In this document: piece after piece, positions 1 to 64,000 of the stretch
Layout of the letters: each line of letters starts with the position of its first letter
How positions within the stretch are numbered: position 1 is the first letter of the stretch
From: Pristiophorus japonicus
Lineage: Eukaryota
Length of the DNA: 64,000 nucleotides
Assembly (NCBI RefSeq): GCF_044704955.1
Contig: NC_091980.1
Coordinates: forward strand, 215,202,001-215,266,000
Direction of reading: 5' to 3'
Made by a program: the position numbers and the translations under genes
The notes under the pieces: generated by a model
The model's input: the letters and a program-made list of their open reading frames with translations, nothing else
What the model was told of the DNA's origin: nothing
Database searches by the model: none

Positions 1-157
1 CATGGGAACACCACCACCTGTAAGTTTCCCTCCAAGTCGCACATCATCCTGACTTGCAAACATATTGCCATTCTTTCATCGTCCCTGGGTCAAAATCTTG
101 GGACTCCCTCCCTATCAGCACTGTGAGAGTATCTTCTCCACATGGACTGCAGCGGTT
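1..157 (+). mobile_element. 3' fragment of HER1-like (elasmobranch CR1-clade) LINE
   Basis: ...gggtcaaaatcttgggactccctccctatcagcactgtg...catggactgcagcggtt resembles the recalled HER1-type ORF2 end; related to the minus-strand copy at 62150-63228. Confidence 0.55.
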
Positions 158-769
158 AATCCACAAACATTTTAAAAATCAACTTAATTTAAGCGGTGTG
201 AGGTCCTTTATTTTATAAAACATTGTAGATTAACTCATTGGCGTTACTGTGGAATTGGAAGGCAACAACCCCCAATACTAAGTGAGAAACTATATTTGCC
301 TCGTCCTCTAAAATGTTGCAAATTGCAGCAACTAAATCATCAACATTAGAAATTTTCTCAGGGGGTATACTCCTAGATTGCCCAAGAACAGAAATCTCAT
401 GGTTTCAGTGGTGGTTTTGGCACTAAGAAGTTACAAAGCAAAGTCTCAGGTGACAGAGTGCTACGGGACTGGATATTGGCCTGCTAAGACCCCAAAATGA
501 TGGGCTGCAAGTGCATCACCCGCCATATTGGAACAAGAGGCGTCCTTTACCTATGCCTGAAGCAGGCATTAGGCCCCTTGCATATGCAAATAAAGGGCCT
601 AATACCCACTTGAGGTCCCCGCGTCAATACAGGTGGCACTCAGAGAAACTAGCCCTACAGAAAGCCTGCAACAAAGAAAGCAAGTAACCGAAATGAACGT
701 GGATCCAATAGGAGCAGGAAGGCTCTTCCTGAACCCATATTAAAGAACTCCCCTGATTGCCGGTGTTCC

Positions 770-1265
770 CTTCTCCCCACTCACGATATCCCCAACGTCT
801 GATCTCTCTCCCCCCAACCACGACCCAAGATCCTGATACCCATTTTCCAAACCCCAATGCTCAAAATCCCCGACTCCCATTCTAGCACCCCTCTACCCCA
901 AAATGCTCAATTCCCATTCTCCCAACACTGGCCCCGAAATCCTCGACTCCCGATCTCCCACACTCGGCCCTGAAAACACTAATTCAAAGTTTCCCAACCA
1001 CTAGCCCCGAGATGCCCAAACTTCCGATCTCCTTCACCCGATCCCGAGATCCCTGATTTCTATTCTTTCACCCAGGCCTCGAGGTGCCAAAACTTCCAAT
1101 CTCCTTTCCCAGACTCTGCGATGCCCGATTCCCATTCTCTCAGCTCCTCGGCCCGCGACTCCCATTCTCGAACTCCTTGACCCCAAGCTACCCGACTCCT
1201 GATCTCCCTCCCCCGGCACCACGCCTCGATCTCCCACTCACCCGCAGCCCCCACCACTCTCAATC
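770..1265. repeat. Degenerate C-rich short-period repeat (cccgatctccc / cgactcccattct)
   Basis: Repeated ccga(t/c)(c/t)ccc words with strong C-strand skew; overlapping ORFs are low complexity. Confidence 0.5.
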
Positions 1266-1773
1266 CCTCATTGCAGCAAAGTTTCCAGAAAGTTCAGTTA
1301 TTACACCCATTTTATAACAATACCTGCAGTAAGGGAATGCAAATGTGCATACTCAGGAAACTTGTGTGTAAAGACCCTTGGTGGGTCAAACACTTTTTTC
1401 AACCATGGTGTTAACTTATTTTGAGCACATTCTTTGCCAGGAAATCACATGAAGTGGAACGAAGTATTTATATTCCTTTGCCACATTTGAACTGAACATT
1501 TAATTTTGTGCCTCAATGCCTCCTTGAGGAATATTTATGTATTTTCTTTCCATGGTAAATCCAAACTAATTAATGGTGCTTTATCTACAGATAAATTACT
1601 TTAATTCTATCTTCTGAATTCAATCCTGAGGCAATAACCAGCATAGAGGACAGTGTCAATGTTCATATTAACACGAAATGTTCAAAGAATGGAGAACCAA
1701 TAGCACCCACTGAACATGAACTCCTCAAAAAGCACATTCCACATTGTCCTGCCGAGTTGAGGGAAGACATTTT

Positions 1774-2607
1774 GGGGCAGAAATTGCCCTCCACTAGAAA
1801 CGGGGCGCACCGACTGTTTTTGTTGTGTTCTGGCCGCCACAATGGATGCGACGCCCTATCCAGCGAAATTCAGCTCTTTGTCTTTTTATTTCGAGCGGGT
1901 CAGAAGTCGGTCATAAAGAGGGTGGAAGTAGGGGTGGGACGGAGTGACTGTCACTAGCGGGACGGAAGTGAGGGCAGGACGGAGAAGCCGCCGCTGTCAG
2001 TCATCAGTGCCGGGCTGGTGACATCTTCGCGCTGGCGCGTCACCACGTCTCTCCCCTTCAGTTAAAGGGGAGAACCACTGCAAACTCTGCGTTCATTTTA
2101 GTTAGGTCCACTGGGCCACCAGGGAGGGTTTCGGCCGGGCCAGCGGCCTGGCACCCAAGAGGGGGTGCCAGGCTGCCTGTTGGCGGCCCGGCCGAACCCG
2201 GGGACATAACTGTTGGGCCAACCTGGCAGTCGGCCGACAAAAAAGAAAATGCTGTTGCCAGCAGTGCCACCTCCCCTTTAAGGGCAGCCGCGCCGCCGAT
2301 CAACAAGGAACACCGACACAAAAAGCTGTTGGGCACCGAACGGCGGTCGCAAGACTTTTGGAGGTGAATTATGCTTCAGGGGCGGGACATCGATGGTGAG
2401 CGATCTGATGACGCACTTAGGAGGCTTTTGCAGCAGCGGGGCAGAAGTGGGGGAGCGGGGCAGATATGGTCACCACCAGAAAAACGCTCGAGGGCAATTG
2501 TGCAAACGACGGACATTCCACAAAAAATCGGCGGCCATTCCGCAATGAGCCCTGGCCACTGCTTTCCGGCCGCAAGAGGCCTTAACGAAAGGGGCAATTT
2601 CGGCACC
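1774..2607. mobile_element. Harbinger-type MITE
   Basis: TIRs GGGGCAGAAATTGCCC ... GGGCAATTTCGGCACC (14/16 match); GC-rich non-coding interior similar to 38008-38350 and 47263-47776. Confidence 0.7.
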
Positions 2608-2611
2608 AATA

Positions 2612-3449
2612 GGGCTCAATTTACCCCAATTATCAGCACAGTTTTTTTGGCGTGCACCGTTTTTTTGGGAGTAAATTAAAATCTCCAAGTTTCCGCGCCA
2701 GCGTAATTCACTAAGGTACAATTTTTTTATTTCATTGGGCGCGTAACCTGCCACTCGTGCCAATTCTGGCCATTTACACAAATTTGGCAAACTACGATTT
2801 TTGTGAAGACTGCATATGTGACCGCTCTGGGCTGTTAACAAAATCAATGCAGGTAAGAGAATCAGTGCAGAAGATCCAGTTCCACGGCCGGGACAGCAGC
2901 AGCAGAGAGGGGGAGAGAGAGTGGGGGAGGGGGTCATTCGGTCAGGGCTAGGAACGGCACCGGCTCCAGGGAAGGGAGGCCTTTCGGCCTGGGCTAGAGG
3001 CGACACCGGGCACCAGCGGGGAAGGAGGCCTTTCGGCCTGGGCTTGGAGCAGCACCAGCCGGGTGGGGGGGAGGGGGCCTTTCCAATTCAGGTTACAGGA
3101 TAAACTCTTGGCACAAAGACTCTTTAATATTTTCATGTTGGTAAGCTGCTGCCTTAAATAACTGCAATGTGTAAGGTGCTTGTGCAGGTTGCAGTGAGCT
3201 GGCCAGAATGTCTTGTATGTTTCACTTTCCAGCCTCAGCCCGCAGTATGTCCCGCGTTATCCTGGCAACCCGATCTTTTTGGCGCACATCTTAGGCTGCA
3301 CCCATAGAACTTAAGGACAATGTGCGCCACATTCACAAGTAAAAACGGGGAAACTTTCAACTTTTTTTCTGGCGTAGTCGGGCCCCCAAAAAATGGGCGT
3401 AACTCTTCAAATACGTTTAAAAAAAAAAGCATTGGAGAAAATTGAGCCC
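2612..3449. mobile_element. Harbinger-type MITE abutting the previous one
   Basis: TIRs GGGCTCAATTTACCCCAA ... TTGGAGAAAATTGAGCCC (16/18 match). Confidence 0.7.
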
Positions 3450-3597
3450 AGAGTAATTAGCCAGAGCGGCTGGTGAGGCAGAACGTCTTTAATACCGGTG
3501 GCTGATGGTGACATGGACTCTGTGCCTTACAGCCAGACTGTCGGAATGGCAGGTGACGCCCACAACTTTTTGAAGCATTTGGGAGAAGGATATTACC

Positions 3598-3910
3598 AGC
3601 CTGAGAGCATGTCCCAAGGTGCTTCACACTGAATTTCTTTTGAAATGTTGTCACATTGTTTTGTAGGCAAATGCAGAAGTGCACAACAAAGTGACAGAAA
3701 TAGTAATGAGATGAAGGACCAGTTTATTTCTTTTGAAGAAATATTTTACATCCATCTGAACAGGCCTTGGGTTAAGGTCTCATTCAAAGGAAAGGACCTC
3801 CAACAATGCAGAACTCCCTCATTAGTGCATTGAAGTACTCACTTCCTAGATTAGTGTTTGACCCGACAACCTTCTGACTCAGAAGCATGAGCGCGACCAC
3901 TGAACTAATT
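3598..3910 (-). mobile_element. tRNA-derived Deu-domain SINE (SacSINE1/AmnSINE1-like), degenerate
   Basis: The minus strand has a tRNA-like head (TTAGTTCAGTGGT...GAGTCAGAAGGTTGTCGGGTCAAA), a Deu-like core (TTGGAGGT...TTTGAATGAGACCTTAACCCAAGGCC) and a tail ...TGTGAAGCACCTTGGGACAT. Recognised from memory of the consensus. Confidence 0.6.
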
Positions 3911-3936
3911 TGACACTTGGCTAATGCAGTTTCATT

Positions 3937-6900
3937 GGGGTCAAGTTTCGGCCGCCCGCTAGAACGGCGCTCATCGGAGAGGCCCGCTTAATTTATAGAA
4001 CAAATAGATAGGCGTTTCTGCGGCCACAACCAAGACTCCAGGATGGTATGTTGCCTCCATGGTGCAAGGGTCAAGGATGTCTTGGAACGGGTGCAGGACA
4101 TTCTGAAAAGTGAGGGTGAACAGCCAGTTGTCGTGATGCATATAGGTACCAACGATATAGGTATAAAATGGGATGAGGTCTTAGGAGACGAATTTAGGGA
4201 GCTAGGAGTTAAATTAAAAAGTAGGACCTCAAAAGTAGTAATCTCAGGATTGCTACCAGTGCCACGTGCTAGTCAGTGTAGGAATTGCAGGATAGCTCAG
4301 ATGAATACATGGCTTGAGAAATGGTGCAGGGAGGGATTCAAATTCCTGGGACATTGGAACCGGTTCTGGGGGAGGTGGGACCAGTACAAACCGGACGGTC
4401 TGCACCTTGGCAGGATCGGAACCAAACTCCTTGGGGGAGTGTTTGGTAGTGCTGTTGGGGAGGAGTTAAACTAATATGGCAGGGGGATGGGAACCTATGC
4501 AGGGAGACAGAGGGAAATAGAAGGGGGCAGAAGCAAAAGATAGATAGGAGAATAGTAAAAGTGGAGGGCAGAAAAACGAAGGCAAAAAGCAAAAAAGGCC
4601 ACATTACAGCAAGATTCAAAAGGGGCAAAGTGTGTTAAAACGACAAGCCTGAAGCTCTGTGCCTCAATGCGAGGAGTATTCTGAATAAGGTGGATGAATT
4701 AACTGCGCGGATAGCAGTTAACGGATACGATGTGATTGGCATCACGGAGACATGGCTCCAGGGTGACCAAGGCTGGGAACTCAACATCCAAGGGTATTCA
4801 GCATTTAGGAAGGATAGACAGAAAGGAAAAGGAGACGGGGTGGCGTTGCTGGTTAAAGAGGAAATCAATGCAATTGTAAGGAAGGACATTAGCCTGGATG
4901 ATGTGGAATCAGTATGGGTGGAGCTGCAGAATTCCAAAGGGCAGAAAATGCTAGTGGGAGTTGTGTATAGACCACCAAATAGTAATAGTGAGGTTGGGGA
5001 CAGCATCAAACAAGAAATAAGGGATGTGTGCAATAAAGGTACAGCAGTAATCATGGGCGACTTTAATCTACATATAGATTGGGCTAACCTAACTAATAAC
5101 AATGCGGTGGACGCGGATTTCCTGGAGTGCATTAGAGATGGTTTTCTGGACCAATATGTCGAGGATCCAACTAGGGAGCTGGCCATCCGAGACTGGGTGA
5201 TGTGTAATGAGAAGGGATTAGTTAGCAATCTTGTTGTGCGAAGCCCTTTGGGGAAAAGTGACCATTATATGGTAGAGTTCCTTATTAAGATGGAGAGTGA
5301 CAAAGTTAATTCGGAAACTAGGGTCCTGAACTTAAGGAAAGGTAACTTCGACGGTATGAGGTGTGAATTGGCTAGAACAGACTGGCAAAGGATACTTAAA
5401 GGGTTGATGGTGGATAAGCAATGGCAAACATTTACAGATCACATAGATGAACTTCAGCAATTGTACATCCCTGTCTGGAGTAAAAATAAAACTGGGAAGG
5501 TGGCTCAACCATGGCTAACAAGAGAAATTAAGGATAGTGTTAAAATCAAGGAAGAGGCATATAAATTGACTAGAAAAAGCAACAAACAAACCTGAGGACT
5601 GGGAGAAATTTAGAATTCAACGAGGAGGACTAAGGGTTTATTAAGAAGGGGAAAATAGAGTACGAAAGGAAGCTTGCAGGGAACATAAGAGCTGACTGCA
5701 AAAGCTTCTATAAGTATAGGAAGAGAAAAAGATTAGTAAAGACAAACATAGGTCCCTTGCAGTCGGATTCAGGTGAATTTATAAAGAAATGGCAGACCAA
5801 TTGAACCAATACTTCGGTTCTGTCTTCACAAAGGAAGATACAAATAACCTTCCGAATGTACTAGGGGACAGTGGGTCTAGTAAGAATGAGGAACTGAAAG
5901 ATATCCTTATTAGGCGGGAAATTGTGTTCGGGAAATTGATGGGATAAATCCTCAGGTCCTGATAGTCTACATCCCAGAGTACTTAAGGAAGTGGTCCTAG
6001 AAATAGTAGATGCATTGGTGATCATTTTCCAACAGTCTATCAACTCTGGATCAGTTCCTATGGACTGGAGGGTAGCTAATGTAACGCCACTTTTTAAAAA
6101 AGGAGGGAGAGAGAAAGTGGGTAATTATAGACCGGTTAGCCTGACATCAGTGGTGGGGAAAATGTTGGAATCAATCATTAATGATGAAATAGCAGCCCAT
6201 TTGGAAAGCAGTGATAGGATCAGACCGAGTCAGCATGGATTTATGAAAGGGAAATCATGCTTGACGAATCTTCTGGAATTTTTTGAGGATGTAACTAGTA
6301 GAGTGAACAAGGGAGAACCAGTGGATGTGGCGTATTTGGACTTTCAAAAGGCTTTTGACAAGGTCCCGCACAAGAGATTGATGTACAAAATCAAAGCGCA
6401 TGGTATTTGGGGTAATGTACCGACGTGGATAGAGAACTGGTTGGCAGACAGGAAACAGAGAGTCTGGATAAACGGGTCCTTTTCAGAATGGCAGGCAGTT
6501 ACTAGTGGGGTGCCGCAGGGCTCAGTGCTGGGACCCCAGCTCTTTACAATATACATTAACGATTTGGATGAAGGGATAGAGTGTAATATCTCCAAGTTTG
6601 CGGATGACACTAAACTGGGTGGCGATGTGAGCTGTGAGGAGGACGCTAAGAAGCTGCAGGGTGACTTGGACCGATTAGGTGAGTGGGCAAATACATGGTA
6701 GATGCAGTATAATGTGGATAAATGTGAGATTATCCATTTTGGGGGCAAAAACATGAAGGCAGAATATTATCTGATTGGCGGCAGACTAGAAAAAGGGGAG
6801 GTGCAACGAGACCTGGGTGTCATGGTTCATCAGTCACTGAAAGTGGGCATACAGGTACCGCAGGCGGTAAAGAAGGCAAATGGTATGTTGGCCTTCATAG

Positions 6901-8097
6901 CTAGGGGTTTTGAATATAGGAGCAGGGAGGTCTTACCGCAGTTGTACAGGGCCTTAGTGAGGCCTCACCTGGAATATTGTGTTCAGTTTTGGTCTCCTAG
7001 TCTGAGGAAGGACATTCTTGCTATTGAGGGAGTGCAGCGAAGGTTCACCAGACTGATTCCAGGGATGGCTGGGCTGTCATATGAGGAAAGACTGGATCAA
7101 CTGGGCCTTTATTCACTGGCGTTTAGAAGGATTAGAGGGGATCTCATAGAATCATGTAAGATTCTGATGGGACTGGACAGGTTAGATGCGGGAAGAATGT
7201 TCTCAATATTGGGGAAGTCCAGAACTAGGGGACATAGTCTTAGGATAAGGAAGAAGACATTTAGGACTGAGATGAGGAGAAACTTCTTCACTCAGAGAGT
7301 TGTTGACCTGTGGAATTCCCTGCCTCAGAGAGTTGTTGATGCCAGTTTATTGGATATATTCAAGAGGGAGTTAGATATGGCCCTTACGGTTAAGGGGATC
7401 AAGGGGTATGGAGAGAAAGCAGGAAAGGGGTACTAAAGGAATGATCAGCCATGATCTTATTGAATGGTGATGCAGGCTCGAAGGGCCGAATGGCCTACTC
7501 CTGCACCTATTTTCTATGTTTCTATCTTCTTCTCTTCCCCACCCCTTCTTCTTCTCTTCCCCCCCATCTTCTTCTCTTTCCCCCCCCCCCCCCACCTTCT
7601 CCCTCGTGCTGCAGTAGGTGAGTAGAAATATTTTTTTATTTATTGAGTGATTTTTAATTTTTTTTTTAAATTTATTTGGATTGATTTATTGGTTTATTTA
7701 TTGATTTATTTATCATTTATTATTGATGATGGCTCTTTATTTGTAAAAGTGAAGTGTTTAATGTTTGTAAACCCCCCCCCCCCCACCCCGTTCCCTACTA
7801 GATTTGTAACCTGCGCCTGATTTTCTAAGTAGGCAAGGTTTTTCTGAGCATACAAAAATCTACACTTACTCCATTCTAAGTTAGTTTGGAGCAAGTTTTT
7901 GCTGCCTAAACTTGCAAAACAGGCGTAAGTGGCCATACATGCCTCCTTTTGAAAAAAAAATCTGTTCTAAAATGAAACTGTTCTAACTTACTAGAACTGG
8001 AGCAAACTAAAGGCCGAGAATTGCAATTTCTAAGATACTTCATTCTAAACTAGTTGCTCCAAAAAAATAGGTGCAACTCAGGCCGAAACTTGACCCC
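3937..8097. mobile_element. Harbinger-type MITE interrupted by a CR1 LINE
   Basis: Perfect 17-bp TIRs GGGGTCAAGTTTCGGCC ... GGCCGAAACTTGACCCC; flanks ATT/ATA. Confidence 0.8.
4004..7525 (+). mobile_element. CR1 LINE, 5'-truncated: ORF1 esterase end plus disrupted ORF2 (AP endonuclease, RT)
   Basis: ORF1 4043-4474 has SGNH motifs (HIGTND, DGLHL). ORF2 pieces include [36 protein letters not shown] and FADD, with frameshifts and stops; TTCTATGT tail. Confidence 0.95.
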
Positions 8098-8789
8098 ATA
8101 ATCTCTGGCCTGTACACTGCCAAAAGGAAGAGTACTGCTGCTCAGTAATAAACAGTGACTTTCAAATACTATGGATTCAATATGAACAGATATTGTACAG
8201 AACTGGGATTAGTGGACTATATTCCAGAACGACTTCAGGAAATGGTTCTGTGATATTAATGCACAATGTAATAGCAAAATGACAAGTAAATAATCAATTT
8301 AAATCTTGCAAGTTTTCTGCTCACAACTGAGTGACAAGAAAAGCCACGCTTATGTTTCAGTTCTATGCACCAGGTTGTAAGCCTAAAAATAGCAGCTTAT
8401 GATATGGATTTTGTCAGACTGGAGAAAAGGAAAAGAAAACTGGTACTGGATACACTTGTAATTAAATTTGTTTCATTCATGACTATAACGTATCACATAG
8501 AAATTGCTGTTTACATGAATAATGAAGATAACACAGCTTGTCCTTTTAGGCTAAGATAAATATTAGATATGATTCAACCTATAACTTATTTGTTTACAAG
8601 TTTTCAGTGGCAGCTATTCTAGTGTGCCCCTTGTTGATAACAATCAAACGTTGAAGGTTTATTTGTCTCTTTGACTTCATATCAGGCTTTTTAAAAAATT
8701 CTTGTAGAAAATAGGGGAGCAGTTCAAATTATTGTTTAAAAAGTCTATACTTTGTTTTATTTGGAATGAGTTGCTTAGTAAATTGTATG

Positions 8790-8937
8790 TACTATAAAGG
8801 TGCTGGAGCTGATTCCATAAATAATTTTAAAAGGGAGCTGGGCAGGTACTTGAGGATGAGGAATTTGCAGGGATATGGAGAGAAAGCACAAGTGCTCTTC
8901 TAAAGAGGCACAATGGGCCAAATGGTCTCCTTCTGTG
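8790..8937 (+). mobile_element. Old CR1 3' end, split by the Gypsy element (continues 12388-12414)
   Basis: ...ggatatggagagaaagcac...aatggtctccttctgtg | ctgcaagtttgtatgattctat. Confidence 0.6.
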
Positions 8938-11900
8938 TATATATATGTATACTATAGATATACTCTCTGTGTAGTCACTGTATAGTTACATAAGATGGAG
9001 ACTTGGTACCTCCGGTAAACATCAACAAGGTTCACACTGTATACACTATGCTGGCACCACCAGAGGGTGCAACTGGTGGAGGCCCAGGGGTCACCTGTAC
9101 ACCACAGATACCCAGGTATAAAAGGGAGTCCACTATGTGGTATCCTCACTCTGGAGTTATATTAAATGGACTAAGGTCACTACAGTTCAAGTACAATACT
9201 TTGCCTCATGGAGTCATTATCAGAGCATCTAAAGACATAACAACTGGTGATGAGATTACGGACTTTCGTGCAAATATGGCTAACCTTGGTACGTTGCAAC
9301 AGTTCACCGATGGGGATGATTGGGATGCCTTTGTGGGGAGGCTCGACCATTTCGTCACAGCCAACGACCTGGCAGGCGATGATCTGGCCACGTTGACTGA
9401 TCACAGCCAGACACCGGTTTTACACCCACCAATGGCCTGAAGGCCAGGAAATCGCGAAATATGCTGCAGACCTCAAGAGGCTGGCAGCACCATGAGATTT
9501 CGGCGGACACTTCACCGAAGCGATGCGGGATATCTTGGTCATCAGAATCGGCCACGAGGACCTTCTTCACAGGCTACTATCTGCGGATACCACAGTCACA
9601 CTGCAGAAGGCCATCACCATGAGCCAAGCATTCATGACCTCGACCTGCGGCTCTAGGCGGGTGACTCCTCCTCAGGACTCAAACCTGGCAAGTACGGTAC
9701 ACATACTGGTGCCTTTTAGAGGCAGGACTGTAGAACATGAATCTCCTCAGAGGAGACAGAACAGGCCTCCGAGTCCCTTAACTCTGAGTCCGCTGAGGGG
9801 GGCTAATTGGTTAGCACCATGCTGGCATTGCGGCGGAAATCAGCGGGCTCACCAGTTTTAAGGACTACGTGTGCAAAGGATGCAGCACAAAGGGCCGCCT
9901 CCAGCGAATGTGTAAAAGAAATAGGACTCACCGTGTTGATGAAGAGTCTGCAGAGGGCCATGAATCCAGCGCAGATTATGAAGAGGTGGTCAGAGAGGCA
10001 GCTCAGCCCCACGATGAGGTGTACGGAATGTTTACCTGAACCACAGATTGTTCCCCGTTGAGAATGGAAGTCGGGATAAAGGCGCTCCAGTCTTCATGGA
10101 GGTGGACACGGGGGCGAGCCAATCAGTAATGGCTTTTCAGAGTGACAGGCAGTGACTAGTGGAGTGCCGCAGGGCTCAGTGCTGGGACCCCAGCTCTTTA
10201 CAATATACATCAATGATTTAGATGAAGGAATTGAGTGTAATATCTCCAAGTTTGCAGATGACACTAAACTGGGTGGCGGTGTGAGCTGTGAGGGAGACGC
10301 TAAGAGGCTGCAGGGTGATTTGGACAGGTTAGGTGAGTGGGCAAATGCATGGCAGATGCAGTATAATGTGGATAAATGTGAGGTTATCCACTTTGGGGGC
10401 AAAAATGCGATGACAGAATATTATCTGAATGGCGGCAGATTAGGAAAAGGGGAGGTGCAATGAGACCTGGGTGTCATGGTACATCAGTCATTGAAAGTTG
10501 GCATACAGGTACAGCAGGCGGTGAAGAAGGCAAATGGTATGTTGGCCTTCATAGCTAGGGGATTTGCGTATAGGAGCAGGGAGGTCTTACTGCAGTTGTA
10601 CAGGGCCTTGGTGAGGCCTCACCTGGAATAGTGTGTTCAGTCTTGGTCTCCTAATCTGAGGAAGGACGTTCTTGCTATTGAGGGAGTGCAGCGAAGGTTC
10701 ACCAGACTGATTCCCGGGATAGCAGGACTGACATATCAGGAGAAACTGGATCGACTGGGCCTCAATTCATTGGAGTTTAGAAGGATGAGAGAGGATCTCA
10801 TAGAAATATACAAGATTCTGACGGGACGGGACAGGTTAGATACAGGTAGAATGTTCCCGATGTTGGGGAAGTCCAGAACCAGGTGACACAATCTTAGGAT
10901 AAGGGGTAGGCCATTTAGGACTGAGATGAGAAGAAACTTCTTCACTCAGAGAGTTGTTAACCTGTGGATCCCTGCCGCAGAGTCTCGTTGATGCCAGTTC
11001 ATTGGATATATTTAAGAGGGAGTTAGACATGGCCCTGACGGCTAAGGGGATCAAGGGATATGGAGAGAAAGCAGGAAAGGGATACTGAGGGAATGATAAG
11101 CCATGATCTTATTGAATGGTGGTGCAGGCTCGAAGGGCTGACTGGCCTATTCCTGCACATATTTTCTATGTTTCTATGAATCAAGAAGCCTTTGAGAGGC
11201 TATGGGACAATCAAACTGAACGACCCAAGTTGGTCCCGGTTGAAGCAAAGCTGCTCACCGAACCAATGAACTTATCCCAGTCATTGGTAGTGCGAATGTT
11301 AAGGTACTCCATGATGGCACGGTGCACAAGTTACCACTGTAGATTGTTGCAGGTGATGGACCAACGCTACTCGGAAGAAGGTGGATGGAGAAGATCCATT
11401 GGAGCTGGGAATATTTCATCCCTCCAGCGATCGACGGCCCCCATGCTCAGAGGCAAAGCAAGCCCCCACCTGAGGTTGGATTCAGCACCAGAGAGCAGAC
11501 CAGCACAGCACCCGAGGCACAGACCGCTCAGCACGACGCAGCTGGATCATCTCCGCGCAGATGATCCGAACGCACCTTCCAGGCTCTAGGGGCAGGACTC
11601 CGGAGGAAGAAAATCGCATCCAAAGGTGACTTCCCAGCTTCGGTAGCTGAACCCGGGGAGAAGAGGATCACAGCATCTGACATCGTGGATGGAAGAAAGA
11701 AGGTGCCCAAACCACGAGGTGAAGTGCTGAAGGAAAAGATGGCGGCAGCCAGACTACGAGGTGCAGCGCTGATGGAGCAACAAGTGGTACCAAGCAAAGA
11801 AGAGGATTGGGGTAAAGATAGCAAGGCTCTCTTAAAGGAGGCCAGCAACCCACCACACTTAAAGGGACAGTCCCACATTCTCACTCAATGTAATAACAAC

Positions 11901-12387
11901 TGTGAGCTAAATGTAAAGCTTGTAATTGATGATCAGAATTTTATACATGTAATAAGCAAAGAAAAGTTAACAGGGAGCAAGCCAAGCTAAAGCACAGCCA
12001 AGGTGCAAGGGCTATTGGCACTTAAGTCTGGGGAGAGCTAAGCCAGAGCACATAGTGTAAAGGTATTGGCACAAAAGACTTGGGAGAGTGATATATATGT
12101 ATACTATAGATATACTCTCTGTGTAGTCACTGTATAGTTGCATAAGATGGAGACTTGTTTACCGGAGGTACCATCAACAAGGTTCACACTGTATGCTGGC
12201 ACCACCAGAGGGTGCAACTGGTGGAGGCCCAGGGGTCACCTGTACACCACAGGTACCCAGGTATAAAAGGGAGTCCACCATGTGGTATCCTCATTCTGGA
12301 GTTATATTAAATGGACTAAGGTCATTACAGTTCAAGTACAATATTTTGCCTCGTGGAGTCATTATCAGAGCATCTAAAGACATAACA
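8938..12387 (+). mobile_element. Gypsy-type LTR element with gag and protease only (no RT, RNase H or integrase)
   Basis: LTRs 8938-9242 and ~12092-12387; 5-bp TSD CTGTG; degenerate PBS TGGTGATGAG; gag MANLGTLQQFTDGDDWDAFV, zinc knuckle CWHCGGN, protease VDTGASQS. Confidence 0.9.
10132..11178 (+). mobile_element. CR1 LINE 3' fragment inserted in the Gypsy protease
   Basis: RT motifs [10 protein letters not shown] and FADD; TTCTATGT tail. It interrupts aatcagtaATG|aatcaagaag, which is uninterrupted in the related copy at ~17055-17075. Confidence 0.92.
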
Positions 12388-12618
12388 CTGTGCTGCAAGT
12401 TTGTATGATTCTATGGGGACGAAATTCAGTCGTGCCTCATTTGGGACGGTAATTTTTCACTTTGAAAAAATTTAGCACCCAGCGAATTGCCTTGCCAAAT
12501 TGTGGGAAATTAGCCTTTTCGCCTCAAGACCTCAAGAGTGAAGGTGGCGGAGCGGCGGGTGGGGTGGGGATGGTAATTGAAGCGCTAATGACTTCAGCTG
12601 GGGACTGCAGGGGTGCTA

Positions 12619-15501
12619 TTCATAGCCACTTAGGAGCAGTCCCGTGCAATAAATTTTTAAGCCGGTTCACGGACTCCCAGGCCGCCTGCAATTTCTGCGG
12701 TCTGGAAGAGTCCGTGTTCCATGTTTTTATTGAATGCACAAGGTTGCAGCCCCTGTTCCACTATTTGAAGGGGCTGCTCCTGAAATTCTGGCTGCACTTC
12801 AGTCCCACTCTCCTGATCTTTGGGCACCCTGTGCGGAGGGGAGCGGGTAGGTCCGAAGGCCTCCTCGTAGGACTGCTCCTGGGCACGGCCAAGGGTGCCA
12901 TCAGCCGGTCCAGGCAGCGGGCGGTCGAGGGGGTCGTTCAACCTGACTGCCTGCCTCTCTTCCGCTCTTACATCCGGTCCAGGGTGTCCTTGGAGATGGA
13001 GCACGCGGTGTCCACCGGTACGCTCGCGGCCTTCCGTGAGAGGTGGGCACCGGAGGGACTGGAGTGCATCATCACGCCCGGCAACCAAATTTTAATTTGA
13101 TTTTACGTTTTAAAGTTTAATTTGTTTTAATTGCCGGTGCTTTTAGTGTCCCCCTCCCCTTTTATAGGGGGCACTGGGAAAATTTGATTTTAGCGCCCCA
13201 AAAAAAAAAAAAAAAAAATAATTTAAAAAAAAAAGGGGCCTTGAAAATGTCTGCTGTGTCACCCAGGTCGGGTGGCATGGTCTTAATGTTTTATGTTTTG
13301 CAGGTAAACTCAAAAGAGTTTCATAGCCACTTAGGAGCAGTCCCGTGCAATAAATTTTTAAGCCGGTTCACGGACTCCCAGGCCGCCTGCAATTTCTGCG
13401 GTCTGGAAGAGTCCGTGTTCCATGTTTTTATTGAATGCACAAGGTTGCAGCCCCTGTTCCACTATTTGAAGGGGCTGCTCCTGAAATTCTGGCTGCACTT
13501 CAGTCCCACTCTCCTGATCTTTGGGCACCCTGTGCGGAGGGGAGCGGGTAGGTCCGAAGGCCTCCTCGTAGGACTGCTCCTGGGCACGGCCAAGGGTGCC
13601 ATCAGCCGGTCCAGGCAGCGGGCGGTCGAGGGGGTCGTTCAACCTGACTGCCTGCCTCTCTTCCGCTCTTACATCCGGTCCAGGGTGTCCTTGGAGATGG
13701 AGCACGCGGTGTCCACCGGTACGCTCGCGGCCTTCCGCGAGAGGTGGGCACCGGAGGGACTGGAGTGCATCATCACGCCCGGCAACCAAATTTTAATTTG
13801 ATTTTACGTTTTTTAAGTTTAATTTGTTTTAATTGCCGGTGCTTTTAGTGTCCCCCTTCCCTTTTATAGGGGGCACTGGGGAAAATTGTGATTTTAGTGC
13901 CCAAAAAAAAACCAAAAAAGAAAAACACAAAAAAAAACAAAAAAAAAAGGGGGGGGAAAAAAAAAGGGCCTTGTAAATGTCTGGAGTGTCACCCAGGTCG
14001 GGTGGCACCGTTTAATGTTTTTATGTTTTGCAGGTAAACTCAAAAGAGTTTCATAGCCACTTCGGAGCAGTCCCGTGCAATAAATTTTTAAGCCGGTTCA
14101 CGGGCTCCCAGGCCGCCTGCAATTTCTGCGGTCTGGAAGAGTCCATGTTCCATGTTTTTACCGAATGCACGAGGTTGCAGCCCCTGTTTTATTATTTAAA
14201 GGGGCTGCTCCTGAAATTCTGGCTGCTCTTCAGTCCCACACTCCTGATCTGTGGGCACCCTGTGCGGAGGGGAGCGGGTAGGTCCGAGGGCCTCCTTGTA
14301 GGACTGCTCCTGGGCACGGCCAAGGGTGCCATCAGCCGGTCCAGGCAGCGGGCGGTCGAGGGGGTCGTTCAACCTGACTGCCTGCCTCTCTTCCGCTCTT
14401 ACATCCGGTCCAGGGTGTCCTTGGAGATGGAGCACGCGGTGTCCACCGGTACGCTCGCGGCCTTCCGCGAGAGGTGGGCACCGGAGGGACTGGAGTGCAT
14501 CATCACGCCCGGCAACCAAATTTTAATTTGATTTTACGTTTTAAAGTTTAATTTGTTTTAATTGCCGGTGCTTTTAGTGTCCCCCTTCCCTTTATAGGGG
14601 GCACTGGGGAAAAATTGTGATTTTAGTGCCCCAAAAAAAAACCAAAAAAAAGAAAAACACAAAAAAAAAGGAAAAAACTTGTAAATGTCTGGTGTGTCAC
14701 CCAGTTCGGGTGGCACGGTTTAATGTTTTGTTTTACAGATAAACTCTAAAAGAGTTTCATAGCCACTTAGGAGCAGTCCCATGCAATAAATTTTTAAGCC
14801 GGTTCACGGGCTCCCAGGCCGCCTGCAATTTCTGCGGTCTGGAAGAGTCCGTGTTCCACATTTTTACCGAATGCACGAGGTTGCAGCCCCTGTTTTATTA
14901 TTTAAAGGGGCTGCTCCTGAAATTCTGGCTGCACTTCAGTCCCACACTCCTGATCTGTGGGCACCCTGTGCGGAGGGGAGCGGGTAGGTCCGAGGGCCTC
15001 CTTGTAGGACTGCTCCTGGGCACGGCCAAGGGTGCCATCAGCCGGTCCAGGCAGCGGGCGGTCGAGGGGGTCGTTCAACCTGACTGCCTACCTCTCTTCC
15101 GCGCGTACATCCACGCCAGGGTGTCCTTGGAGATGGAGCACGCGGTGTCCACCGGTACGCTCGCGGCCTTCCGCGAGAGGTGGGCACCGGAGGGACTGGA
15201 GTGCATCATCACGCCTGGCAACCAAATTTTAATTTGATTTTATGTTTTAAAGTTTAATTTGTTTTAATTGCCGGTGTTTTTAGTGTCCCCCTCCCCTTTT
15301 ATAGGGGGCACTTGAAGGAAAAAAATATGATTTTAGTGCCCCAAAAAAAACCTTTTTAAAAAAAAACAACAAAAAACCCCCCCAAAAAAAACCACAAAAA
15401 AAGGGCCTTGGAAATGTTTGGTGTGCCCCCCCAGATCGGGGGGACACGATTTAATGATTTAATGTTTTAATTTTCTCCCAAAAAAAATTCATAGCCACTT
15501 A
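12619..15501 (+). mobile_element. Tandem array of four Tx1-clade non-LTR retrotransposon 3' ends separated by a 13-14 bp direct repeat
   Basis: TTCATAGCCACTT at 12619, 13320, 14050, 14756 and 15488 (periods 701, 730, 706, 732). Each unit encodes GAVPCN...CNFCGLEESVFH.F.ECTRLQPL...FWLHFSP..., a CCHC zinc finger closely resembling the recalled C-terminus of Xenopus Tx1 ORF2p, followed by an A-rich 3'UTR. Confidence 0.9.
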
Positions 15502-15802
15502 CACAAATTCAGCTGAGTTCCATTCAGTAATCAGCCTTCAATCCTTGACTCCAGCTCCATCTGGCTCTTAAAGGGGAGGTCATTTGAACCTGCTGCTGCT
15601 CATTTACAGCATTGCTGAAGTCAGCCACTCATCTCTGGAGCTGAGGAAGCTTGTGAAATGCCTGCTGGAAATCCCCCTTCAAGGGAGCACGCTACAAGAT
15701 TCAGAAATGTGACTCTGGAGGCATTGGTGGGGACACTTGAGACCAAGAGGGAGTCCCTGTTCCCTGCATCGGAAGGAGGCCATCACCGCAGTTTTTCCGT
15801 GC

Positions 15803-18800
15803 TGTCATGTATCCTACATGTGTACTGTTGATACCATTACACATGATGTACCACCAGAGGACACTGCAGTGGGAGACTTGTAGGTTACCTGTACAGGTGT
15901 GCCAGGCCGACTATAAAAGGCAGGCCACCATGTGTGATCCTCACTCTGGTGTTACAAATAAAGGACTAAGGCCACTACAGTTCAAGTCCAATATTTTGCC
16001 TCGTGGAGTAATTATCAGAGCATCTAAAGACATAACAATTGGCGACGAGATTACGGACCTTCACGTGAAAATGGCTAACTTTGGTACGTTGCAGCAGTTT
16101 GTCGATGGTGATGATTGGGACGCCTTTGTAGAGAGGCTCGACCATTTCTTCACAGCAAACGACCTGGCAGGCGACAATCCGGCCACACTGGTTGATAAGC
16201 GCAGAGCTATCCTGCTAACCAGTTGTGGGCCCACTGTCTATGGCCTCGTCAGGGACTTGCTGGCAGCAGCGAAGACAACGACCAAGACATACGAGGAGCT
16301 TGTAATGCTGATCCAAGAACAACTCAAGCCCAAAGAGAGCATCCTCATAGCCAGACACCGGTTTTATACACACCGACGGCCCGAAGGCCAGGAAATCATG
16401 AAAAATGCTGCAGAGCTCAGCAGGTTGGCGGCACCATGTGATTTCAGCAACCACCTCACTGAAGCGCTGCTGGATATCTTTGTCATTGGAATCGGCCATG
16501 AGGGCCTTCTTCATAAGCTGCTGTCTGTGGACACCACAGTCACACTGCAGAAGGCCATCGCTGTGAGCCAGGCATTCATGACCTCTAGGCGGATGACTCA
16601 TCCTCAGGACTCAAACCCGGCAAGTACTGTACAAAGAATGACGCCTTTTACAGGCTGGACTGTAGAATGTGAATCTTCTCAGGGAAGAGAGAACAGGCCC
16701 CTGACTCCCTTAACTCAGAATCCGCCAAGGGGGTCTAAGCAAGTAGCTCCATGCTGGCGATGCGGAGGGAATCGCAGGGCTCACCAGTACCGTTTTAAAG
16801 TCCGTGTGTAAAGGCTGCAGCACAAAGGGCCACCTCCAGCGAATGTGTAAAAGAAATATGACTCTGTGTTGATGAAGAGTCTGCAGATGGCCATGAATCC
16901 AGCGCAGATTATGAAATGATAGTCAGAGAGGCAGCTCAGCCTCACAATGAGATATATGGCATGTTTACCTGCACCACCGAATGTTCTCCGTTGAGGATAG
17001 AAGTCGAGATAAATGGCATTCCAGTCTTCATAGAAGTTGACACGGGGGCGAACCAATCAGTAATGAATCAAGAAGCCTTTCAGAGGCTATGGGACAATCA
17101 GGCTGAACGACCCAATTTGGTCCTGGTTCAGGCAAAGCTGCGCACCTATATCAATGAACTCGTACCAGTCGTTGGTAGTGCAGATGTAAAGGTACTCCAT
17201 GATGGTGCGATGCACAAGTTACCCCTGTGGATTGTTGCAGGTGATGGATCAACGCTACTCGGAAGAATGTGGATGGAGAAGATCCATTGGAGTTGGGAAG
17301 ATTTCATCCCTCCAGCGATCGACATCGCCCACGCTCAGACGCAAAGCAAGCCCTCACCTGAGGTTAGATCCGGCACCAGAGAGCAGACCAGCACAGCACC
17401 CGAGGCACAGACCGCTCAGCACGGTTGCGTGGAGATGATCCAGCTGAGACAACCCAAACGCACCTTCCAGGCTCCTGTGGCAGGACTCCGGAGGAAGAAA
17501 CTTGGATCCAAAGGCGACTTCCCAGCTTCGGTGGCCGAACCCAGAGAGAAGAGGATCACCGCAGCTGACATCGTGGATGGAAGAAAGATGGCAGCAGCCA
17601 GACCACGAGGTGCAGCGCTGATGGAGCAACACGTGGTACCCAGCGAAGAAGAGGATTGGGGTAAAGATAGCAAGGCTCCCTTAAAGGAGGTCAGCAACCA
17701 ACCACACTTAAAGGGGTAGTTCCACATTCTCAATCAATGTAATAACAACTGTGAGTTAGAGGTAAAATGCGTAATTGATGATCAGAGTTGTGTACATGCA
17801 ATAAGCAAAGAAAAGTCTTGCAATTGCAATCGGAGCTACAGTTTATTACAGCTACAGGAAGTTGTTGAGGCCAATTCACTAAATATATTCAAAAAGGAGT
17901 TAGATGTAGTCCTTACTACTAGGGGGATCAAGGGGTATGGCGAGAAAGCAGGAATGGGGCACTGAAGTTGCATGTTCAGCCATGAACTCATTGAATGGCA
18001 GTGCAGGCTCGAAGGGCCGAATGGCCTACTCCTGCACCTATTTTCTATGTTTCTATGTTTCTAATGAAACATTGTGCGATATAGGATTTCAATTGCATTC
18101 AGTTAATGCAGCGGGCAAACACCCATCGGGAGCACACAGGTCCAGCGATCTACCCAATGCTGTAGCCTGCATCCCTGGGACGAGAGTAATGCACCATGGA
18201 GTGTGGCCACAAGCAGCTAATACACACACGCTGCAGAGCAAGCGATCTCAGGAGGGCAACGGCATCGGTATCGATACCCTGCCCCTGATCGTCTCCATCT
18301 CAGAGGCACCTGATGGCACCAACCCCCATGAGCCTGAAAGAGTAAACTGCGCTAAGGCGCAGCCCCCAGACTCTATTGCCACCAAGGCTACACCTGGGAA
18401 TGAAGGATCCCCCGCAAAGGTTCTCCGAAATGGGACCGGGACCAGCCAGGATCCCAAACCAATAACGCCCAGGCAAGCGAGTCAGCATTTCCCTGTGCAC
18501 TGCTAGACGACTGCTCCTCAGGGAGCAGCAGCGACCCGGGGCACAAGGAGAGAACAGGGAGGTTACAGGCATCTGTGAACCTGTCCGATCCTAGGAGCAA
18601 CGGCACAAGCCCCGAGAGCAGGCAACTTGAGCCAACTGGGTTCCCATTGCCAGCACTGGGCACCGCGCCACCACCAGACTACCTGGACACCATCCAGCAG
18701 TTCTGGCACTAGTATGTACCTCACCAGTCAAAAGTACTTGCCTCACAACGGTACCACGAATGTAATGCTGTAAATGCAAATTTTTCTTTTTGGACTTGAA

Positions 18801-19277
18801 TGTAGATGAATGTAATGAGCCACCAGCACAATCTTTAGGTCGGGGGCGGGGAGGCGGGGGGGGCGGGAAGAGAGAATGAGAATGGAGTGGTCATGGACGC
18901 ACAAACAAAAACCACCAGCACCTCTACTGCCATCGAAACACCACCCACTCACCCAAGATGGAAACGACCCTCCAAGGGTCAACCAGATAGAGCTAAGCCC
19001 AGTGCACAGTCAATGCATGAAGATGATTTGCACGAAGGACTTGGGGGAGAGTGATGCCATGTAACCTACATGTTTACTGCTGGTACCATTACACATGATG
19101 TACCACCAGAGGGCACTGCAATGGGAGACTTGTAAGTTGTGCCAGGCTTAGTATAAAAGGCAGGCCACCATGTGTGATCCTCATTCTGGAGTTACAAATA
19201 AAGGACGAAGATTACTACAGTTCAAGTGCAACACATTGCCTTGTAGAGTCATTATCAGAGCATCTAAAGACATAACA
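15803..19277 (+). mobile_element. Gypsy-type LTR element with gag and protease only
   Basis: TG...CA LTRs 15803-16037 and 19055-19277; TSD CGTGC; PBS TGGCGACGAG (complementary to the tRNA-Ser(GCT) 3' end); PPT GGGGGAGAG; gag with CWRCGGN, protease EVDTGANQS; no RT or integrase motifs. Confidence 0.92.
17857..18062 (+). mobile_element. Short CR1 3' tail inside the LTR element
   Basis: Matches the CR1 3' end at 61890-62092, ending ttctatgtttctatgtttct. Confidence 0.9.
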
Positions 19278-20435
19278 CGTGCCATGTGGCAAGAGGTAGC
19301 ACAGGAGGTGTCACCCAGCACTGTGGTGCAGAGAAGCCTCACCCAGTGCCTCAAAAAATTAAACGACCCATGTTGGGTCGTGAAGGTGAGTACAAGCTTC
19401 CACACCTCCTCCATACCAGCCTCTCAACCTCTGTTTGCGCACACTGTGCAAACCATCACCACTCAATCACCAAGCATCTGCAGATGCTCACACTCACATC
19501 CTCATCTCACGCCATGCCTACATTCACAGCTGTTTAAGCACGGCAGGCATATCTTCCACATACATAGTTGGACTCTTATACACACAAGTTTATGTCTTTT
19601 GCAGGCCAATATGGCACATAACAGACGGGAGCAGCAGAGAACTGGAGGAGGGAACCTGAACTGCGGCCCCTCTCTGACTTTGAGGAGCAAGTGCTGGGGC
19701 TTATTGGCCTGCAGGTGGTGGGTGCCATGGCCAGCGGAGACGTCGACCACACTGGGAGCAACAACAGTATCTTTGTTCCCCCCCCTCCTGTTCCACCCCC
19801 ACCCCCGCCCCCGCCCCCACACCAGAATGCTTTATCACTTTACAGCTCCTGATACTTTCTTCATTACTTGCTCCATTCCTGCCCCACTGCCCTCACATTA
19901 ATGTGAGTCTTGTACCATTTATGCTTTCAGCTAACCAGGCAGAAGCTATCTATCCTGCACCTGAGCCGTCCCCCTGTCCCCCCGCCGCCCCACCTCCACC
20001 AAAGACATTGCAGAGGGAGAGGAGGAGGTTGAAGAGCAGGAGGAGGAGCAGCTGAGCACTACGCCATTGTTTCTCTCATCCGCAGGCACCAGCTCAGATA
20101 CTGGCTCTACACATTCCTTAGGCAGGTAGAGGGGTCTGCACTGGGTGATGCACCCTGGCCTAGCAGGCTGCAGCAAGGCCAAGGAGAAAAGGAACTTCGG
20201 GGGCCATCTCCACATTGGGCAAGATTGCCTGCGAGTCTGCAGCACAAGATTGAGATGATGACCTCAATGGGGAGGCATTCATACAAAGGGTGATGGCCAT
20301 GCTCTCTGACATCATAGGTGCAATGGCAAGGGTGCCCGAGAGGCTCACGGCAGTGGTACAGAACGTGGAGGAGTCCGCCTCCTGCATTGTACAGAGCTCT
20401 GCGCACACCATGGAGCCTATCATTCCAATCTGCAG

Positions 20436-22915
20436 AAGAACATAAGAAATAGGAGCAGGAGTAGGCCATACAGCCCCTCGAGCCTGCTCTGCCATTTTAT
20501 ACTATCTTGGCTGATCCGATCATGGACTCAGGTCCACTTCCCTGCCCGCTCCCCATAACCCCTTAGTCCCTTATCGGTTAAGAAACTGTCTATCTCTGTC
20601 TTAAATTTATTCAATGTCCCAGCTTCCACAACTCTCTGAGGTAATGAATTCCACAGATTTACAACCCTCTGAGAAAATACATTTTTCATCTCAGTTTTAA
20701 ATGGGCGGCCCCTTATTCTAAGATTATGCCCCCTAGTTCTAGTCTCCCCCATCAGTGGAAACATTCTCTCTGCATCCACCCTGTCAAACCACCTCATAAT
20801 CTTATACATTTTGATAAGATCACCTCTCAATTTTCTGAATTCCAATGAGTAGAGGCCCAACCTACTCAACCTTTCCTCATGGGTCAACCCCCTCATCTCT
20901 GGAATCAACCTCGTGAACTTACTCTGAACTGCCTCCAAAGCAAGTATATCCTTTCGTAAATACGGAAACCAAAACTGCATGCAGTATTCCAGATGTGGCC
21001 TCACCAATACCCTGTATAACTATAGCAAGACTTCCCTTTTTACTCCAACCCCTTTGCAACAAAGACCAAGATTCCATTGGCCTTCCTGATCACTTGCTAT
21101 ACCTGCATACTAACCTTTTGTGTTTCATGCACAAGTACCCCCAGGTCCCACTGTACTGCAGCACTTTGCAAACTTTCTCCATTTAAATAATAACTTGCTC
21201 TTTGATTTTTTCTGTCAAAGTGCATGACCTCACACTTTCCAACATTATACTCCATCTGCCAAATTTTTGCCCACTCACTTAGCCTGTCTATGTCCTTTTG
21301 CAGATTTTTTGTGTCCTTCTCACATTGCTTTTCCTCCCATCTTTGTATTGTCAGCAAACTTGGCTACGTTACACTGACTTCTTTCAAGTCGTTAATATAG
21401 ATTGTAAATAGTTGTGGTCCCAGCACTGACCCCTGCGGCATCCCACTAGTTACTGATTTCCAACCCGAGAATGAACGATTTATCCCGACTCTGTTTTCTG
21501 TTCATTAGCCAATCCTCTATCCATGCTAATATATTACCCCGAACCCCGTGAACTTTTATCTTGTGCAGTAATCTTTTATGTGGCACCTTGCCTTCTGGAA
21601 GTCCAAATACACCACATCCACTGGTTCCCCTTTATCCACCCTGTTTGTTGCATCCTCAAAGAATTCCCCTTTATACAGTCATGCTGACTCTGCCTGACCG
21701 AATTATGCTTTTCCAAATGTCCTGCTACTACTTCTTTAATAATGGACTCCAACATTTTCCCAACCACAGATGTTAGGCTAACTGGTCTATAATTTTCTGC
21801 TTTTTGGCTGCCTCCTTTTTTAAATAGGGGCCTTACATTTGCAGTTTTCCAATCTGCAGAATCCAGGGAATTTTGGTAAATTACAACCAGTGCATCCACT
21901 ATCCCTGCCGCTACTTCTCTTAAGACCCTAGATTGCAAGCCATCAGGTCCAGGGGAGTTATCTGCCTTTAGTCCCATTATCTTATTGAGTACCACCTCCT
22001 TAGTGATTGTGATTGTGTTAAGTTCCTCCCCCCCCTATAGCCCCTTGACTATCCACTGTTGGGATATTGTTAGTGTCCTCGACTGTAAAGACTGATACAA
22101 AATATTTCTTCAGAGTGTCTGCCATCTCCATGTTCCCCATTACTAATTCCCCGGTCTCATCCGCTAAGGGACCAACATTCACTTTAGCCATTCTTTTCCT
22201 TTTTAGATACCTATTGAAACTCTTGCTATCTGTTTTTATATTTTGTGCTAGTTTACTTTCATAGTCTATCTTCCCTTTCTTAATCATCTTTTTAGTCATT
22301 CTTTGCAGGCTTTTAAAAGCTTCCCAATCTTCTATCCTTCCACTAGTTTTGGCCACTTTGTATACCCTTGCTTTTAATTGGATACCGTTCTTTATTTCTT
22401 TAGTTAGCCACAGATAGCTATCTTTTCTCTTACACCCTTTCCTCCTCACTGGAATATATTTTTCTTGAGAGTTGTGAAATATCTCCTTAAATATACACCA
22501 CTGTTCATCAACCGTCCTACACTTTAATCTATTTTCCCAGTCCACTTTAGCCAACTCTGCCCTCATACCTTTATAGTCTCCTTTATTTAAGCTCAGTACA
22601 CTGGTTAGAGATCCAACTTTCTCACCCTCCATCTGAATTTGAAATTCAATCATACTATGATCACTCATTCGAAGGGTATCCTTTACTAGGACATTGTTTT
22701 CTGTCTCATTACACAGGACCAGATCCAAGATAGCCTGCCCCCTGGTTGGTTCAGTTACATACTGCTCAAGGAACCCATCCCTTATGCACGCTATGAACTC
22801 TTCCTCAAGGCTACCCTGACTAATTTGATTTGTCCAATCAATATGGAGGTTAAAATCACCCATGATTATTGCTGTTCCCTTTTTACAAGCCCCCAATATT
22901 TCCTGGTTTATGCTC
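20436..22915 (-). mobile_element. CR1 LINE (disrupted ORF2) inserted in the Harbinger Myb gene
   Basis: [29 protein letters not shown] and RPHLEYC motifs on the minus strand; (CTTATGTT)-type tail at 20436. Confidence 0.92.
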
Positions 22916-23255
22916 AGACCACCTGCAGACGATGGTGAACTCCCAGAGAGATCATGTGGATCCAGACCTCATGACGCTGGTCATGGGAAACATGGCAACT
23001 TCTATTGCAGCACAGGCAGAAGCAACTCAATGTCTTAGTGCTGTAATGCAGACAATGGTTGGTAGCATCGAAGCTCATACTGCTCTTATGCAGTCTCAGG
23101 TTGATGCCACACAACGTCTTGGTGCTGTCATGCAGTCAGTGAGTGCTGGCATCAAGTCTCAGACTGCTCTCATGCAGTCTCAGCTGGATGCCACACATGC
23201 TCTCACTGCTGCCATCACCGCTGGGTCCACCACAGTCCACCGAGGATCTCACGGT

Positions 23256-23578
23256 TTCATAGAAACATAGAAAATAGGTGCAAGAGTAGGCCATTCGGCC
23301 CTTCGAGCCTGCACCGCCATTCAATGAGTTCATGGCTGAACATGCAACTTCAGTACCCCATTCCTGCTTTCTCGCCATACCCCTTGATCCCCCTAGTAGT
23401 AAGGACTACATCTAACTCCTTTTTGAATATATTTAGTGAATTGGCCTCAACAACTTTCTGTGGTAGAGAATTCCACAGGTTCACCACTCTCTGGGTGAAG
23501 AAACTTCTCCTCATCTCGGTCCTAAATGGCTTACCCTTTATCTTTAGACTGTGGCTTACCCCTTATCCTTAGACTATG
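23256..23578 (-). mobile_element. CR1 3' end (unedited)
   Basis: catagaaacatagaaaataggtgca... tail followed by ORF2 3' sequence. Confidence 0.9.
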
Positions 23579-23915
23579 CCTAAGAAAGGCAGAGAGAAAT
23601 TTGTCCATGATCTACATAGCACTCATCCTGGTATTGTCATGATGAAAGCCATTGCCAGGTCTCATGTATGATGACCTGGAATTGACTCTGATCTGGAATC
23701 ATGTGTGCATCAGTGCAACACTTGCATGCAGCTAATTAAAGCATCAGCGAAATCGCCGCTGAGTCTGTGATCGTGGCCATCTAAACCATGGTCCAGGATC
23801 CACATTGACTTTGCAGGTCTCTTCCTGGGAAAGATGTTTTTAGTTGTGGTGGATGCATATTCCAAGTGGATATGGTGTATAATCATGTCATCCAGTACAT
23901 CCACAGCTACCATTG
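23579..23915 (+). mobile_element. Isolated Gypsy integrase fragment (HHCC zinc-binding region and core start)
   Basis: Reads LHSTHPGIVMMKAIARSHV...DLESCVHQCNTC...PWSRIHIDFAG...FLVVVDAYSKW, homologous to ORF 54491-55495; no LTRs nearby. Confidence 0.85.
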
Positions 23916-24786
23916 AAACATAGAAAATAGGTGCAGGAGTAGGCCATTCGGCTCCTCAAGCCCGTACTGCCATTCAACGAGTTCATGGCCGAACATGCAA
24001 CTCCAGCACCCCACTCCCGCTCCCCCACCACACCCCCCAATCCTCCCAGTAGCGAGGACCACATCTAACTCCTTCCCGAACACATTTAGTGAATTGGCCT
24101 CAACAATGTTCCGTGGTAGAGAATTCCACAGGTCCACCACCCCCCGGGCGAAGAAGTTTCCCCCCATCTCGGCCCCAAATGGCCCACCCCCATCCCTAGA
24201 CCGTGACCCCCGGTCCCGGACCCCCCTAACACCAGGAACATCCCTCCCGCATCCAACCTGTCCAAACCCGGCAGAACCCTAAACATTTCCATGAGATCCC
24301 CTCTCACTCCTCCGAACTCCACCGAATACAAGCCCAGTCGATTCAGCCCCCCCCCCCCCTCCCCCGGACACGTCAGTCCCGCCATCCCGGGAATCAGTCC
24401 GGTGAACCCTCGCTGTACCCTCTCAACAGCAAGAATGTCCCCCCTCAAGTCAGGAGACCAAAACTGCACACAACACTCCAGGCACGGCCTCACCAAGGCC
24501 CTGCACAACCGCAGCAACACCTCCCCACCCCTGCACTCAAATCCCCCCGCCATGAAGGCTGACACGCCACCCGCCCTCCCACCGCCTGCCGTACCTGCAT
24601 GCCAACCCCCAATGACCGATGTACCATGACACCCAGGTCTCTTTGCATCTCCCCTTTTCCTAATCTGTCACCATTCAGATAATAGTCTGTCTCTCTGTTT
24701 TTACCACCAAATTGGATAACCTCACATTTATCCACATTATACTTCATCTGCCATGCATTTGCCCACTCACCTAACCTATCCAAGTT
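23916..24786 (-). mobile_element. CR1 3' fragment with an A>G hypermutated block (~23950-24617)
   Basis: Colinear with 23263-23550 and other CR1 copies but dense in T>C on the + strand; the translated ORF is Gly/Arg-enriched (GGFECRGGEVLLRLCRALVRPCLECC). Confidence 0.9.
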
Positions 24787-25318
24787 CGCAGCAGCCCACC
24801 AAACTGTGCTCCAGCAAATTGTTGGGGATGTTGAGGTGCTGCCCCGGGGGAGTGGCACTGGGTCAGTGGAGCAGGAACCTGCTGTCCTTTCTCAGTATGA
24901 CAGCTATCCAGATCCCACCACTGCCACTCCGCCATTGCACTTGTCGCTGGCCGTCATCCAGCCAGCCCAGACTGCCGCTGCCCAGCCTGAGGTGGTGGAG
25001 TCTACAGCCGAGCCTTCCAGGCCCAGAGCTGGTCGAAGGTGTCCTGCAAGGCCTTCTGTAGTATCTGGCCCTGACACGCAGCAGTCTTCCACCAGCCGTG
25101 CCTCAGCGGAGGAACGCTAGACTAGTTAAAGCAAAAAGGGGATATAAGGAAATGCACAAAGGTGATTAGTAAATATATTATGTTGTTCTGATATAAATTT
25201 GGATTGGAATTTTTAATCTTTGCTGTTGTCTCTCATTTCAGTTTTGGGGCTTTGGAATGGAAGGGAAAATGGATGTGGTCATAGGGACGTCCAAAGGAAC
25301 CGGGAAGTGGGATGGAAT

Positions 25319-26503
25319 TCACTGGAACCGAACTCTGATGAGACGGTCGCGGACCTCCCCTGCAGAATCGCAATAGGCTCGCTGCCTCCTCCATCGCTGC
25401 TGCTCCTGCTCCTCTTCCTCCTCCTCCTCAGGTGATGCAGTTATGCCTGGTGGCAATGGCTGTGCCCTCATGATGGTGAGGTTGTGCAGCATGCAGCAGA
25501 TGACGACGAATAGGGACACCCGCTCAGGCGAGTACTGGAGGACTTCTTCCAAGCAGTCAAGGCAGCGGAACCATTGCTTTAGCACTCCGATGGTCTGCTC
25601 AATGATGTTCCTGGTGGTGGCATAGCTCTCACTGTAGGAGTGCTGGGCAAGACTGTTGGGGTAATGGAGGGGTGTCATGAGCCAGGGGGACAGTGGATAA
25701 CCCTTGTTTCCAGTCGCGAGCTTGATGTGGTGATTGAAACAGAGCTGGCACACCGGTCTGGCACAGGATGAAGGCATCATGGCTGCTGCCAGGATAGCGG
25801 GCATTGACTGTGAGGATGCTGCGTGTGTGGTTGCGGACCAGCTACACATTCAGTGAGTGGAAGCCTTTGTGGTTATGGAAAACCTCAGAATTGTGATGCA
25901 GTGCCCGCAAAGCAGTCAATGGCACCCTGCACCATGGGGATGCCCACTATCCAAGCAAAACCACATGCATGCTTGTACTGCTTCTCTCTGGTCATGAGGA
26001 AGGAGATGTAGTCCCTCTGTACAAAGCATCTGTGATTTCACGGATGGAGCAATGGATGCCAAACCGGGAGATGTTGGCGATGTCTCCTGTCGCTCCATGG
26101 AAGAATCCATTGGCATAGAAATTAAGCGCAATGGTGACCTTGACTGCCACTGAGAGAACTGTCCATATCCTGGTCTGAGTCTCGAGGTCTGGTTGCAGAA
26201 GATGGCAGAGCTCTGTGACCATGCTGAAGCGCAGCCTTCGAACACAATGTTCCTCAGTGAAATTGATGTAGGAGAACTACTGCTGGAATACCCTGGGAGG
26301 ATAAGGTCTCTTATTGCCAGCCCTCTTGGGCATTCTCTCTCTCTCCATATTTTGCTACCTTTTTTCCCTGTGCTTCTCCGTCTTTCTCCCTGTGCTTCTC
26401 ATTGTCTTGCCCCATGTCCTTCTCCCTGCCTTTGTCTCTGCTTTTGTCTCTGTCTTTGCCTTCGCCTAAGTATCCTCCGGTCGAGTACTAACACAGCCCC
26501 CAT
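25319..26503 (-). pseudogene. Harbinger transposase (HARBI1-like DDE nuclease), disrupted
   Basis: ATG at 26503; motifs KVTIALNFYANG, QGAIDC, KGFHSLNV, YPGSSHDAFIL, GNKGYPLSPWLMTP, TRNIIEQTIGVLKQWFRCL and CCMLHNL; stops and frameshifts. Confidence 0.9.
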
Positions 26504-27624
26504 GAAACGAGCGAAATGTTGTGATTTGAAATCTACCCTGAATGAAACAGGAAACTAGTTAGGAGGCAGAACAGTCCTTGAAGTCAAAATTGCTGCGATC
26601 TGTCCATCAGCCACTCTGACTATGTGTTAGCAAGCTGCAAAGAGCAATGGCCGAAATAATTTTTTTCAAGCTGGCGCCTTTAAATAACGCTGCGCCAGCC
26701 AACTCCAGACTTCAACTCGACAGCTGAGGCTGTCGTTGTCATTGTCAGGCGGTAAGTGAGGGTGCATGGCCGAAGTTCACTTCCGGGACAGTAAAGAGGC
26801 ACTGCGCACGGCGATGACGTCTTTATCGTCGCGTGCAGCCAAGCGTGACATTTCCGGCATGAGCGAGGCGCTACCTTGTACCACCTCTGCAAAACCCCCA
26901 CCCAATTCCGTGGGGGTGTTCTTATTGCCATGCCCGGGTGAAAAACATTTTGCTCAAGAGGCCAATTTTGGCCCCAATGACTATGATTCAGTTCATGCAG
27001 CCGCTTGATACTCATCAACCCAATATCATGCACCCATTAAAGATCTCTGCAGCACTGTATTTTCAGCATGTCTTTGTTCCTGAAGCATGTAGATTTTACA
27101 GTACACATTCTGCTGAGTGTAGCAGAGGAACTATCTGATTTGTTTTAAAGCAATCCAAATAATGAAAAGGATTTATTTGTTACAGTCTCCATCATGTGGC
27201 TGCAAAACAAACTGCAGAGACAGTTTGAAAGCATTCCATGTATAGCAACTATATATATCTGATTGGCAGTTTGGCTTAAACTGATCTGAAACTCAAACTA
27301 ATCATGGTATATTATCTGTGACACACACTGTATGAGTGTATTAAGTGAAACATTGCAGTAAAATATAAAACTATAAACATAGCTCTTTCTGCATTAATCA
27401 GTGATTCTTTTGCAAATATACAATATATAAATCACATTTATTTTGGAAGAGTGGGATAAAAGGAAATTAGTTTTAGTACAAGTTAGCAAAGTCATTCCAA
27501 TGGACTAGGAAATCTCACGAAGTTGGATAGATTCTACTCTGAATTATCACCAGTTTTAGGGCAGACTGGGGATTGAAATGTAGTAAAGGGCTACGACCTC
27601 AAAACCACTGCTAAGAAAAACTGC

Positions 27625-29112
27625 ACAAGAATTGGTTGTCATCTTCCATAATCTATAGAATTTTGGAACAGTTCCTGCAGATTGGAGGGTGGCAAATGTA
27701 ACCCCACTATTTAAAAAAGGAGGGAGAGAAAAAACGAGAAACTATAGACCGGTTAGCCTAACATCAATAGTAGGGAAAATGCTAGAGTCTATTATAAAGG
27801 ATTTGATAACGGCACACTTTGTTTAATCCCGTTGATATTATCTAAGTCAACATGGATTTATGAAAGGAAAATCATGTTTGACAAACCGACTGGAGATTTT
27901 TGAGGATGTAACTGATAGAAGAGATAAGGGGGAACCAGTGGATGTATTGAATTTGGATTTTCAAAAGGCCTTTGATAAAGTCCCACATAAGAGGTTAATG
28001 TGCAAAATTAAAGCACATGGGATTGGGGGTAATGTATTGCATGGATTGAAAATTGGTTAACTGACAGGAAACAGAGTAGGAATAAACGGGTTTTTTTTCG
28101 TGGTGGCGGGCAGTGTCTAGTGAGATACCACAGGGATCAGTGCTTGGGCCTCAGCTATTCACAATATATATAAATGATTTGGATGAGGGAGCCAAATGTA
28201 ATATTTCTAAGTTTGCTGATGACACAAAACTAGGTAGGATTCTGAGTAGGATGCAAAGACGCTGCAAGGCGATTTAGATAGGTTGAGTGAGTGGGTAAAC
28301 ATGTGGCAAATGCAGTATAACATGGATAAATGTGAAGTTATCCACTTTGGTAGGAAAAACATAAGGACAAAGTATTATTTAAATGGTGATGGCTTGGGAA
28401 GTGTCGATGTCCAGAGAGACCTGGGTGTCCTTGTACACCTGTCATTGAAAGCAAACATGCAACTGCAGCAAGCAGTTAGGAAGGCAAATGGTATGTTGGC
28501 CTTCCTTGCAAGAAGATTTGAGTACAGGAGCAAGGATGTCTTACTACAGTTATACAGGGCCTTGGTGAGACTGCACCTGGAGTATTGTGTGCAGTTTTGG
28601 TCTCCTTACCGAACAAAGGATATACTTGCCATAGAGGGAATGCAGCGAAGGTTCACCAGATTGATTCCTGGGATGGCAGGACTGTCGTATGAGGAGAGAT
28701 TGGGTTGACTAGGCCTGTATTCACTAGAGTTTAGAAGAATGAGAGGGGATCTCATTGAAACATATAAAATTCTGACTGGTTTGGATAGACTGGATATGGG
28801 GAGGATGTTTCCCCTGGCTGGGAACTCTAGAACAAGGGGTCACCGTCTCAGGATATGGAAATTTAGGACCGAGATGAGGAAAAAAATTTTCACTCAGAGG
28901 GTTGTGAACCTGTGGAATTCTCCACCATAGGTTGTGGAGGCCAAGTCGCTGAATATATTTAAGAGGGAGATAGATAGATTTCTAGAAACAAAAGGCATCA
29001 AGGGGTATGGGGAACATGGTGTTGAGATAGAGGATCAACCATGATCATATTGAATGGCACTGCAGACTCGAAGGGAGGAATGGCCTACTACTGCTCCTAT
29101 TTTTTATGTGTC
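27625..29112 (+). mobile_element. CR1 LINE 3' half
   Basis: [18 protein letters not shown] and FADD motifs; CR1 tail. Confidence 0.9.
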
Positions 29113-31159
29113 TAATCAAAATAATTCCAGTACCCATTAAGGTTTGGTAGGAGCTCGATCTGCCTCCTGTGAATGGGGTCAGGGGGGTGTGTCTAATTGT
29201 TTTGACCCATTTCCCCAACTTCCATCTCAAACCTGCCCTAAATACCACTAGTATTTGACCTGCATATCAATCTCTTTAGTACTTTGTGGGTTCATTCAAG
29301 ATTTTGGTGCTAATTTTACTCAGGACTGCTCAAAGTATTGGTTTGTACTGGGGACGTGAATTTCCCAATTGAAATACTTTTATTCTTGTGCTATGAAGAG
29401 AAAGAGAATGGAAGAAGATAGATAGCCCAATGTCATCAATAAATAAAGGTTGACTCATCAAATAAAGTTACGTCACACCTGCCGCACAACGTCCCCCGTT
29501 GTCAGACTTCTGCCAAGTTTCTTCATAAGAGAGAAGTTCACAGTTCCGTTGCCATCATCCAAACCCCCAAAAGTTGAAAGCATACGCAGAAATTTACTCA
29601 GAACTTTAGGCACCCAAAATGTGTTTACTTTACAGAACAACATTAACCAAAGAGTGCCAAAAATTCCAATCATCTTTTGTGCCAGCTAAGTTACTTGCTC
29701 AAGCTCCTAATCTACCACTGTTACAAGATGCTCTGAGTGAAATGAGGTTGCAATGGCAAAAGTTGCAAGGCCTACATCTGAAGCTCTCTCATGTGTAGAC
29801 ATTGGAGAGAGCCTTAAATAAATGGGCTCAATGTCAGTCACTGGAGAAACAACCACATCTGCACCTACTCCTTGCAGCCCACAGGCTCCGAGGTACTACT
29901 GTTTGGTGTCACTGCAGATCAGATAATCCCGACCAGATCTTGGAAGTCATATGCAAGTGTGGTGTTCAGACATCTAGTAACGCTGGATATCACTCCAGAT
30001 GCCAACACCATCCTTAGAAGCTATTCTTGCAGTCTTAATACTACACAATTCTCCCAGGATATTCCAGTTTCCAGGGTGCTCTGCTGGTTGTGGGAATTTG
30101 CCGCAAAATGTTGCAAATGTGGTTAGTGGACTGCTCCCATTGTCCATCATCTCGCCCATATGCATGGAAACCATCTCTACATAAGATCAATACTCCCTAA
30201 ATCCCTAAGATCTAGGTTCTTAGATCCCTCAACCAAGGATAGATGTTTCTCCACCCTCTGTAGAGGCACTCTCCCTCTCTTCCACTCCCAGTTTCTCATT
30301 TTCACTAGTGCCCAGTGCTTCACCCAGTGACAGGCCTTCTGACTCATTAACTACTTCCTCCCAAATGTCTGGGTTGGTGCTTGCACAGGTAAGATGCTGT
30401 TAGAATGTTTTAAAGGTGATTTAAAAAGTCAATCTATTCCAGCGTTCCTTTTAACATATTTAGTCGTAGAGCAAATGTCAGACAAAGGGAAATGTTAATC
30501 TTGTCTCTATATCTGAATAACAGACAGTTTGGAAATACAAGGGCAGAGGAAATGGGATAAACATTTGGCCTTAGAACTTACTGTACTGCAAACAAAGTTT
30601 GTAACACAGTGGAAAAGGCTGAAAAGATTATAGGCTGGGTATACACATAAAAATGCGGCCTCAGCTAAACAAGCAATCTCTGTATTACATAAGCACAGGC
30701 CAAGGTTGTATTATAGTATAAGAAACAAACAGGTCCCCTTTCAGGTAGAGTGTTCTTGAGGGTCAGGAGCGATGCAGCCATGTGGAGGGTCTGGAGGGCA
30801 GGAGTTGGTCACTCCAGGACTTGTGTTATTCCCTGATATCAGAGAGTGTCTCAATGGTAATCAGAGCCTGGGAACCACGTTGCATTATTTGCAAGTACAG
30901 GGTAACTTAATATAAATGGAAGACCAAATCAATCACTGTAATAAAGCATATTAATATATAAATCACCCGCGTGTGAATCATAAGCGGAGTTATTGTTGCA
31001 GGACTAACAATCCTTTGTTGCGAAGGTAACCACTAAGAAATCCGTTGAGAGGCTATGATGGAATTGATAATGAAGTGGCAGGGGCTTTTGATCTGGACGT
31101 GCCTAGGTGGTCATCTGAATGGCTGGCCTCTGCCTGCAAGACACTCCCTACGATGTGAC

Positions 31160-31805
31160 AGGCAGAAAAGCTTCTTTACTTCCGTCCTCACCCCTTCTTC
31201 CCCTCCTAGAATAGGGCCCCCCTTGTCCTCACCTTCCATCCCACCAGCCTCTGCATTGGACAGATAGTCCTCCATCAGTTCTGGCATCCAATGTAACCCA
31301 CCACCAAACACATCATTCCTTCCCCTCTCATCCCCTCCGTGACATCCTTGTCCACACCTCGGTGAACCCTAACAAGTGCGCTCCTTTTTCTGGCACCTGC
31401 CCATGCAAGTGCAGGAGATGCAAAACATGCCATTTCACCTTCCATATCACGTCCACGACACCAAATATTTCACCTGAATGAGACAGTGATTTACTTGTCC
31501 TTCCTCCAATTTAGTATACTGTTTTCACTGCTTACAATGCGGTCCCATCTACATAGGGGAGACCAAATACAGATTGGGTGATCGCCTTGATGAACACCTT
31601 CATTCCGTCTGCAAATGCGACCCTGAGTTCCCAGTCGCTCACCAATCTAAATCTCCATCCTACTCCCACTCTGATCTCCCTGACCTTAGGTTCTACACTG
31701 TTCTAATGAAGTTCAACACAAGCTCCAGGAACTGCACCTCATTTTCTACTAGGCATTTTCAGCCTTCTAACCTTAACTTTGATTTTAAAAATGTCAGATT
31801 TTAAC
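31160..31805 (+). mobile_element. Penelope-like element fragment (GIY-YIG endonuclease)
   Basis: GTCPCKCRRCKTC ... FTCPSSNLVYCFHCLQCGPIYIGETKYRLGDRLDEHL. Confidence 0.8.
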
Positions 31806-32129
31806 CAGAGATCCCACTTTCTCTCAGAGAGCAGGTACCGTTACTATGGGATGGGTACAACGAGAATGAGAAAGGTAGTGGGTTGGTGCTTGGGATGGGA
31901 ATGCCCTATCAGTACATGGCCAGTGGGGTGGTCTGCTCCCCTGATGTCATCTGCCTTTTTCTTTTAGCATACTCCCCGGCCAGTGGAGTCAGTGCTGCAC
32001 TGGAGACTTCTTCGCCTTTGCCGGATATTCCATGTTTCCCTCGCCAACTGTTCTGCTCCAACCATTTACACATTGTCTGGGTCTCGTATGTTTTTATTTC
32101 ACTGATTTCTCTCATTATTGACTCCTTTT

Positions 32130-32538
32130 CATAGAATCATAGAATAGTACAGTATAGAAGGAGGCCATTTGGCCCATTAAGTCTGTGCCAGTTCTACTAT
32201 TGAATCCATATCCACTATGCTATCAGGCAGTGCATTCCAAACCTAGCTACTCATTGCATAAAAAAGTTTTATATAAGTTTTTAGCATAATTTCCTGGCTT
32301 TGTACTCCATGTCTCTATTTATAAAACCCAGGATACCATATGCTTTATTAACTGCTTTGTTAACCTGACATGCTACCTTCAAAGATTTGTGTACAAGCAT
32401 TTCCAGGTCTTTCTTTTCTTGCACCCTCTTTAAAATTTAGCATATGTTGTCTCTCCTCTTTCTTCCTACCAAAATGTATCACCTCACTTTTTGTGTTGAA
32501 TTTCATCAGCCATGTGTCCATCCATTCCATCAGCCATG
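32130..32538 (-). mobile_element. Old CR1 fragment split by the Gypsy element (continues 35484-35520)
   Basis: catagaatcatagaa tail; WLMKFNTKSEVIHFGRK. Confidence 0.7.
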
Positions 32539-35483
32539 TGTAATGACTCAAGAGTCTGGTTACTGTAAACTCACTCAGGTGCAACCTGATCCATCGTTAT
32601 TCCAGTCCAAGAGTGCCAACTTGACCAAGACACAGCTTATATACAGGGGACCAAGCACACATGCCATATCGTACAGCCCGATGACCTCCGACCGCAGCGC
32701 CCTCTGGTGTCTGGTGACCCCCAAGCATTAATACATAACAGCCCATTTTAAAATCTTAACAACAGTCTTTTAACAAATTAAGACAGTCTGGGGCTTTCCT
32801 CTCATGAGTTGATCGTCTCAGTTCAACTTTGACTCTGGGCGAGTGTTCTGAGTCCATTGAGACTGAGGGCTGAGTAGCCGATCTGATGGGAGTGGTCATG
32901 ACCACATCAGAGACTGAAGATTCAGAGGCAGTAATGTCAGCAGAGTCTGCTGATGAGTGAACAATGGTTGGTTGGTCACTGACTGCATCTGCCTCACTCG
33001 ATTCCAGTTCATCCGTGTGCTGCAGTTTAACCTGGTCAAGGTGTTTCCTGCATGTTTGCCCATTCTTGAGCACGGCAATAAACACTCTGTTAAGAAATTA
33101 CCGAAGTAGTTGAGTAGCCCAAGGAATGAATGCAGCTCTGTCACATTCTGAGACCTGGGTGCATTTTTGATGGCCTTGGTTTTCGAATCGGTAGGCCTGA
33201 TGCCATCAGCAGCAATCTTCCTCCCCAGAAATTCAACTTCAGGTGCCATGAAGACACACTTCGAACGTTTCAGCCTGAGTCCCACTTTGTGCAGATGATG
33301 TAGCATTTCTTCAAGATTGTTCAGATGTTCAGCAGTGTCGTGACTTGTGACCAGAATGTCATCTTGAAACACGACCGTTCTAGAAACGGACTTCAGTAAA
33401 CTCTCCATATTAGAAACATAGAAACATAAAAAATAGGTGCAGGAGTCGGCCATTCGGCCCTTAGAGCTTGCACCACCATTCAATGAGTTCATGGCTGAAC
33501 ATGCAACTTCAGTACCCCATTCCTGCTTTCTCGCCATACTCCTCTGAAATATGGCTGCAGCCGAATGAATCCCAAAAGGACACCTGTTGTAGACGAACAA
33601 TCCTTTATGGGTGTTGATGCAGGTGAGTTTCTTTGAAGTGTCGACAAGCTCCTGTGTCATATAGGCCGACGTCAGATCCAGTTTCGCGAATGACTTTCCA
33701 CCAGCTAGCATGGCGAACAGGTCATTAACCCTCAGTAATCGGTTAATCGTAACCTTGTAGTCTCCACAAATCCTGACAATGCCATCACTCTTCAACACAG
33801 GCAGGAACAATGGGACTAGCCCACTCGTTAAACTCAACTGGTAATATGATCCCTTCACACTCGAGTCAGTCAAGCTCAATTTCAACCTTCTCCCTCATCA
33901 TGTACAGAACAGACCGAGCTTTGTGATAGACAGGCCTTTCATTGGAGTCCAATTGAATCTGCATCTTGGCTCCCGTAAAATTGCCAATGCCCAGTTCAAA
34001 CAAAAAAGGAAACTTTTTCAATACTTGAGCACACGAAGTATCATCCACCGAGGACAACAACTTGACATCATTCCAGTTCAGCTTGATTTTCTCGAGCCAA
34101 TTCCAGCTGAACAGCGTTGGATCATTACCTGGGATGATCCTTAACAGTAGCTCGTGAACCACACCATCATATGACACCTCAATTGCTGCACTGACGAGCT
34201 CCTTAGTGAAAGTACGCAACCTGGCATTGACTGGACTCAGCTTCGGTTTCGCAGCCTTAGTGTCCCACAGTTTATCGAATGTCCTTTGGCTCATTATCGA
34301 CTGGCTCGCACCCGTGTCCAGCTCCATTGATACAGGCACACCATTCAACTCACATTAACGACTATCGGCAGGCTGTTGCTCAGGAACAAATACAGTCCAT
34401 TCACTTTCTCCTCGGGTGGCGTATCCGGGCCATCGCTGAACTGGTCCTCATCAACCACATGGTGAGCTGCACCACGCTTGCTCCATTGTGGACACATCCT
34501 GTGAAGATGCCTTACTTTCAAACATCCATTGATGAGTATTGTCTAAACCGACACTGATGAGGCCAATGATTGCCCCCACAACGCCAACAGGGTGAAATCT
34601 GGTTTGAACCAGTTGGCAGGCTCTGAGCAGCGGCAGGTTTCGCGTAAGCACCTCTGTCCGAAGACAACGCCATCTTGTTTACAGTACTTGCCGTGGAACT
34701 CCAACTCGTCGATGATATCTGCCTCAAATTATCATCCATCATCATGCATGCTTGGGCAGTCGCGATGGCCTTTTTCAAATCCAGCGTCTCTGCAGCCAAC
34801 AGCTTCCTGAGGATCGCATCATGGTTGATGCCTATCACGAAGACATCATGCAGTATGTGCCTTCAGCATGTTCCCGAACTTACACGGCTCAGCAAGACAT
34901 CGCAGGTCGGCGACAAATCATGACATGATGTGGCCCTCAACACGAACATGCGTGTAGAAATGGTAGCGTGATATGATGATCCCTCTTTTGGCTTCAGATG
35001 ATTACCCACTAACGTACACAATTCCTCGTACCCTTTTTCCGCCGGACGTACAGGCGAAAGAAGATTCTTCATGAGGCCGTAAATTTTCGGACCACAAACG
35101 GTGAGGAGAACTGCCCTGCGCTTAATTGCATCAGCCTCTGCCTCCATGCTGTTGGCCACAAAATACTGGACCAGGCAGTCGAGAAAATCCACCCAATCAT
35201 CGCCCTCCACAAATCTCTCCAGGATTCCAACAGTGCCCATTGTGCATGCGAAGGTTCTTAAATTACCTCGTCGCCAATTGTAATGACTCAAGAGTCTGGT
35301 TACTGTAAACTCACTCAGGTGCAACCTGATCCATCTTTATTCCAGCCCAAGAGTACAAGCTTGACAAAGACACACAGCTTATATACAAGGGACCAAGCAC
35401 ACATGCCACATGCGTACAGCCCGATGACCTCCGACCGCTGTGTCCTCTGGTGTCTGGTGACCCCCAAGCATTAATACATAACA
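32539..35483 (-). mobile_element. Gypsy LTR retrotransposon (gag, protease, RT; RNase H and integrase core deleted)
   Basis: LTRs 32539-32740 and 35279-35483; TSD CCATG/CCATC; PBS TGGCGACGAGG; CWRCGGNH, ELDTGASQS, RICGDYK and VVFQDDILV motifs. Confidence 0.92.
33411..33538 (-). mobile_element. CR1 3' tail inserted in the Gypsy RT
   Basis: The same tail sequence as 17937-18062, sitting between IFQR and NMESLL. Confidence 0.88.
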
Positions 35484-35524
35484 CCATCCATTCCACCAAC
35501 CTGTCTATGTCCTCTTGAAGTCAA

Positions 35525-36272
35525 TTACGGAATACGGATCCGGCGAGGCCCCGCAAAAATTGTTTTTCGGTGCGTGATGCACAAGTGCCAAAAACCGGCT
35601 TTTCCAATTTGTCAAGTTTTAGCATAACAGATCCTCTGCATCCACGACATTTGCATGCGCAAAATTGCGCTATTTGCCCTTCTCTTGCCCAGCGAATGTC
35701 CTTAAAACACTTGCGTCTGGTAAAAGCGGGCACATAACCTACTTTTACCAGCATGAGTTTTCAAACATATAAAAAACATATAAAAATAACATTTAAAAAC
35801 ACATTTTTATGTTGAAAACCATGTCCACTAAGGTAAGTTTATTTTAAACCCTAATCACAACACTTAAAAAAAAATCTGAAAAACAGCTCACATAATTTAA
35901 ATTAAAGTTAATGAAATGTATTAGAAAAAATATATATTTTGGGGATTATTTTTTAAGTTTGGTAATTAGGGTTTAAAATAAACTTACCTTAGTGGACAGG
36001 GGTTTTAACATAATGTGTTTTTAAATTTTATTTTTATGTTTTTTACATGTTCTAAAACTCTTACGCTGGTAAAAGTAGGCTACACAGGCGCAAGAGTTTT
36101 AAGGACATTTGCTGGACAAATAGTACAATCTCGCCCATGCGAATGTCCTTCTCCCGAAGATGCATTGGATCTGTCAAGCCAGAACTTGACAGATCAGAAA
36201 ACTGGCTTTTGCGGGGCCTCGTCGGATCCGTACAATTCTGTACAGACCCGGGGAGGCCGGAATTTCAGGCCC
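35525..36272. mobile_element. Foldback (long-palindrome) Harbinger-type MITE, left tip missing
   Basis: Inverted arms TACGGATCCGGCGAGGCCCCGCAAAA / TTTTGCGGGGCCTCGTCGGATCCGTA and GTCCACTAAGGTAAGTTTATTTTAAACCCTAAT / ATTAGGGTTTAAAATAAACTTACCTTAGTGGAC; right end AATTTCAGGCCC. Confidence 0.75.
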
Positions 36273-36670
36273 ATTGTTTCTAAAAGCTTCCCTACACCAA
36301 CATTAAATTGATGGGCTTGTAATTGCCAGGTTGATCCTTCCTCCCTTTTTTGAATAATGGTGTAACATTTGCAATCCTCCAATCCTTTGGCACCACCCTT
36401 GTGGAAGATTGTGATCAGCACCTCCGTAATGTCTACCCTTACTTTCCTCAGCAACCTGCGATGCATCCCATCTGGACCGGGTGACTTATTCGCGTTATGT
36501 ATTGCCAACCTTTCTCGTACCTTCTCTTTATCTATTTTTATCTCATTCAGTATCCTGGCAAACTCCTTGTTTACCTTAGCTTTGGCAAAGTCCTCTTCCT
36601 TGGTAAAGACCAATGCAAAGTACTCATTTAGTACCTCAGTCATGCCTTCTGCCTCCATCAATATATCTTC
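36273..36670 (-). mobile_element. CR1 ORF2 internal fragment
   Basis: VLNEYFALVFTKE, NKSPGPDGMH. Confidence 0.8.
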
Positions 36671-38007
36671 ATTTTGTCTCACATTTTTTCACTTCTGCCA
36701 TTAAATCACCAGCCAGCAGGGAATGCAACCTCCCTTTAAGAGATGCGCTCCCGCTTTAAATAGGCCACTACACACCCACCAAAAGTTCCACCCAGAAAAT
36801 AGCAGGCTTCCCATTCGCAACATGATCGATTGGGAAACCCACCGGTCAAATTTAAATGACACCCGGAAGTTGAAATGACCCAGCCTGAAATTTAGGTCAG
36901 CAAATTTGTTTTACAAAACAATTGAAAAGCAAATTTGTATGTCATGCTCCAAAGATGATAACCCTGAAATCCCAAGCAGCATGTTGCACCAGATTACACC
37001 AATGAGTCTGGAGTTGCACCCACCCATGCTGTGCAAAACTGAAACTGCCAAAATTTGTGGGGTCAGCTCATTTAAATATCCATTGCCAGTTTCTCCAGCA
37101 CAAATTCATGTAAAATGGTAGTACGCTCTGAGAGTGCTTGGAAATTTCAATACCGCCTTTAAAAAGCCAAGCCTGACTGCAGATTGCCGGAGCAAGTTGT
37201 GGGAGCAGCAGCTGAGCAGGAAACTATTTAGCTCATTAAGTTAACTGGATGGCTCATATGTGATTCGCTCCTATGTTTCAAGAAAACCTTCCACTGGAGG
37301 ATCTGGCTCTGTCAGCTGAAAAAGAGACAAAAGCATTGCAAATTGCAACAATGATCTCACCATTTTAATGAGACTGACACCCAAATCCTCATCAAGGGGA
37401 TAGATCAGAGGAGGAAGACTACTGGGTCTCCATGGGAGGAAGCCTCAAAATTATCTCTTGTGTCATGTGGAAGAATGTGGCACTGGCACTAAGTGGCAAC
37501 TCTTTCACTCCTGGAACTGCAGACCAATGCCTTAAGAAGGGCAATGCCCTGATGAGGACAGGCAATGTAGTACACTGGCCACTCTCCTTTTTCTTTCTTA
37601 GGTATCCTGGGCATTGGCACACTGTTGCGCTCGAAAATTAAGAATTGCACAACTGCACTCTGGTTAAGGGGAATACTAACTCAAGTTATTACAGTTATTA
37701 CAGTATGTGTCATCTTCTCCTTAATAACACTTACTTCCGTGTAGAAGCTTAAAACCCTTTCCGCCACTTAAATGGGGTGATAGCACTAGATCTCTTGCAT
37801 CAGCTCATCGATGCTATCTGTCAATTGCCAGCTTTCACTTAATTCACTCAATCTTATTACAGGAAAAATTTGCATACAATGTCCATAAGAGGCCAGAGGA
37901 GTTATTAAGGAGGTCACCCCCTACAAGGAACAGGCCATAGAACTCTGCTCTAGTTGTGGGAGATGGTAAGGTTGGTAGCATAGTCCCAGCACTTACACAA
38001 AAATAGT

Positions 38008-38350
38008 GGGGCCGAAATTGCCCTCCAAAGACAGGGGGCACACTCATCGATCTTGAAGATTTTTCTCCGCCCCAATCCATGGGCCAGAGGTAGAGCAAAA
38101 TTCAGCTCTTCAATTTTTATTTTTGGTCGGGGCGGTGTTTGGGGTGGCTGCGGGCCGGAAGTGCCCTTGGAGCAGAGCAGATGTGCTGCGTCGCGCTAAC
38201 GCATCACAACGTCCATCCTCTTCAATTAAAGGGGAGGGCCACTTGAGAACTCTGCAGTTAGTTTAGTTTGGCCCACTGGGCCACAAAGGAGGGTTTCAGT
38301 CAGGCCAACGGCCCGGTAGCCAAGATGGGCCAAGATGCTGCCGCATGTTC
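38008..38350. mobile_element. Truncated MITE related to 1774-2607
   Basis: Starts GGGGCCGAAATTGCCCTCC; shares aaattcagctct and ttaaaggggag segments. Confidence 0.55.
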
Positions 38351-38679
38351 TTCTGCCACAATCCCCTCGGTCTCATCTTGTCCATCACTTGATTTTTCAC
38401 TTCCACACATCAGCTCAGATGTTTTCCCCCCAGAGGGAATTAGTATTAATGAGGAGATAGCATCACAAGGATGTCTTATCTGATCCTGAGAAACTCTCAC
38501 TTTGGAACTGGTGGTGGGGGGCGCGGCGGTGTGTTCTCACACTCCAACAGGTAGTCAGAAGCAGGGCTACCTATGCTGATTGCCATGGGTTCCACCCTAA
38601 TTTGCTGCCCGGTCAAGTGAGTTGTCCCAATTTTAACATTAAAAACAATATGAACTTTCAGGGCAAATTATTTTATGGT

Positions 38680-40063
38680 TAGAAACATAGAAACACAGAA
38701 AATAGGTGCAGGAGTAGGCCATTCGGCCCTTCGAGCCTGCACCACCATTCAATATGATCATGGTTGATCATTCACCTCAGTACCCCTTTCCCGCTTTCTC
38801 TCCATACCCCTTGATCCCTTTAGCCGTAAGGGCCATATCTAATTCCCTCTTGAATATATCCAATGAACTGGCATCAACGACTCTCTGCAGCAAGGAATTC
38901 CACAGGTTAACAACTCTCTGAGTCAAGAAGTTCCTCCTCATCTCAGTCCTAAATGGCCTACCCCTTATCCTAAGACTGTGTCCCCTGGTTCTGGACTTCC
39001 CCAACATCGGGAACATTCTTCCCGCATCTAACCTCTCCTGTCCCGTCAGAATCTTATACGTTTCTATGAGATCCCCTCTCATCCTTCTAAACTCCAGTGT
39101 ATAAAGGCCCAGTTGATCCAGTCTCTCCTCACATGTCAGTCCAGCAATCCCTGGAATCAGTCTGGTGAAGCTTCGCTGCACTCCCTCATTAGCAAGAATG
39201 TCCTTCCTCAGATTAGGAGACCAAAACTGAAAACAATATTCCAGGTGAGGCTTCACCAAGATCCTGTACAATTGCAGTAAGACCTCCCTGCTCCTATACT
39301 CAAATCCCCTAGCTATGAAGGCCAACATACCATTTGCCTTCTTCACCGCCTGCTGTACCTGCATGCCAACTTTCAATGACTGATGAACCATGACACCCAG
39401 GTCTCGTTGCACTTCCCCTTTTCCTAATCTGCCACCATTCAGATAATATTCTGCCTTCGTGGTTTTGCCACCAAAGTGGATAACCTCACATTTATCCACA
39501 TTATACTGCATCTGCCGTGCACTCACCTAACCTGTCCAAGTCACCCTGCAGCCTCTTAGCGTCCCCCTCATAGCTCACACCACCACCTAGTTTAGTGTCA
39601 TCCGCAAACTTGGAAATATTACACTCAATTCCTTCATCCAAATCATTAATGAATAATGTAAAGGGGTCCCAGCACCGAGCCCTGCGGCACTCCACTAGTC
39701 ACTGCCTCCCATTCCGAAAAGGACCCATTTATCCCGACTCTCTGCTTCCTGTCTGCCAACCAATTCTCTATCCACGTCAATACGTTACCCCCAATACCAT
39801 GTGCTTTGATTTTGCACATCAATCTCTTATGTGGGACCTTGTCAAAGGCCTTTTGAAAGTCCAAATACACCACATCCACTGGTTCTCCCTTGTCGACTCT
39901 ACTAGTTACATCCTCAAAAAATTCCAGAAGATTTGTCAAGCATGATTTCCCTCTCACAAATCCATGCTGACTTGGACTAATCCTGTCACTGCTTTCCAAA
40001 TGCGCTGCTATTTCATCCTTAATAATTGATTCCAACATTTTCCCCACTACTGATGTCAGACTA
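38680..40063 (-). mobile_element. CR1 LINE 3' half
   Basis: RT motifs on the minus strand; tail agaaacatagaaac. Confidence 0.93.
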
Positions 40064-40378
40064 TTATCATGGCTGTGAGTGCAAGAACAATTTTAATTGG
40101 TTAACATAATCCTTACCTATTTTCTATTGTGCATGCTTAAAGGAAGCAGAATGGAAACAGTCAACACACTCTGCTACATCAATATATGAAGCAAAGTCTG
40201 TCAGAAAACCATTCTTTCTCATGGATATTATGTTACAGGTTGAATGCCCATGATGCAAATTAAAATTTTTGTTCTGAAAGCTAGGAAACAGCCATATCTA
40301 TAAAGATCTGATTAAGTTTATGAACTGCTTCACAACACTATGAAGACATTGCAGCAAAAAAGTATCTATTATTCTCAC

Positions 40379-40461
40379 CTTAACAGGTAGAGGTACTGTG
40401 TTTCAGGCTGAAGATGGATGGCGCATGTTATATCCTTCAATGCATTTTTCAGATTATGGAT
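40379..40461 (-). CDS. TTC6: Internal coding exon of a TPR protein, likely tetratricopeptide repeat protein 6
   Basis: ttgtggcag|ATC...TTAAG|gtgaga; 83 nt, phase 0 to 2; IHNLKNALKDITCAIHLQPETQYLYLLR. It joins in frame to the 52754 exon and resembles the recalled TTC6 segment LHKLKKAVKEISRVIHLQPDGIQLYILR. Confidence 0.8.
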
Positions 40462-40580
40462 CTGCCACAACAAATTCAATCATAAAACATGTCACTGATC
40501 ATCATTCGTTCCTTTGAAATTTTGCTGCCAAAAAGTTATTTTTTTGCTTTTCTTCACAACTTACCCTTACAAAATATGTA

Positions 40581-41318
40581 GACCTAGAATTTCCACTTCT
40601 TTCCGTTAGTTTTGTTCCCAGATTCCAGCGCAATCGGCTGAACAAGCGCAAAAGATCGGGAATTTAAAACATTTTTGTTACGTCCAAAACCACTTACTTT
40701 CGGGATTTTCCATGATCTTTTACACTGGTTTAAGATTCGATTCGCTCAGATCAGGCCCCGCCACAAAACTGGCCATGTCCCCAGGTTGACATTGCAGGCC
40801 TCTGCCGATTGCGTTTGTTGGAGAAAGCTCTTCAAATTGCGCTCATTACTTTTAGGTGCACAGGTTCTCATAGGCATGTTTTAAAGGTTTTTCATATCAA
40901 AAAATATTTAATTTACTAAGAAACTGACTAGTAGACACCAATGAAATGAGTAAATGGATCAATAGTTTTTTAAGTTATTTTTCAGTGACATAAAATCAGA
41001 TTACTCACAGGTGGTAGACTAGACACTCTTATTAAAAAATTTTATTTTTTGTGATAAAGCCATTTCCAACTGTATTAATAAAATTGCACCAGGTTACTAC
41101 TCTTAAATAAATCAATTAATATTTTATAGTGTAAAGTAAAAGAAATAAACAATTATGTTTTATTATGCTGCTCAATTGCGCTAGTTCATGGAAGATTTTA
41201 CATTTGTAATTATGCAAATTAATTTTAGTGGAAACTCAAACTGTAACCTAACCAGTGGAATTTCGGGTGCATTTTGGGCACAATTTGCCGATTGCACCCA
41301 AAGCGGAAAATCTACCCC
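40581..41318. mobile_element. Degenerate Harbinger-type MITE
   Basis: Ends GACCTAGAATTTCCACT ... AGCGGAAAATCTACCCC; AT-rich interior. Confidence 0.45.
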
Positions 41319-41571
41319 ATAGTTTACATATATTTAAATCATATCAATAGGTGCAAAGCAAAAAATATATTTCAAAGAATATAGAATTATGTAAAGTGAG
41401 CCACAGATACCTGAATGAATGTTTGTCTTTGAACTGAATGGCTTGACTCCACCCTCATGCAAACTGCATGGAGACCAAACTAATTAATTGTCACAACACT
41501 GTATCGAATTAAACTGGGGCATGACATCTGTGAGTTAACCAGGTTCTAGGAACTTGGGAACAGGAATAGGT

Positions 41572-44429
41572 CATAAGTAACATAAGACATAAGAATTAGG
41601 AACAGGAGTAGGCCATCTAGTCCCTCGAGCCTGCTCCGCCATTCAACAAGATCATGGCTGATCTGGCCGTGGACTCAGCTCCACTTACCCACCCGCTCCC
41701 CATAACCCTTAATTCCCTTATTGGTTAAAAATCTATCTATCTGTGACTTGAATACATTCAATGAGCTAGCCTCAACTTCTTCCTTGGGCAGAGAATTCCA
41801 CAGATTCACAACCCTCTGGGAGAAGAAATTCCTTCTCAACTCGGTTTTAAATTGGCTCCCCCGTATTTTGAGGCTGTGCCCCCTAGTTCTAGTCTCCCTG
41901 ACCAGTGGAAACAACCTCTCTGCCTCTATCTTGTCTATCCCTTTCATTATTTTAAATGTTTCTATAAGATTACCACTCATCCTTCTGAACTCCAATGAGT
42001 AAAGACCCAGTCTACTCAATCTATCATCATAAGGTAACCCCCTCATCTCCGGAATCAGCCTAGTGAATCGTCTCTGTACCCCCTCCAAAGCTAGTATATC
42101 CTTCCTTAAGTAAGGTGACCAAAACTGCATGCAGTACTCCAGGTGCGGCCTCACCCAATACCCTATACAGTTGCAGCAGGACCGCCCTGCTTTTGTACTC
42201 CATCCCTCTCGCAATGAAGGCCAACATTCCATTCGCCTTCCTGATTACCTGCTGCACCTGCAAACTAACTTTTTGGGATTCATGCACAAGAACCCCCAGG
42301 TCCCTCTGCACCTCAACATGTTGTAATTTCTCCCCATTCAAATAATATTCCCTTTTACTGTTTTTTTTTCCCCAAGGTGGATGACCTCACAGTTTCCGAC
42401 ATTGTATTCCAGCTGCCAAACCTTAGCCCATTCGCTTAACCTATCTAAATCTCTTTGCAGCCTCTCTGTCTCCTCTACACAACCCGCTCTCCCACTAATC
42501 TTTGTGTCATCTGTAAATTTTGTTCCACTACACTCTGTCCCCTCTTCCAGGTCATCTATCTATATTGTAAACAGCACCGATCCCTGTGGCATACCACTAA
42601 CCACCGATTTCCAACCCGAAAAGGACCCATTTATCCCGACTCTCTGCTTTCTGTTAGCCAGCCAATTCTCGATCCATGCTGATACATTTCCTCAAACTCC
42701 GCGTACCTTTATCTTCTGCAGTAACCTTTTGTGTGGTACCTTATCGAATGCCTTTTGGAAATCTAAATACACCACATCCATCGGTACACTTCTATCCACC
42801 ATGCTCGTTATATCCTCAAAGAATTCCAGTAAATTAGTTAAACATGATTTCCCCTTCATGAATCCATGCTGCGTCTGCTTGATTGCACTATTCCTATCTA
42901 GATGTCCCGCTATTTCTTCCTTAATGATAGTTTCAAGCATTTTCCCCACTACAGATGTTAAACTAACCGGCCTATAGTTACCTGCCTTTTGTCTGCCCCC
43001 TTTTTTAAACAGAGGCGTTACATTAGCTGCTTTCCAATCCGCTGGTACCTCCCCAGAGTCCAGAGAATTTTGATAGATTATAACGAATGCATCTGCTATA
43101 ACTTCCACCATCTCTTTTAATACCCTGGGATGCATTTCATCAGGACCAGGGGACTTGTCTACCTTGAGTCCCATTAGCCTGTTCAGCACTACCCCGCTAG
43201 TGATAGTGATTGTCTCAAGGTCCTCCCTTCCCACATTCCTGTGACCAGCAATTTTTGGCATGGTTTTTGTGTCTTCCACTGTAAAGACCGAAGCAAAATT
43301 ATTGTTTAAGGTCTCAGCCATTTCCACATTTCCTATTATTAAATCCCCCTTCTCATCTTCAAAGGGACCAACATTTACTTAGTCACTCTTTTCCGTTTTA
43401 TATGTCTGTAAAAGCTTTTACTATCCGTTTTTATGTTTTGCGCAAGTTTACCTTCGTAATCTATCTTTCCTTTCTTTATTGCTTTCTTAGTCATTCTTTG
43501 TTGTCGTTTAAAATTTTCCCAATCTTCTATTTTCCCGCTAACCTTGGCCACCTTATACGCATTGGTTTTTAATTTGATACTCTCCCTTATTTCCTTGGTT
43601 ATCCACGGCTGGTTATCCCTTCTCTTACCGCCCTTTTTCACTGGAATATATTTTTGTTGAGCACTATGAAAGAGCTCCTTAAAAGTCCTCCACTGTTCCT
43701 CAATTGTGCCACCATTTAGTCTGTGTTTCCAGTCTACTTTAGCCAACTCTGCCCTCATCCCACTGTAATCCCCTTTGTTTAAGCATAGTACGCTCGTTTG
43801 AGACACTACTTCCTCACCCTCAATCTGTATTACAAATTAAACCATACTGTGATCACTCATTCCGAGAGGATCTTTGACTAGGAGATCGTTTATTATTCCT
43901 GTCTCATTACACAGGACCAGATCTAAGATAGCTTGCTCCACTGTAGGTTCTATAACATACTGTTCTAAGAAACAATCCCGTATGCATTCTATGAATTCCT
44001 CCTCCAGGCTACCCTGTGCGATTTGATTTGACCAATCGATATGTAGGTTAAAATCCCCCATGATTACTGCCGTTCCTTTTTCACATGCCTCCATTATTCC
44101 CTTGATTATTGCCCGCCCCACCGTGAAGTTATTATTTGGGGGCCTATAAACTACGCCCACCAGTGACTTTTTCCCCTTCCTATCTCTAATCTCCACCCAC
44201 AATGATTCAACATTTTGTTCATTAGAGCCAATATTGTCTCTCACAACTGCCCTGATATCATCCTTTATTAACAGAGCTAACCCACCTCCTTTCCCTTCTT
44301 GTCTATCTTTCCGAATCGTCAGATACCCCTGTATGTTTAATTCCCAGTCTTGGCCACCCTGCAACCACGTTTCTGTAATGGCCACCAAATCATACCCATT
44401 TGTAATGATTTGTGCCGTCAACTCATTTA
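41572..44429 (-). mobile_element. CR1 LINE, nearly complete but disrupted ORF2
   Basis: [32 protein letters not shown] and RPHLEYC motifs; CTTATGT-type tail. Confidence 0.95.
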
Positions 44430-44444
44430 GTTATTTCGAATGTT

Positions 44445-45413
44445 GATCATTTAGCCCCTCGAGTCTGTTCTGCCATTCAGTGAGATCATGGCTGATCTGT
44501 GACCTAACTACATATATCTGCTTTGGCTCATATCCCTTAATACCTTTGGTTAACGAAAATCTTTCAATCTCAGATTTAAATTAACAATTTACTTCGCATT
44601 AATTGCTGTTTGAAGAGAGCTCTAGCTTCTATCACCCTTTTCGTGTAGAAGTTTTTCCTCACTTCACTCCTGAAAGGCCTGGCTCTAACTTTTAGACTAT
44701 GCCCCCTAGTCCTAGACTCCCCAAACAGTGAAAATAGTTTCTCTCTATCTACCCTATCAGCTCCCCTTAATATCTTGAAGATGTTGATTAATTCAACCAT
44801 TAATCTTCTAAATTCCAGTAAATACAACCCTAGTTTGTGCAATTTCTCCTAATAATTTAACCCTTCGAGATACCCAGGTATCACTCTGGTAAATCTATGT
44901 TGCACTCCCTCCAAGGCCAATATATCCTTCCTCAGGTGTGGGGCCCAGAACTGCTCACAGTACTCCAGGTGTGGTTTAACCAGGGCTTTCTGTAAGTGTA
45001 GCATAACTTCTACCCCCTTGTATTCTAAACCTCTAGGCCAGCATTCCATGAGCCTATTTGATTATTTTCTGTGCATGTCCAAGACATTTTAACGGTATAT
45101 GTACATGGACCCCCAAGTACCTTTGGACCACCACTGTTTCTAGCTTTTCATCATTTAGAAAGTACTCTGTTCCATCCATTTTAGGTTCAAAGTGGATGAC
45201 CTTATATTTGCCTAGATTGAAATCCATTTGTCATGGTTTTGCCCATTCACTGAATCTATTAATATCTCTTTGTAATGTTATACTTCCACCTGCACTGCTT
45301 ACAATGTCATCTATCTTTGTGTCATCGGCAAACTTGGATAAGTGCCTTTCTATCCCACCATCTAATTCATTAATAAATACAGTGAATAGTTGAGGTCCCA
45401 ACACAGAAACCAT
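44445..45413 (-). mobile_element. Older CR1 fragment (continues 47777-47920 beyond the MITE)
   Basis: [30 protein letters not shown]. Confidence 0.85.
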
Positions 45414-47776
45414 GGGGCCAAAATTCAACTGCACCAGAAAGCTGCCGTAGCTATGATTTTTGATGTAGTACTTACCGATGGAACTCCAGATACAGTAAAT
45501 AGATCCATTTTCAGGACTTAGAAATTTTTTCAAAGTCCTACAGGAAATGGATCATAATAGGGTGGGCCTTAGACGGACTGAAAATGGGTCAGTTGGGGCC
45601 TCCACCGCTGTCAATCATCTCTCTTATCTGGAAGGAGGAGAGCATGCCAGGAGATCTCAGAGATGCCATAATTGTGACCATTTTCAAAAAGGGGACAGGT
45701 CCGACTGCGGTAACTACAGAGAAATCTCCCTGCTGTGGACCACTGGGAAAGTCATTGCAAGAATCCTCCTCAATCGTCTCGCCGTGGCTGAAGAGCTCCT
45801 CCCAGAGTCACAATGTGGATTCCATCCACTAAAGGGTACAATGGACATGATCTTCACTGCGCGTCAACTACAAGAGAAATGATGGGAACAGCATCAACCC
45901 TTGTATAGGGCCTTCTTTGACACTGTCAACCGCGAGGGACCACGGAGCATCCTCATCAGTTTTGGCTGCCCCCAAAAGTTTGTCACCATCCTCTGCCTGT
46001 TTCACGATGACATGCAAGCTGTGATCCTGACCAATGGATCCACCACAGATCCAATCCATGTCTGGACCGGGGTCAAGCAGGGCTGTGTCATCGCACCAAC
46101 TCCTTGCTGCAATGTTTCATCTCGCTCTCAACAAGCTCCCTGCTGGAATGGAAATAAACTATAAAACCAATGGGAACCGGTTCAACCTTCGCTGCCTCCA
46201 GGCTAAATTCAAGGTCAACCCATCCTCTTTCATCGAACTACAGTACGCGAACGATGCATGCGTCTGCGCACACACAGAGGCCAAACACCAAGCCATTGTC
46301 AACACCTTCACCGAGGCATACGAAAGCATAGGCCTTATGCTAAACATCCATAAGACAAAGATCCTCCACCAACCTGATCCTGCCACACAGCCCTGCAATG
46401 CCCCCCCGCCCCCCCATCCCCCCGGTCATCAAAATCCACGGACAAGGTGAACCATTTTCCATACCTTGGGAGCCTACTATCAGCAAGGACAGACATCGAT
46501 GACGAGGTCCAACACTGCCTCTCGTGTGCCAGTGCAGCCTTCAGCCACCCAAGGAAGAGAGTGTTTGAAGAACAGGACCTCAAATCTGGCACCAAGCTTA
46601 TGGTCTACAGGGCAGTAGTGATACCCACCCTCCTATATGACTCAGAGGCGTGGACCATATACAACAGACATCTCAAAGCGCTGGAGAACTAGCACGAATG
46701 CTGCCTCTGCAAGATCCTGCAAATCCACTGGGAGGATAGATGCACCAACGTCAGTGTTCTCACTCAGGCCAACATCCCCAGCATCGAAGCACTGACCACG
46801 CGTGACCAGCTCCGTTGGGCGGGCCACATCATCTGCATGCCTGACACGAGACTCCCTAAGCATTTGCTCTACTCGGAACTCTTACAGGGCAGACGAACCC
46901 CAGGTGGGTAGAGGAAACATTTCAAGGACACCCTCAAAGCCTCCTTGATAAAGTGCAACATCCCCAGCGGAACCTGGGAATCCCTGGCTCAAGACCGCCC
47001 AAAATGGAGGAAGAGCATCCGGGAGGGCGCTGAGCACCTTGAGTCTCATCGCCGAGAGCATGTAGAATTCAAGCGCAGACAGCAGAAGGAGCGTACGGCA
47101 AACCAGGCTCCCCATCCACACTTTCCTTCAAGCACTGTCTGCGCCACCTGTGACAGAGACTGTAATTCCCGCATTAGACTGTACAGCCACCTGAGAACTC
47201 ACTTTTAGAGTGGAAGCAAGTCTTCCTCGATTCCAAGGAACTGCCTATGATGATGATGATGATGGAGTCATGGTGACGTCACAGCGTGTGTGTGTCACCA
47301 CTCTCTCTCCGCTCTGTTAAAGGGGAGAGATTCTATAATTTTTTTACTTTGGCCACGGGGGGGTGCCAGGCTGCCTGTTGGCAGACCGGCCGAACCCAGG
47401 GGCAGTATTTTGCCAGCCGATTGGCAAGTTGGCCGGCAAAAATGTTTGCATTGCGGCCACGGCAGTGGGCCCTCCCCTTTAAGGGCGGCTGCGCTGCTGG
47501 GCCGCAGAAATGGTACACCGGCAGAAAAACTTGCCGGGGCCACTGTGCGGCGGAGGATCGAGGGATTCAGCTGAAAATGGCTGGTAGGTATTTTTTTATT
47601 CCACTAAATTGGCGTTGCAACTACTTGGGTGGAATGGGGTCCAGGCTGAAAAATCCCCGACCTGAATTTAGGTCAGGTCGGCCTGTTAACTCCAAAGCGG
47701 CAGCCATTAGATTTTTAGGAATGGCTGCCGCAAACAGGCATTAACGGGTCTCTTTGAGATCCTGAATTTCGGCTCC
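45414..47776. mobile_element. Harbinger-type MITE containing an RTE LINE
   Basis: TIRs GGGGCCAAAATTCA ... TGAATTTCGGCTCC; flanks CAT/CAC; CR1 sequence resumes on both sides. Confidence 0.7.
45608..47262 (+). mobile_element. RTE-clade LINE 3' part
   Basis: LLPESQCGF, DMIFTARQLQEK, GVKQGCVIAP, LQYAND, FPYLGS, LAQDRPKWR, a terminal C2H2-like motif and a (TGA)n tail. Confidence 0.92.
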
Positions 47777-48773
47777 CACTAGTCGCATCCTGCCAATTAG
47801 AGTACCTGCCCATTATCCCTACTCTCTGTCTCCTCCTGCTCAGCCAATTCATTAACCAGATCAATAATTTGCCTAACTTTTGCCTAATCCTAATTCTAAC
47901 CTTTTATGCACCGTTAGAGAATTAAAGGATTAATATCATGCATAGACAATTAAGCTTAATTTTTGTTACAGGAAGGTCATATGAAAATAATGGCTCTTGA
48001 GAGATGAGAGGTACTGGATGCTCCCATGGATAATGAAATCTAGTAATGAGAAATAGAGGGAGCAACACGAAGAAAAAATAGCAATCAGCTAGTGGCAGAA
48101 AATCAGGCACTGTAGGCTGGTAGCAAGGTGGGAAGGGCATCTTAACTTGGGAGCTGAATTTACCCATCGCTCGCACCCATAACTCTGCTGAAATAGCCAG
48201 GAAGTAGGTAGGAACCTAGATACACCAGGTCCTGGCTTATGCTGGAAGATCCTGCTAAACCTTGTAAAAGATGGATCCAGAGGGGGGACAACTTATGCTA
48301 GGGGATTCCGATTCCCCAACCTTAGTGGCACCCAACATAAGGTTGGAAGCCGGTACTTAGTGAGATGAGACATATTGGGACCCAGAAGAATGCAAGTGGG
48401 GGTCTGGGGTGTTCAGGCCATGGAAGTGCCCTTGATCCTGGAAAGTAACCAGGCACTAGAGTTTCCTGGTGAGTGCATAAGCTGCACCCATACTGGCGCA
48501 GGTGCCCACCAGGCCCATGCAAATTAAGTGACTTCCCACTGATGCTACATGGTCCAGCAGTGTCAGCATAATGGGCAAGATCCCTTTGTAACTACCAAGA
48601 TTGTGGCCCAAGAATGTTAAGGGCCCTGGTTCTTTTCAGACAGCCTTCAAATATTTGAAATGACTATTTGTATCAGAATATTAAAAAAAAAACTTTGTTT
48701 TTTAACAGTTGCAGGATTTTGTTTCTTTCGAAATTGTTGAGATAAGCTTAGTTTTCTTTACAATAAAGATGGT

Positions 48774-51700
48774 AGGCCCAAACTTGGTCGACTCTAAGGC
48801 CTGCCCATTTCTTGGCAGTCCCCGGGTGGCACATACCTTTTTTCCGCTGGGGCTAGTCGGAAGCGAGTTTTGCCGCGGTTGTGTCGACGGCAGCGGCAGA
48901 TAGCAGGAGTCGGCGGCCGGGAGCGGGTGTCAGTGGGGGGGCGGCTGCAGTGGGCAGTATGTGCAGGCCTCTCAACTCTGAAAACTTCAGAGGCCATACA
49001 CAGCGCATGCGCGAGACTTGTGTGGGGGGGAGGGGGGGGTTTGTAGTTTCATTTTCCAGCTGACGTCATTGTTGAGGCGAATCGGGCTGATGGGACATCT
49101 GCGCATGCGCTTAAATGCTGATCACTCCTTTGCACCTGGAGAGGGGAGAGTGTTGGAAATAGAGAGCAACAAAGTATTTAGCAGCCATTCATCTGGGTAA
49201 TTAAAATGAGTGGACAAAAAGTTTCAAGGAAGACTGTTAAAGCCAGACCCAGAGCTCCCTGGTTTAATGATGAAGAACTGGAGGAGCTTGTATCAGAGGT
49301 AGAGCGCCGGTACAAAGACCTCACCCGGGATGGTCATGGAAAGCCTCCACCACCCCAATACAGAAGCATCTGGAGTGAGATTAGTGAGGTCTTGTCCTCA
49401 ATGGGCAACATTGCGCGGGATGGAGATCAGTGTAGGAAACGTTGGAATGATGTGTTGGCATCAGCAAGAGTGAGTAACCATTTATTGGAGCCCTCCCATA
49501 CAATGCCAAAAGGTTCTGTGCCAGAAGTGTGTGTGTGTGGGGCATGAGCAAAACGGATCAAGGCCGCAATGTTTCTTCCCACAGAAGAAAAAGACATCTA
49601 AGACAGCAAGCCCAAGAGCCATGGGAGGGGGCCCAGCTGAGGTCATAGAGTTGAGCAGCCTGGAGGAGCATGCCTTGGCTTTGGTGGGTGAGCAACGCCA
49701 TGCAACCACAAAGGGTGATGCAGATCCCATGATAGAGCATGGTAAGGTTAAACTAATCTCCAGTGTGCATGACGCTCATGTCATGAAAGGTCATGCAATC
49801 TTAAATCAAAAGCATTTTCACGCACACTTTGTCAGCCATTCTTGGTGTGCCCATGTAGCGATGGAACTCCTTGATAGCACATTGTGAGATTGGACGGCTC
49901 ATATGTCATCCTGGCCAACCCCAGTAGAATGAAATGTTGTCCTCTACTTGCAGATGGCGAGTCGGACAGTAACGAGCAATGCACACAAAGAGAAGTGTTA
50001 TTCCAAGTTCCCCCTCCCCTACGTTGTCACCACCCCAAGACAACAGCTCATTCATCCAATCCCCCCCCCCCCACAAGATCACCCATGTCCACCGCACCCA
50101 CCTCCACCATCCAGAGTCAGGAAGACCAGGAGGGAGAGGAGAAGGACCCATGGTAGAGTCAATTGATCTCGAGGAGCTGCAAGAGGAAGACACCAGCCTC
50201 CTGACATGTGTGCCACCTGTCCGGAGAGCCTAGGCGTCGGGGTCCGAATTCATGGGGTTCGAACTGGACGAACCAGGAACAAGTGCTGGCAGGCGCAGAG
50301 ACCATGGTGTTAAACCAACCACGCGCATTCACCCACACACACCCAACAATCACCTGAGGATGCAGAATGGCTCGCGGCCATTAACGAGATAGTCCAGCTA
50401 TCGAGGATGAACGCTAAGCTAGGTTGCGATCTGCTGCAGACCATGGCTGGGATAACTGTGAGCATCGCGACCTTTGCTCAACACCATATTGACAGCATGG
50501 AGTGGCTCATTAGTGCGGTGGAGCACAACACAGAGTCTGTCAAGGCAATGAGGCAAGCGATGGCTTCTGGCCAGGTCGTGCAAGCACCCGATCCCACACC
50601 CTCAAGGCACACAGATCCCGAGGAGCCGGACATGCCGGCTCCATCAATCATACGCCCAACTTTTTGCCAAGACGGACACGTCTGCAGGGATCCGGCTGCC
50701 CTCCTGCACAACCTGATCAAGCAGAGGCGGTGAAGGGCAGGGGTGCGGCACACCGTGTTGAAGGCGGAGCAAAGAAGAAGACGATGGGCCTCACATCGAG
50801 GGGGGTGGGGGAAGAGAGGTGGTGGTGGCGGATAGAGGGGTGGGTGTTGGTCGTCAATGGTTGTATATGCTCGTCAATGTTATGATGTTCTATCAATTTT
50901 GGAATGCTGCACTTTTCAATAAATTCACATTGTTCGCCCACTCTTGGTCAGTGTCTCATTTTTACATAATGTGTGGTGCTTTCTGAGAAAAACACAGCTC
51001 TCCCTCTGGTGTTCCACTGTATGAGGGATATCTTGCCCTCTATCTATGATTCTATTGTATAATGGGTCCTTCCATTAGGCCATCTCGACACGACAAGTAA
51101 GAGTCACCAATGCAGGAAGGCTTCCATTAAATGAGAGTCAGTTGAACTACTTGCAGGGCACACATTAAGGCTTGCACTTCACCCAACTTTTTCTCACGCC
51201 AAACATCGCGCAGTGGGACCCCTGAGATGACATGTGCAACAGTGAAATTGCAGTCCATTGTATGTATTTTTCCATTTTCCATACCTCATGTCAAGCTGTT
51301 CTCACTATCACATGCCGAGACCTACCAGAGCTTTACATCTTCTAACTCTCACCCATTTTCTCTCACCTAAGATCAAATCATCTGTGCAGTCACAATCTGT
51401 CACTAAAAATCTTCAACCTGAAATAGTTTCAAGACTCTTTTAGATCATCTCCATTGAGGCTTTACCATCTTTCAACAGTCATTGCCACTTCCTCTACCAC
51501 ACCTTCCCTTCAATGGTCTAATCTGGAATTACATATCTCAACTCTTTGTATGCGGCTTGAGGTCCATCACATTACTTTTTCTGTACCACTGTTAATGCTG
51601 CTGCATGTGCACGATACCCGGGATGTGAAGCACTGCAGCACTCTGAGCGATTCCCCCTGCCGCCCGAATCACAGCCAGCTCAGACCAGCTTTTTGCCAGC

Positions 51701-51939
51701 AGTCCTTCTGGCGGGCGGCAGGGCGATCTTAGTCCATGGTGCCTGAGGACAATCCCGGATTTCCAGCCTCCGGCATGGGCGGGCGGCAGCAAATAGCGCC
51801 GGAGAAACCTCCGCAAGGAATCTCCCGGTAGACGGCACCTGGGCGGCAGATGGGTAGGACCAACGGAATCGGCAAAAGAAAAACTATTTCCGGAGGAAGT
51901 TCGGCAGCTGTGTATGGAACCTCGACCAAGTTCGGGCCC
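48774..51939. mobile_element. Non-autonomous Harbinger element carrying only the Myb/SANT gene
   Basis: TIRs AGGCCCAAACTTGGTCGA ... TCGACCAAGTTCGGGCCC (16/18 match); exact 3-bp TSD GGT; no transposase motifs seen. Confidence 0.8.
49206..50733 (+). pseudogene. Harbinger Myb/SANT-like gene, three exons, last exon disrupted
   Basis: Exon 1 RPRAPWFNDEELEELV...IWSEISE...QCRKRWNDV..AR|gtgagt; exon 2 KKKTSK...MGGGPAEV...|gtaagg; exon 3 from ~49953 is acidic and frameshifted. Confidence 0.8.
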
Positions 51940-52753
51940 GGTGTGCTTTTATTGATCTATGCGGTGTATTATAGTATTTAATTACATTTTTTGTGTATGG
52001 TTAATTTTGCAATACCTAATGAGTGTGTGCAGCCACCACTGTTAATGTAATTACAGAGGGAAATGGCACAAATCATAGCAACCACTGCATTAAATAGGAA
52101 CAGGTGCACTAAACATCAAACTGCATCAAAATAACAGCAACAAGAAAAAATGAAGCAGAGTTATGGAATGCTGTAAAGTCTAAGGTAACTGCAAAGTGAG
52201 ATTGAAGAGGTTAGAGCTTCATGGAGAATGATCAGGGAAAACAAAAGGTGGTGATCAGCTTGGAGCTAGCCTGAGTGCCTGGAAGTGTAGAGCTTTCCCT
52301 TTTATTTGTTCACAAGCACCTGAGCATCCTGATCTTTTATCATGTTGGTATAATAGAGCTTGATCATTAGCATCATGGAGAGACCTCGCTGAAGAGCAGA
52401 CACCAAATAGAAAATGCTGCCAGCTTGAAATACGATTGGCTGCCACGTGGTTACTTCTCATGTTTGAGCTTAGAAAGTGAGTATCATCAGGCTATATATC
52501 ACAGCTGATTGTGTGCACTTCTAAAAGTCAGTTGATAGTGGTCAGCAGAGGGAATCCTGGGTGATTTATTCCTTACACAGCTCACTGAGACCGTATGTAG
52601 GTATCTCAGTGTTGTCCAGAATAAAGTCAGATAACTTCTGATTAAGAATCAAAAATGGGACTTTCATACTAATTAATCAATTTAAAAACATAGAGATAAA
52701 GAGGTAGTCAACAAAAATCAAGTTTAACAATTGTGTTTCAAGTATTTATATAC

Positions 52754-52904
52754 CTTATGATATGCCTCTGCTCGACACACATATGCTCTTGTAGAAGTTG
52801 GCTCAACTTTTAAGGCATTTGTAAACCTGCGGATTGCCTCATAATGGTGATCCATTTTTAAAAGGAATATAAGCCCAAGATTTATATGAGCTAGGGAAAC
52901 AACT
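52754..52904 (-). CDS. TTC6: Internal coding exon of a TPR protein, likely tetratricopeptide repeat protein 6
   Basis: tgttttatttccag|A GTT...CAT AAG|gtatat; 151 nt, phase 2 to 0; VVSLAHINLGLIFLLKMDHHYEAIRRFTNALKVEPTSTRAYVCRAEAYHK is a clear TPR. Confidence 0.82.
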
Positions 52905-53595
52905 CTGGAAATAAAACACAATGTATATTAATCATACAAAAAAGGCTGACTTAATAATAAGTGTATATATGTATATATTTCAGCATTCAGACCTTAAAAC
53001 AGTTTTATTATTCAGCAAAAACTCATCACATTATTTAGATGTCAACCTGAAAGTATTCACTTAGTATCCAGAAATAACTCAATCAATGCTGCAAAAAGTA
53101 ATATATTTTTACTAATTTATTAGGTAATTAGTAAACATTTCCAACTCCATAATTTATTGGCAGATATTTCTTACCAGCAGTTAGCATGCTGGCACTGATT
53201 ACAATAATTTATATTCTTCAAGTGTTAAGCATGTCAAAAAAAATCAGAGTTAAAAGTATCATCCAGCTTCATGACAAGCTGTACTTGCTCCTATGTCTAA
53301 TTTTAATCCTCAATATAGGCAGCATTTTCTGGAACAAGGTGAAATGAATTTCAGAAAAAGGGCGCTGCATTTCTAAGACCTTATGTGAAGTATAATTAAT
53401 CAAACTCATTTCCGTTGAAATCTTGCACAGTTCATAGGTAGATTAATCAGCTTTGGTGTAGTAGTCATATTTTGAATTAAGTTATCCTCGATATATTGTG
53501 AGAATAGTAAGAAGACTACTGGGGAAAGTAGAAGAATATCTGTTCCTTTAAACAACTTTCCTCCAACAATAATAATTAACGTATGAACACATAAT

Positions 53596-56500
53596 GGGGG
53601 AGAAATTTGGGAGCTCCCCATTTGGGACATTAACTTTTAAAAGTTGGAAAAATTAGCGCTAGGCGCTAATGGTTTCCAACTTCTTAAAAATTCTGGTATG
53701 TCCTTACTATGCAGTATTAATTCACACGAGGCCCATACTTGAGAGAAAGTCACTCTGTGACGAGTTACCTTTATTACCAAGATCTCAAGAGGCAGATGGT
53801 GGGTGGAGTTTCCCCTTTTATAGCGGAAAGTCCAGGTTAGGAGTGTCTCCCACAAGTTCGCCCCCTGTGGTCAGTGTTCTCAAAGTGTACAACTTAGGTC
53901 AGCTTATACATGGATTACAATGACATCACCTCCCCCCCCCCAAAAGTCTTATTGGGATCACAGGTTAAGTCTCTGTGGTGGTTTACACTCCCTTGTAGAG
54001 CGCCTGACTTGGGGCTCCGGTTGTTGGGCGCTGGCCTGAGTGTCTGCTGATGGCGGAGCTTCAGGCCTGTCCGGACTGCCCACAGTGACTGGGCTCTCCT
54101 CCACTTCGTTCCGGTGTGCCAGTGGTGGAGTAAACTCTACGTTGTGTTCTTCCTCTGCTTCTTCTATGGGGTTGCTGAACCTCCTTTTCGTTTGATCCAC
54201 ATGTTTGCGGCAAATTTGTCCATTGTTAAGTTTAACTACCAAAACCCTATTCCCCTCTTTGGCAATCACAGTGCCTGCAAGCCATTTGGGCCCTGCAGCG
54301 TAATTAAGGACAAAACAGGGTCATTGACATCAATACATCGCGCCCTCGCATTCCTGTCCTGGCAGTCACATTGTGACTGATGCCTGCTCTCAACAATTTC
54401 TTTCATAGTAGTGTGTATAAGGGATAACCTGGTTTTGAGCGTCCTTTTCATTAGCAGCTCTGCAGGTGGAACCCCTGTGAGCGAGTGTGGTCAGGATCTA
54501 TTGGCCAACAGGAGGCGTGATAAGCGGCTTTGTAGGGAACCCCTTTGGATTCTGAGTATCCCCTGTTTGATTATCTGCACTGCTCGTTCCGCCTGGCCAG
54601 TTGAGGCCGGCTTGAATGGTGCCGTTCTGACATGGTTGATTCCATTGCCTGCCATGAAGTCCTGGAATTCAGTGCTTGTGAAGCATGAGCCATTGTCGCC
54701 GACCAAGACGTCTGGTAGACCATGGGCGGTAAACATTGCCCATAGACTTTCTACCGTGGCAGAGGATGTGCTTGAATTTAAAATGGCACACTCAATCCAT
54801 TTGGAGTAGGCGTCTACTACAACCAAAAACATTTTTCCCATGAAAGGACTTGCGTAGTCCACATGGATGCATGACCATGGCTTGGCGGGCCAGGACCAGG
54901 GGCTAAGGGGGGCTTCCCTGGGTGCGTTGCCCAGCCGAGTACACGTGTTGCACCTGCGAACACAAAGTTCCAGGTCTGCATCTATCCCTAGCCACCAAAC
55001 GTGTGACTTGGCAACTGCCTTCATCATGACAATGCCTGGGTGCTCATTGTGAAGTTCTCTGATAAACACCTCTCTGCCGTTCTGGGGCATGACTACTCGG
55101 TTTTCCCACAGTAGGCAATCGGCCTGAATCGAGAGTTCATCCTTGCACCTATGAAACGGTTTAAACTCCTCAGGGCATGCCCCGTACGTGGCTGCCCAGT
55201 CCCCATTCAGGACACATTTCTTAACTAAAGACAGTAGCAGGTTTTTATTTGTCCAGACTTTAATCTGACGGGCTGTCACAGGTGAGCCTTCGCTTTCAAA
55301 AGCTTCAACAACCATGACCATCTCAGCATCATGCTCAGCTGCCCCCTCAGTGGTAGCTAGTGGGAGCCTGCTGAGTACATCGGCACAGTTTTCAGTGCCC
55401 AATCTGTGCCTAATTGTGTAGTCATAGGCGGCTAACATAAGTGCCCACCTCTGTATGCGGGCCGATGCATTCGCTATGGCCTTGTTGTCGGCCAAAAGGG
55501 ATGTTAGGGGTTTGTGATCTGTCTCCAGCTCAAATTTCCTGCCAAACAGGAACTGGTGAATTTTTTGTACTGCATATACAAATGCTAGCGCTTACTTTTC
55601 TACCATCCCGTAGCCCCTTTCTGCCTGGGACAGACTTTTGGAGGCATAAGCTACCGGCTGTAACTGACCATTGGCATTCACATGCTGCAACACACACCCG
55701 ACCCCATAGGACAACACATCACACGTTAAAAATAGTTTATTACACGGGTCATATAACGTTAACAGTTTGTTGGAGCATAACAAATTGCGTGCTCTATCAA
55801 AAGCTCTTTCCTGGCTATCCCCCTAGACCCAATCACGACCTTTGCGTAGGAGCACGTGTAGCGGCTCTAACAGCGTGCTCAATTTGGGAAGAAAGTTACC
55901 AAAATAGTTCAGGAGCCCCAGGAATGAACGCAGCTCCGTCGTGTTACGGGGTCTGGGTGCTCTCTGGATCGCTTCCGTTTTGGACGCAGTCGATCTGATC
56001 CCGTCTGCTACTACCGTTCTCTCCAGGAATTCTACCTCTGGAGCTAAGAAGACACACTTCGCCTTTTTCAGTCGCAGCCCTACCCGGTCCAGTCTGCATA
56101 GCACCTCCTCTAGGTTGTGGAGGTGTTCTTCAGTATCGCGATCCGTGATGAGGATGTCGTCTTGAAAAACCACCATCCTTGGAATCGACTTCAGGATTTC
56201 CCCCAGTATTCATTTGGCCTCGTAGGGCTTACATCGGGCCCGTCCTCTTTGTACATCAACTTGGCTGCAGGCTTCCTGCACATACGCGCCACATGACCGC
56301 TGACGTTGCAGTTTCTGCAGGTATATTGCTGCTGCCTGCAAGCTCTGGCTGGGTGTTTGCCTCCACACCTCCCGCATGAGCTGGAGGCCCCATTGTTGGA
56401 AACAAAAGGTCCATTACCAGTCGATCGTCTCTGACTGTCTCTGTAACTGTCCTTAAGCACACCATTAACAGGTGTTGATGGCCCCATTACTGGCCGCATT

Positions 56501-58090
56501 GTCCATTGTGATGGCATGAATCGCTGTTCAGATAGCCATCGTCTCTGTTGAATTCTCCCTTTGGGTTCGACTACATGCTGGGGCATGTCCGATTGCCCTT
56601 GTCTGCCTAGAGAACTGTGTGCCGCGTTAACAATGTTGACTCCCTGGTCGTTTGCCGCATTTGAGCCAAGATTTTTGCCATAAGTCATTCTGGTCTCTTC
56701 CTCCCCTGAGATAAATGCCTGGGCTATCAGAGCCGCTGCTTCCAAGGTCAAGTCTTTGGTCTCAATCAGTTTCCTGAAAACCCCAGTGTGCCCGATGCCC
56801 TCAATAAAAAAGCCTCACAGCATCTCCGCTCTGCATGCATCTTCTGGGAACTTACACAGGCTCGCCAGGCGCCGGAGATCTGCCATGAAATCTGGAACGC
56901 TTTGCCCTGCTCGCCGCCGGTGTGTGTAAAACCGGTGTCTCGCCATGTGCATGCTGCTCGCCGGTTTAAGGTGTTCCCCGATCAACTTACTGAGCTCTTC
57001 GAACGTCTTGTCCGCAGGCTTCTCTGGCGCTAGAAGGTCCTTCATCAGGGAGTACGTTCTGGATCCAAAACCGTCAGGAGATGAGCCCTGCGTTTGTCGG
57101 CCGAATCCTGTCCCAACCATTCCTTAGTGACAAAACTTTGCTGTAGTCTCTCAATAAAGTCGTCCCAATCATCACCAACAGAGTACCTCTCTTCTGTGCT
57201 GCTAGTGGCCATGCTCGCGTGGTTTAAATCCCAGTTTCTCATCGCGAATTATATGTCCTTATTATATAGTATAAATGCACACGAGGCCCATACTTGAGAG
57301 AAGGTCACTTTGTGACCAGTTACCTTTATTACCAAGATCTCAAGAGGCAGCCGGTGGGTGGAGCTTCTCCTTTTATACGGAAAGTCCAGGTTAGGAGTGT
57401 CTCCCACAAGTTCGCCCCCTGTGGTCAGTGTTCTCAAGGTGTACAACTTAGGTCAGCTTATACATGAGTTACAATGGCAGTTGAATACATGACAAATTCG
57501 GTGTTTACGGTCCAGGAAGGAAGTGGAGTGCTAGGGCTCTACGTCCTTCCTGGAGCGCAAGAGGCAGCAGGCAGGGTGGTAATTGTGCAGCTCTGCACAA
57601 TGGGCTGTGCAGCACTGCCACGTTGGAAGGCTCTTTCCCTCCCTTAAAGGGAAGGGCCATCGCTGCAGGCTCTGCAAAAGAAGAATTTACCTGGACACCG
57701 GGTCAGGTACCTGATCAGCAGAGTGCCGGGCTGATTGATCGTGGCGGAGAAAGATTGAAAACAAATTAACGACAGTACTCGCAATTTTTTTTTTTACTTA
57801 CCTCAGCCACCTCGCCTTTAAGCATCACCCCAAGGCGCCCGGCCTCCCGATGAATGCCTCCTGCAGCTGCCAGTGATTTTGCTCGGTGATGCTGCAGGGG
57901 GTGGAACCGAAGTTCGGGTCCGGGGCAATGCGCATGGCGATTACGTCACAATTTCTGGGCGAAGGAGATCAGGGTGCAAGGTCATACTGCCGCCACAAAA
58001 CAACCGCGGAATATGGCAGGAGTCGATCTTCTCGGCGTGCCCAGTTGGTAAGTCGTTAGTGCCCATTATCGCCCCTCAGCAGAGGCAGTA
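53596..58090. mobile_element. Harbinger-type MITE hosting a Gypsy element (right end unclear)
   Basis: Starts GGGGGAGAAATTTGGG; GC-rich MITE-like sequence resumes at 57500. Confidence 0.45.
53694..57494 (-). mobile_element. Gypsy LTR retrotransposon (gag, RT C-half, RNase H, integrase; protease and RT N-half deleted)
   Basis: LTRs 53694-53925 and ~57249-57494; TSD AATTC; G-run PPT; VVFQDDILI, LTCDVLSYGVG, HPGIVMMK..CNTC and DNGSCFTS motifs. Confidence 0.92.
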
Positions 58091-58973
58091 GCTCATTTTA
58101 AAATATATAGCTGTCAGCTATACAAATCTATTTTTCTTCATTGGATGATTTCTTGGTTTCATACTTCTTTACTAAAACAAAAGATAGCAATTTGTGGAAT
58201 ATGTATTTTTTTACTTTCTCTGGAAGGCCATACAATCATCCACAAAATAAATATTCCAAAGGAAACATATAGTTGCTGGTAGTGGATAAAGGAGTTTTTT
58301 GCTCAATAGAATTTAAACCACTGCCCAGAATACCTATTTAAGGCAACGCTAAAGAAAGTAACAATAATTTAGTTGATTAGATGTAAAGGAAGTTGGGTGG
58401 AAATTTGTTCGGACACATTTTCAGGTAGGGAGAAGGACGAGGGATTCAGGGGAACAATCCTGCTCCTGATGGTGTAACAGGAAAAGTTTTTTTTTATGTA
58501 TTTAAAAAGAACTTACCATTTGTTGGCAGCCACAGCAGCACGAATGACTGCTGAGCATGGCAGGCCCATAACCTGCTCTGCTCACTGGAAGGAAACTTCT
58601 AAGGGGGGTTATGAAACAGGTGATAGGTCCCCAATTAACATATGTAAGAGGCTATATGAATTTAGAAGTGGCCTGAATGCACAGGCAGATTAGACATGAA
58701 CTGTCCGGCTGCTAAATTTGCCAATGACAACCCGTTTTACAACCAAAAAATGGGAAACACATACCAATTACTACCCCAGTATGTTCTTCCACAATGGAGC
58801 AGCTCCACTGTATTTAAAAATGACAGTGAGAGAACAGTACTGAAGATAGCATGCACATAGTGCACAAGGAAAATAGGCCGAGAAATTTGATTGCGCTGAG
58901 CCTGTTTTACAAAAGTAAAATGGGCATCTAAGGGTCCAATACATATGCGTCCATCCCACATGGGAAATATATC

Positions 58974-61900
58974 ACTGATGTCCTGGGGGTAACATTTGCT
59001 AATGCAGTTTGGGAGTGTTTAAACTAATATGGCAGGGGGATGGGAACCTATGCAGCGAGACAGGGCGAAGTAATATGGAGTCAGAAACAGGTGGTAGAAA
59101 GGCAAAAAGCAATAGTGGAAGGCCGAGTAAACAAAGGCAAGAAACAAAAAGGGCCACACTACATCATAATTCTAAAAGGAAAAAGGGTTTTAAAAAAACA
59201 AGCCTGAAGGCTTTGTGTCTTAATGCAAGGAGTATCCGTAATAAGGTGGATGAATTAACTGTGTAAATAGATGTTAACGGATATGATGTGATTGGGATTA
59301 CAGAGACGTGGCTCCAGGATGATCAGGGCTGGGAACTCAACATCCAAGGGTATTCAACATTCAGGAAGGAAAGAATAAAAGGAAAAGGAGGTGGGGTAGC
59401 ATTGCTGGTTAAAGAGGAGATTAATGCAATGGTTAGGAAGGACATTAGCTTGGATGATGTGGAATCTATATGGGTAGAGCTGCAGAACACCAAAGGGCAA
59501 AAAACATTAGTGGGAGTTGTGTACAGACCTCCAAACAGTAGTAGTGGTGTTGGGGAGGGCATCAAACAGGAAATTAGGGGTGCATGCAACAAAGGTGCAG
59601 CAGTTATCATGGGTGACTTTAACATGCATATAGATTGGGCTAACCAAACTGGAAGCAATACGGTGGAGGAGGATTTCCTGGAGTGCATAAGGGATGGTTT
59701 TCTAGACCAATATATCGAGGAACCAACTAGGGGGAGGCCATCTTAGACTGGGTGTTGTGTAATGAGAGAGGATTAATTAGCAATCTCGATGTGCGAGGCC
59801 CTTTGGGGAAGAGTGACCATAATATGGTGAAATTCTACATTAGGATGGAGAATGAAACAGTTAATTCAGAGACCATGGTCCAGAACTTAAAGAAGGGTAA
59901 CTTTGAAGGTATGAGGCGTGAATTGGCGAGGATAGATTGGCGAATGATACTTAAGGGGTTGACAGTGGATGGGCAATGCCAGATATTTAGAGACCGCATG
60001 GATGAACTACAACAATTGTCCATCCCTGTCTGGCATAAAAATAAAAAAGGGAAGGTGGCTCAACCGTGGCTATCTAGGGAAATCAGGGATAGTATTAAAG
60101 CCAAGGAAGTGGCATACAAATTGGCCAGAAATAGCAGCGAACCCGGGGACTGTGAGAAATTTAGAACTCAGCAGAGGAGGACAAAGGGTTTGATTAGAGC
60201 AGGGAAAATAGATTACGACTGAAAGCTTGCAGGGAACATTAAGACAGACTGCAAAAGCTTCTATAGATATGTAAAGAGAAAAAGGTTAGTAAAGACAAAT
60301 GTAGGTCAACTGCGTCAGAATCAGGGGAAGTCATAACGGGTAACAAAGAAATGGCAAACCAATTGAACAAGTACTTTGGTTCGGTATTCACTAAGGAGGA
60401 CACAAACAACCTTCCGGATATAAAAGGGGTCAGAGGGTCGAGTAAGAAGGAGGAACTGAGGGAAATCCTTATTATTAGTCGGGAAATTGTGTTGGGGAAA
60501 TTGATGTAATTGAAGGCCAATAAATCCTCAGGGTCTGATGGACTGCATCCCAGAGTACTTCAGGAGGTGGCCTTGGAAATAGCGGATGCATTGACAGTCA
60601 TTTTCCAACATTCCATAGACTCTGGATCAGTTCCTATGGAGTGGAGGGTATCCAATGTAACCCCACTTTTTAAAAAAGGAGAGAGAAAACAGGGAATTAT
60701 AGACCGGTCAGCCTGACATCTGTAGTGGGTAAAATGATTGAATCAATTATTGAGGATGTCATAGCAGCGCATTTGGAAAGAGGTGACATGATAGGTCCAA
60801 GTCAGCATGGATTTGTGAAAGGGAAATCATGCTTGACAAATCTTCTGGAATTTTTTGAGGATGTTTCCAGTCGAATGGACAAGGGAGAACCAGTTGATGT
60901 GATGTATTTGGACTTTCAGAAGTCTTTTGACGAGGTCCCACACAAGAGATTAATGTGCAAAGTTAAAGCACATGGGATTGGGGGTAGTGTGCTGACGTGG
61001 ATTGAGAACTGGTTGGCAGACAGGAAGCAAAGAGTAGGAGTAAATGGGTACTTTTCAGAATGGCAGGCAGTGACTAGTGGGTTACCGCAAAATTCTGTGC
61101 TGGGGCCCCAGCTGTTTACATTGTACATTAATGATTTAGACGAGGGGATTAAATGTAGTATCTCCAAATTTGCGGATGACACTAAGTTGGGTGGCAGTGT
61201 GAGCTGCGAGGAGGATGCTATGAGGCTGCAGAGTGACTTGGATAGGTTAGGTGAGTGGGCAATGAAGTATAATGTGGATAAATGTGAGGTTATCCACTTT
61301 GGTGGTAAAAACAGAGAGACAGACTATTATCTGAATGGTGACAGATTAGGAAAAGAGGAGGTGCAATGAGACCTGGGTGTCATAGTACATCAGTCATTGA
61401 AGGTTGGCATGTAGTACAGCAGGCGGTTAAGAAAGCAAATGGCATGTTGACCTTCATAGCGAGGGGATTTGAGTACAGGGGCAGGGAGGTGTTGCTACAG
61501 TTGTACAGGGCCTTGGTGAGGCCACACCTGGAGTATTATGTACAGTTTTGTCCTCCTAACTTGAGGAAGGACATTCTTGCTATTGAGGGAGTGCAGCGAA
61601 GGTTCACCAGACTGATTCCCGGGATGGCAGGACTGACATATCAAGAAAGACTGGATCAACTGGGCTTGTATTCACTGGAGTTCAGAAGAATGAGAGGGGA
61701 TCTCACAGAAACGTTTAAAATTCTGATGGGTTTAGATAGGTTAGATGCAGGAAGAATGTTCCCAATGTTGGGGAAGTCCAGAACCAGGGGCCACAGTCTA
61801 AGGATAAGGGGTAAGCCATTTAGGACCGAGATGAGGAGAAACTTCTTCACCCAGAGAGTGGTGAACCTGTGGAATTCTCTACCACAGAAAGTTGTTGAGG

Positions 61901-62092
61901 CCAATTCACTAAATAAACTCAAAAAGGAGTTAGATGTAGTCCTTACTATAGGGGGATCAAAGGGTATGGCGAGAAAGCAGGAATGGGGTACTGAAGTTGC
62001 ATGTTCAGCCATGAACTCATTGAATGGCGGTGCAGGCTTGAAGGGCCGAATGGCCTACTCCTGCACCTATTTTCTATGTTTCTATGTTTCTA
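58974..62092 (+). mobile_element. CR1 LINE (end of ORF1 plus disrupted full ORF2)
   Basis: ALCLNARSIRNKVDEL, GITETWL, MGDFN and FADD motifs; TTCTATGT tail. Confidence 0.95.
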
Positions 62093-62149
62093 CCCACCTT
62101 AGGCATCCAGGGCACACGCCAGAACGATTCAGCTCGATAACGACAGTAT

Positions 62150-63228
62150 TTCATTTTTTTTTATTTATTCATTCACGGGATGTGGGCATTAGGGCAAGGC
62201 CGGCATTTATTGCCCTTCCCTAATTCTCCTTAAGAAGGTGGTGGTGCAGTTCTCCTACAGTGCTGTTAGGTAGGGAGTTCCAGGTTTTTGTCCCAGCGAC
62301 GACAAAGGAACAGCGACATATTTCCAAGTCAGGATGGTGTGGCCCTTATCCTTCTAGTTGGTAGAGGTCGCGGGTTTGGATGGTGTTGAAGAAACATTGA
62401 CGGGTTGCTGCAGTACATCCTGTAGATGGTCCACATTGCAGCTACATTGCTTTGCTGGTGGAGGGAGTGAATGATTAAGATGGTGTTGGTGGTGGTGTTC
62501 CCATGCGCCTGCTGTCCTTGTCCTTCCAGGTGGTAGAGATCGCGCGTTTGGGAGATGCAGTTGAAGCAGCATTGGCGAGTTGCTGCAGTGCATCTTGTAG
62601 ATGGTTCACACTGTAGCCATGTTGCGCTGATGGTGGAGGGAGTGAATATTTAAGGTGGTGGATGGGTGCCAATCAAGTGGGCTGCTTTGCCCTGGATGGT
62701 GCTGAGTCTCTTGAGTGTTGTTGGAGGTGGACTCAACCAGGCAAGTGGAGAGTGTTTCGTCAAACTCCTGACTTGTGCCTTATATGTGGTGGAAAGGCTT
62801 TGGGAGACAGGAGGTGACTAACTTGCCACAGAATACCCAGCCTCTGACCTTCTCTTGTAGCCACTTGTATATTTATGTGGCTGGTCCAGTTAAGTGTCTG
62901 GTCAATAGTGACCCCCAGGATGTTGATGGTGGGGGATTAGACAATGTTAATGCCACTGAATGTCATGGGGAGATGGTTAGACTCTTTCTTGTTGGAGATT
63001 GTCATTGACTGGCACTGTGTGAATGTTACTTGCCACTTTTCAGTCCAAACCTGAATGTTGTCCACATCTTGTTGCATGCAGGCACGGACTGCTTCATTAT
63101 CTGAGGAGTTGCGAATGGAACCGAATACTGTACAACCATCAGCAAACATCCTCACTTCTGACCTTATGATGGAGGGAAGGTCATTCATGAAGTAGCTGAA
63201 GATGGTTTGGCCTAGGACACTGCCCTGA
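62150..63228 (-). mobile_element. HER1-like LINE 3' fragment(s)
   Basis: Minus-strand tail ...GGGCAATAAATGCCGGCC...CCCACATCCCGTGAATGAAT; QGSVLGQTIFSYFMNDLP..MFADGC, WQVTF. Confidence 0.75.
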
Positions 63229-64000
63229 GAAACATAGAAACATAGAAAGTAGGTGCAGGAGTAGGCCATTCGGCCCTTCGAGCCTGCACCACCATTCAAT
63301 ATGATCATGGCTGATCATGCAACTTCAGTACCCAATTCCTGCTTTCTCTCCACACCCATTGATCCCTTTAGCTGTAAGAGGTACATCTAACTCCCTTTTG
63401 AATATATCTAATGAACTGGCCTCAACAACTTTCTGTGGTCGAGAATTCCACAGGTTCACAATTCTCTAAGTGAAGAAGTTTCTCCTCATCTCGGTCTTAA
63501 ATGGCTTACCCCTTATCCTTGGACTGTGACCTCTGGTTCTGGACTTCCCCAACATCGGGAACATTCTTCCTGCAACTAACCTGTCCAATCCCGTCAGATT
63601 TTTATATGTTTCTATGAGATCCCCTCTCATTCTTCTAAATTCCAGAGAAAATAAGCATAGTTGATCCAATGTTTCTTCATATGTCAATCCTGCCATCCAG
63701 GGAATCAGTCTAGTGAAGCTTTGCTGCACTCCCTCAATAGCAAGAATGTCCTTCCTCAGATTAGGAGTCCAAAACTGCACACAATACTCAAGTTGTGGCC
63801 TCACCAATGCCCTGTACAAGTTCAGTAAGACCTCCCTGCTCCTCTACTCAAATTCCCTTGCTTTGAAAACCAGCATGCCATTTGCTTTCTTTACTGCCTG
63901 CTGTACCTGCATGCCTACCTTCAATGACTGATGTACCATGACACCCAGGTCTCGTTGCACCTCCCCTTTTACTAATCTGTTACCATTCAAATAATAATCT
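63229..64000 (-). mobile_element. CR1 LINE 3' part, runs off the window
   Basis: YRALVRPQLEYCVQFW; gaaacatagaaacatag tail. Confidence 0.92.

Follow-up and report, generated by a model that had tools for sequence, protein, structure and literature searches.

The question raised by this locus is how four fragments of one retrotransposon came to stand one behind the other at a single position of a DNA transposon, separated by copies of a short host sequence. In the window, as the whole analysed stretch of 64 kb is called here, TTCATAGCCACTT occurs exactly five times (at 12619, 13320, 14050, 14756 and 15488), against a chance expectation of about 0.002 for the exact sequence in 64 kb by our own arithmetic, and a window-wide scan allowing up to two mismatches adds a single further match at 51478. 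The target duplication spans 14 bp (ending in CTTA) in four of the five copies, with C as the final base in the copy at 14050. The four units enclosed by these copies measure 687-718 bp, have a mean column identity of 92%, are unlike one another at their 3' ends, and consist each of the final 155 codons of a LINE ORF2 followed by the 3' UTR, with frames open up to the ORF2-end stops. A preliminary description of this DNA, which had reported five target copies around four units of ~0.7 kb with differing 3' ends and frames open to the natural stop, is borne out on these points by the exact matches, the unit alignment and the stops at 13100, 13801, 14531 and 15237. Selection on the four open frames was considered and rejected, because the frames have no start codon and match the end of the master element; their openness reflects youth, not selection. 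Absent from that description is the point that all four units begin at one and the same element base, reference 6484. The features of the array and of its host, in window coordinates, are as follows.

12415..12618, unstranded: Harbinger terminal arm, running 204 bp inward from its GGGGACGAAATT terminus as far as the insertion site.
12595..12600, plus strand: CAGCTG hexamer at -24 to -19 from the first-strand cut, a candidate upstream recognition signal.
12619..12632, plus strand: target duplication copy 1 (TTCATAGCCACTTA), the native upstream flank, by exact match and host comparison.
12633..13319, plus strand: unit 1, likely the youngest, a Tx1 3' fragment (reference 6484-7219); stop at 13100.
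13320..13333, plus strand: target duplication copy 2.
13334..14049, plus strand: unit 2, matching common copies elsewhere beyond the 40 bp common to unit 3; stop at 13801.
14050..14063, plus strand: target duplication copy 3, last base C for A.
14064..14755, plus strand: unit 3, its 5' 240 bp near unit 4 (old type) and the rest of the common young type; stop at 14531.
14756..14769, plus strand: target duplication copy 4.
14770..15487, plus strand: unit 4, likely the oldest, with the most rare variants and a 3' terminus of the older type; stop at 15237.
15488..15501, plus strand: target duplication copy 5, then host sequence.
15502..15798, unstranded: Harbinger arm continued, as far as a later LTR-element insertion.
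19278..20439, unstranded: Harbinger body past the LTR element, with more pieces at about 22923-23258 and 24785-26035.
25319..25849, minus strand: Harbinger transposase remnant, DDE_Tnp_4 (E=3.1e-14; domain match 25322-25849).
26961..26975, unstranded: candidate far terminal inverted repeat of the Harbinger, an inverted match by eye to the terminus at 12415.

Searching the same genome (5.9 Gb) at the protein level returned 58,753 first-look candidates; the 150 that were scored all came out as 100% identical, and nine of 30 fetched loci lie in an open frame of 1306 codons. The full-length APE-RT master that had been anticipated was found as an intact element with a natural unit of 7219 bp, to whose bases 6484-7219 the window units correspond. 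It encodes a 699-aa ORF1, in which a CCHC-like knuckle is seen upon sequence inspection, and a 1299-aa ORF2 with APE endonuclease, RT and a C-terminal zinc finger (Pfam PF03372, PF00078 and PF13966, the last below its curated cut-off). ORF2 is 49% identical over 1297 aa to the Xenopus Tx1 ORF2 (YTX2_XENLA) and 51% identical to a turtle protein, both matches covering 100% of the query, while the nearest named fragments come from a ray and a shark (69-71%), which makes a cartilaginous fish the likely host. The family is further characterized by two ORFs, 5' truncation, an intact 3' end and a TSD of mostly 12-16 bp. Judged from its protein domains and its likeness to Xenopus Tx1, it is best placed in the Tx1 clade; it is young and retains intact masters.

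Target choice was surveyed at 30 loci chosen by protein match alone, 28 of which have a readable 3' flank. TTCA opens 27 of these flanks and the target TTCATGCACAAG of a CR1-type LINE is present in 22, with the Harbinger site in none. The majority target of the family is hence TTCATGCACAAGGA in the CR1-type LINE, where it lies antisense in a DLG-VLVHESQKV frame, apparently in the post-RT part. The relatives of this frame, EN-RT proteins from sharks, rays, birds and turtles, include none named CR1, and the protein atlas matches of the target LINE fall only in chordate clusters without names; the clade of this LINE we take to be CR1. When the presence of one repeat type in >20% of flanks is used to define a target-specific Tx1 family (Kojima 2015, accessible text of PMC4494074), the family is target-specific for the CR1-type LINE, and the Harbinger site, with 0 of 28 flanks, is therefore not its main target. 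The domains, the Xenopus match and the 22 of 28 flanks of one type agree with the Tx1-clade, sequence-specific element proposed at the outset; the accompanying expectation that most copies would be flanked by the window's 13-mer proved wrong, those 22 flanks being the CR1-type target. Genome-wide, one 3'-end variant forms 1431 exact junctions to the CR1-type flank and 24,152 exact empty CR1-type sites are present, two counts of unequal stringency that do not represent occupancy rates. One and the same 33-bp Tx1 tail insertion is found at four places at the beginning of C1 (L180-L183), each time between near-identical CR1-type flanks, and has spread through duplication of the host stretch.

Both targets also carry CA(C/G)CTG at -24 to -19, the CR1-type target having CACCTG in the same register. 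A loosened form, CA[GC]NT[GT] at -24 or -23, is present at six of 11 unrelated sites with a confirmed TSD versus 0.1 expected from 110 other offsets, with the proviso that the pattern was loosened after the sites had been seen and that the strict CA(C/G)CTG occurs in four of the 11. After insertion, this upstream flank remains at the leftmost TSD alone, and in the window array CAGCTG indeed precedes only the leftmost duplication. CAGGT stands at -19 to -21 in the element's own end, and internal sites may therefore be cut too.

The host of the window array, a decayed element, is assigned to PIF/Harbinger by the joint presence of DDE_Tnp_4 and short terminal inverted repeats. Its GGGG.CGAAATT-type termini at 12415 and 26961-26975 are flanked by the triplets TAT/AAT, which are not a clean TSD, and Pfam gave no Myb domain match in window 19155-19901. 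A GGGGACGAAATT-type terminus also lies 146-181 bp from the insertion site in 11 other host copies. Outside the window, the 24 best copies of the host arm comprise 15 with the empty site (GGGYGCTA followed by TTCACAGCCACTTA and CCCAATTTCAG), six with a Tx1 3' end at exactly the window's insertion base, one with a damaged Tx1 junction and two that lack the site. Removal of the array thus restores host sequence, empty sites exist in other Harbinger copies, and the TSD recreates its own target, as seen from the target copies between units together with the empty and filled Harbinger sites; on all three counts the preliminary description was right. Harbinger-site junctions number 53 exact matches at ~45 loci genome-wide, and 22 of the 23 loci examined sit in Harbinger (seven of 30 having been left out as repeats of one locus or as the window itself). 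A degenerate pattern for the empty Harbinger site has 32 matches genome-wide, which, given the different pattern stringencies, cannot be read against the 53 filled sites as occupancy rates, and the exact predicted empty site of the window copy has no match in the genome. The view of the window site as a one-off off-target event was dropped, other Harbinger copies being filled at the same base. The filled copies and the ~45 loci, nearly all of those examined lying in Harbinger, therefore establish this spot as a real, recurrent second target of the family.

The preliminary description did not recognise a Harbinger host from known families, and such a host is known: the crocodilian Tx1-9_AMi prefers a site that lies ~300 bp into Harbingers, counted from the 5' end (PMC4494074, in the text accessible). 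By comparison, Harbinger is here a second target beside a LINE and is entered 150-205 bp inside. Two decayed LTR elements are found in the window at 8939-12387, adjoining the Harbinger terminus, and at 15799-19277, inside the Harbinger, with LTR pairs 93% and 85% alike, respectively, and the latter contains an aspartyl-protease match at 16862-17716. The Harbinger body further includes an 84-bp tandem repeat (window 23006-23215), located in an open frame and present in other host copies too.

The common start of the four units is peculiar to this array. The window 5' junction occurs four times genome-wide, every time in the window array, and C at reference 6492, eight bases into the unit, is present in all four window units and in none of 158 other copies. 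Sixteen other Harbinger-site insertions with a visible 5' end have 15 different 5' points, none at 6484. Downstream of this front the units part company: unit 1 is identical to unit 2 over 404 bp with nine differences thereafter, unit 2 is identical to unit 3 over the first 40 bp with 24 differences thereafter, and unit 3 is near unit 4 only to ~6720 (four differences, versus at least nine to anything else). Past these switch points, copies at other loci agree with units 1-3 to within 0-1 differences; for units 1 and 2, the 3' segment has counterparts at other loci without any difference but departs from the neighbour by 8-10 differences. Rare variants number 17 in unit 4 versus one in unit 1. 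Of the earlier proposal that repeated insertion grows the array, regeneration of the target stands, while plain independent insertion fails, because it predicts different 5' truncations and the units share one truncation together with a private allele. The CRISPR-like architecture likewise holds as an analogy of layout only: a CRISPR array has unrelated foreign spacers and acquisition genes, whereas the units here are near-copies, 92% alike and all derived from one LINE.

Similar arrays, each with its own specific TSD and junction, are found at many loci and vary in length, as had been predicted. Twelve of the first 40 listed CR1-site junctions of C1 are tandem, and in that unselected set eight of nine pairs of truncated neighbours have a common 5' point, as have all three neighbour pairs of the window, against 13 of 946 pairs (1.4%) among 44 unrelated loci. 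Full-length arrays reach eight units at C1:210.45M and fourteen at C1:213.77M. The tails behave differently from the fronts, since same-junction neighbours differ there at a median of nine of 120-205 scored positions, like random family members, and identical tails are seen in one of 32 pairs (chosen from fetched arrays, with the unit 3/unit 4 pair left out). Differing tails are present also in the two-unit arrays M, N, U, L153, L188, L211, L221 and L222. The rightmost unit is richer in rare variants in 15 of 24 arrays and the leftmost in five, with four ties (sign p=0.04, Wilcoxon 0.017; arrays B and L162 left out), which gives a weak right-to-left age order with arrays older to the right. 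Arrays are found at six of seven full-length residents versus five of 29 truncated ones (Fisher p=0.0014), when L181-183, which represent the same insertion as L180, and L207, an internal junction, are not counted.

Two composite loci bear most clearly on the way in which new units are joined. At L220 (C4:89.98M, minus strand), an older array of four units with the older 3'-end type occupies a second Harbinger site, 125 bp downstream from the first one. Three younger units end at the TTCACAGCC site, and behind each of them come the same 125 bp of host sequence and then the 5' junction of this older array. At C1:256.2M, the repeated block, present three times with three different 3' ends, comprises a 60-bp unit, the TSD and a 2.4-kb unit. 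Both are the expected product of an upstream nick with the cDNA joined to a downstream resident. Arrays O, V, P, L207 and L220 have gained some units with new 5' junctions. Truncation recurs at reference 6237 in four of 40 unrelated loci, at 6890 twice and at 6749 at two different sites; with such hot spots, some common junctions are therefore independent. The region 6236-6244 (L208, L209, L210, L213, L219; arrays C and E) is G+C-rich and has microhomology to the TSD end. Several junctions are of unusual structure: at L007 with array G and L023 with array D, 3' ends are joined inside the element's own 3' UTR, or a 60-bp unit lies next with only a 4-bp duplication, and the odd junctions L185, L199 and L216 comprise a 117-bp duplication of flank, TSD and 5' end without 3' end, a doubled TSD before a 13-bp tail, and a short repeated terminus.

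Full-length arrays are mosaics, in which the 3' halves of some neighbours agree completely and their 5' halves do not, and a 5'-to-3' divergence gradient was not found in them, the ratio of adjacent to between-array divergence being 0.49-0.78 in all 14 bins. The largest array is a 56-kb satellite at C11:192855164-192911700 (L105-L110, L124) with 136 Tx1 3' ends on a 16-bp target that is itself unique; the six units at its right are old and unique, and higher-order repeats lie toward the left. It contains 59 exact duplicates among 135 units in addition to the higher-order repeats, and DNA-level amplification therefore also acts. The CR1-type TSD found in 15 of the 135 units of this off-target array (array K) suggests copying of read-through RNA from another array. 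In array F (C1:329.33-329.39M), several full-length units have an identical shortened ORF2 frame of 829 codons, a sign of local copying within the array.

We consider it probable that the window array represents four 3' Tx1 fragments stacked at one Harbinger site through right-to-left growth, with reverse transcription at the upstream TSD and pairing of the cDNA with the resident copy. By analogy with established target-primed reverse transcription, the APE endonuclease would nick before TTCA and prime reverse transcription on the element's 3' end, and a first 5'-truncated copy (unit 4) would insert with the 14-bp duplication. Judging by the products, the leftmost duplication would then be the one re-cut, because the upstream hexamer is in register there only. 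The new cDNA would anneal to the homologous resident just downstream, so that no fresh truncation is made, and synthesis would run through the 5' part of the resident and the duplication back to the nick. The 'TSD' of such an event would thus comprise the target together with the front end of the resident, and the product actually present is a unit with its neighbour's front and a new tail. Large arrays also expand through DNA-level duplication of several units. This sequence of steps we infer from the end products alone. Counter to it, five arrays run against the polarity, and the C in duplication copy 3 is absent from copies 1-2 and requires a later change.

Another order of events, in which DNA-level duplication by unequal exchange or nick-induced slippage comes first and 3' parts are then overwritten, either by gene conversion from many dispersed copies as donors or by reverse transcription that starts from an internal or right-hand duplication, would account for the exact duplicates and higher-order repeats of the 136-unit array, for mosaic full-length arrays, for the broken 829-codon frame common to several units of one array and for the L007 junction, which joins a new 3' end into the resident's own 3' UTR; the climb of array frequency with resident length is a prediction of recombination as well. 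We regard this order as unlikely, since the first doubling of a single copy would have 14 bp of homology only, tails differ already in two-unit arrays, overwriting must have extended into the last 75 bp in 31 of 32 pairs while leaving the 5' junction intact, the L220 duplications start exactly at a target site that precedes the old array by 125 bp, and older units lie at the right. Independent sequential insertion into the regenerated TSD, with the common start due to a reverse-transcription stall or microhomology, is known for R1 (PMC2718515) and proposed for SINEU-3 (PMC4494074) in the accessible parts of these sources, and it draws support from truncation hot spots and from arrays that gain units with new 5' junctions. 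For the window locus this model is largely refuted, and we hold it improbable: the four genomic occurrences of the junction all lie in the window, the other 16 Harbinger-site insertions use 15 different 5' points other than 6484, the private allele sits beside the junction in all four units, and 5'-point sharing of 1.4% would be expected where eight of nine pairs are observed.

One-step insertion of a concatemer, through rolling-circle copying of a TSD-unit circle or reverse transcription of a read-through RNA of another array, has in its favour the foreign TSDs inside arrays (CR1-type in 15 of 135 in array K, a variant TSD twice in array I), which show that copying of read-through templates sometimes happens. 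For the window it is very improbable, as a circle would give identical units whereas these are not of one age or lineage, the repeats between the units have the sequence of the local host site, and a donor with the window junction is found nowhere else in the genome. An assembly artefact at the locus is scarcely credible. The left array junction was recovered without mismatch in contigs from three sequencing runs of one sample, possibly the assembled individual, and the right junction, again without mismatch, in contigs from one run; no read or contig spanning the whole array was seen among the run contigs of that sample, which counts in favour of an artefact, but the unit differences fall at lineage-diagnostic sites and not as random errors, both outer junctions are present, and the same layout is found at dozens of loci.

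The joining of LINE 5' ends (second-strand priming) is poorly understood, and the passage from a single TE to a satellite is usually put down to chance double insertion and unequal exchange. In a 2005 study, the growing L1 cDNA reportedly detaches from its RNA and anneals to homologous sequence close to the site, so that a stretch of the genome is duplicated. For L1 this is an occasional outcome, whereas here it is apparently the usual outcome at an occupied site, and is iterated. Pairing of L1 cDNA with DNA in its vicinity is described also in the accessible part of a more recent source (10.1101/2024.08.27.596794). Tx1L of Xenopus laevis resembles the present family in its ORF2 (49%), in APE, RT and zinc finger, and in site-specific insertion into another transposon, its target being Tx1D (PMC4494074, PMC1950540, as far as accessible) in place of the CR1-type LINE and Harbinger used here. 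Among crocodilian elements, tandem SINEU-3 copies sandwich a 16-bp TSD and were read as sequential insertion (PMC4494074), and compared with these Tx1-Mar/SINEU-3 tandems the arrays here grow up to 14 full-length or 136 short units; the shared 5' truncation with new tails, a feature of the present arrays, is not mentioned for them or for Tx1-9_AMi in the accessible text of that source.

R1 of Drosophila is, like the present family, an APE-type site-specific LINE with TSD-separated tandem copies; its copies are separated by a 14-bp TSD, new ones are thought to enter the TSD at the resident's 5' end, and annealing of cDNA to homologous upstream sequence gives precise 5' junctions (PMC2718515). 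Its target is rDNA and its homology comes from co-transcribed 28S, whereas here the homology comes from the resident element, and the accessible text on R1 describes no shared truncation, which neighbours here mostly have. According to the part of McGurk and Barbash (10.1101/158386) that is accessible, dimers from double insertion seed satellites, with the TSD at tandem junctions and later higher-order repeats, and non-LTR dimers are diagnosed by distinct 5' truncations (six of ten jockey dimers). The arrays here are like these dimers in the TSD between units and in higher-order expansion, but distinct truncations are absent, since neighbours mostly share the truncation to the base (eight of nine and three of three pairs). 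Literature searches in openly accessible sources brought up neither a CR1-targeting Tx1 nor arrays with shared truncation and new tails. Stacking at the TSD and Harbinger targeting by Tx1 are thus already known, and growth by shared front and new tail was not found in print in those sources.

The window is a four-step example of stacking with inherited front and new tail, and shows that the rule also holds for another target, unrelated to the main one. Since repeated insertion into occupied sites, with marked lineages, is preserved at hundreds of loci of a single assembly, 5' joining and satellite origin become testable by counting. With the family intact and young, the two-part target of TTCA and upstream hexamer is therefore directly assayable, and there is interest in site-specific LINE proteins as tools for insertion. 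Chances are about even, in our estimate, that a regular second mode of integration is at work, in which the two-part signal returns the family to the upstream edge of its own insertions and the resident serves as landing pad for the cDNA, each round adding, at one constant end, a unit that inherits its front and brings a new tail. If so, arrays would be time-ordered records of active master lineages, their growth could sweep neighbouring host DNA into the repeat, and the family would provide a retrotransposition-driven route to locus-specific satellites of up to 136 units, in CR1-type LINEs, Harbingers and unique DNA alike.

Follow-up and report, generated by a model that had tools for sequence, protein, structure and literature searches.

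Neighbouring LINE units from different subfamilies share one 5' truncation in tandem arrays: a probable role for annealing to the resident copy

Why should four LINE copies that stand head to tail, and whose tails belong to four different dispersed subfamilies, all begin at the same internal base? The question is raised by an array at positions 12619..15501 on the plus strand of the window, by which we mean the whole 64,000-nucleotide stretch of Pristiophorus japonicus DNA analysed here. The array comprises four 5'-truncated Tx1-clade LINE units of 687-718 nt each, separated and flanked by five copies of the target-site sequence TTCATAGCCACTTA, for which the chance expectation in the window is 0.47. 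All four units start with GGAGCAGTCCC (at 12633, 13334, 14064 and 14770), so that the single internal ORF2 start claimed for them in an earlier sequence-only reading is borne out. That reading described each start as following the target plus one base; its start positions hold, but the additional base is simply the last base of a 14-bp duplication, A in general and C before unit 3. The array also runs on well past 14790, where it had been thought to end, to 15501.

The 5'-most duplication, at 12619..12632, has only TTCAT in common with the family's usual CR1 site, and further copies lie at 13320..13333, 14050..14063, 14756..14769 and 15488..15501, the last being followed by host sequence. The copy at 14050..14063 has one mismatch, with C instead of A as its last base. 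The element itself has a C upstream of its start, and the C at 14063 may be either a mutation or a remnant of cDNA; the cDNA remnant was set aside as a candidate, since unit 3 carries resident alleles directly after 14063. The site of the array lies in a host repeat (15488..15800, plus strand), a second copy of which, 85% identical, is occupied at the same position by an element of the unit 4 subfamily (L096). In reading frame the units begin at 'GAVPCN' of ORF2, encoding its last 155 residues, and their common start corresponds to base 6485 of a 7205-nt intact copy (L191). Short-read contigs span the outer left (12363-12661) and outer right (15458-15533) junctions with 0 differences; these contigs are probably from the assembled sample and hence not independent, and none covers the whole array. 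No empty site or shorter allele of the array was found among the joints listed for the contigs of four public runs, which break at repeats, and the runs of a second organism gave matches to dispersed element sequence only. Two related LTR-retrotransposon-like elements, both of decayed appearance, flank the array at 9047-12387 and 15842-19277, with their repeats at 9047, 12192, 15842 and 19082, and with a gag-like frame and a weak aspartyl protease match at 16862-17716. Further along, at 23028-23215, is an 84-nt tandem repeat that has the look of a reading frame and is possibly part of a DNA transposon gene.

The intact relative, L191, carries a 698-codon ORF1 and a 1299-codon ORF2, the latter with Exo_endo_phos (E 5e-10) and RVT_1 (E 7e-38) domains and a zf-RVT match below the cut-off; for the fragment in the window itself, Pfam yielded nothing beyond a zf-RVT match under the threshold. 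The best named match of the intact ORF2 is the Xenopus 'Transposon TX1 uncharacterized 149 kDa protein' (P0007, UniRef), at 49% identity over 100% coverage, and partial protein matches at 69-71% come from cartilaginous fishes. Judged by its ORF2 domains, its closest named element and its target, the family is predicted to be a Tx1-clade non-LTR retrotransposon. Its usual target is one antisense site in the ORF2 of a CR1-type LINE, and a site of this type directly follows the last 3' end in 63 of the 75 loci sampled; duplication gaps are mostly 11-16 nt in the sample, compared with 14 bp at the array. Targets differ between subfamilies (loci L001-L043 compared with L044-L103), being TGTAGAGCTGTTG, in a repeat, for the older subfamily, TTCATGCACAAGG, in CR1, for the young one and TTCTGTGGACAAGC for the subfamily of unit 4. 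All three subfamilies end in AAAAGAGT or AAAATAGT, which points to a switching of target inside one family. By eye, the element tail resembles the CR1 sequence upstream of the target. The window also contains, at 41689-42534, a CR1-type LINE, antisense on the plus strand and 92-97% identical to both flanks of a Tx1 insertion at another locus (L180); at about 42260-42279 the target alone lies between the two flank matches, apparently an empty canonical site. Elsewhere in the genome a tandem run of some 55 kb (G000:C1:9710175-9765263) consists mostly of full-length 7.2-kb copies, several of them with intact ORF1 and ORF2.

Uniform length and a uniform start inside the array are what would be seen if a fixed non-autonomous element of ~0.7 kb, or a read-through RNA whose 5' end carried the target, had been mobilised as a unit. 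Both options had been raised in the sequence-only reading, and we give them scarcely any credence. Exact-pattern searches of the 5.9-Gb genome recover 1299 copies of a 29-mer from the unit start, and in all 30 of the other copies that were fetched the element goes on upstream, none of them starting at the base used in the array. The junction of target and start has four genome matches, all four in this array, and the starts at 56 other loci range from 2090 to 7127. The same 5' end at many independent loci, which would define a non-autonomous element, is thus not found. Nor is an internal Pol III promoter: a strict scan of the units for A or B boxes gave no match, in agreement with the sequence-only remark that none was evident, although as a test this is weak. 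The fixed element is refuted by the confinement of the junction to this locus and by the other copies, and read-through RNA is unsupported as a source of whole units, given a locus-only junction and a different tail on each unit.

The tails in fact come from four subfamilies. Those of units 1-4 have 803, 681, 176 and 73 exact copies in the genome, the window's own included; units 1-3 belong to a large young family sharing a 21-mer with 10,525 matches, and unit 4 to another. Alleles were counted for each tail group in 18, 17, 18 and 24 copies respectively, with the own locus and duplicate loci left out. By these counts the body of unit 4 (14770..15487, plus strand) agrees with its own subfamily; this unit has the most private changes of the array and is the presumed founder. 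Unit 3 (14064..14755, plus strand) is a chimera, with a front of unit 4 type and the rest, including its 176-copy tail, from a young subfamily. It is of unit 4 type from base 1 to at least base 234, two rare shared alleles included, and in this part agrees with unit 4 at 12 sites where units 1 and 2 differ; it is identical to unit 2 over bases 235-468, and from base 334 on it is of young-family type, tail included. At bases 98, 135, 177, 188 and 234 its alleles are missing from all of the 14-16 informative copies with the unit 3 tail. The base 188 allele common to units 3 and 4 gives a 30-mer with 16 genome matches, two of them here and 14 in distant older copies.

The other two young-family units carry a shorter trace of the older type. 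Base 9 is C in all four units and in 11 of 17 copies with the unit 4 tail, compared with G in 40 of 40 copies with the tails of units 1-3; in a second, partly overlapping sample, none of 84 dispersed young-family units has C. By base 41 both unit 1 and unit 2 show the young-family type, and each younger unit must therefore keep at least nine front bases of the older type. Unit 2 (13334..14049, plus strand; 681-copy tail) has at least its first 9 bases of unit 3/4 type and a young-family body from base 41 at the latest, and differs from unit 4 at 22 of 468 coding bases. Unit 1 (12633..13319, plus strand), which retains the base 9 of unit 4, consists of the last 155 codons of the Tx1 ORF2 and a 3' UTR with the tail of the 803-copy subfamily. 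It shows a single difference from unit 2 in 468 coding nt, the near-identity being limited to the coding part, and its body may have been copied almost whole. A simple unequal crossover between units 2 and 4 was considered as the origin of unit 3 and rejected, as it predicts the tail of unit 2, which unit 3 lacks; a plain tandem duplication or satellite was also rejected, the four tails being those of four dispersed subfamilies. Pure DNA-level duplicates, whose variants should be absent from dispersed subfamilies, had been allowed for at the outset, but both the tails and the body variants do occur in dispersed copies.

Is the shared start peculiar to this array? The survey comprised 100 stretches of 10 kb, of which 92 cover the first 100 listed 21-mer matches, one extends an array and seven were hand-picked for close matches. 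Both starts could be seen in 84 adjacent pairs. Of these, 14 are full-length with full-length, 18 full-length with truncated, 43 truncated with the same start and nine truncated with different starts. When the hand-picked loci are excluded, 27 of 35 truncated adjacent pairs, in 15 of 22 loci, share their start. Between loci only 5 of 1766 pairs of truncated starts agree within 3 nt, a rate that places the common start of the array units far beyond chance. Starts are thus constant within arrays and different between loci, the outcome that the sequence-only reading had linked to copying from the neighbouring unit, and this third of its options is supported. Eight of the 35 truncated pairs lack a common start, the upstream unit being the longer in six. 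Arrays of an older subfamily likewise repeat a locus-specific start (L004, L007, L008, L010, L023, L028, L035, L036, L037, L040 and L043, from the first 30 loci and nine longer stretches). Additions that are not part of the element also recur at the junctions of same-start units. In one array (L248) each of the four units, including a last one from an older subfamily, has in front of it a mini-unit that carries a second duplication; in another (L023) a 5S rRNA copy precedes both same-start units. The latter locus contains full-length 5S rRNA copies at 1282-1400 and 2212-2328, each fused to a short tail of element type, with the target duplication on either side. At a further locus (L273, G000:C1:256524276-256534275), nine units of ~290 nt have one start (reference base 6898) but tails of several kinds, and every junction has the duplication in a form peculiar to the locus.

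A truncation hot spot, whether due to microhomology with the target, RNA structure or a break, would have to have been hit independently four times at the array, which we judge very improbable. A few starts do recur between loci (4962, 6928 and others, making up the 5 of 1766 pairs), and some first junctions have 1-3 nt of microhomology; a clean score was possible for only ~6 of 20 arrays (0-3 nt), as the last flank was often outside the view. At the array junction, however, there is no microhomology, the target ending in CTTA and continuing with C, and the element having GCAC upstream and continuing with G. None of the 30 other copies starts here, and a hot spot cannot account for the fact that three young-family units have the base 9 of unit 4. 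Given this inherited base and the chimeric unit 3, the explanation is already largely refuted.

A shared start would also follow if a unit were first duplicated at the DNA level, by slippage or by unequal exchange between target duplications, and if cDNA or gene conversion from a dispersed copy then gave it a new 3' part, the start never being remade. This would yield the same chimeras. It would also fit the finding of more units per occupied site than random re-hitting gives, the block duplications seen at several loci (L244, L270, L277, L196 and probably L037) and one pair (L193) that shares more than 3 kb under different tails, with nine rare alleles in common over 3.2 kb. Replacement would, however, be required after nearly every duplication, since tail ends are identical in none of the 39 complete same-start pairs, 36 of which differ by at least two substitutions. 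It would also need to take in nearly the whole unit: among 14 unselected pairs of units of 1.5-4.4 kb, 13 have their first mismatch within 168 nt, and the divergence, 1.3-3.6%, resembles that of unrelated copies. In a set of 26 same-start pairs with starts before 6600, six of them from hand-picked loci, neighbour divergence past the first 100 nt has a mean of 1.70%, compared with a background of 1.78%, and the first 100 nt contain 1.46 mismatches compared with 2.67.

The polarity of the arrays is likewise not predicted by duplication followed by replacement. When the two outer units of 14 arrays are compared, rare alleles are fewer in the leftmost than in the rightmost in 11, the other three being ties (p 0.001; two arrays hand-picked), so that in all 11 untied arrays the 5'-most unit looks the youngest. 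Of 22 untied adjacent pairs, only 15 have the greater number of private alleles in the downstream unit, so that internal insertion or noise blurs the polarity at this level. One rare allele is involved in 554 of 729 neighbour mismatches, a share that plain ageing would also give. For the array at 12619..15501, duplication followed by replacement would call for three duplications, each with its own replacement, and a unit 4 that was never touched. We therefore regard it as unlikely as the general explanation. Later DNA-level duplication clearly also happens, as seen from the alternating tails of L270 and L277, the repeated block of L244 and the 0 mismatches over 1.8 kb in L196.

The array itself presents one shared start, four tails, a chimeric unit 3 and the base 9 of unit 4 in units 1-3. 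We consider it likely that elements re-insert at the 5' duplication of a resident, the new cDNA annealing to the first bases of that resident, and that unequal exchange later expands some arrays; such exchange is not needed for the array described here. Unit 4 would have inserted first, with a chance truncation. Later elements would nick the 5' duplication and reverse-transcribe beyond the point at which the resident starts. The upstream DNA end would then bear the target and the first k bases of the resident, which a more distant nick, branch migration or extension along that copy could supply, and could anneal in register to the homologous cDNA. Surplus cDNA would be trimmed, and second-strand synthesis would set the old start on a new body. 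We estimate k at 9-40 nt in unit 2 and at 234-333 nt in unit 3; in unit 1 it is at least 9 nt and may take in most of the coding part. As neither an intermediate nor a population allele has been seen, we infer the order and timing of the insertions.

Could the resident instead have served as a template? Reverse transcriptase or the cDNA end might switch to the resident, as sister chromatid DNA or a local read-through transcript, copy its 5' end and the target, and anneal through the 14-bp duplication. Such a switch accounts for the long inherited tracts of unit 3, of L193 and of the 5S block in L023, where the 5S rRNA also indicates that the family forms RNA chimeras. It could, however, fall anywhere along the resident, so that long shared 5' tracts should be frequent, and most of those in long units are short. 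Although it may explain a minority of long tracts, and is hard to tell from annealing by sequence, as a general account we think it improbable.

If the new cDNA anneals to the resident, then the cDNA may usually be long and the joining step may select the truncation according to what the upstream end can pair with. A resident would then dictate the length of the next insertion, full-length copies would breed full-length copies and occupied sites would be favoured. We put this extension forward tentatively, as something that may well prove wrong. Were cDNA length set by the polymerase, short units should often lie upstream of long residents, but a shorter unit directly upstream of a resident of 1.8-4.7 kb (starts 2537-5426) is found at none of 11 loci, compared with 65-82% of 34 solo units that are shorter than such residents (nominal P 3e-7). 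Full-length units lie upstream of full-length copies in 14 of 25 cases, and six of 34 solos are full-length (Fisher p 0.005). Age differences and later internal insertions are uncontrolled in this comparison of solos with arrays, which is hence a lead. Full-length and truncated units stand side by side in 18 of 84 adjacent pairs. By exact-pattern count, empty canonical sites number 21,915, outer 3' junctions 6,088 and element ends at a duplication 15,664. Occupied sites thus have up to ~2.6 ends each, an upper estimate since more cases escape the longer pattern, though empty sites are plentiful. The array's own site is non-canonical for the young family, yet it holds three young-family tails.

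We conclude that the pattern is a real, genome-wide variant of a known process. It is still an open question why LINE insertions are mostly 5'-truncated and how the 5' end comes to be joined. The arrays, of which this one genome has thousands, amount to a natural experiment, since one and the same endonuclease site has been used both beside a homologous copy and where there is none. If the reading given here is true, it is the joining step and not the copying enzyme that determines where a copy is cut short. Homology beside the nick would then determine insertion length, with a bearing on RNA-templated gene insertion by R2-like proteins. A shared truncation in tandem would cease to prove DNA duplication, removing a standard inference, and mosaic subfamilies could arise by this means, along with ordered arrays that can be read from 3' to 5' as a record of which lineages were active in turn.

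The separate parts of this process are known already, both stacking at a duplication (PMC2718515, PMC4494074, PMC5932611) and annealed junctions (PMC11331408). Their combination, with the annealed junction fixing a truncation, was not found in print, nor was any report of neighbours from different sources sharing a truncation, in a literature search that covered subscription journals thinly; absence from print is not thereby established. The text available to us of the preprint 10.1101/2024.12.14.628481 had no bearing on the point. Like Xenopus Tx1L, the element has an APE endonuclease and a reverse transcriptase, with an ORF2 49% identical, and inserts within another transposable element, which for Tx1L is Tx1D (PMC4494074); the usual target differs, being here the antisense site in a CR1-type LINE ORF2, and for Tx1L the text available to us gives no account of inherited truncation points. 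Similar in arrangement are the R1 tandems of Drosophila 28S rDNA, which are head to tail with a 14-bp duplication between units and are ascribed to insertion at the resident's 5' duplication (PMC2718515). For R1, top-strand cleavage is described as flexible, with microhomology or annealing priming the second strand, a step on which many questions are said to remain (PMC2718515). As in the R1 type, there is a duplication at every junction (five for four units) and growth on the 5' side (11 of 11 untied arrays); independent 5' truncations are not the rule here, with 27 of 35 pairs sharing a start. R1 belongs to another clade and has another target, its identical junctions are ascribed to amplification of one event, and the available text of that report describes no neighbours that share a truncation under different bodies (PMC2718515).

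In R2 insertions with 5' junctions of the 'Anneal' type, 11 bp of homology with the upstream DNA can be enough for the cDNA to anneal, giving precise and uniform joints (PMC11331408). There the homology is that of rRNA at the RNA's 5' end, whereas here we infer that it comes from the resident 3' of the nick and so fixes an internal truncation. The tandems of SINEU-3 and Tx1-Mar in crocodilians resemble the present arrays in their Tx1-driven sequential insertion round one duplication within another transposon, but consist of short SINE units, and no shared internal truncation is mentioned in the text available to us (PMC4494074). The double-insertion tandems of Drosophila are similar in that one site receives repeated insertions and unequal exchange expands the tandem later (PMC5932611). 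It is the shared truncation that sets the present arrays apart from such known double-insertion tandems. In Drosophila, distinct 5' truncations, as in 6 of 10 jockey dimers, were taken as the mark of independent insertion (PMC5932611); applied to the array described here, with its different source tails and common truncation, the same test would miscall the units as duplicates.

What the first reader, a model, noticed from the sequence alone, without database searches (positions are those of the whole stretch)
23950..24617. Genomic fossil of an A-to-I hyperedited RNA: strand-specific A>G block in a CR1 copy
Seen: against the neighbouring copy at 23293-23430, the first ~140 bp differ by about 22 T>C changes on + (A>G on the CR1 sense strand) versus about 8 other changes (counted by eye). 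An example is ccccattcctgctttctcgccataccccttgat becoming ccccactcccgctcccccaccacaccccccaat. The bias runs ~670 bp and stops abruptly near 24617, after which the sequence looks normal. Established: ADARs deaminate many adenosines in long dsRNA and RT reads inosine as G; APOBEC editing or CpG decay would give the opposite direction. Inference: an edited duplex region of a transcript was retrotransposed and fixed in the germline, giving direct evidence of ADAR acting on a LINE template.
Basis: partly seen in the sequence, partly recalled or inferred. Interest (0 to 1): 0.8.

Follow-up and report, generated by a model that had tools for sequence, protein, structure and literature searches.

The report
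Inherited RNA-editing scar with source found
Half the adenines on one strand of this jumping-gene fragment have become guanines while its unedited source copy still sits 717 kb away, likely because the enzyme ADAR edited a folded-back RNA that was then copied into heritable DNA, and at least 31 other independently scarred copies show that this happened repeatedly.

Summary
Confirmed and extended. The block (23955-24627) lies in a 1,528-bp insertion: LINE 3' end A + Gypsy fragment + LINE piece B. I found its unedited source 717 kb away, with the same junctions. Against it, 104 of 197 T became C (A>G on the LINE sense strand) versus 4 of 159 A>G. The other 854 bp hold 0 derived T>C. Neighbour preference is ADAR-like (5'G depleted, 3'G enriched). 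The source has inverted LINE copies on both sides; the upstream one ends near where editing stops. The template was likely a read-through RNA primed at the unedited tail A, not the LINE's own mRNA. The scar was recopied into an 846-bp daughter and a 2.1-kb daughter amplified to 13 copies. Of 35 targeted copy groups, 32 carry independent scars; 0 of 69 randomly sampled LINE pieces do (roughly 0.1% of copies). A mirror-strand control found a second source-copy pair with both hairpin arms edited and the loop spared. ADAR is inferred, not assayed. Nine paper searches found no report for LINEs in germline DNA. This scan noted the phenomenon before: 10 findings in at least 6 genomes, 4 in this one.

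The parts
23955..24627 (-). Hyperedited block: about 52% of sense-strand A changed to G, inside the 3' coding end of LINE ORF2
   Evidence: 98 of 189 reference A sites edited in window or array majority; 92 derived T>C when polarised by outgroups; 78 codons with A>G, 66 non-synonymous, of 258 compared
23911..24785 (-). LINE piece B (CR1-type, label recalled), 875 bp, 5'-truncated at 24785; tail 23911-23954 and 5' part 24628-24785 unedited
   Evidence: Source copy continues about 2.1 kb further 5' with endonuclease and reverse-transcriptase frames on the same strand; 0 of 7 tail sites and 0 of 45 5' sites edited
23576..23910 (.). 335-bp fragment of a Gypsy-type LTR retrotransposon carried along from the source locus; unedited
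   Evidence: Same junctions in source L045, where the element continues (RT_RNaseH and rve Pfam hits in the flanking frames); 0 derived T>C
23258..23575 (-). LINE 3' end A with tail repeat: the unedited 3' end of the whole insertion and the likely priming site
   Evidence: 98% identical to the subfamily reference with 1 A>G; 0 derived T>C in 318 columns; all three insertion events of this lineage end at this tail
22914..23257 (+). Left part of the interrupted host repeat (Harbinger-like DNA transposon)
   Evidence: 10 of 11 related loci printed show the uninterrupted site joining 23257 to 24786, with at most a 2-nt duplication
24786..25357 (+). Right part of the host repeat; these 572 bp were carried into the 2.1-kb daughter copy
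   Evidence: 12 of 13 daughter copies match 23258 to 25356/25357 and one to 25312, at about 96%; DDE_Tnp_4 hit at 25322-25849, E 3e-14
24346..24366 (+). C-run created where editing turned a T-rich hexamer into C, later lengthened by 9-12 nt
   Evidence: Alignment of source, window and four daughters

Best explanation
This is a 1.5-kb copy of an unedited source locus 717 kb away, in which half the adenines of one 673-bp stretch read as guanine, likely because ADAR hyperedited a double-stranded part of a read-through RNA that LINE reverse transcriptase then likely copied into germline DNA. Shown: the source (LINE B, Gypsy fragment, LINE end A, in that order) and its two flanking inverted LINE copies; the one-strand A>G block; the clean insertion into a DNA transposon; the later daughter copies. 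Inferred: a long transcript ran through the upstream inverted copy and the source; piece B paired with that copy; ADAR deaminated about 52% of the paired A; tail A stayed unpaired and unedited and was used for target-primed reverse transcription; inosine was read as G; the copy was cut short at 24785. New CpGs then partly decayed, and the locus was itself transcribed and recopied at least twice. The block has no function that I can detect: it is a dead fragment and a record of the event.
For: Source with identical junctions, 29 of 641 differences in the unedited part. 92 derived T>C in the block, 0 in the other 854 columns. Context in the window: edited fraction by 5' neighbour U 22/31, A 28/49, C 27/49, G 19/60 (p 5e-4); 3' G 44/68 (p 0.006). 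In 17 other copies chosen on one triple, with that site left out: 5' G 281/1532, 5' U 458/838, UAG highest (0.65), GAU lowest (0.10). This matches the ADAR motif in PMC5625713 (passages read). The upstream inverted copy (89%, 736 bp) stops matching at about 24643-24654, close to the last edit; a downstream partner would predict 9 edits at 18 further sites and 0 are seen (P 1e-6). Second pair: L178 versus its source L207 has T>C at 28 of 116 and 30 of 101 T in the two arms of a 70%-identical inverted repeat, and 7 of 307 elsewhere, both arms on the same strand. Strand control: sense-strand triple 32 matches per 83,572 unedited sites; mirror triple 1 per 98,175, and that one is the hairpin. Four TG sites read CA in both window and array, as expected for TG>CG then CpG decay. 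The genome has A_deamin matches at 6 loci.
Against: No RNA was observed: transcription across the source and present-day editing are untested. The choice of the upstream partner is post hoc, and editing follows its local mismatches only weakly (56/108, 34/59, 8/22 edited against 55, 31, 12 expected). The downstream copy would form the more stable duplex (-1488 versus -1219 kcal/mol). The 7 tail sites of piece B are unedited although both partners cover them (P 0.002). Tail A could also pair with the upstream copy (-449 kcal/mol), so its sparing rests on competition that I did not model. Insertion sites lack a clear target-site duplication. Which deaminase acted is not shown; the 6 loci were not assigned to ADAR1, ADAR2, ADAD or ADAT.
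Confidence: 0.9

Rival explanations
1. Same editing and copying, but the duplex partner was the downstream inverted copy, a more distant copy or a separate antisense RNA, and priming at tail A was internal or followed RNA cleavage.
For: The downstream copy is closer (2.7 kb) and more similar (96%, 767 bp), and it would leave the Gypsy piece and tail A in the loop. A third inverted copy (87%) lies 20.8 kb downstream.
Against: It covers 18 further A sites, none edited (P 1e-6). The third copy ends at about 24599, short of the edits at 24608-24627. Only 130 kb around the source was examined.
Confidence: 0.2
2. Error-prone DNA synthesis (reverse transcription under skewed dNTP pools, or a polymerase-eta-type tract) made the one-strand A>G cluster without RNA editing.
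For: Such processes are strand-specific and can favour W-A sites (recalled, not from a call); 5' U and A are the best contexts here.
Against: Source T became C 103 times and G twice, never A. The rate is about 50% inside a sharp block and 0 in the rest of the same cDNA. In L178 the changes sit in both hairpin arms and spare the loop, which needs RNA structure.
Confidence: 0.04
3. An adenosine deaminase acted on DNA: the DNA strand of an RNA:DNA hybrid or a single-stranded second-strand intermediate during insertion.
For: It would give the same letters and could keep the ADAR context; ADAR activity on RNA:DNA hybrids is recalled, not tested here.
Against: A hybrid would span the whole cDNA, yet the 697 bp nearest the priming end and the last 157 bp are clean. 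Deaminating the first-strand cDNA would give sense-strand T>C, which is near zero.
Confidence: 0.04
4. The block is an ordinary GC-rich or CpG-rich subfamily segment, or an assembly artefact.
For: 13 contigs' copies share the same Cs.
Against: Those 13 are descendants: they share the composite junctions and the window's right flank. CA>CG is 2 of 51 against TG>CG 29 of 51. Other scarred copies have different site sets. Run contigs carry the Cs.
Confidence: 0.01

Closest known systems
APOBEC 'DNA-edited' retroelements fixed in vertebrate genomes (PMC4866542, LTR elements; PMC3880073, lizard L1; PMC2873906; passages read)
   Same: A host deaminase leaves a one-strand cluster during retrotransposition; the copy is inherited; parent and child can be paired; a small share of copies is hit (0.26% of lizard L1 in PMC3880073, roughly 0.1% here).
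   Different: Opposite change (sense A>G, not G>A), RNA duplex rather than cDNA as the likely substrate, block limits set by inverted repeats. PMC4866542 reports other cluster types 1,680-fold rarer in its LTR screen; the word ADAR occurs 0 times in its main text.
ADAR-type A>G hypermutation recorded in retroviral DNA: RAV-1, avian leukosis virus, HTLV-2/STLV-3 (as cited in PMC8586724, passage read; originals not read); three bovine leukemia proviruses (PMC8025556, passages read)
   Same: Edited RNA is read as G by reverse transcriptase and ends up in integrated DNA.
   Different: Those are infectious retroviruses in culture or somatic cells, with about 70-bp clusters in BLV. Here it is a non-LTR element, 100-300 edits, inherited, recopied and amplified. 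PMC12548423 considered ADAR for one endogenous mouse provirus and found the context did not fit.
ADAR hyper-editing of inverted repeats in RNA (PMC5625713, passages read)
   Same: 5' G depletion, 3' G preference in most vertebrates, need for a nearby inverted copy of 65% identity or more; elephant shark brain RNA is in its table.
   Different: There the edits are transient and in RNA only; here they are in DNA.
ADAR1 restriction of human L1 (PMC5224506, passages read)
   Same: ADAR meets LINE RNA.
   Different: That study found no editing in more than 2.5 kb of ectopic L1 RNA and an editing-independent effect. Here edited RNA was evidently still copied, when the repeat lay in a fold-back context.

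Membership tests
ADAR A-to-I hyper-editing | Clustered A>G on one RNA strand only | tested here: met
   104 of 197 versus 4 of 159
ADAR A-to-I hyper-editing | G depleted 5' of edited A; G favoured 3' in most vertebrates | tested here: met
   motif from PMC5625713
ADAR A-to-I hyper-editing | Edits confined to a double-stranded region | tested here: met
   Clear for L178/L207; for the window the distal limit fits the upstream copy but the partner is chosen post hoc and the tail end is unexplained
ADAR A-to-I hyper-editing | Host encodes an ADAR | tested here: inconclusive
   A_deamin matches at 6 loci, not assigned to genes
ADAR A-to-I hyper-editing | Inosine in RNA and dependence on ADAR catalysis | not testable with these tools
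   Needs RNA reads with matched DNA, or an assay
LINE-mediated retrocopy (target-primed reverse transcription) | 3' end at a LINE tail, 5' truncation, source elsewhere, empty site in related copies | tested here: met
LINE-mediated retrocopy (target-primed reverse transcription) | Target-site duplication | tested here: inconclusive
   At most 2 nt at the window, a few shared bases at L046, a small deletion at the array site; short or absent duplications in CR1 are recalled
CR1 clade LINE | Endonuclease plus reverse transcriptase in ORF2, short 3' UTR, microsatellite tail | tested here: met
   RVT_1 E 8e-21, Exo_endo_phos_2 E 3e-5 (below cut-off) in the source; the frame ends about 90 nt before the tail
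CR1 clade LINE | Placement in the CR1 clade by reverse-transcriptase tree | not tested
APOBEC DNA-edited retroelement | Sense-strand G>A clusters | tested here: not met
   Sense-strand A>G 94, G>A 11

The most novel reading that the evidence does not exclude
ADAR plus LINE reverse transcriptase form a recurrent route that writes RNA edits into the germline of this vertebrate: it acts on long read-through nuclear RNAs, needs an unedited 3' tail, and can reinsert them close to where they were made. Two of the hops here landed 717 kb and 392 kb from their source in a 5.9-Gb genome, which would point to copying of chromatin-tethered RNA in cis. The scars would then map ancient germline dsRNA and ADAR specificity, and seed sequence that is amplified further, here inside an immunoglobulin-domain gene array.
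Probability: 0.3. Interest if true: 0.9.

Novelty: new variant of a known kind. Interest (0 to 1): 0.76.

Why it matters
RNA editing is treated as transient, and genome screens for edited retroelements have reported the APOBEC G>A type. This locus gives the whole chain in DNA: unedited source, inverted partners, edited copy, daughter copies, a strand control and a second pair with both arms edited. It shows that inosine-rich RNA can be reverse-transcribed through about 100 edits and inherited, and that ADAR does not always block retrotransposition. Each scar records an RNA that was transcribed and double-stranded in germline cells, so ADAR activity, specificity and duplex reach (3.4 kb loops, 70% identity) become testable from assemblies alone. 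It also warns RNA-editing studies that edited-looking reads may come from genomic copies. The size of the effect is modest: roughly 0.1% of copies of this subfamily, with no function shown.

Tried and rejected
GC-rich subfamily, CpG-rich ancestor and assembly error: rejected. I first read the high T>C share among loci L015-L030 as common editing; these were picked by likeness to the edited query, and the random sample corrected this: 60 stretches of 10 kb gave 89 LINE pieces of 150 bp or more, 69 could be scored, 0 had an A>G cluster. L046 as a sibling from the same RNA molecule: not favoured, since window-L046 (16/640) is well below source-window (29/641). Local reinsertion as a general rule: the second pair is on different chromosomes (C8 and C16), so it is 1 of 2 lineages. 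The downstream inverted copy as partner: disfavoured. Folding of the 110-nt tails gave no consistent structure to interpret. No RNA holder was listed among 24 runs; this is no evidence on expression. Runs X5-X7 have no kind on record and little cover of the block, so I drew nothing from them. The open frames across the block have no Pfam match (193-aa frame). Whether related species carry the insertion remains open. Paper searches: 9 completed, seen as listings and abstract starts; passages read in PMC4866542, PMC5224506, PMC3880073, PMC5625713, PMC2873906, PMC8586724, PMC12548423, PMC3820591 (nothing relevant) and PMC8025556. No supplements were read; those of PMC4866542 may list A>G clusters. 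Carmi et al. 2011 and the 1994-1995 avian papers were not read. Most subscription papers are outside the library.

Full report
Observation. Against the closest other window copy the 875-bp LINE piece shows 99 T>C, 10 C>T, 10 G>A, 6 A>G and 11 transversions. GC rises from about 45% to 60-63% over 24000-24600. The LINE's coding strand is the minus strand, so the change is A>G on its RNA. The genome is 5.9 Gb; that it is shark-like is my inference.

Anatomy and source. The block is part of one insertion, 23258-24785: LINE end A (318 bp), a Gypsy-type fragment (335 bp) and LINE piece B (875 bp). It interrupts a Harbinger-like repeat; 10 of 11 related loci printed show the empty site with at most 2 duplicated bases. 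A search with the junction piece found L045 (C4:214,506,435-214,507,954), 717 kb away: same junctions, no edits, with LINE B and the Gypsy element continuing beyond the copied part. This is the source. It differs from the window at 29 of 641 sites in the unedited part. In the block, 104 of 197 source T are C and 4 of 159 A are G. Polarised with outgroup copies, the window lineage has 92 derived T>C in 661 block columns and 0 in the other 854.

Signature. On the RNA strand the edited share by 5' neighbour is U 22/31, A 28/49, C 27/49, G 19/60 (p 5e-4), and 3' G is favoured, 44/68 (p 0.006). Seventeen other copies, chosen on a single triple that was then left out, give the same order, with UAG highest and GAU lowest. 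This is the ADAR motif as described in PMC5625713 (passages). A CpG-rich ancestor is excluded: TG>CG 29 of 51, CA>CG 2 of 51, and T before other bases 72 of 142. Four TG sites read CA in both window and daughters, as expected if the new CpGs decayed in DNA.

Duplex. The source has an inverted copy upstream (89%, 736 bp, loop 3.4 kb), one downstream (96%, 767 bp, loop 2.7 kb) and one 20.8 kb downstream (87%) within the 130 kb examined. Editing ends at 24627. The upstream copy stops matching at about 24643-24654; only 2 poor-context sites lie before 24643. The downstream copy runs to 24687 and would cover 18 sites with 9 edits expected and 0 seen (P 1e-6). So the upstream copy fits best, and it allows an RNA that ends at tail A. 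Against this: the choice is post hoc, the downstream duplex is stronger, editing follows the upstream mismatches only weakly, and 7 tail sites of piece B are unedited though paired (P 0.002).

Daughters. L046 (C4:214,833,433-214,834,278; 846 bp; 392 kb from the window) ends at the same tail, sits in another repeat and shares 22 of 23 edits in its overlap. Thirteen copies on 9 small contigs carry the unit plus about 570 bp of the window's right flank, so their founder was copied from this locus; L002 shares 95 of 97 edits. Four of them compared over 20 kb share kilobases of flank at 94-99%, so they arose by segmental amplification. Distances give the order source, window, L046, array founder, amplification: 29/641, 16/640, 7-11/641, 2-8/641. 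The scar is therefore inherited DNA. Contigs of run X1 also carry the Cs, though X1 may be the assembly's own sample.

How common. An exact search for one edited triple gave 32 matches, 13 of them daughters, against 83,572 unedited sites; 18 of the other 19 have 25-315 A>G and 0-7 T>C. A second triple gave 15 matches, 11 outside the array, with 12-135 A>G and 0-6 T>C. All targeted loci together (47, array left out) form 35 groups; 32 have 20 or more A>G and a threefold excess; pairwise overlap of edit sets has median 0.23, so the events are independent. In 60 randomly placed 10-kb stretches, 0 of 69 scorable pieces had a cluster. A capture-recapture sum by hand (19, 11 and 3 lineages) gives about 60, probably too low: of the order of 0.1% of this subfamily. 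Edits are scarce in the first 100 nt from the tail (19 of 373 and 18 of 242 sites, against about 40% further in). This suggests that the tail must stay readable, but the selection sites bias the profile.

Control turned test. The mirror-strand triple gave 1 match per 98,175 unedited sites. That locus, L178 on C16, is a copy of L207 on C8 (1,931 bp, 92.9%), which holds a 70%-identical inverted repeat. T>C falls at 28 of 116 and 30 of 101 T in the two arms and 7 of 307 elsewhere, both arms on one strand, loop and tail spared. Only editing of a folded RNA explains this simply.

Mechanism. Shown: source, partners, block, empty site, daughters. Inferred: read-through transcription, pairing, ADAR action, priming at tail A, reading of inosine as G. 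Confidence 0.9 for ADAR-edited RNA copied by LINE machinery; the partner is less sure. The edits change 66 of 78 affected codons at the end of ORF2, but the fragment was dead anyway. Two hops within 0.7 Mb of their source are very unlikely for random insertion in 5.9 Gb (about 1e-7 by simple arithmetic); the second pair is not local, so this stays a lead.

What is known. APOBEC G>A scars in retroelements are established (PMC4866542, PMC3880073, PMC2873906; passages). ADAR-type A>G is reported in retroviral and somatic proviral DNA (PMC8586724, PMC8025556). One endogenous provirus was considered and did not fit the motif (PMC12548423). Ectopic human L1 RNA was found unedited (PMC5224506). Nine searches listed no report of ADAR-edited LINE copies in germline DNA; the library lacks most subscription papers and I read no supplements. 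This scan's own notes describe the same kind of thing in 10 findings from at least 6 genomes and in 4 notes on this genome; they are unchecked and I met them after reaching my reading.

Verdict. Real, inherited and recurrent; a new variant of a known kind, with an unusually complete chain of evidence. Interest 0.76.

Noticed in passing
L161:5953-6423 (-), contig C2571, about 3.7 kb from a daughter copy: The amplified unit that carries the 13 daughters holds an immunoglobulin V-set exon with a J-like end in one frame (Pfam V-set E 6e-14). It looks like a multi-copy, germline-joined VJ-type receptor gene; units recur about 270-330 kb apart on small contigs.
   Followed up: partly
L178 (C16:98,796,015-98,799,036), L207 (C8), L208 (C2): Retrocopied hairpin with both arms edited; L207 is the unedited source; L208 is an older relative of the middle part.
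   Followed up: yes
L019/L136 (C29), L171 (C8), L177 (C29): Very heavily edited copies: 325, 253 and 202 A>G over about 2.1 kb.
   Followed up: partly
L132/L133 (C8:188,663,255 and 188,664,590); L188/L189 (C62, C1361): Edited copies duplicated after insertion: a tandem unit about 1.3 kb long, and a near-identical pair on two small contigs.
   Followed up: no
C4:214,479,827-214,480,008: A 182-bp LINE end 27 kb from the source, 95.6% like it, is cut at about the same position (window 24096) as daughter L046; possibly a truncation hot spot.
   Followed up: no
window 23524-23575: The 5' end of LINE piece A carries a short duplicated stretch that the source and all daughters share.
   Followed up: no
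window 12619-15501: Tandem array with a unit of about 700-730 bp at 88-92% identity.
   Followed up: no
C2898:192,444-195,957: Satellite with a 52-55-bp period inside the amplified unit.
   Followed up: no
random sample L067-L126: In unedited LINE copies sense-strand G>A (813) is about twice C>T (388), and A>G (337) exceeds T>C (214); partly base composition, not examined.
   Followed up: no
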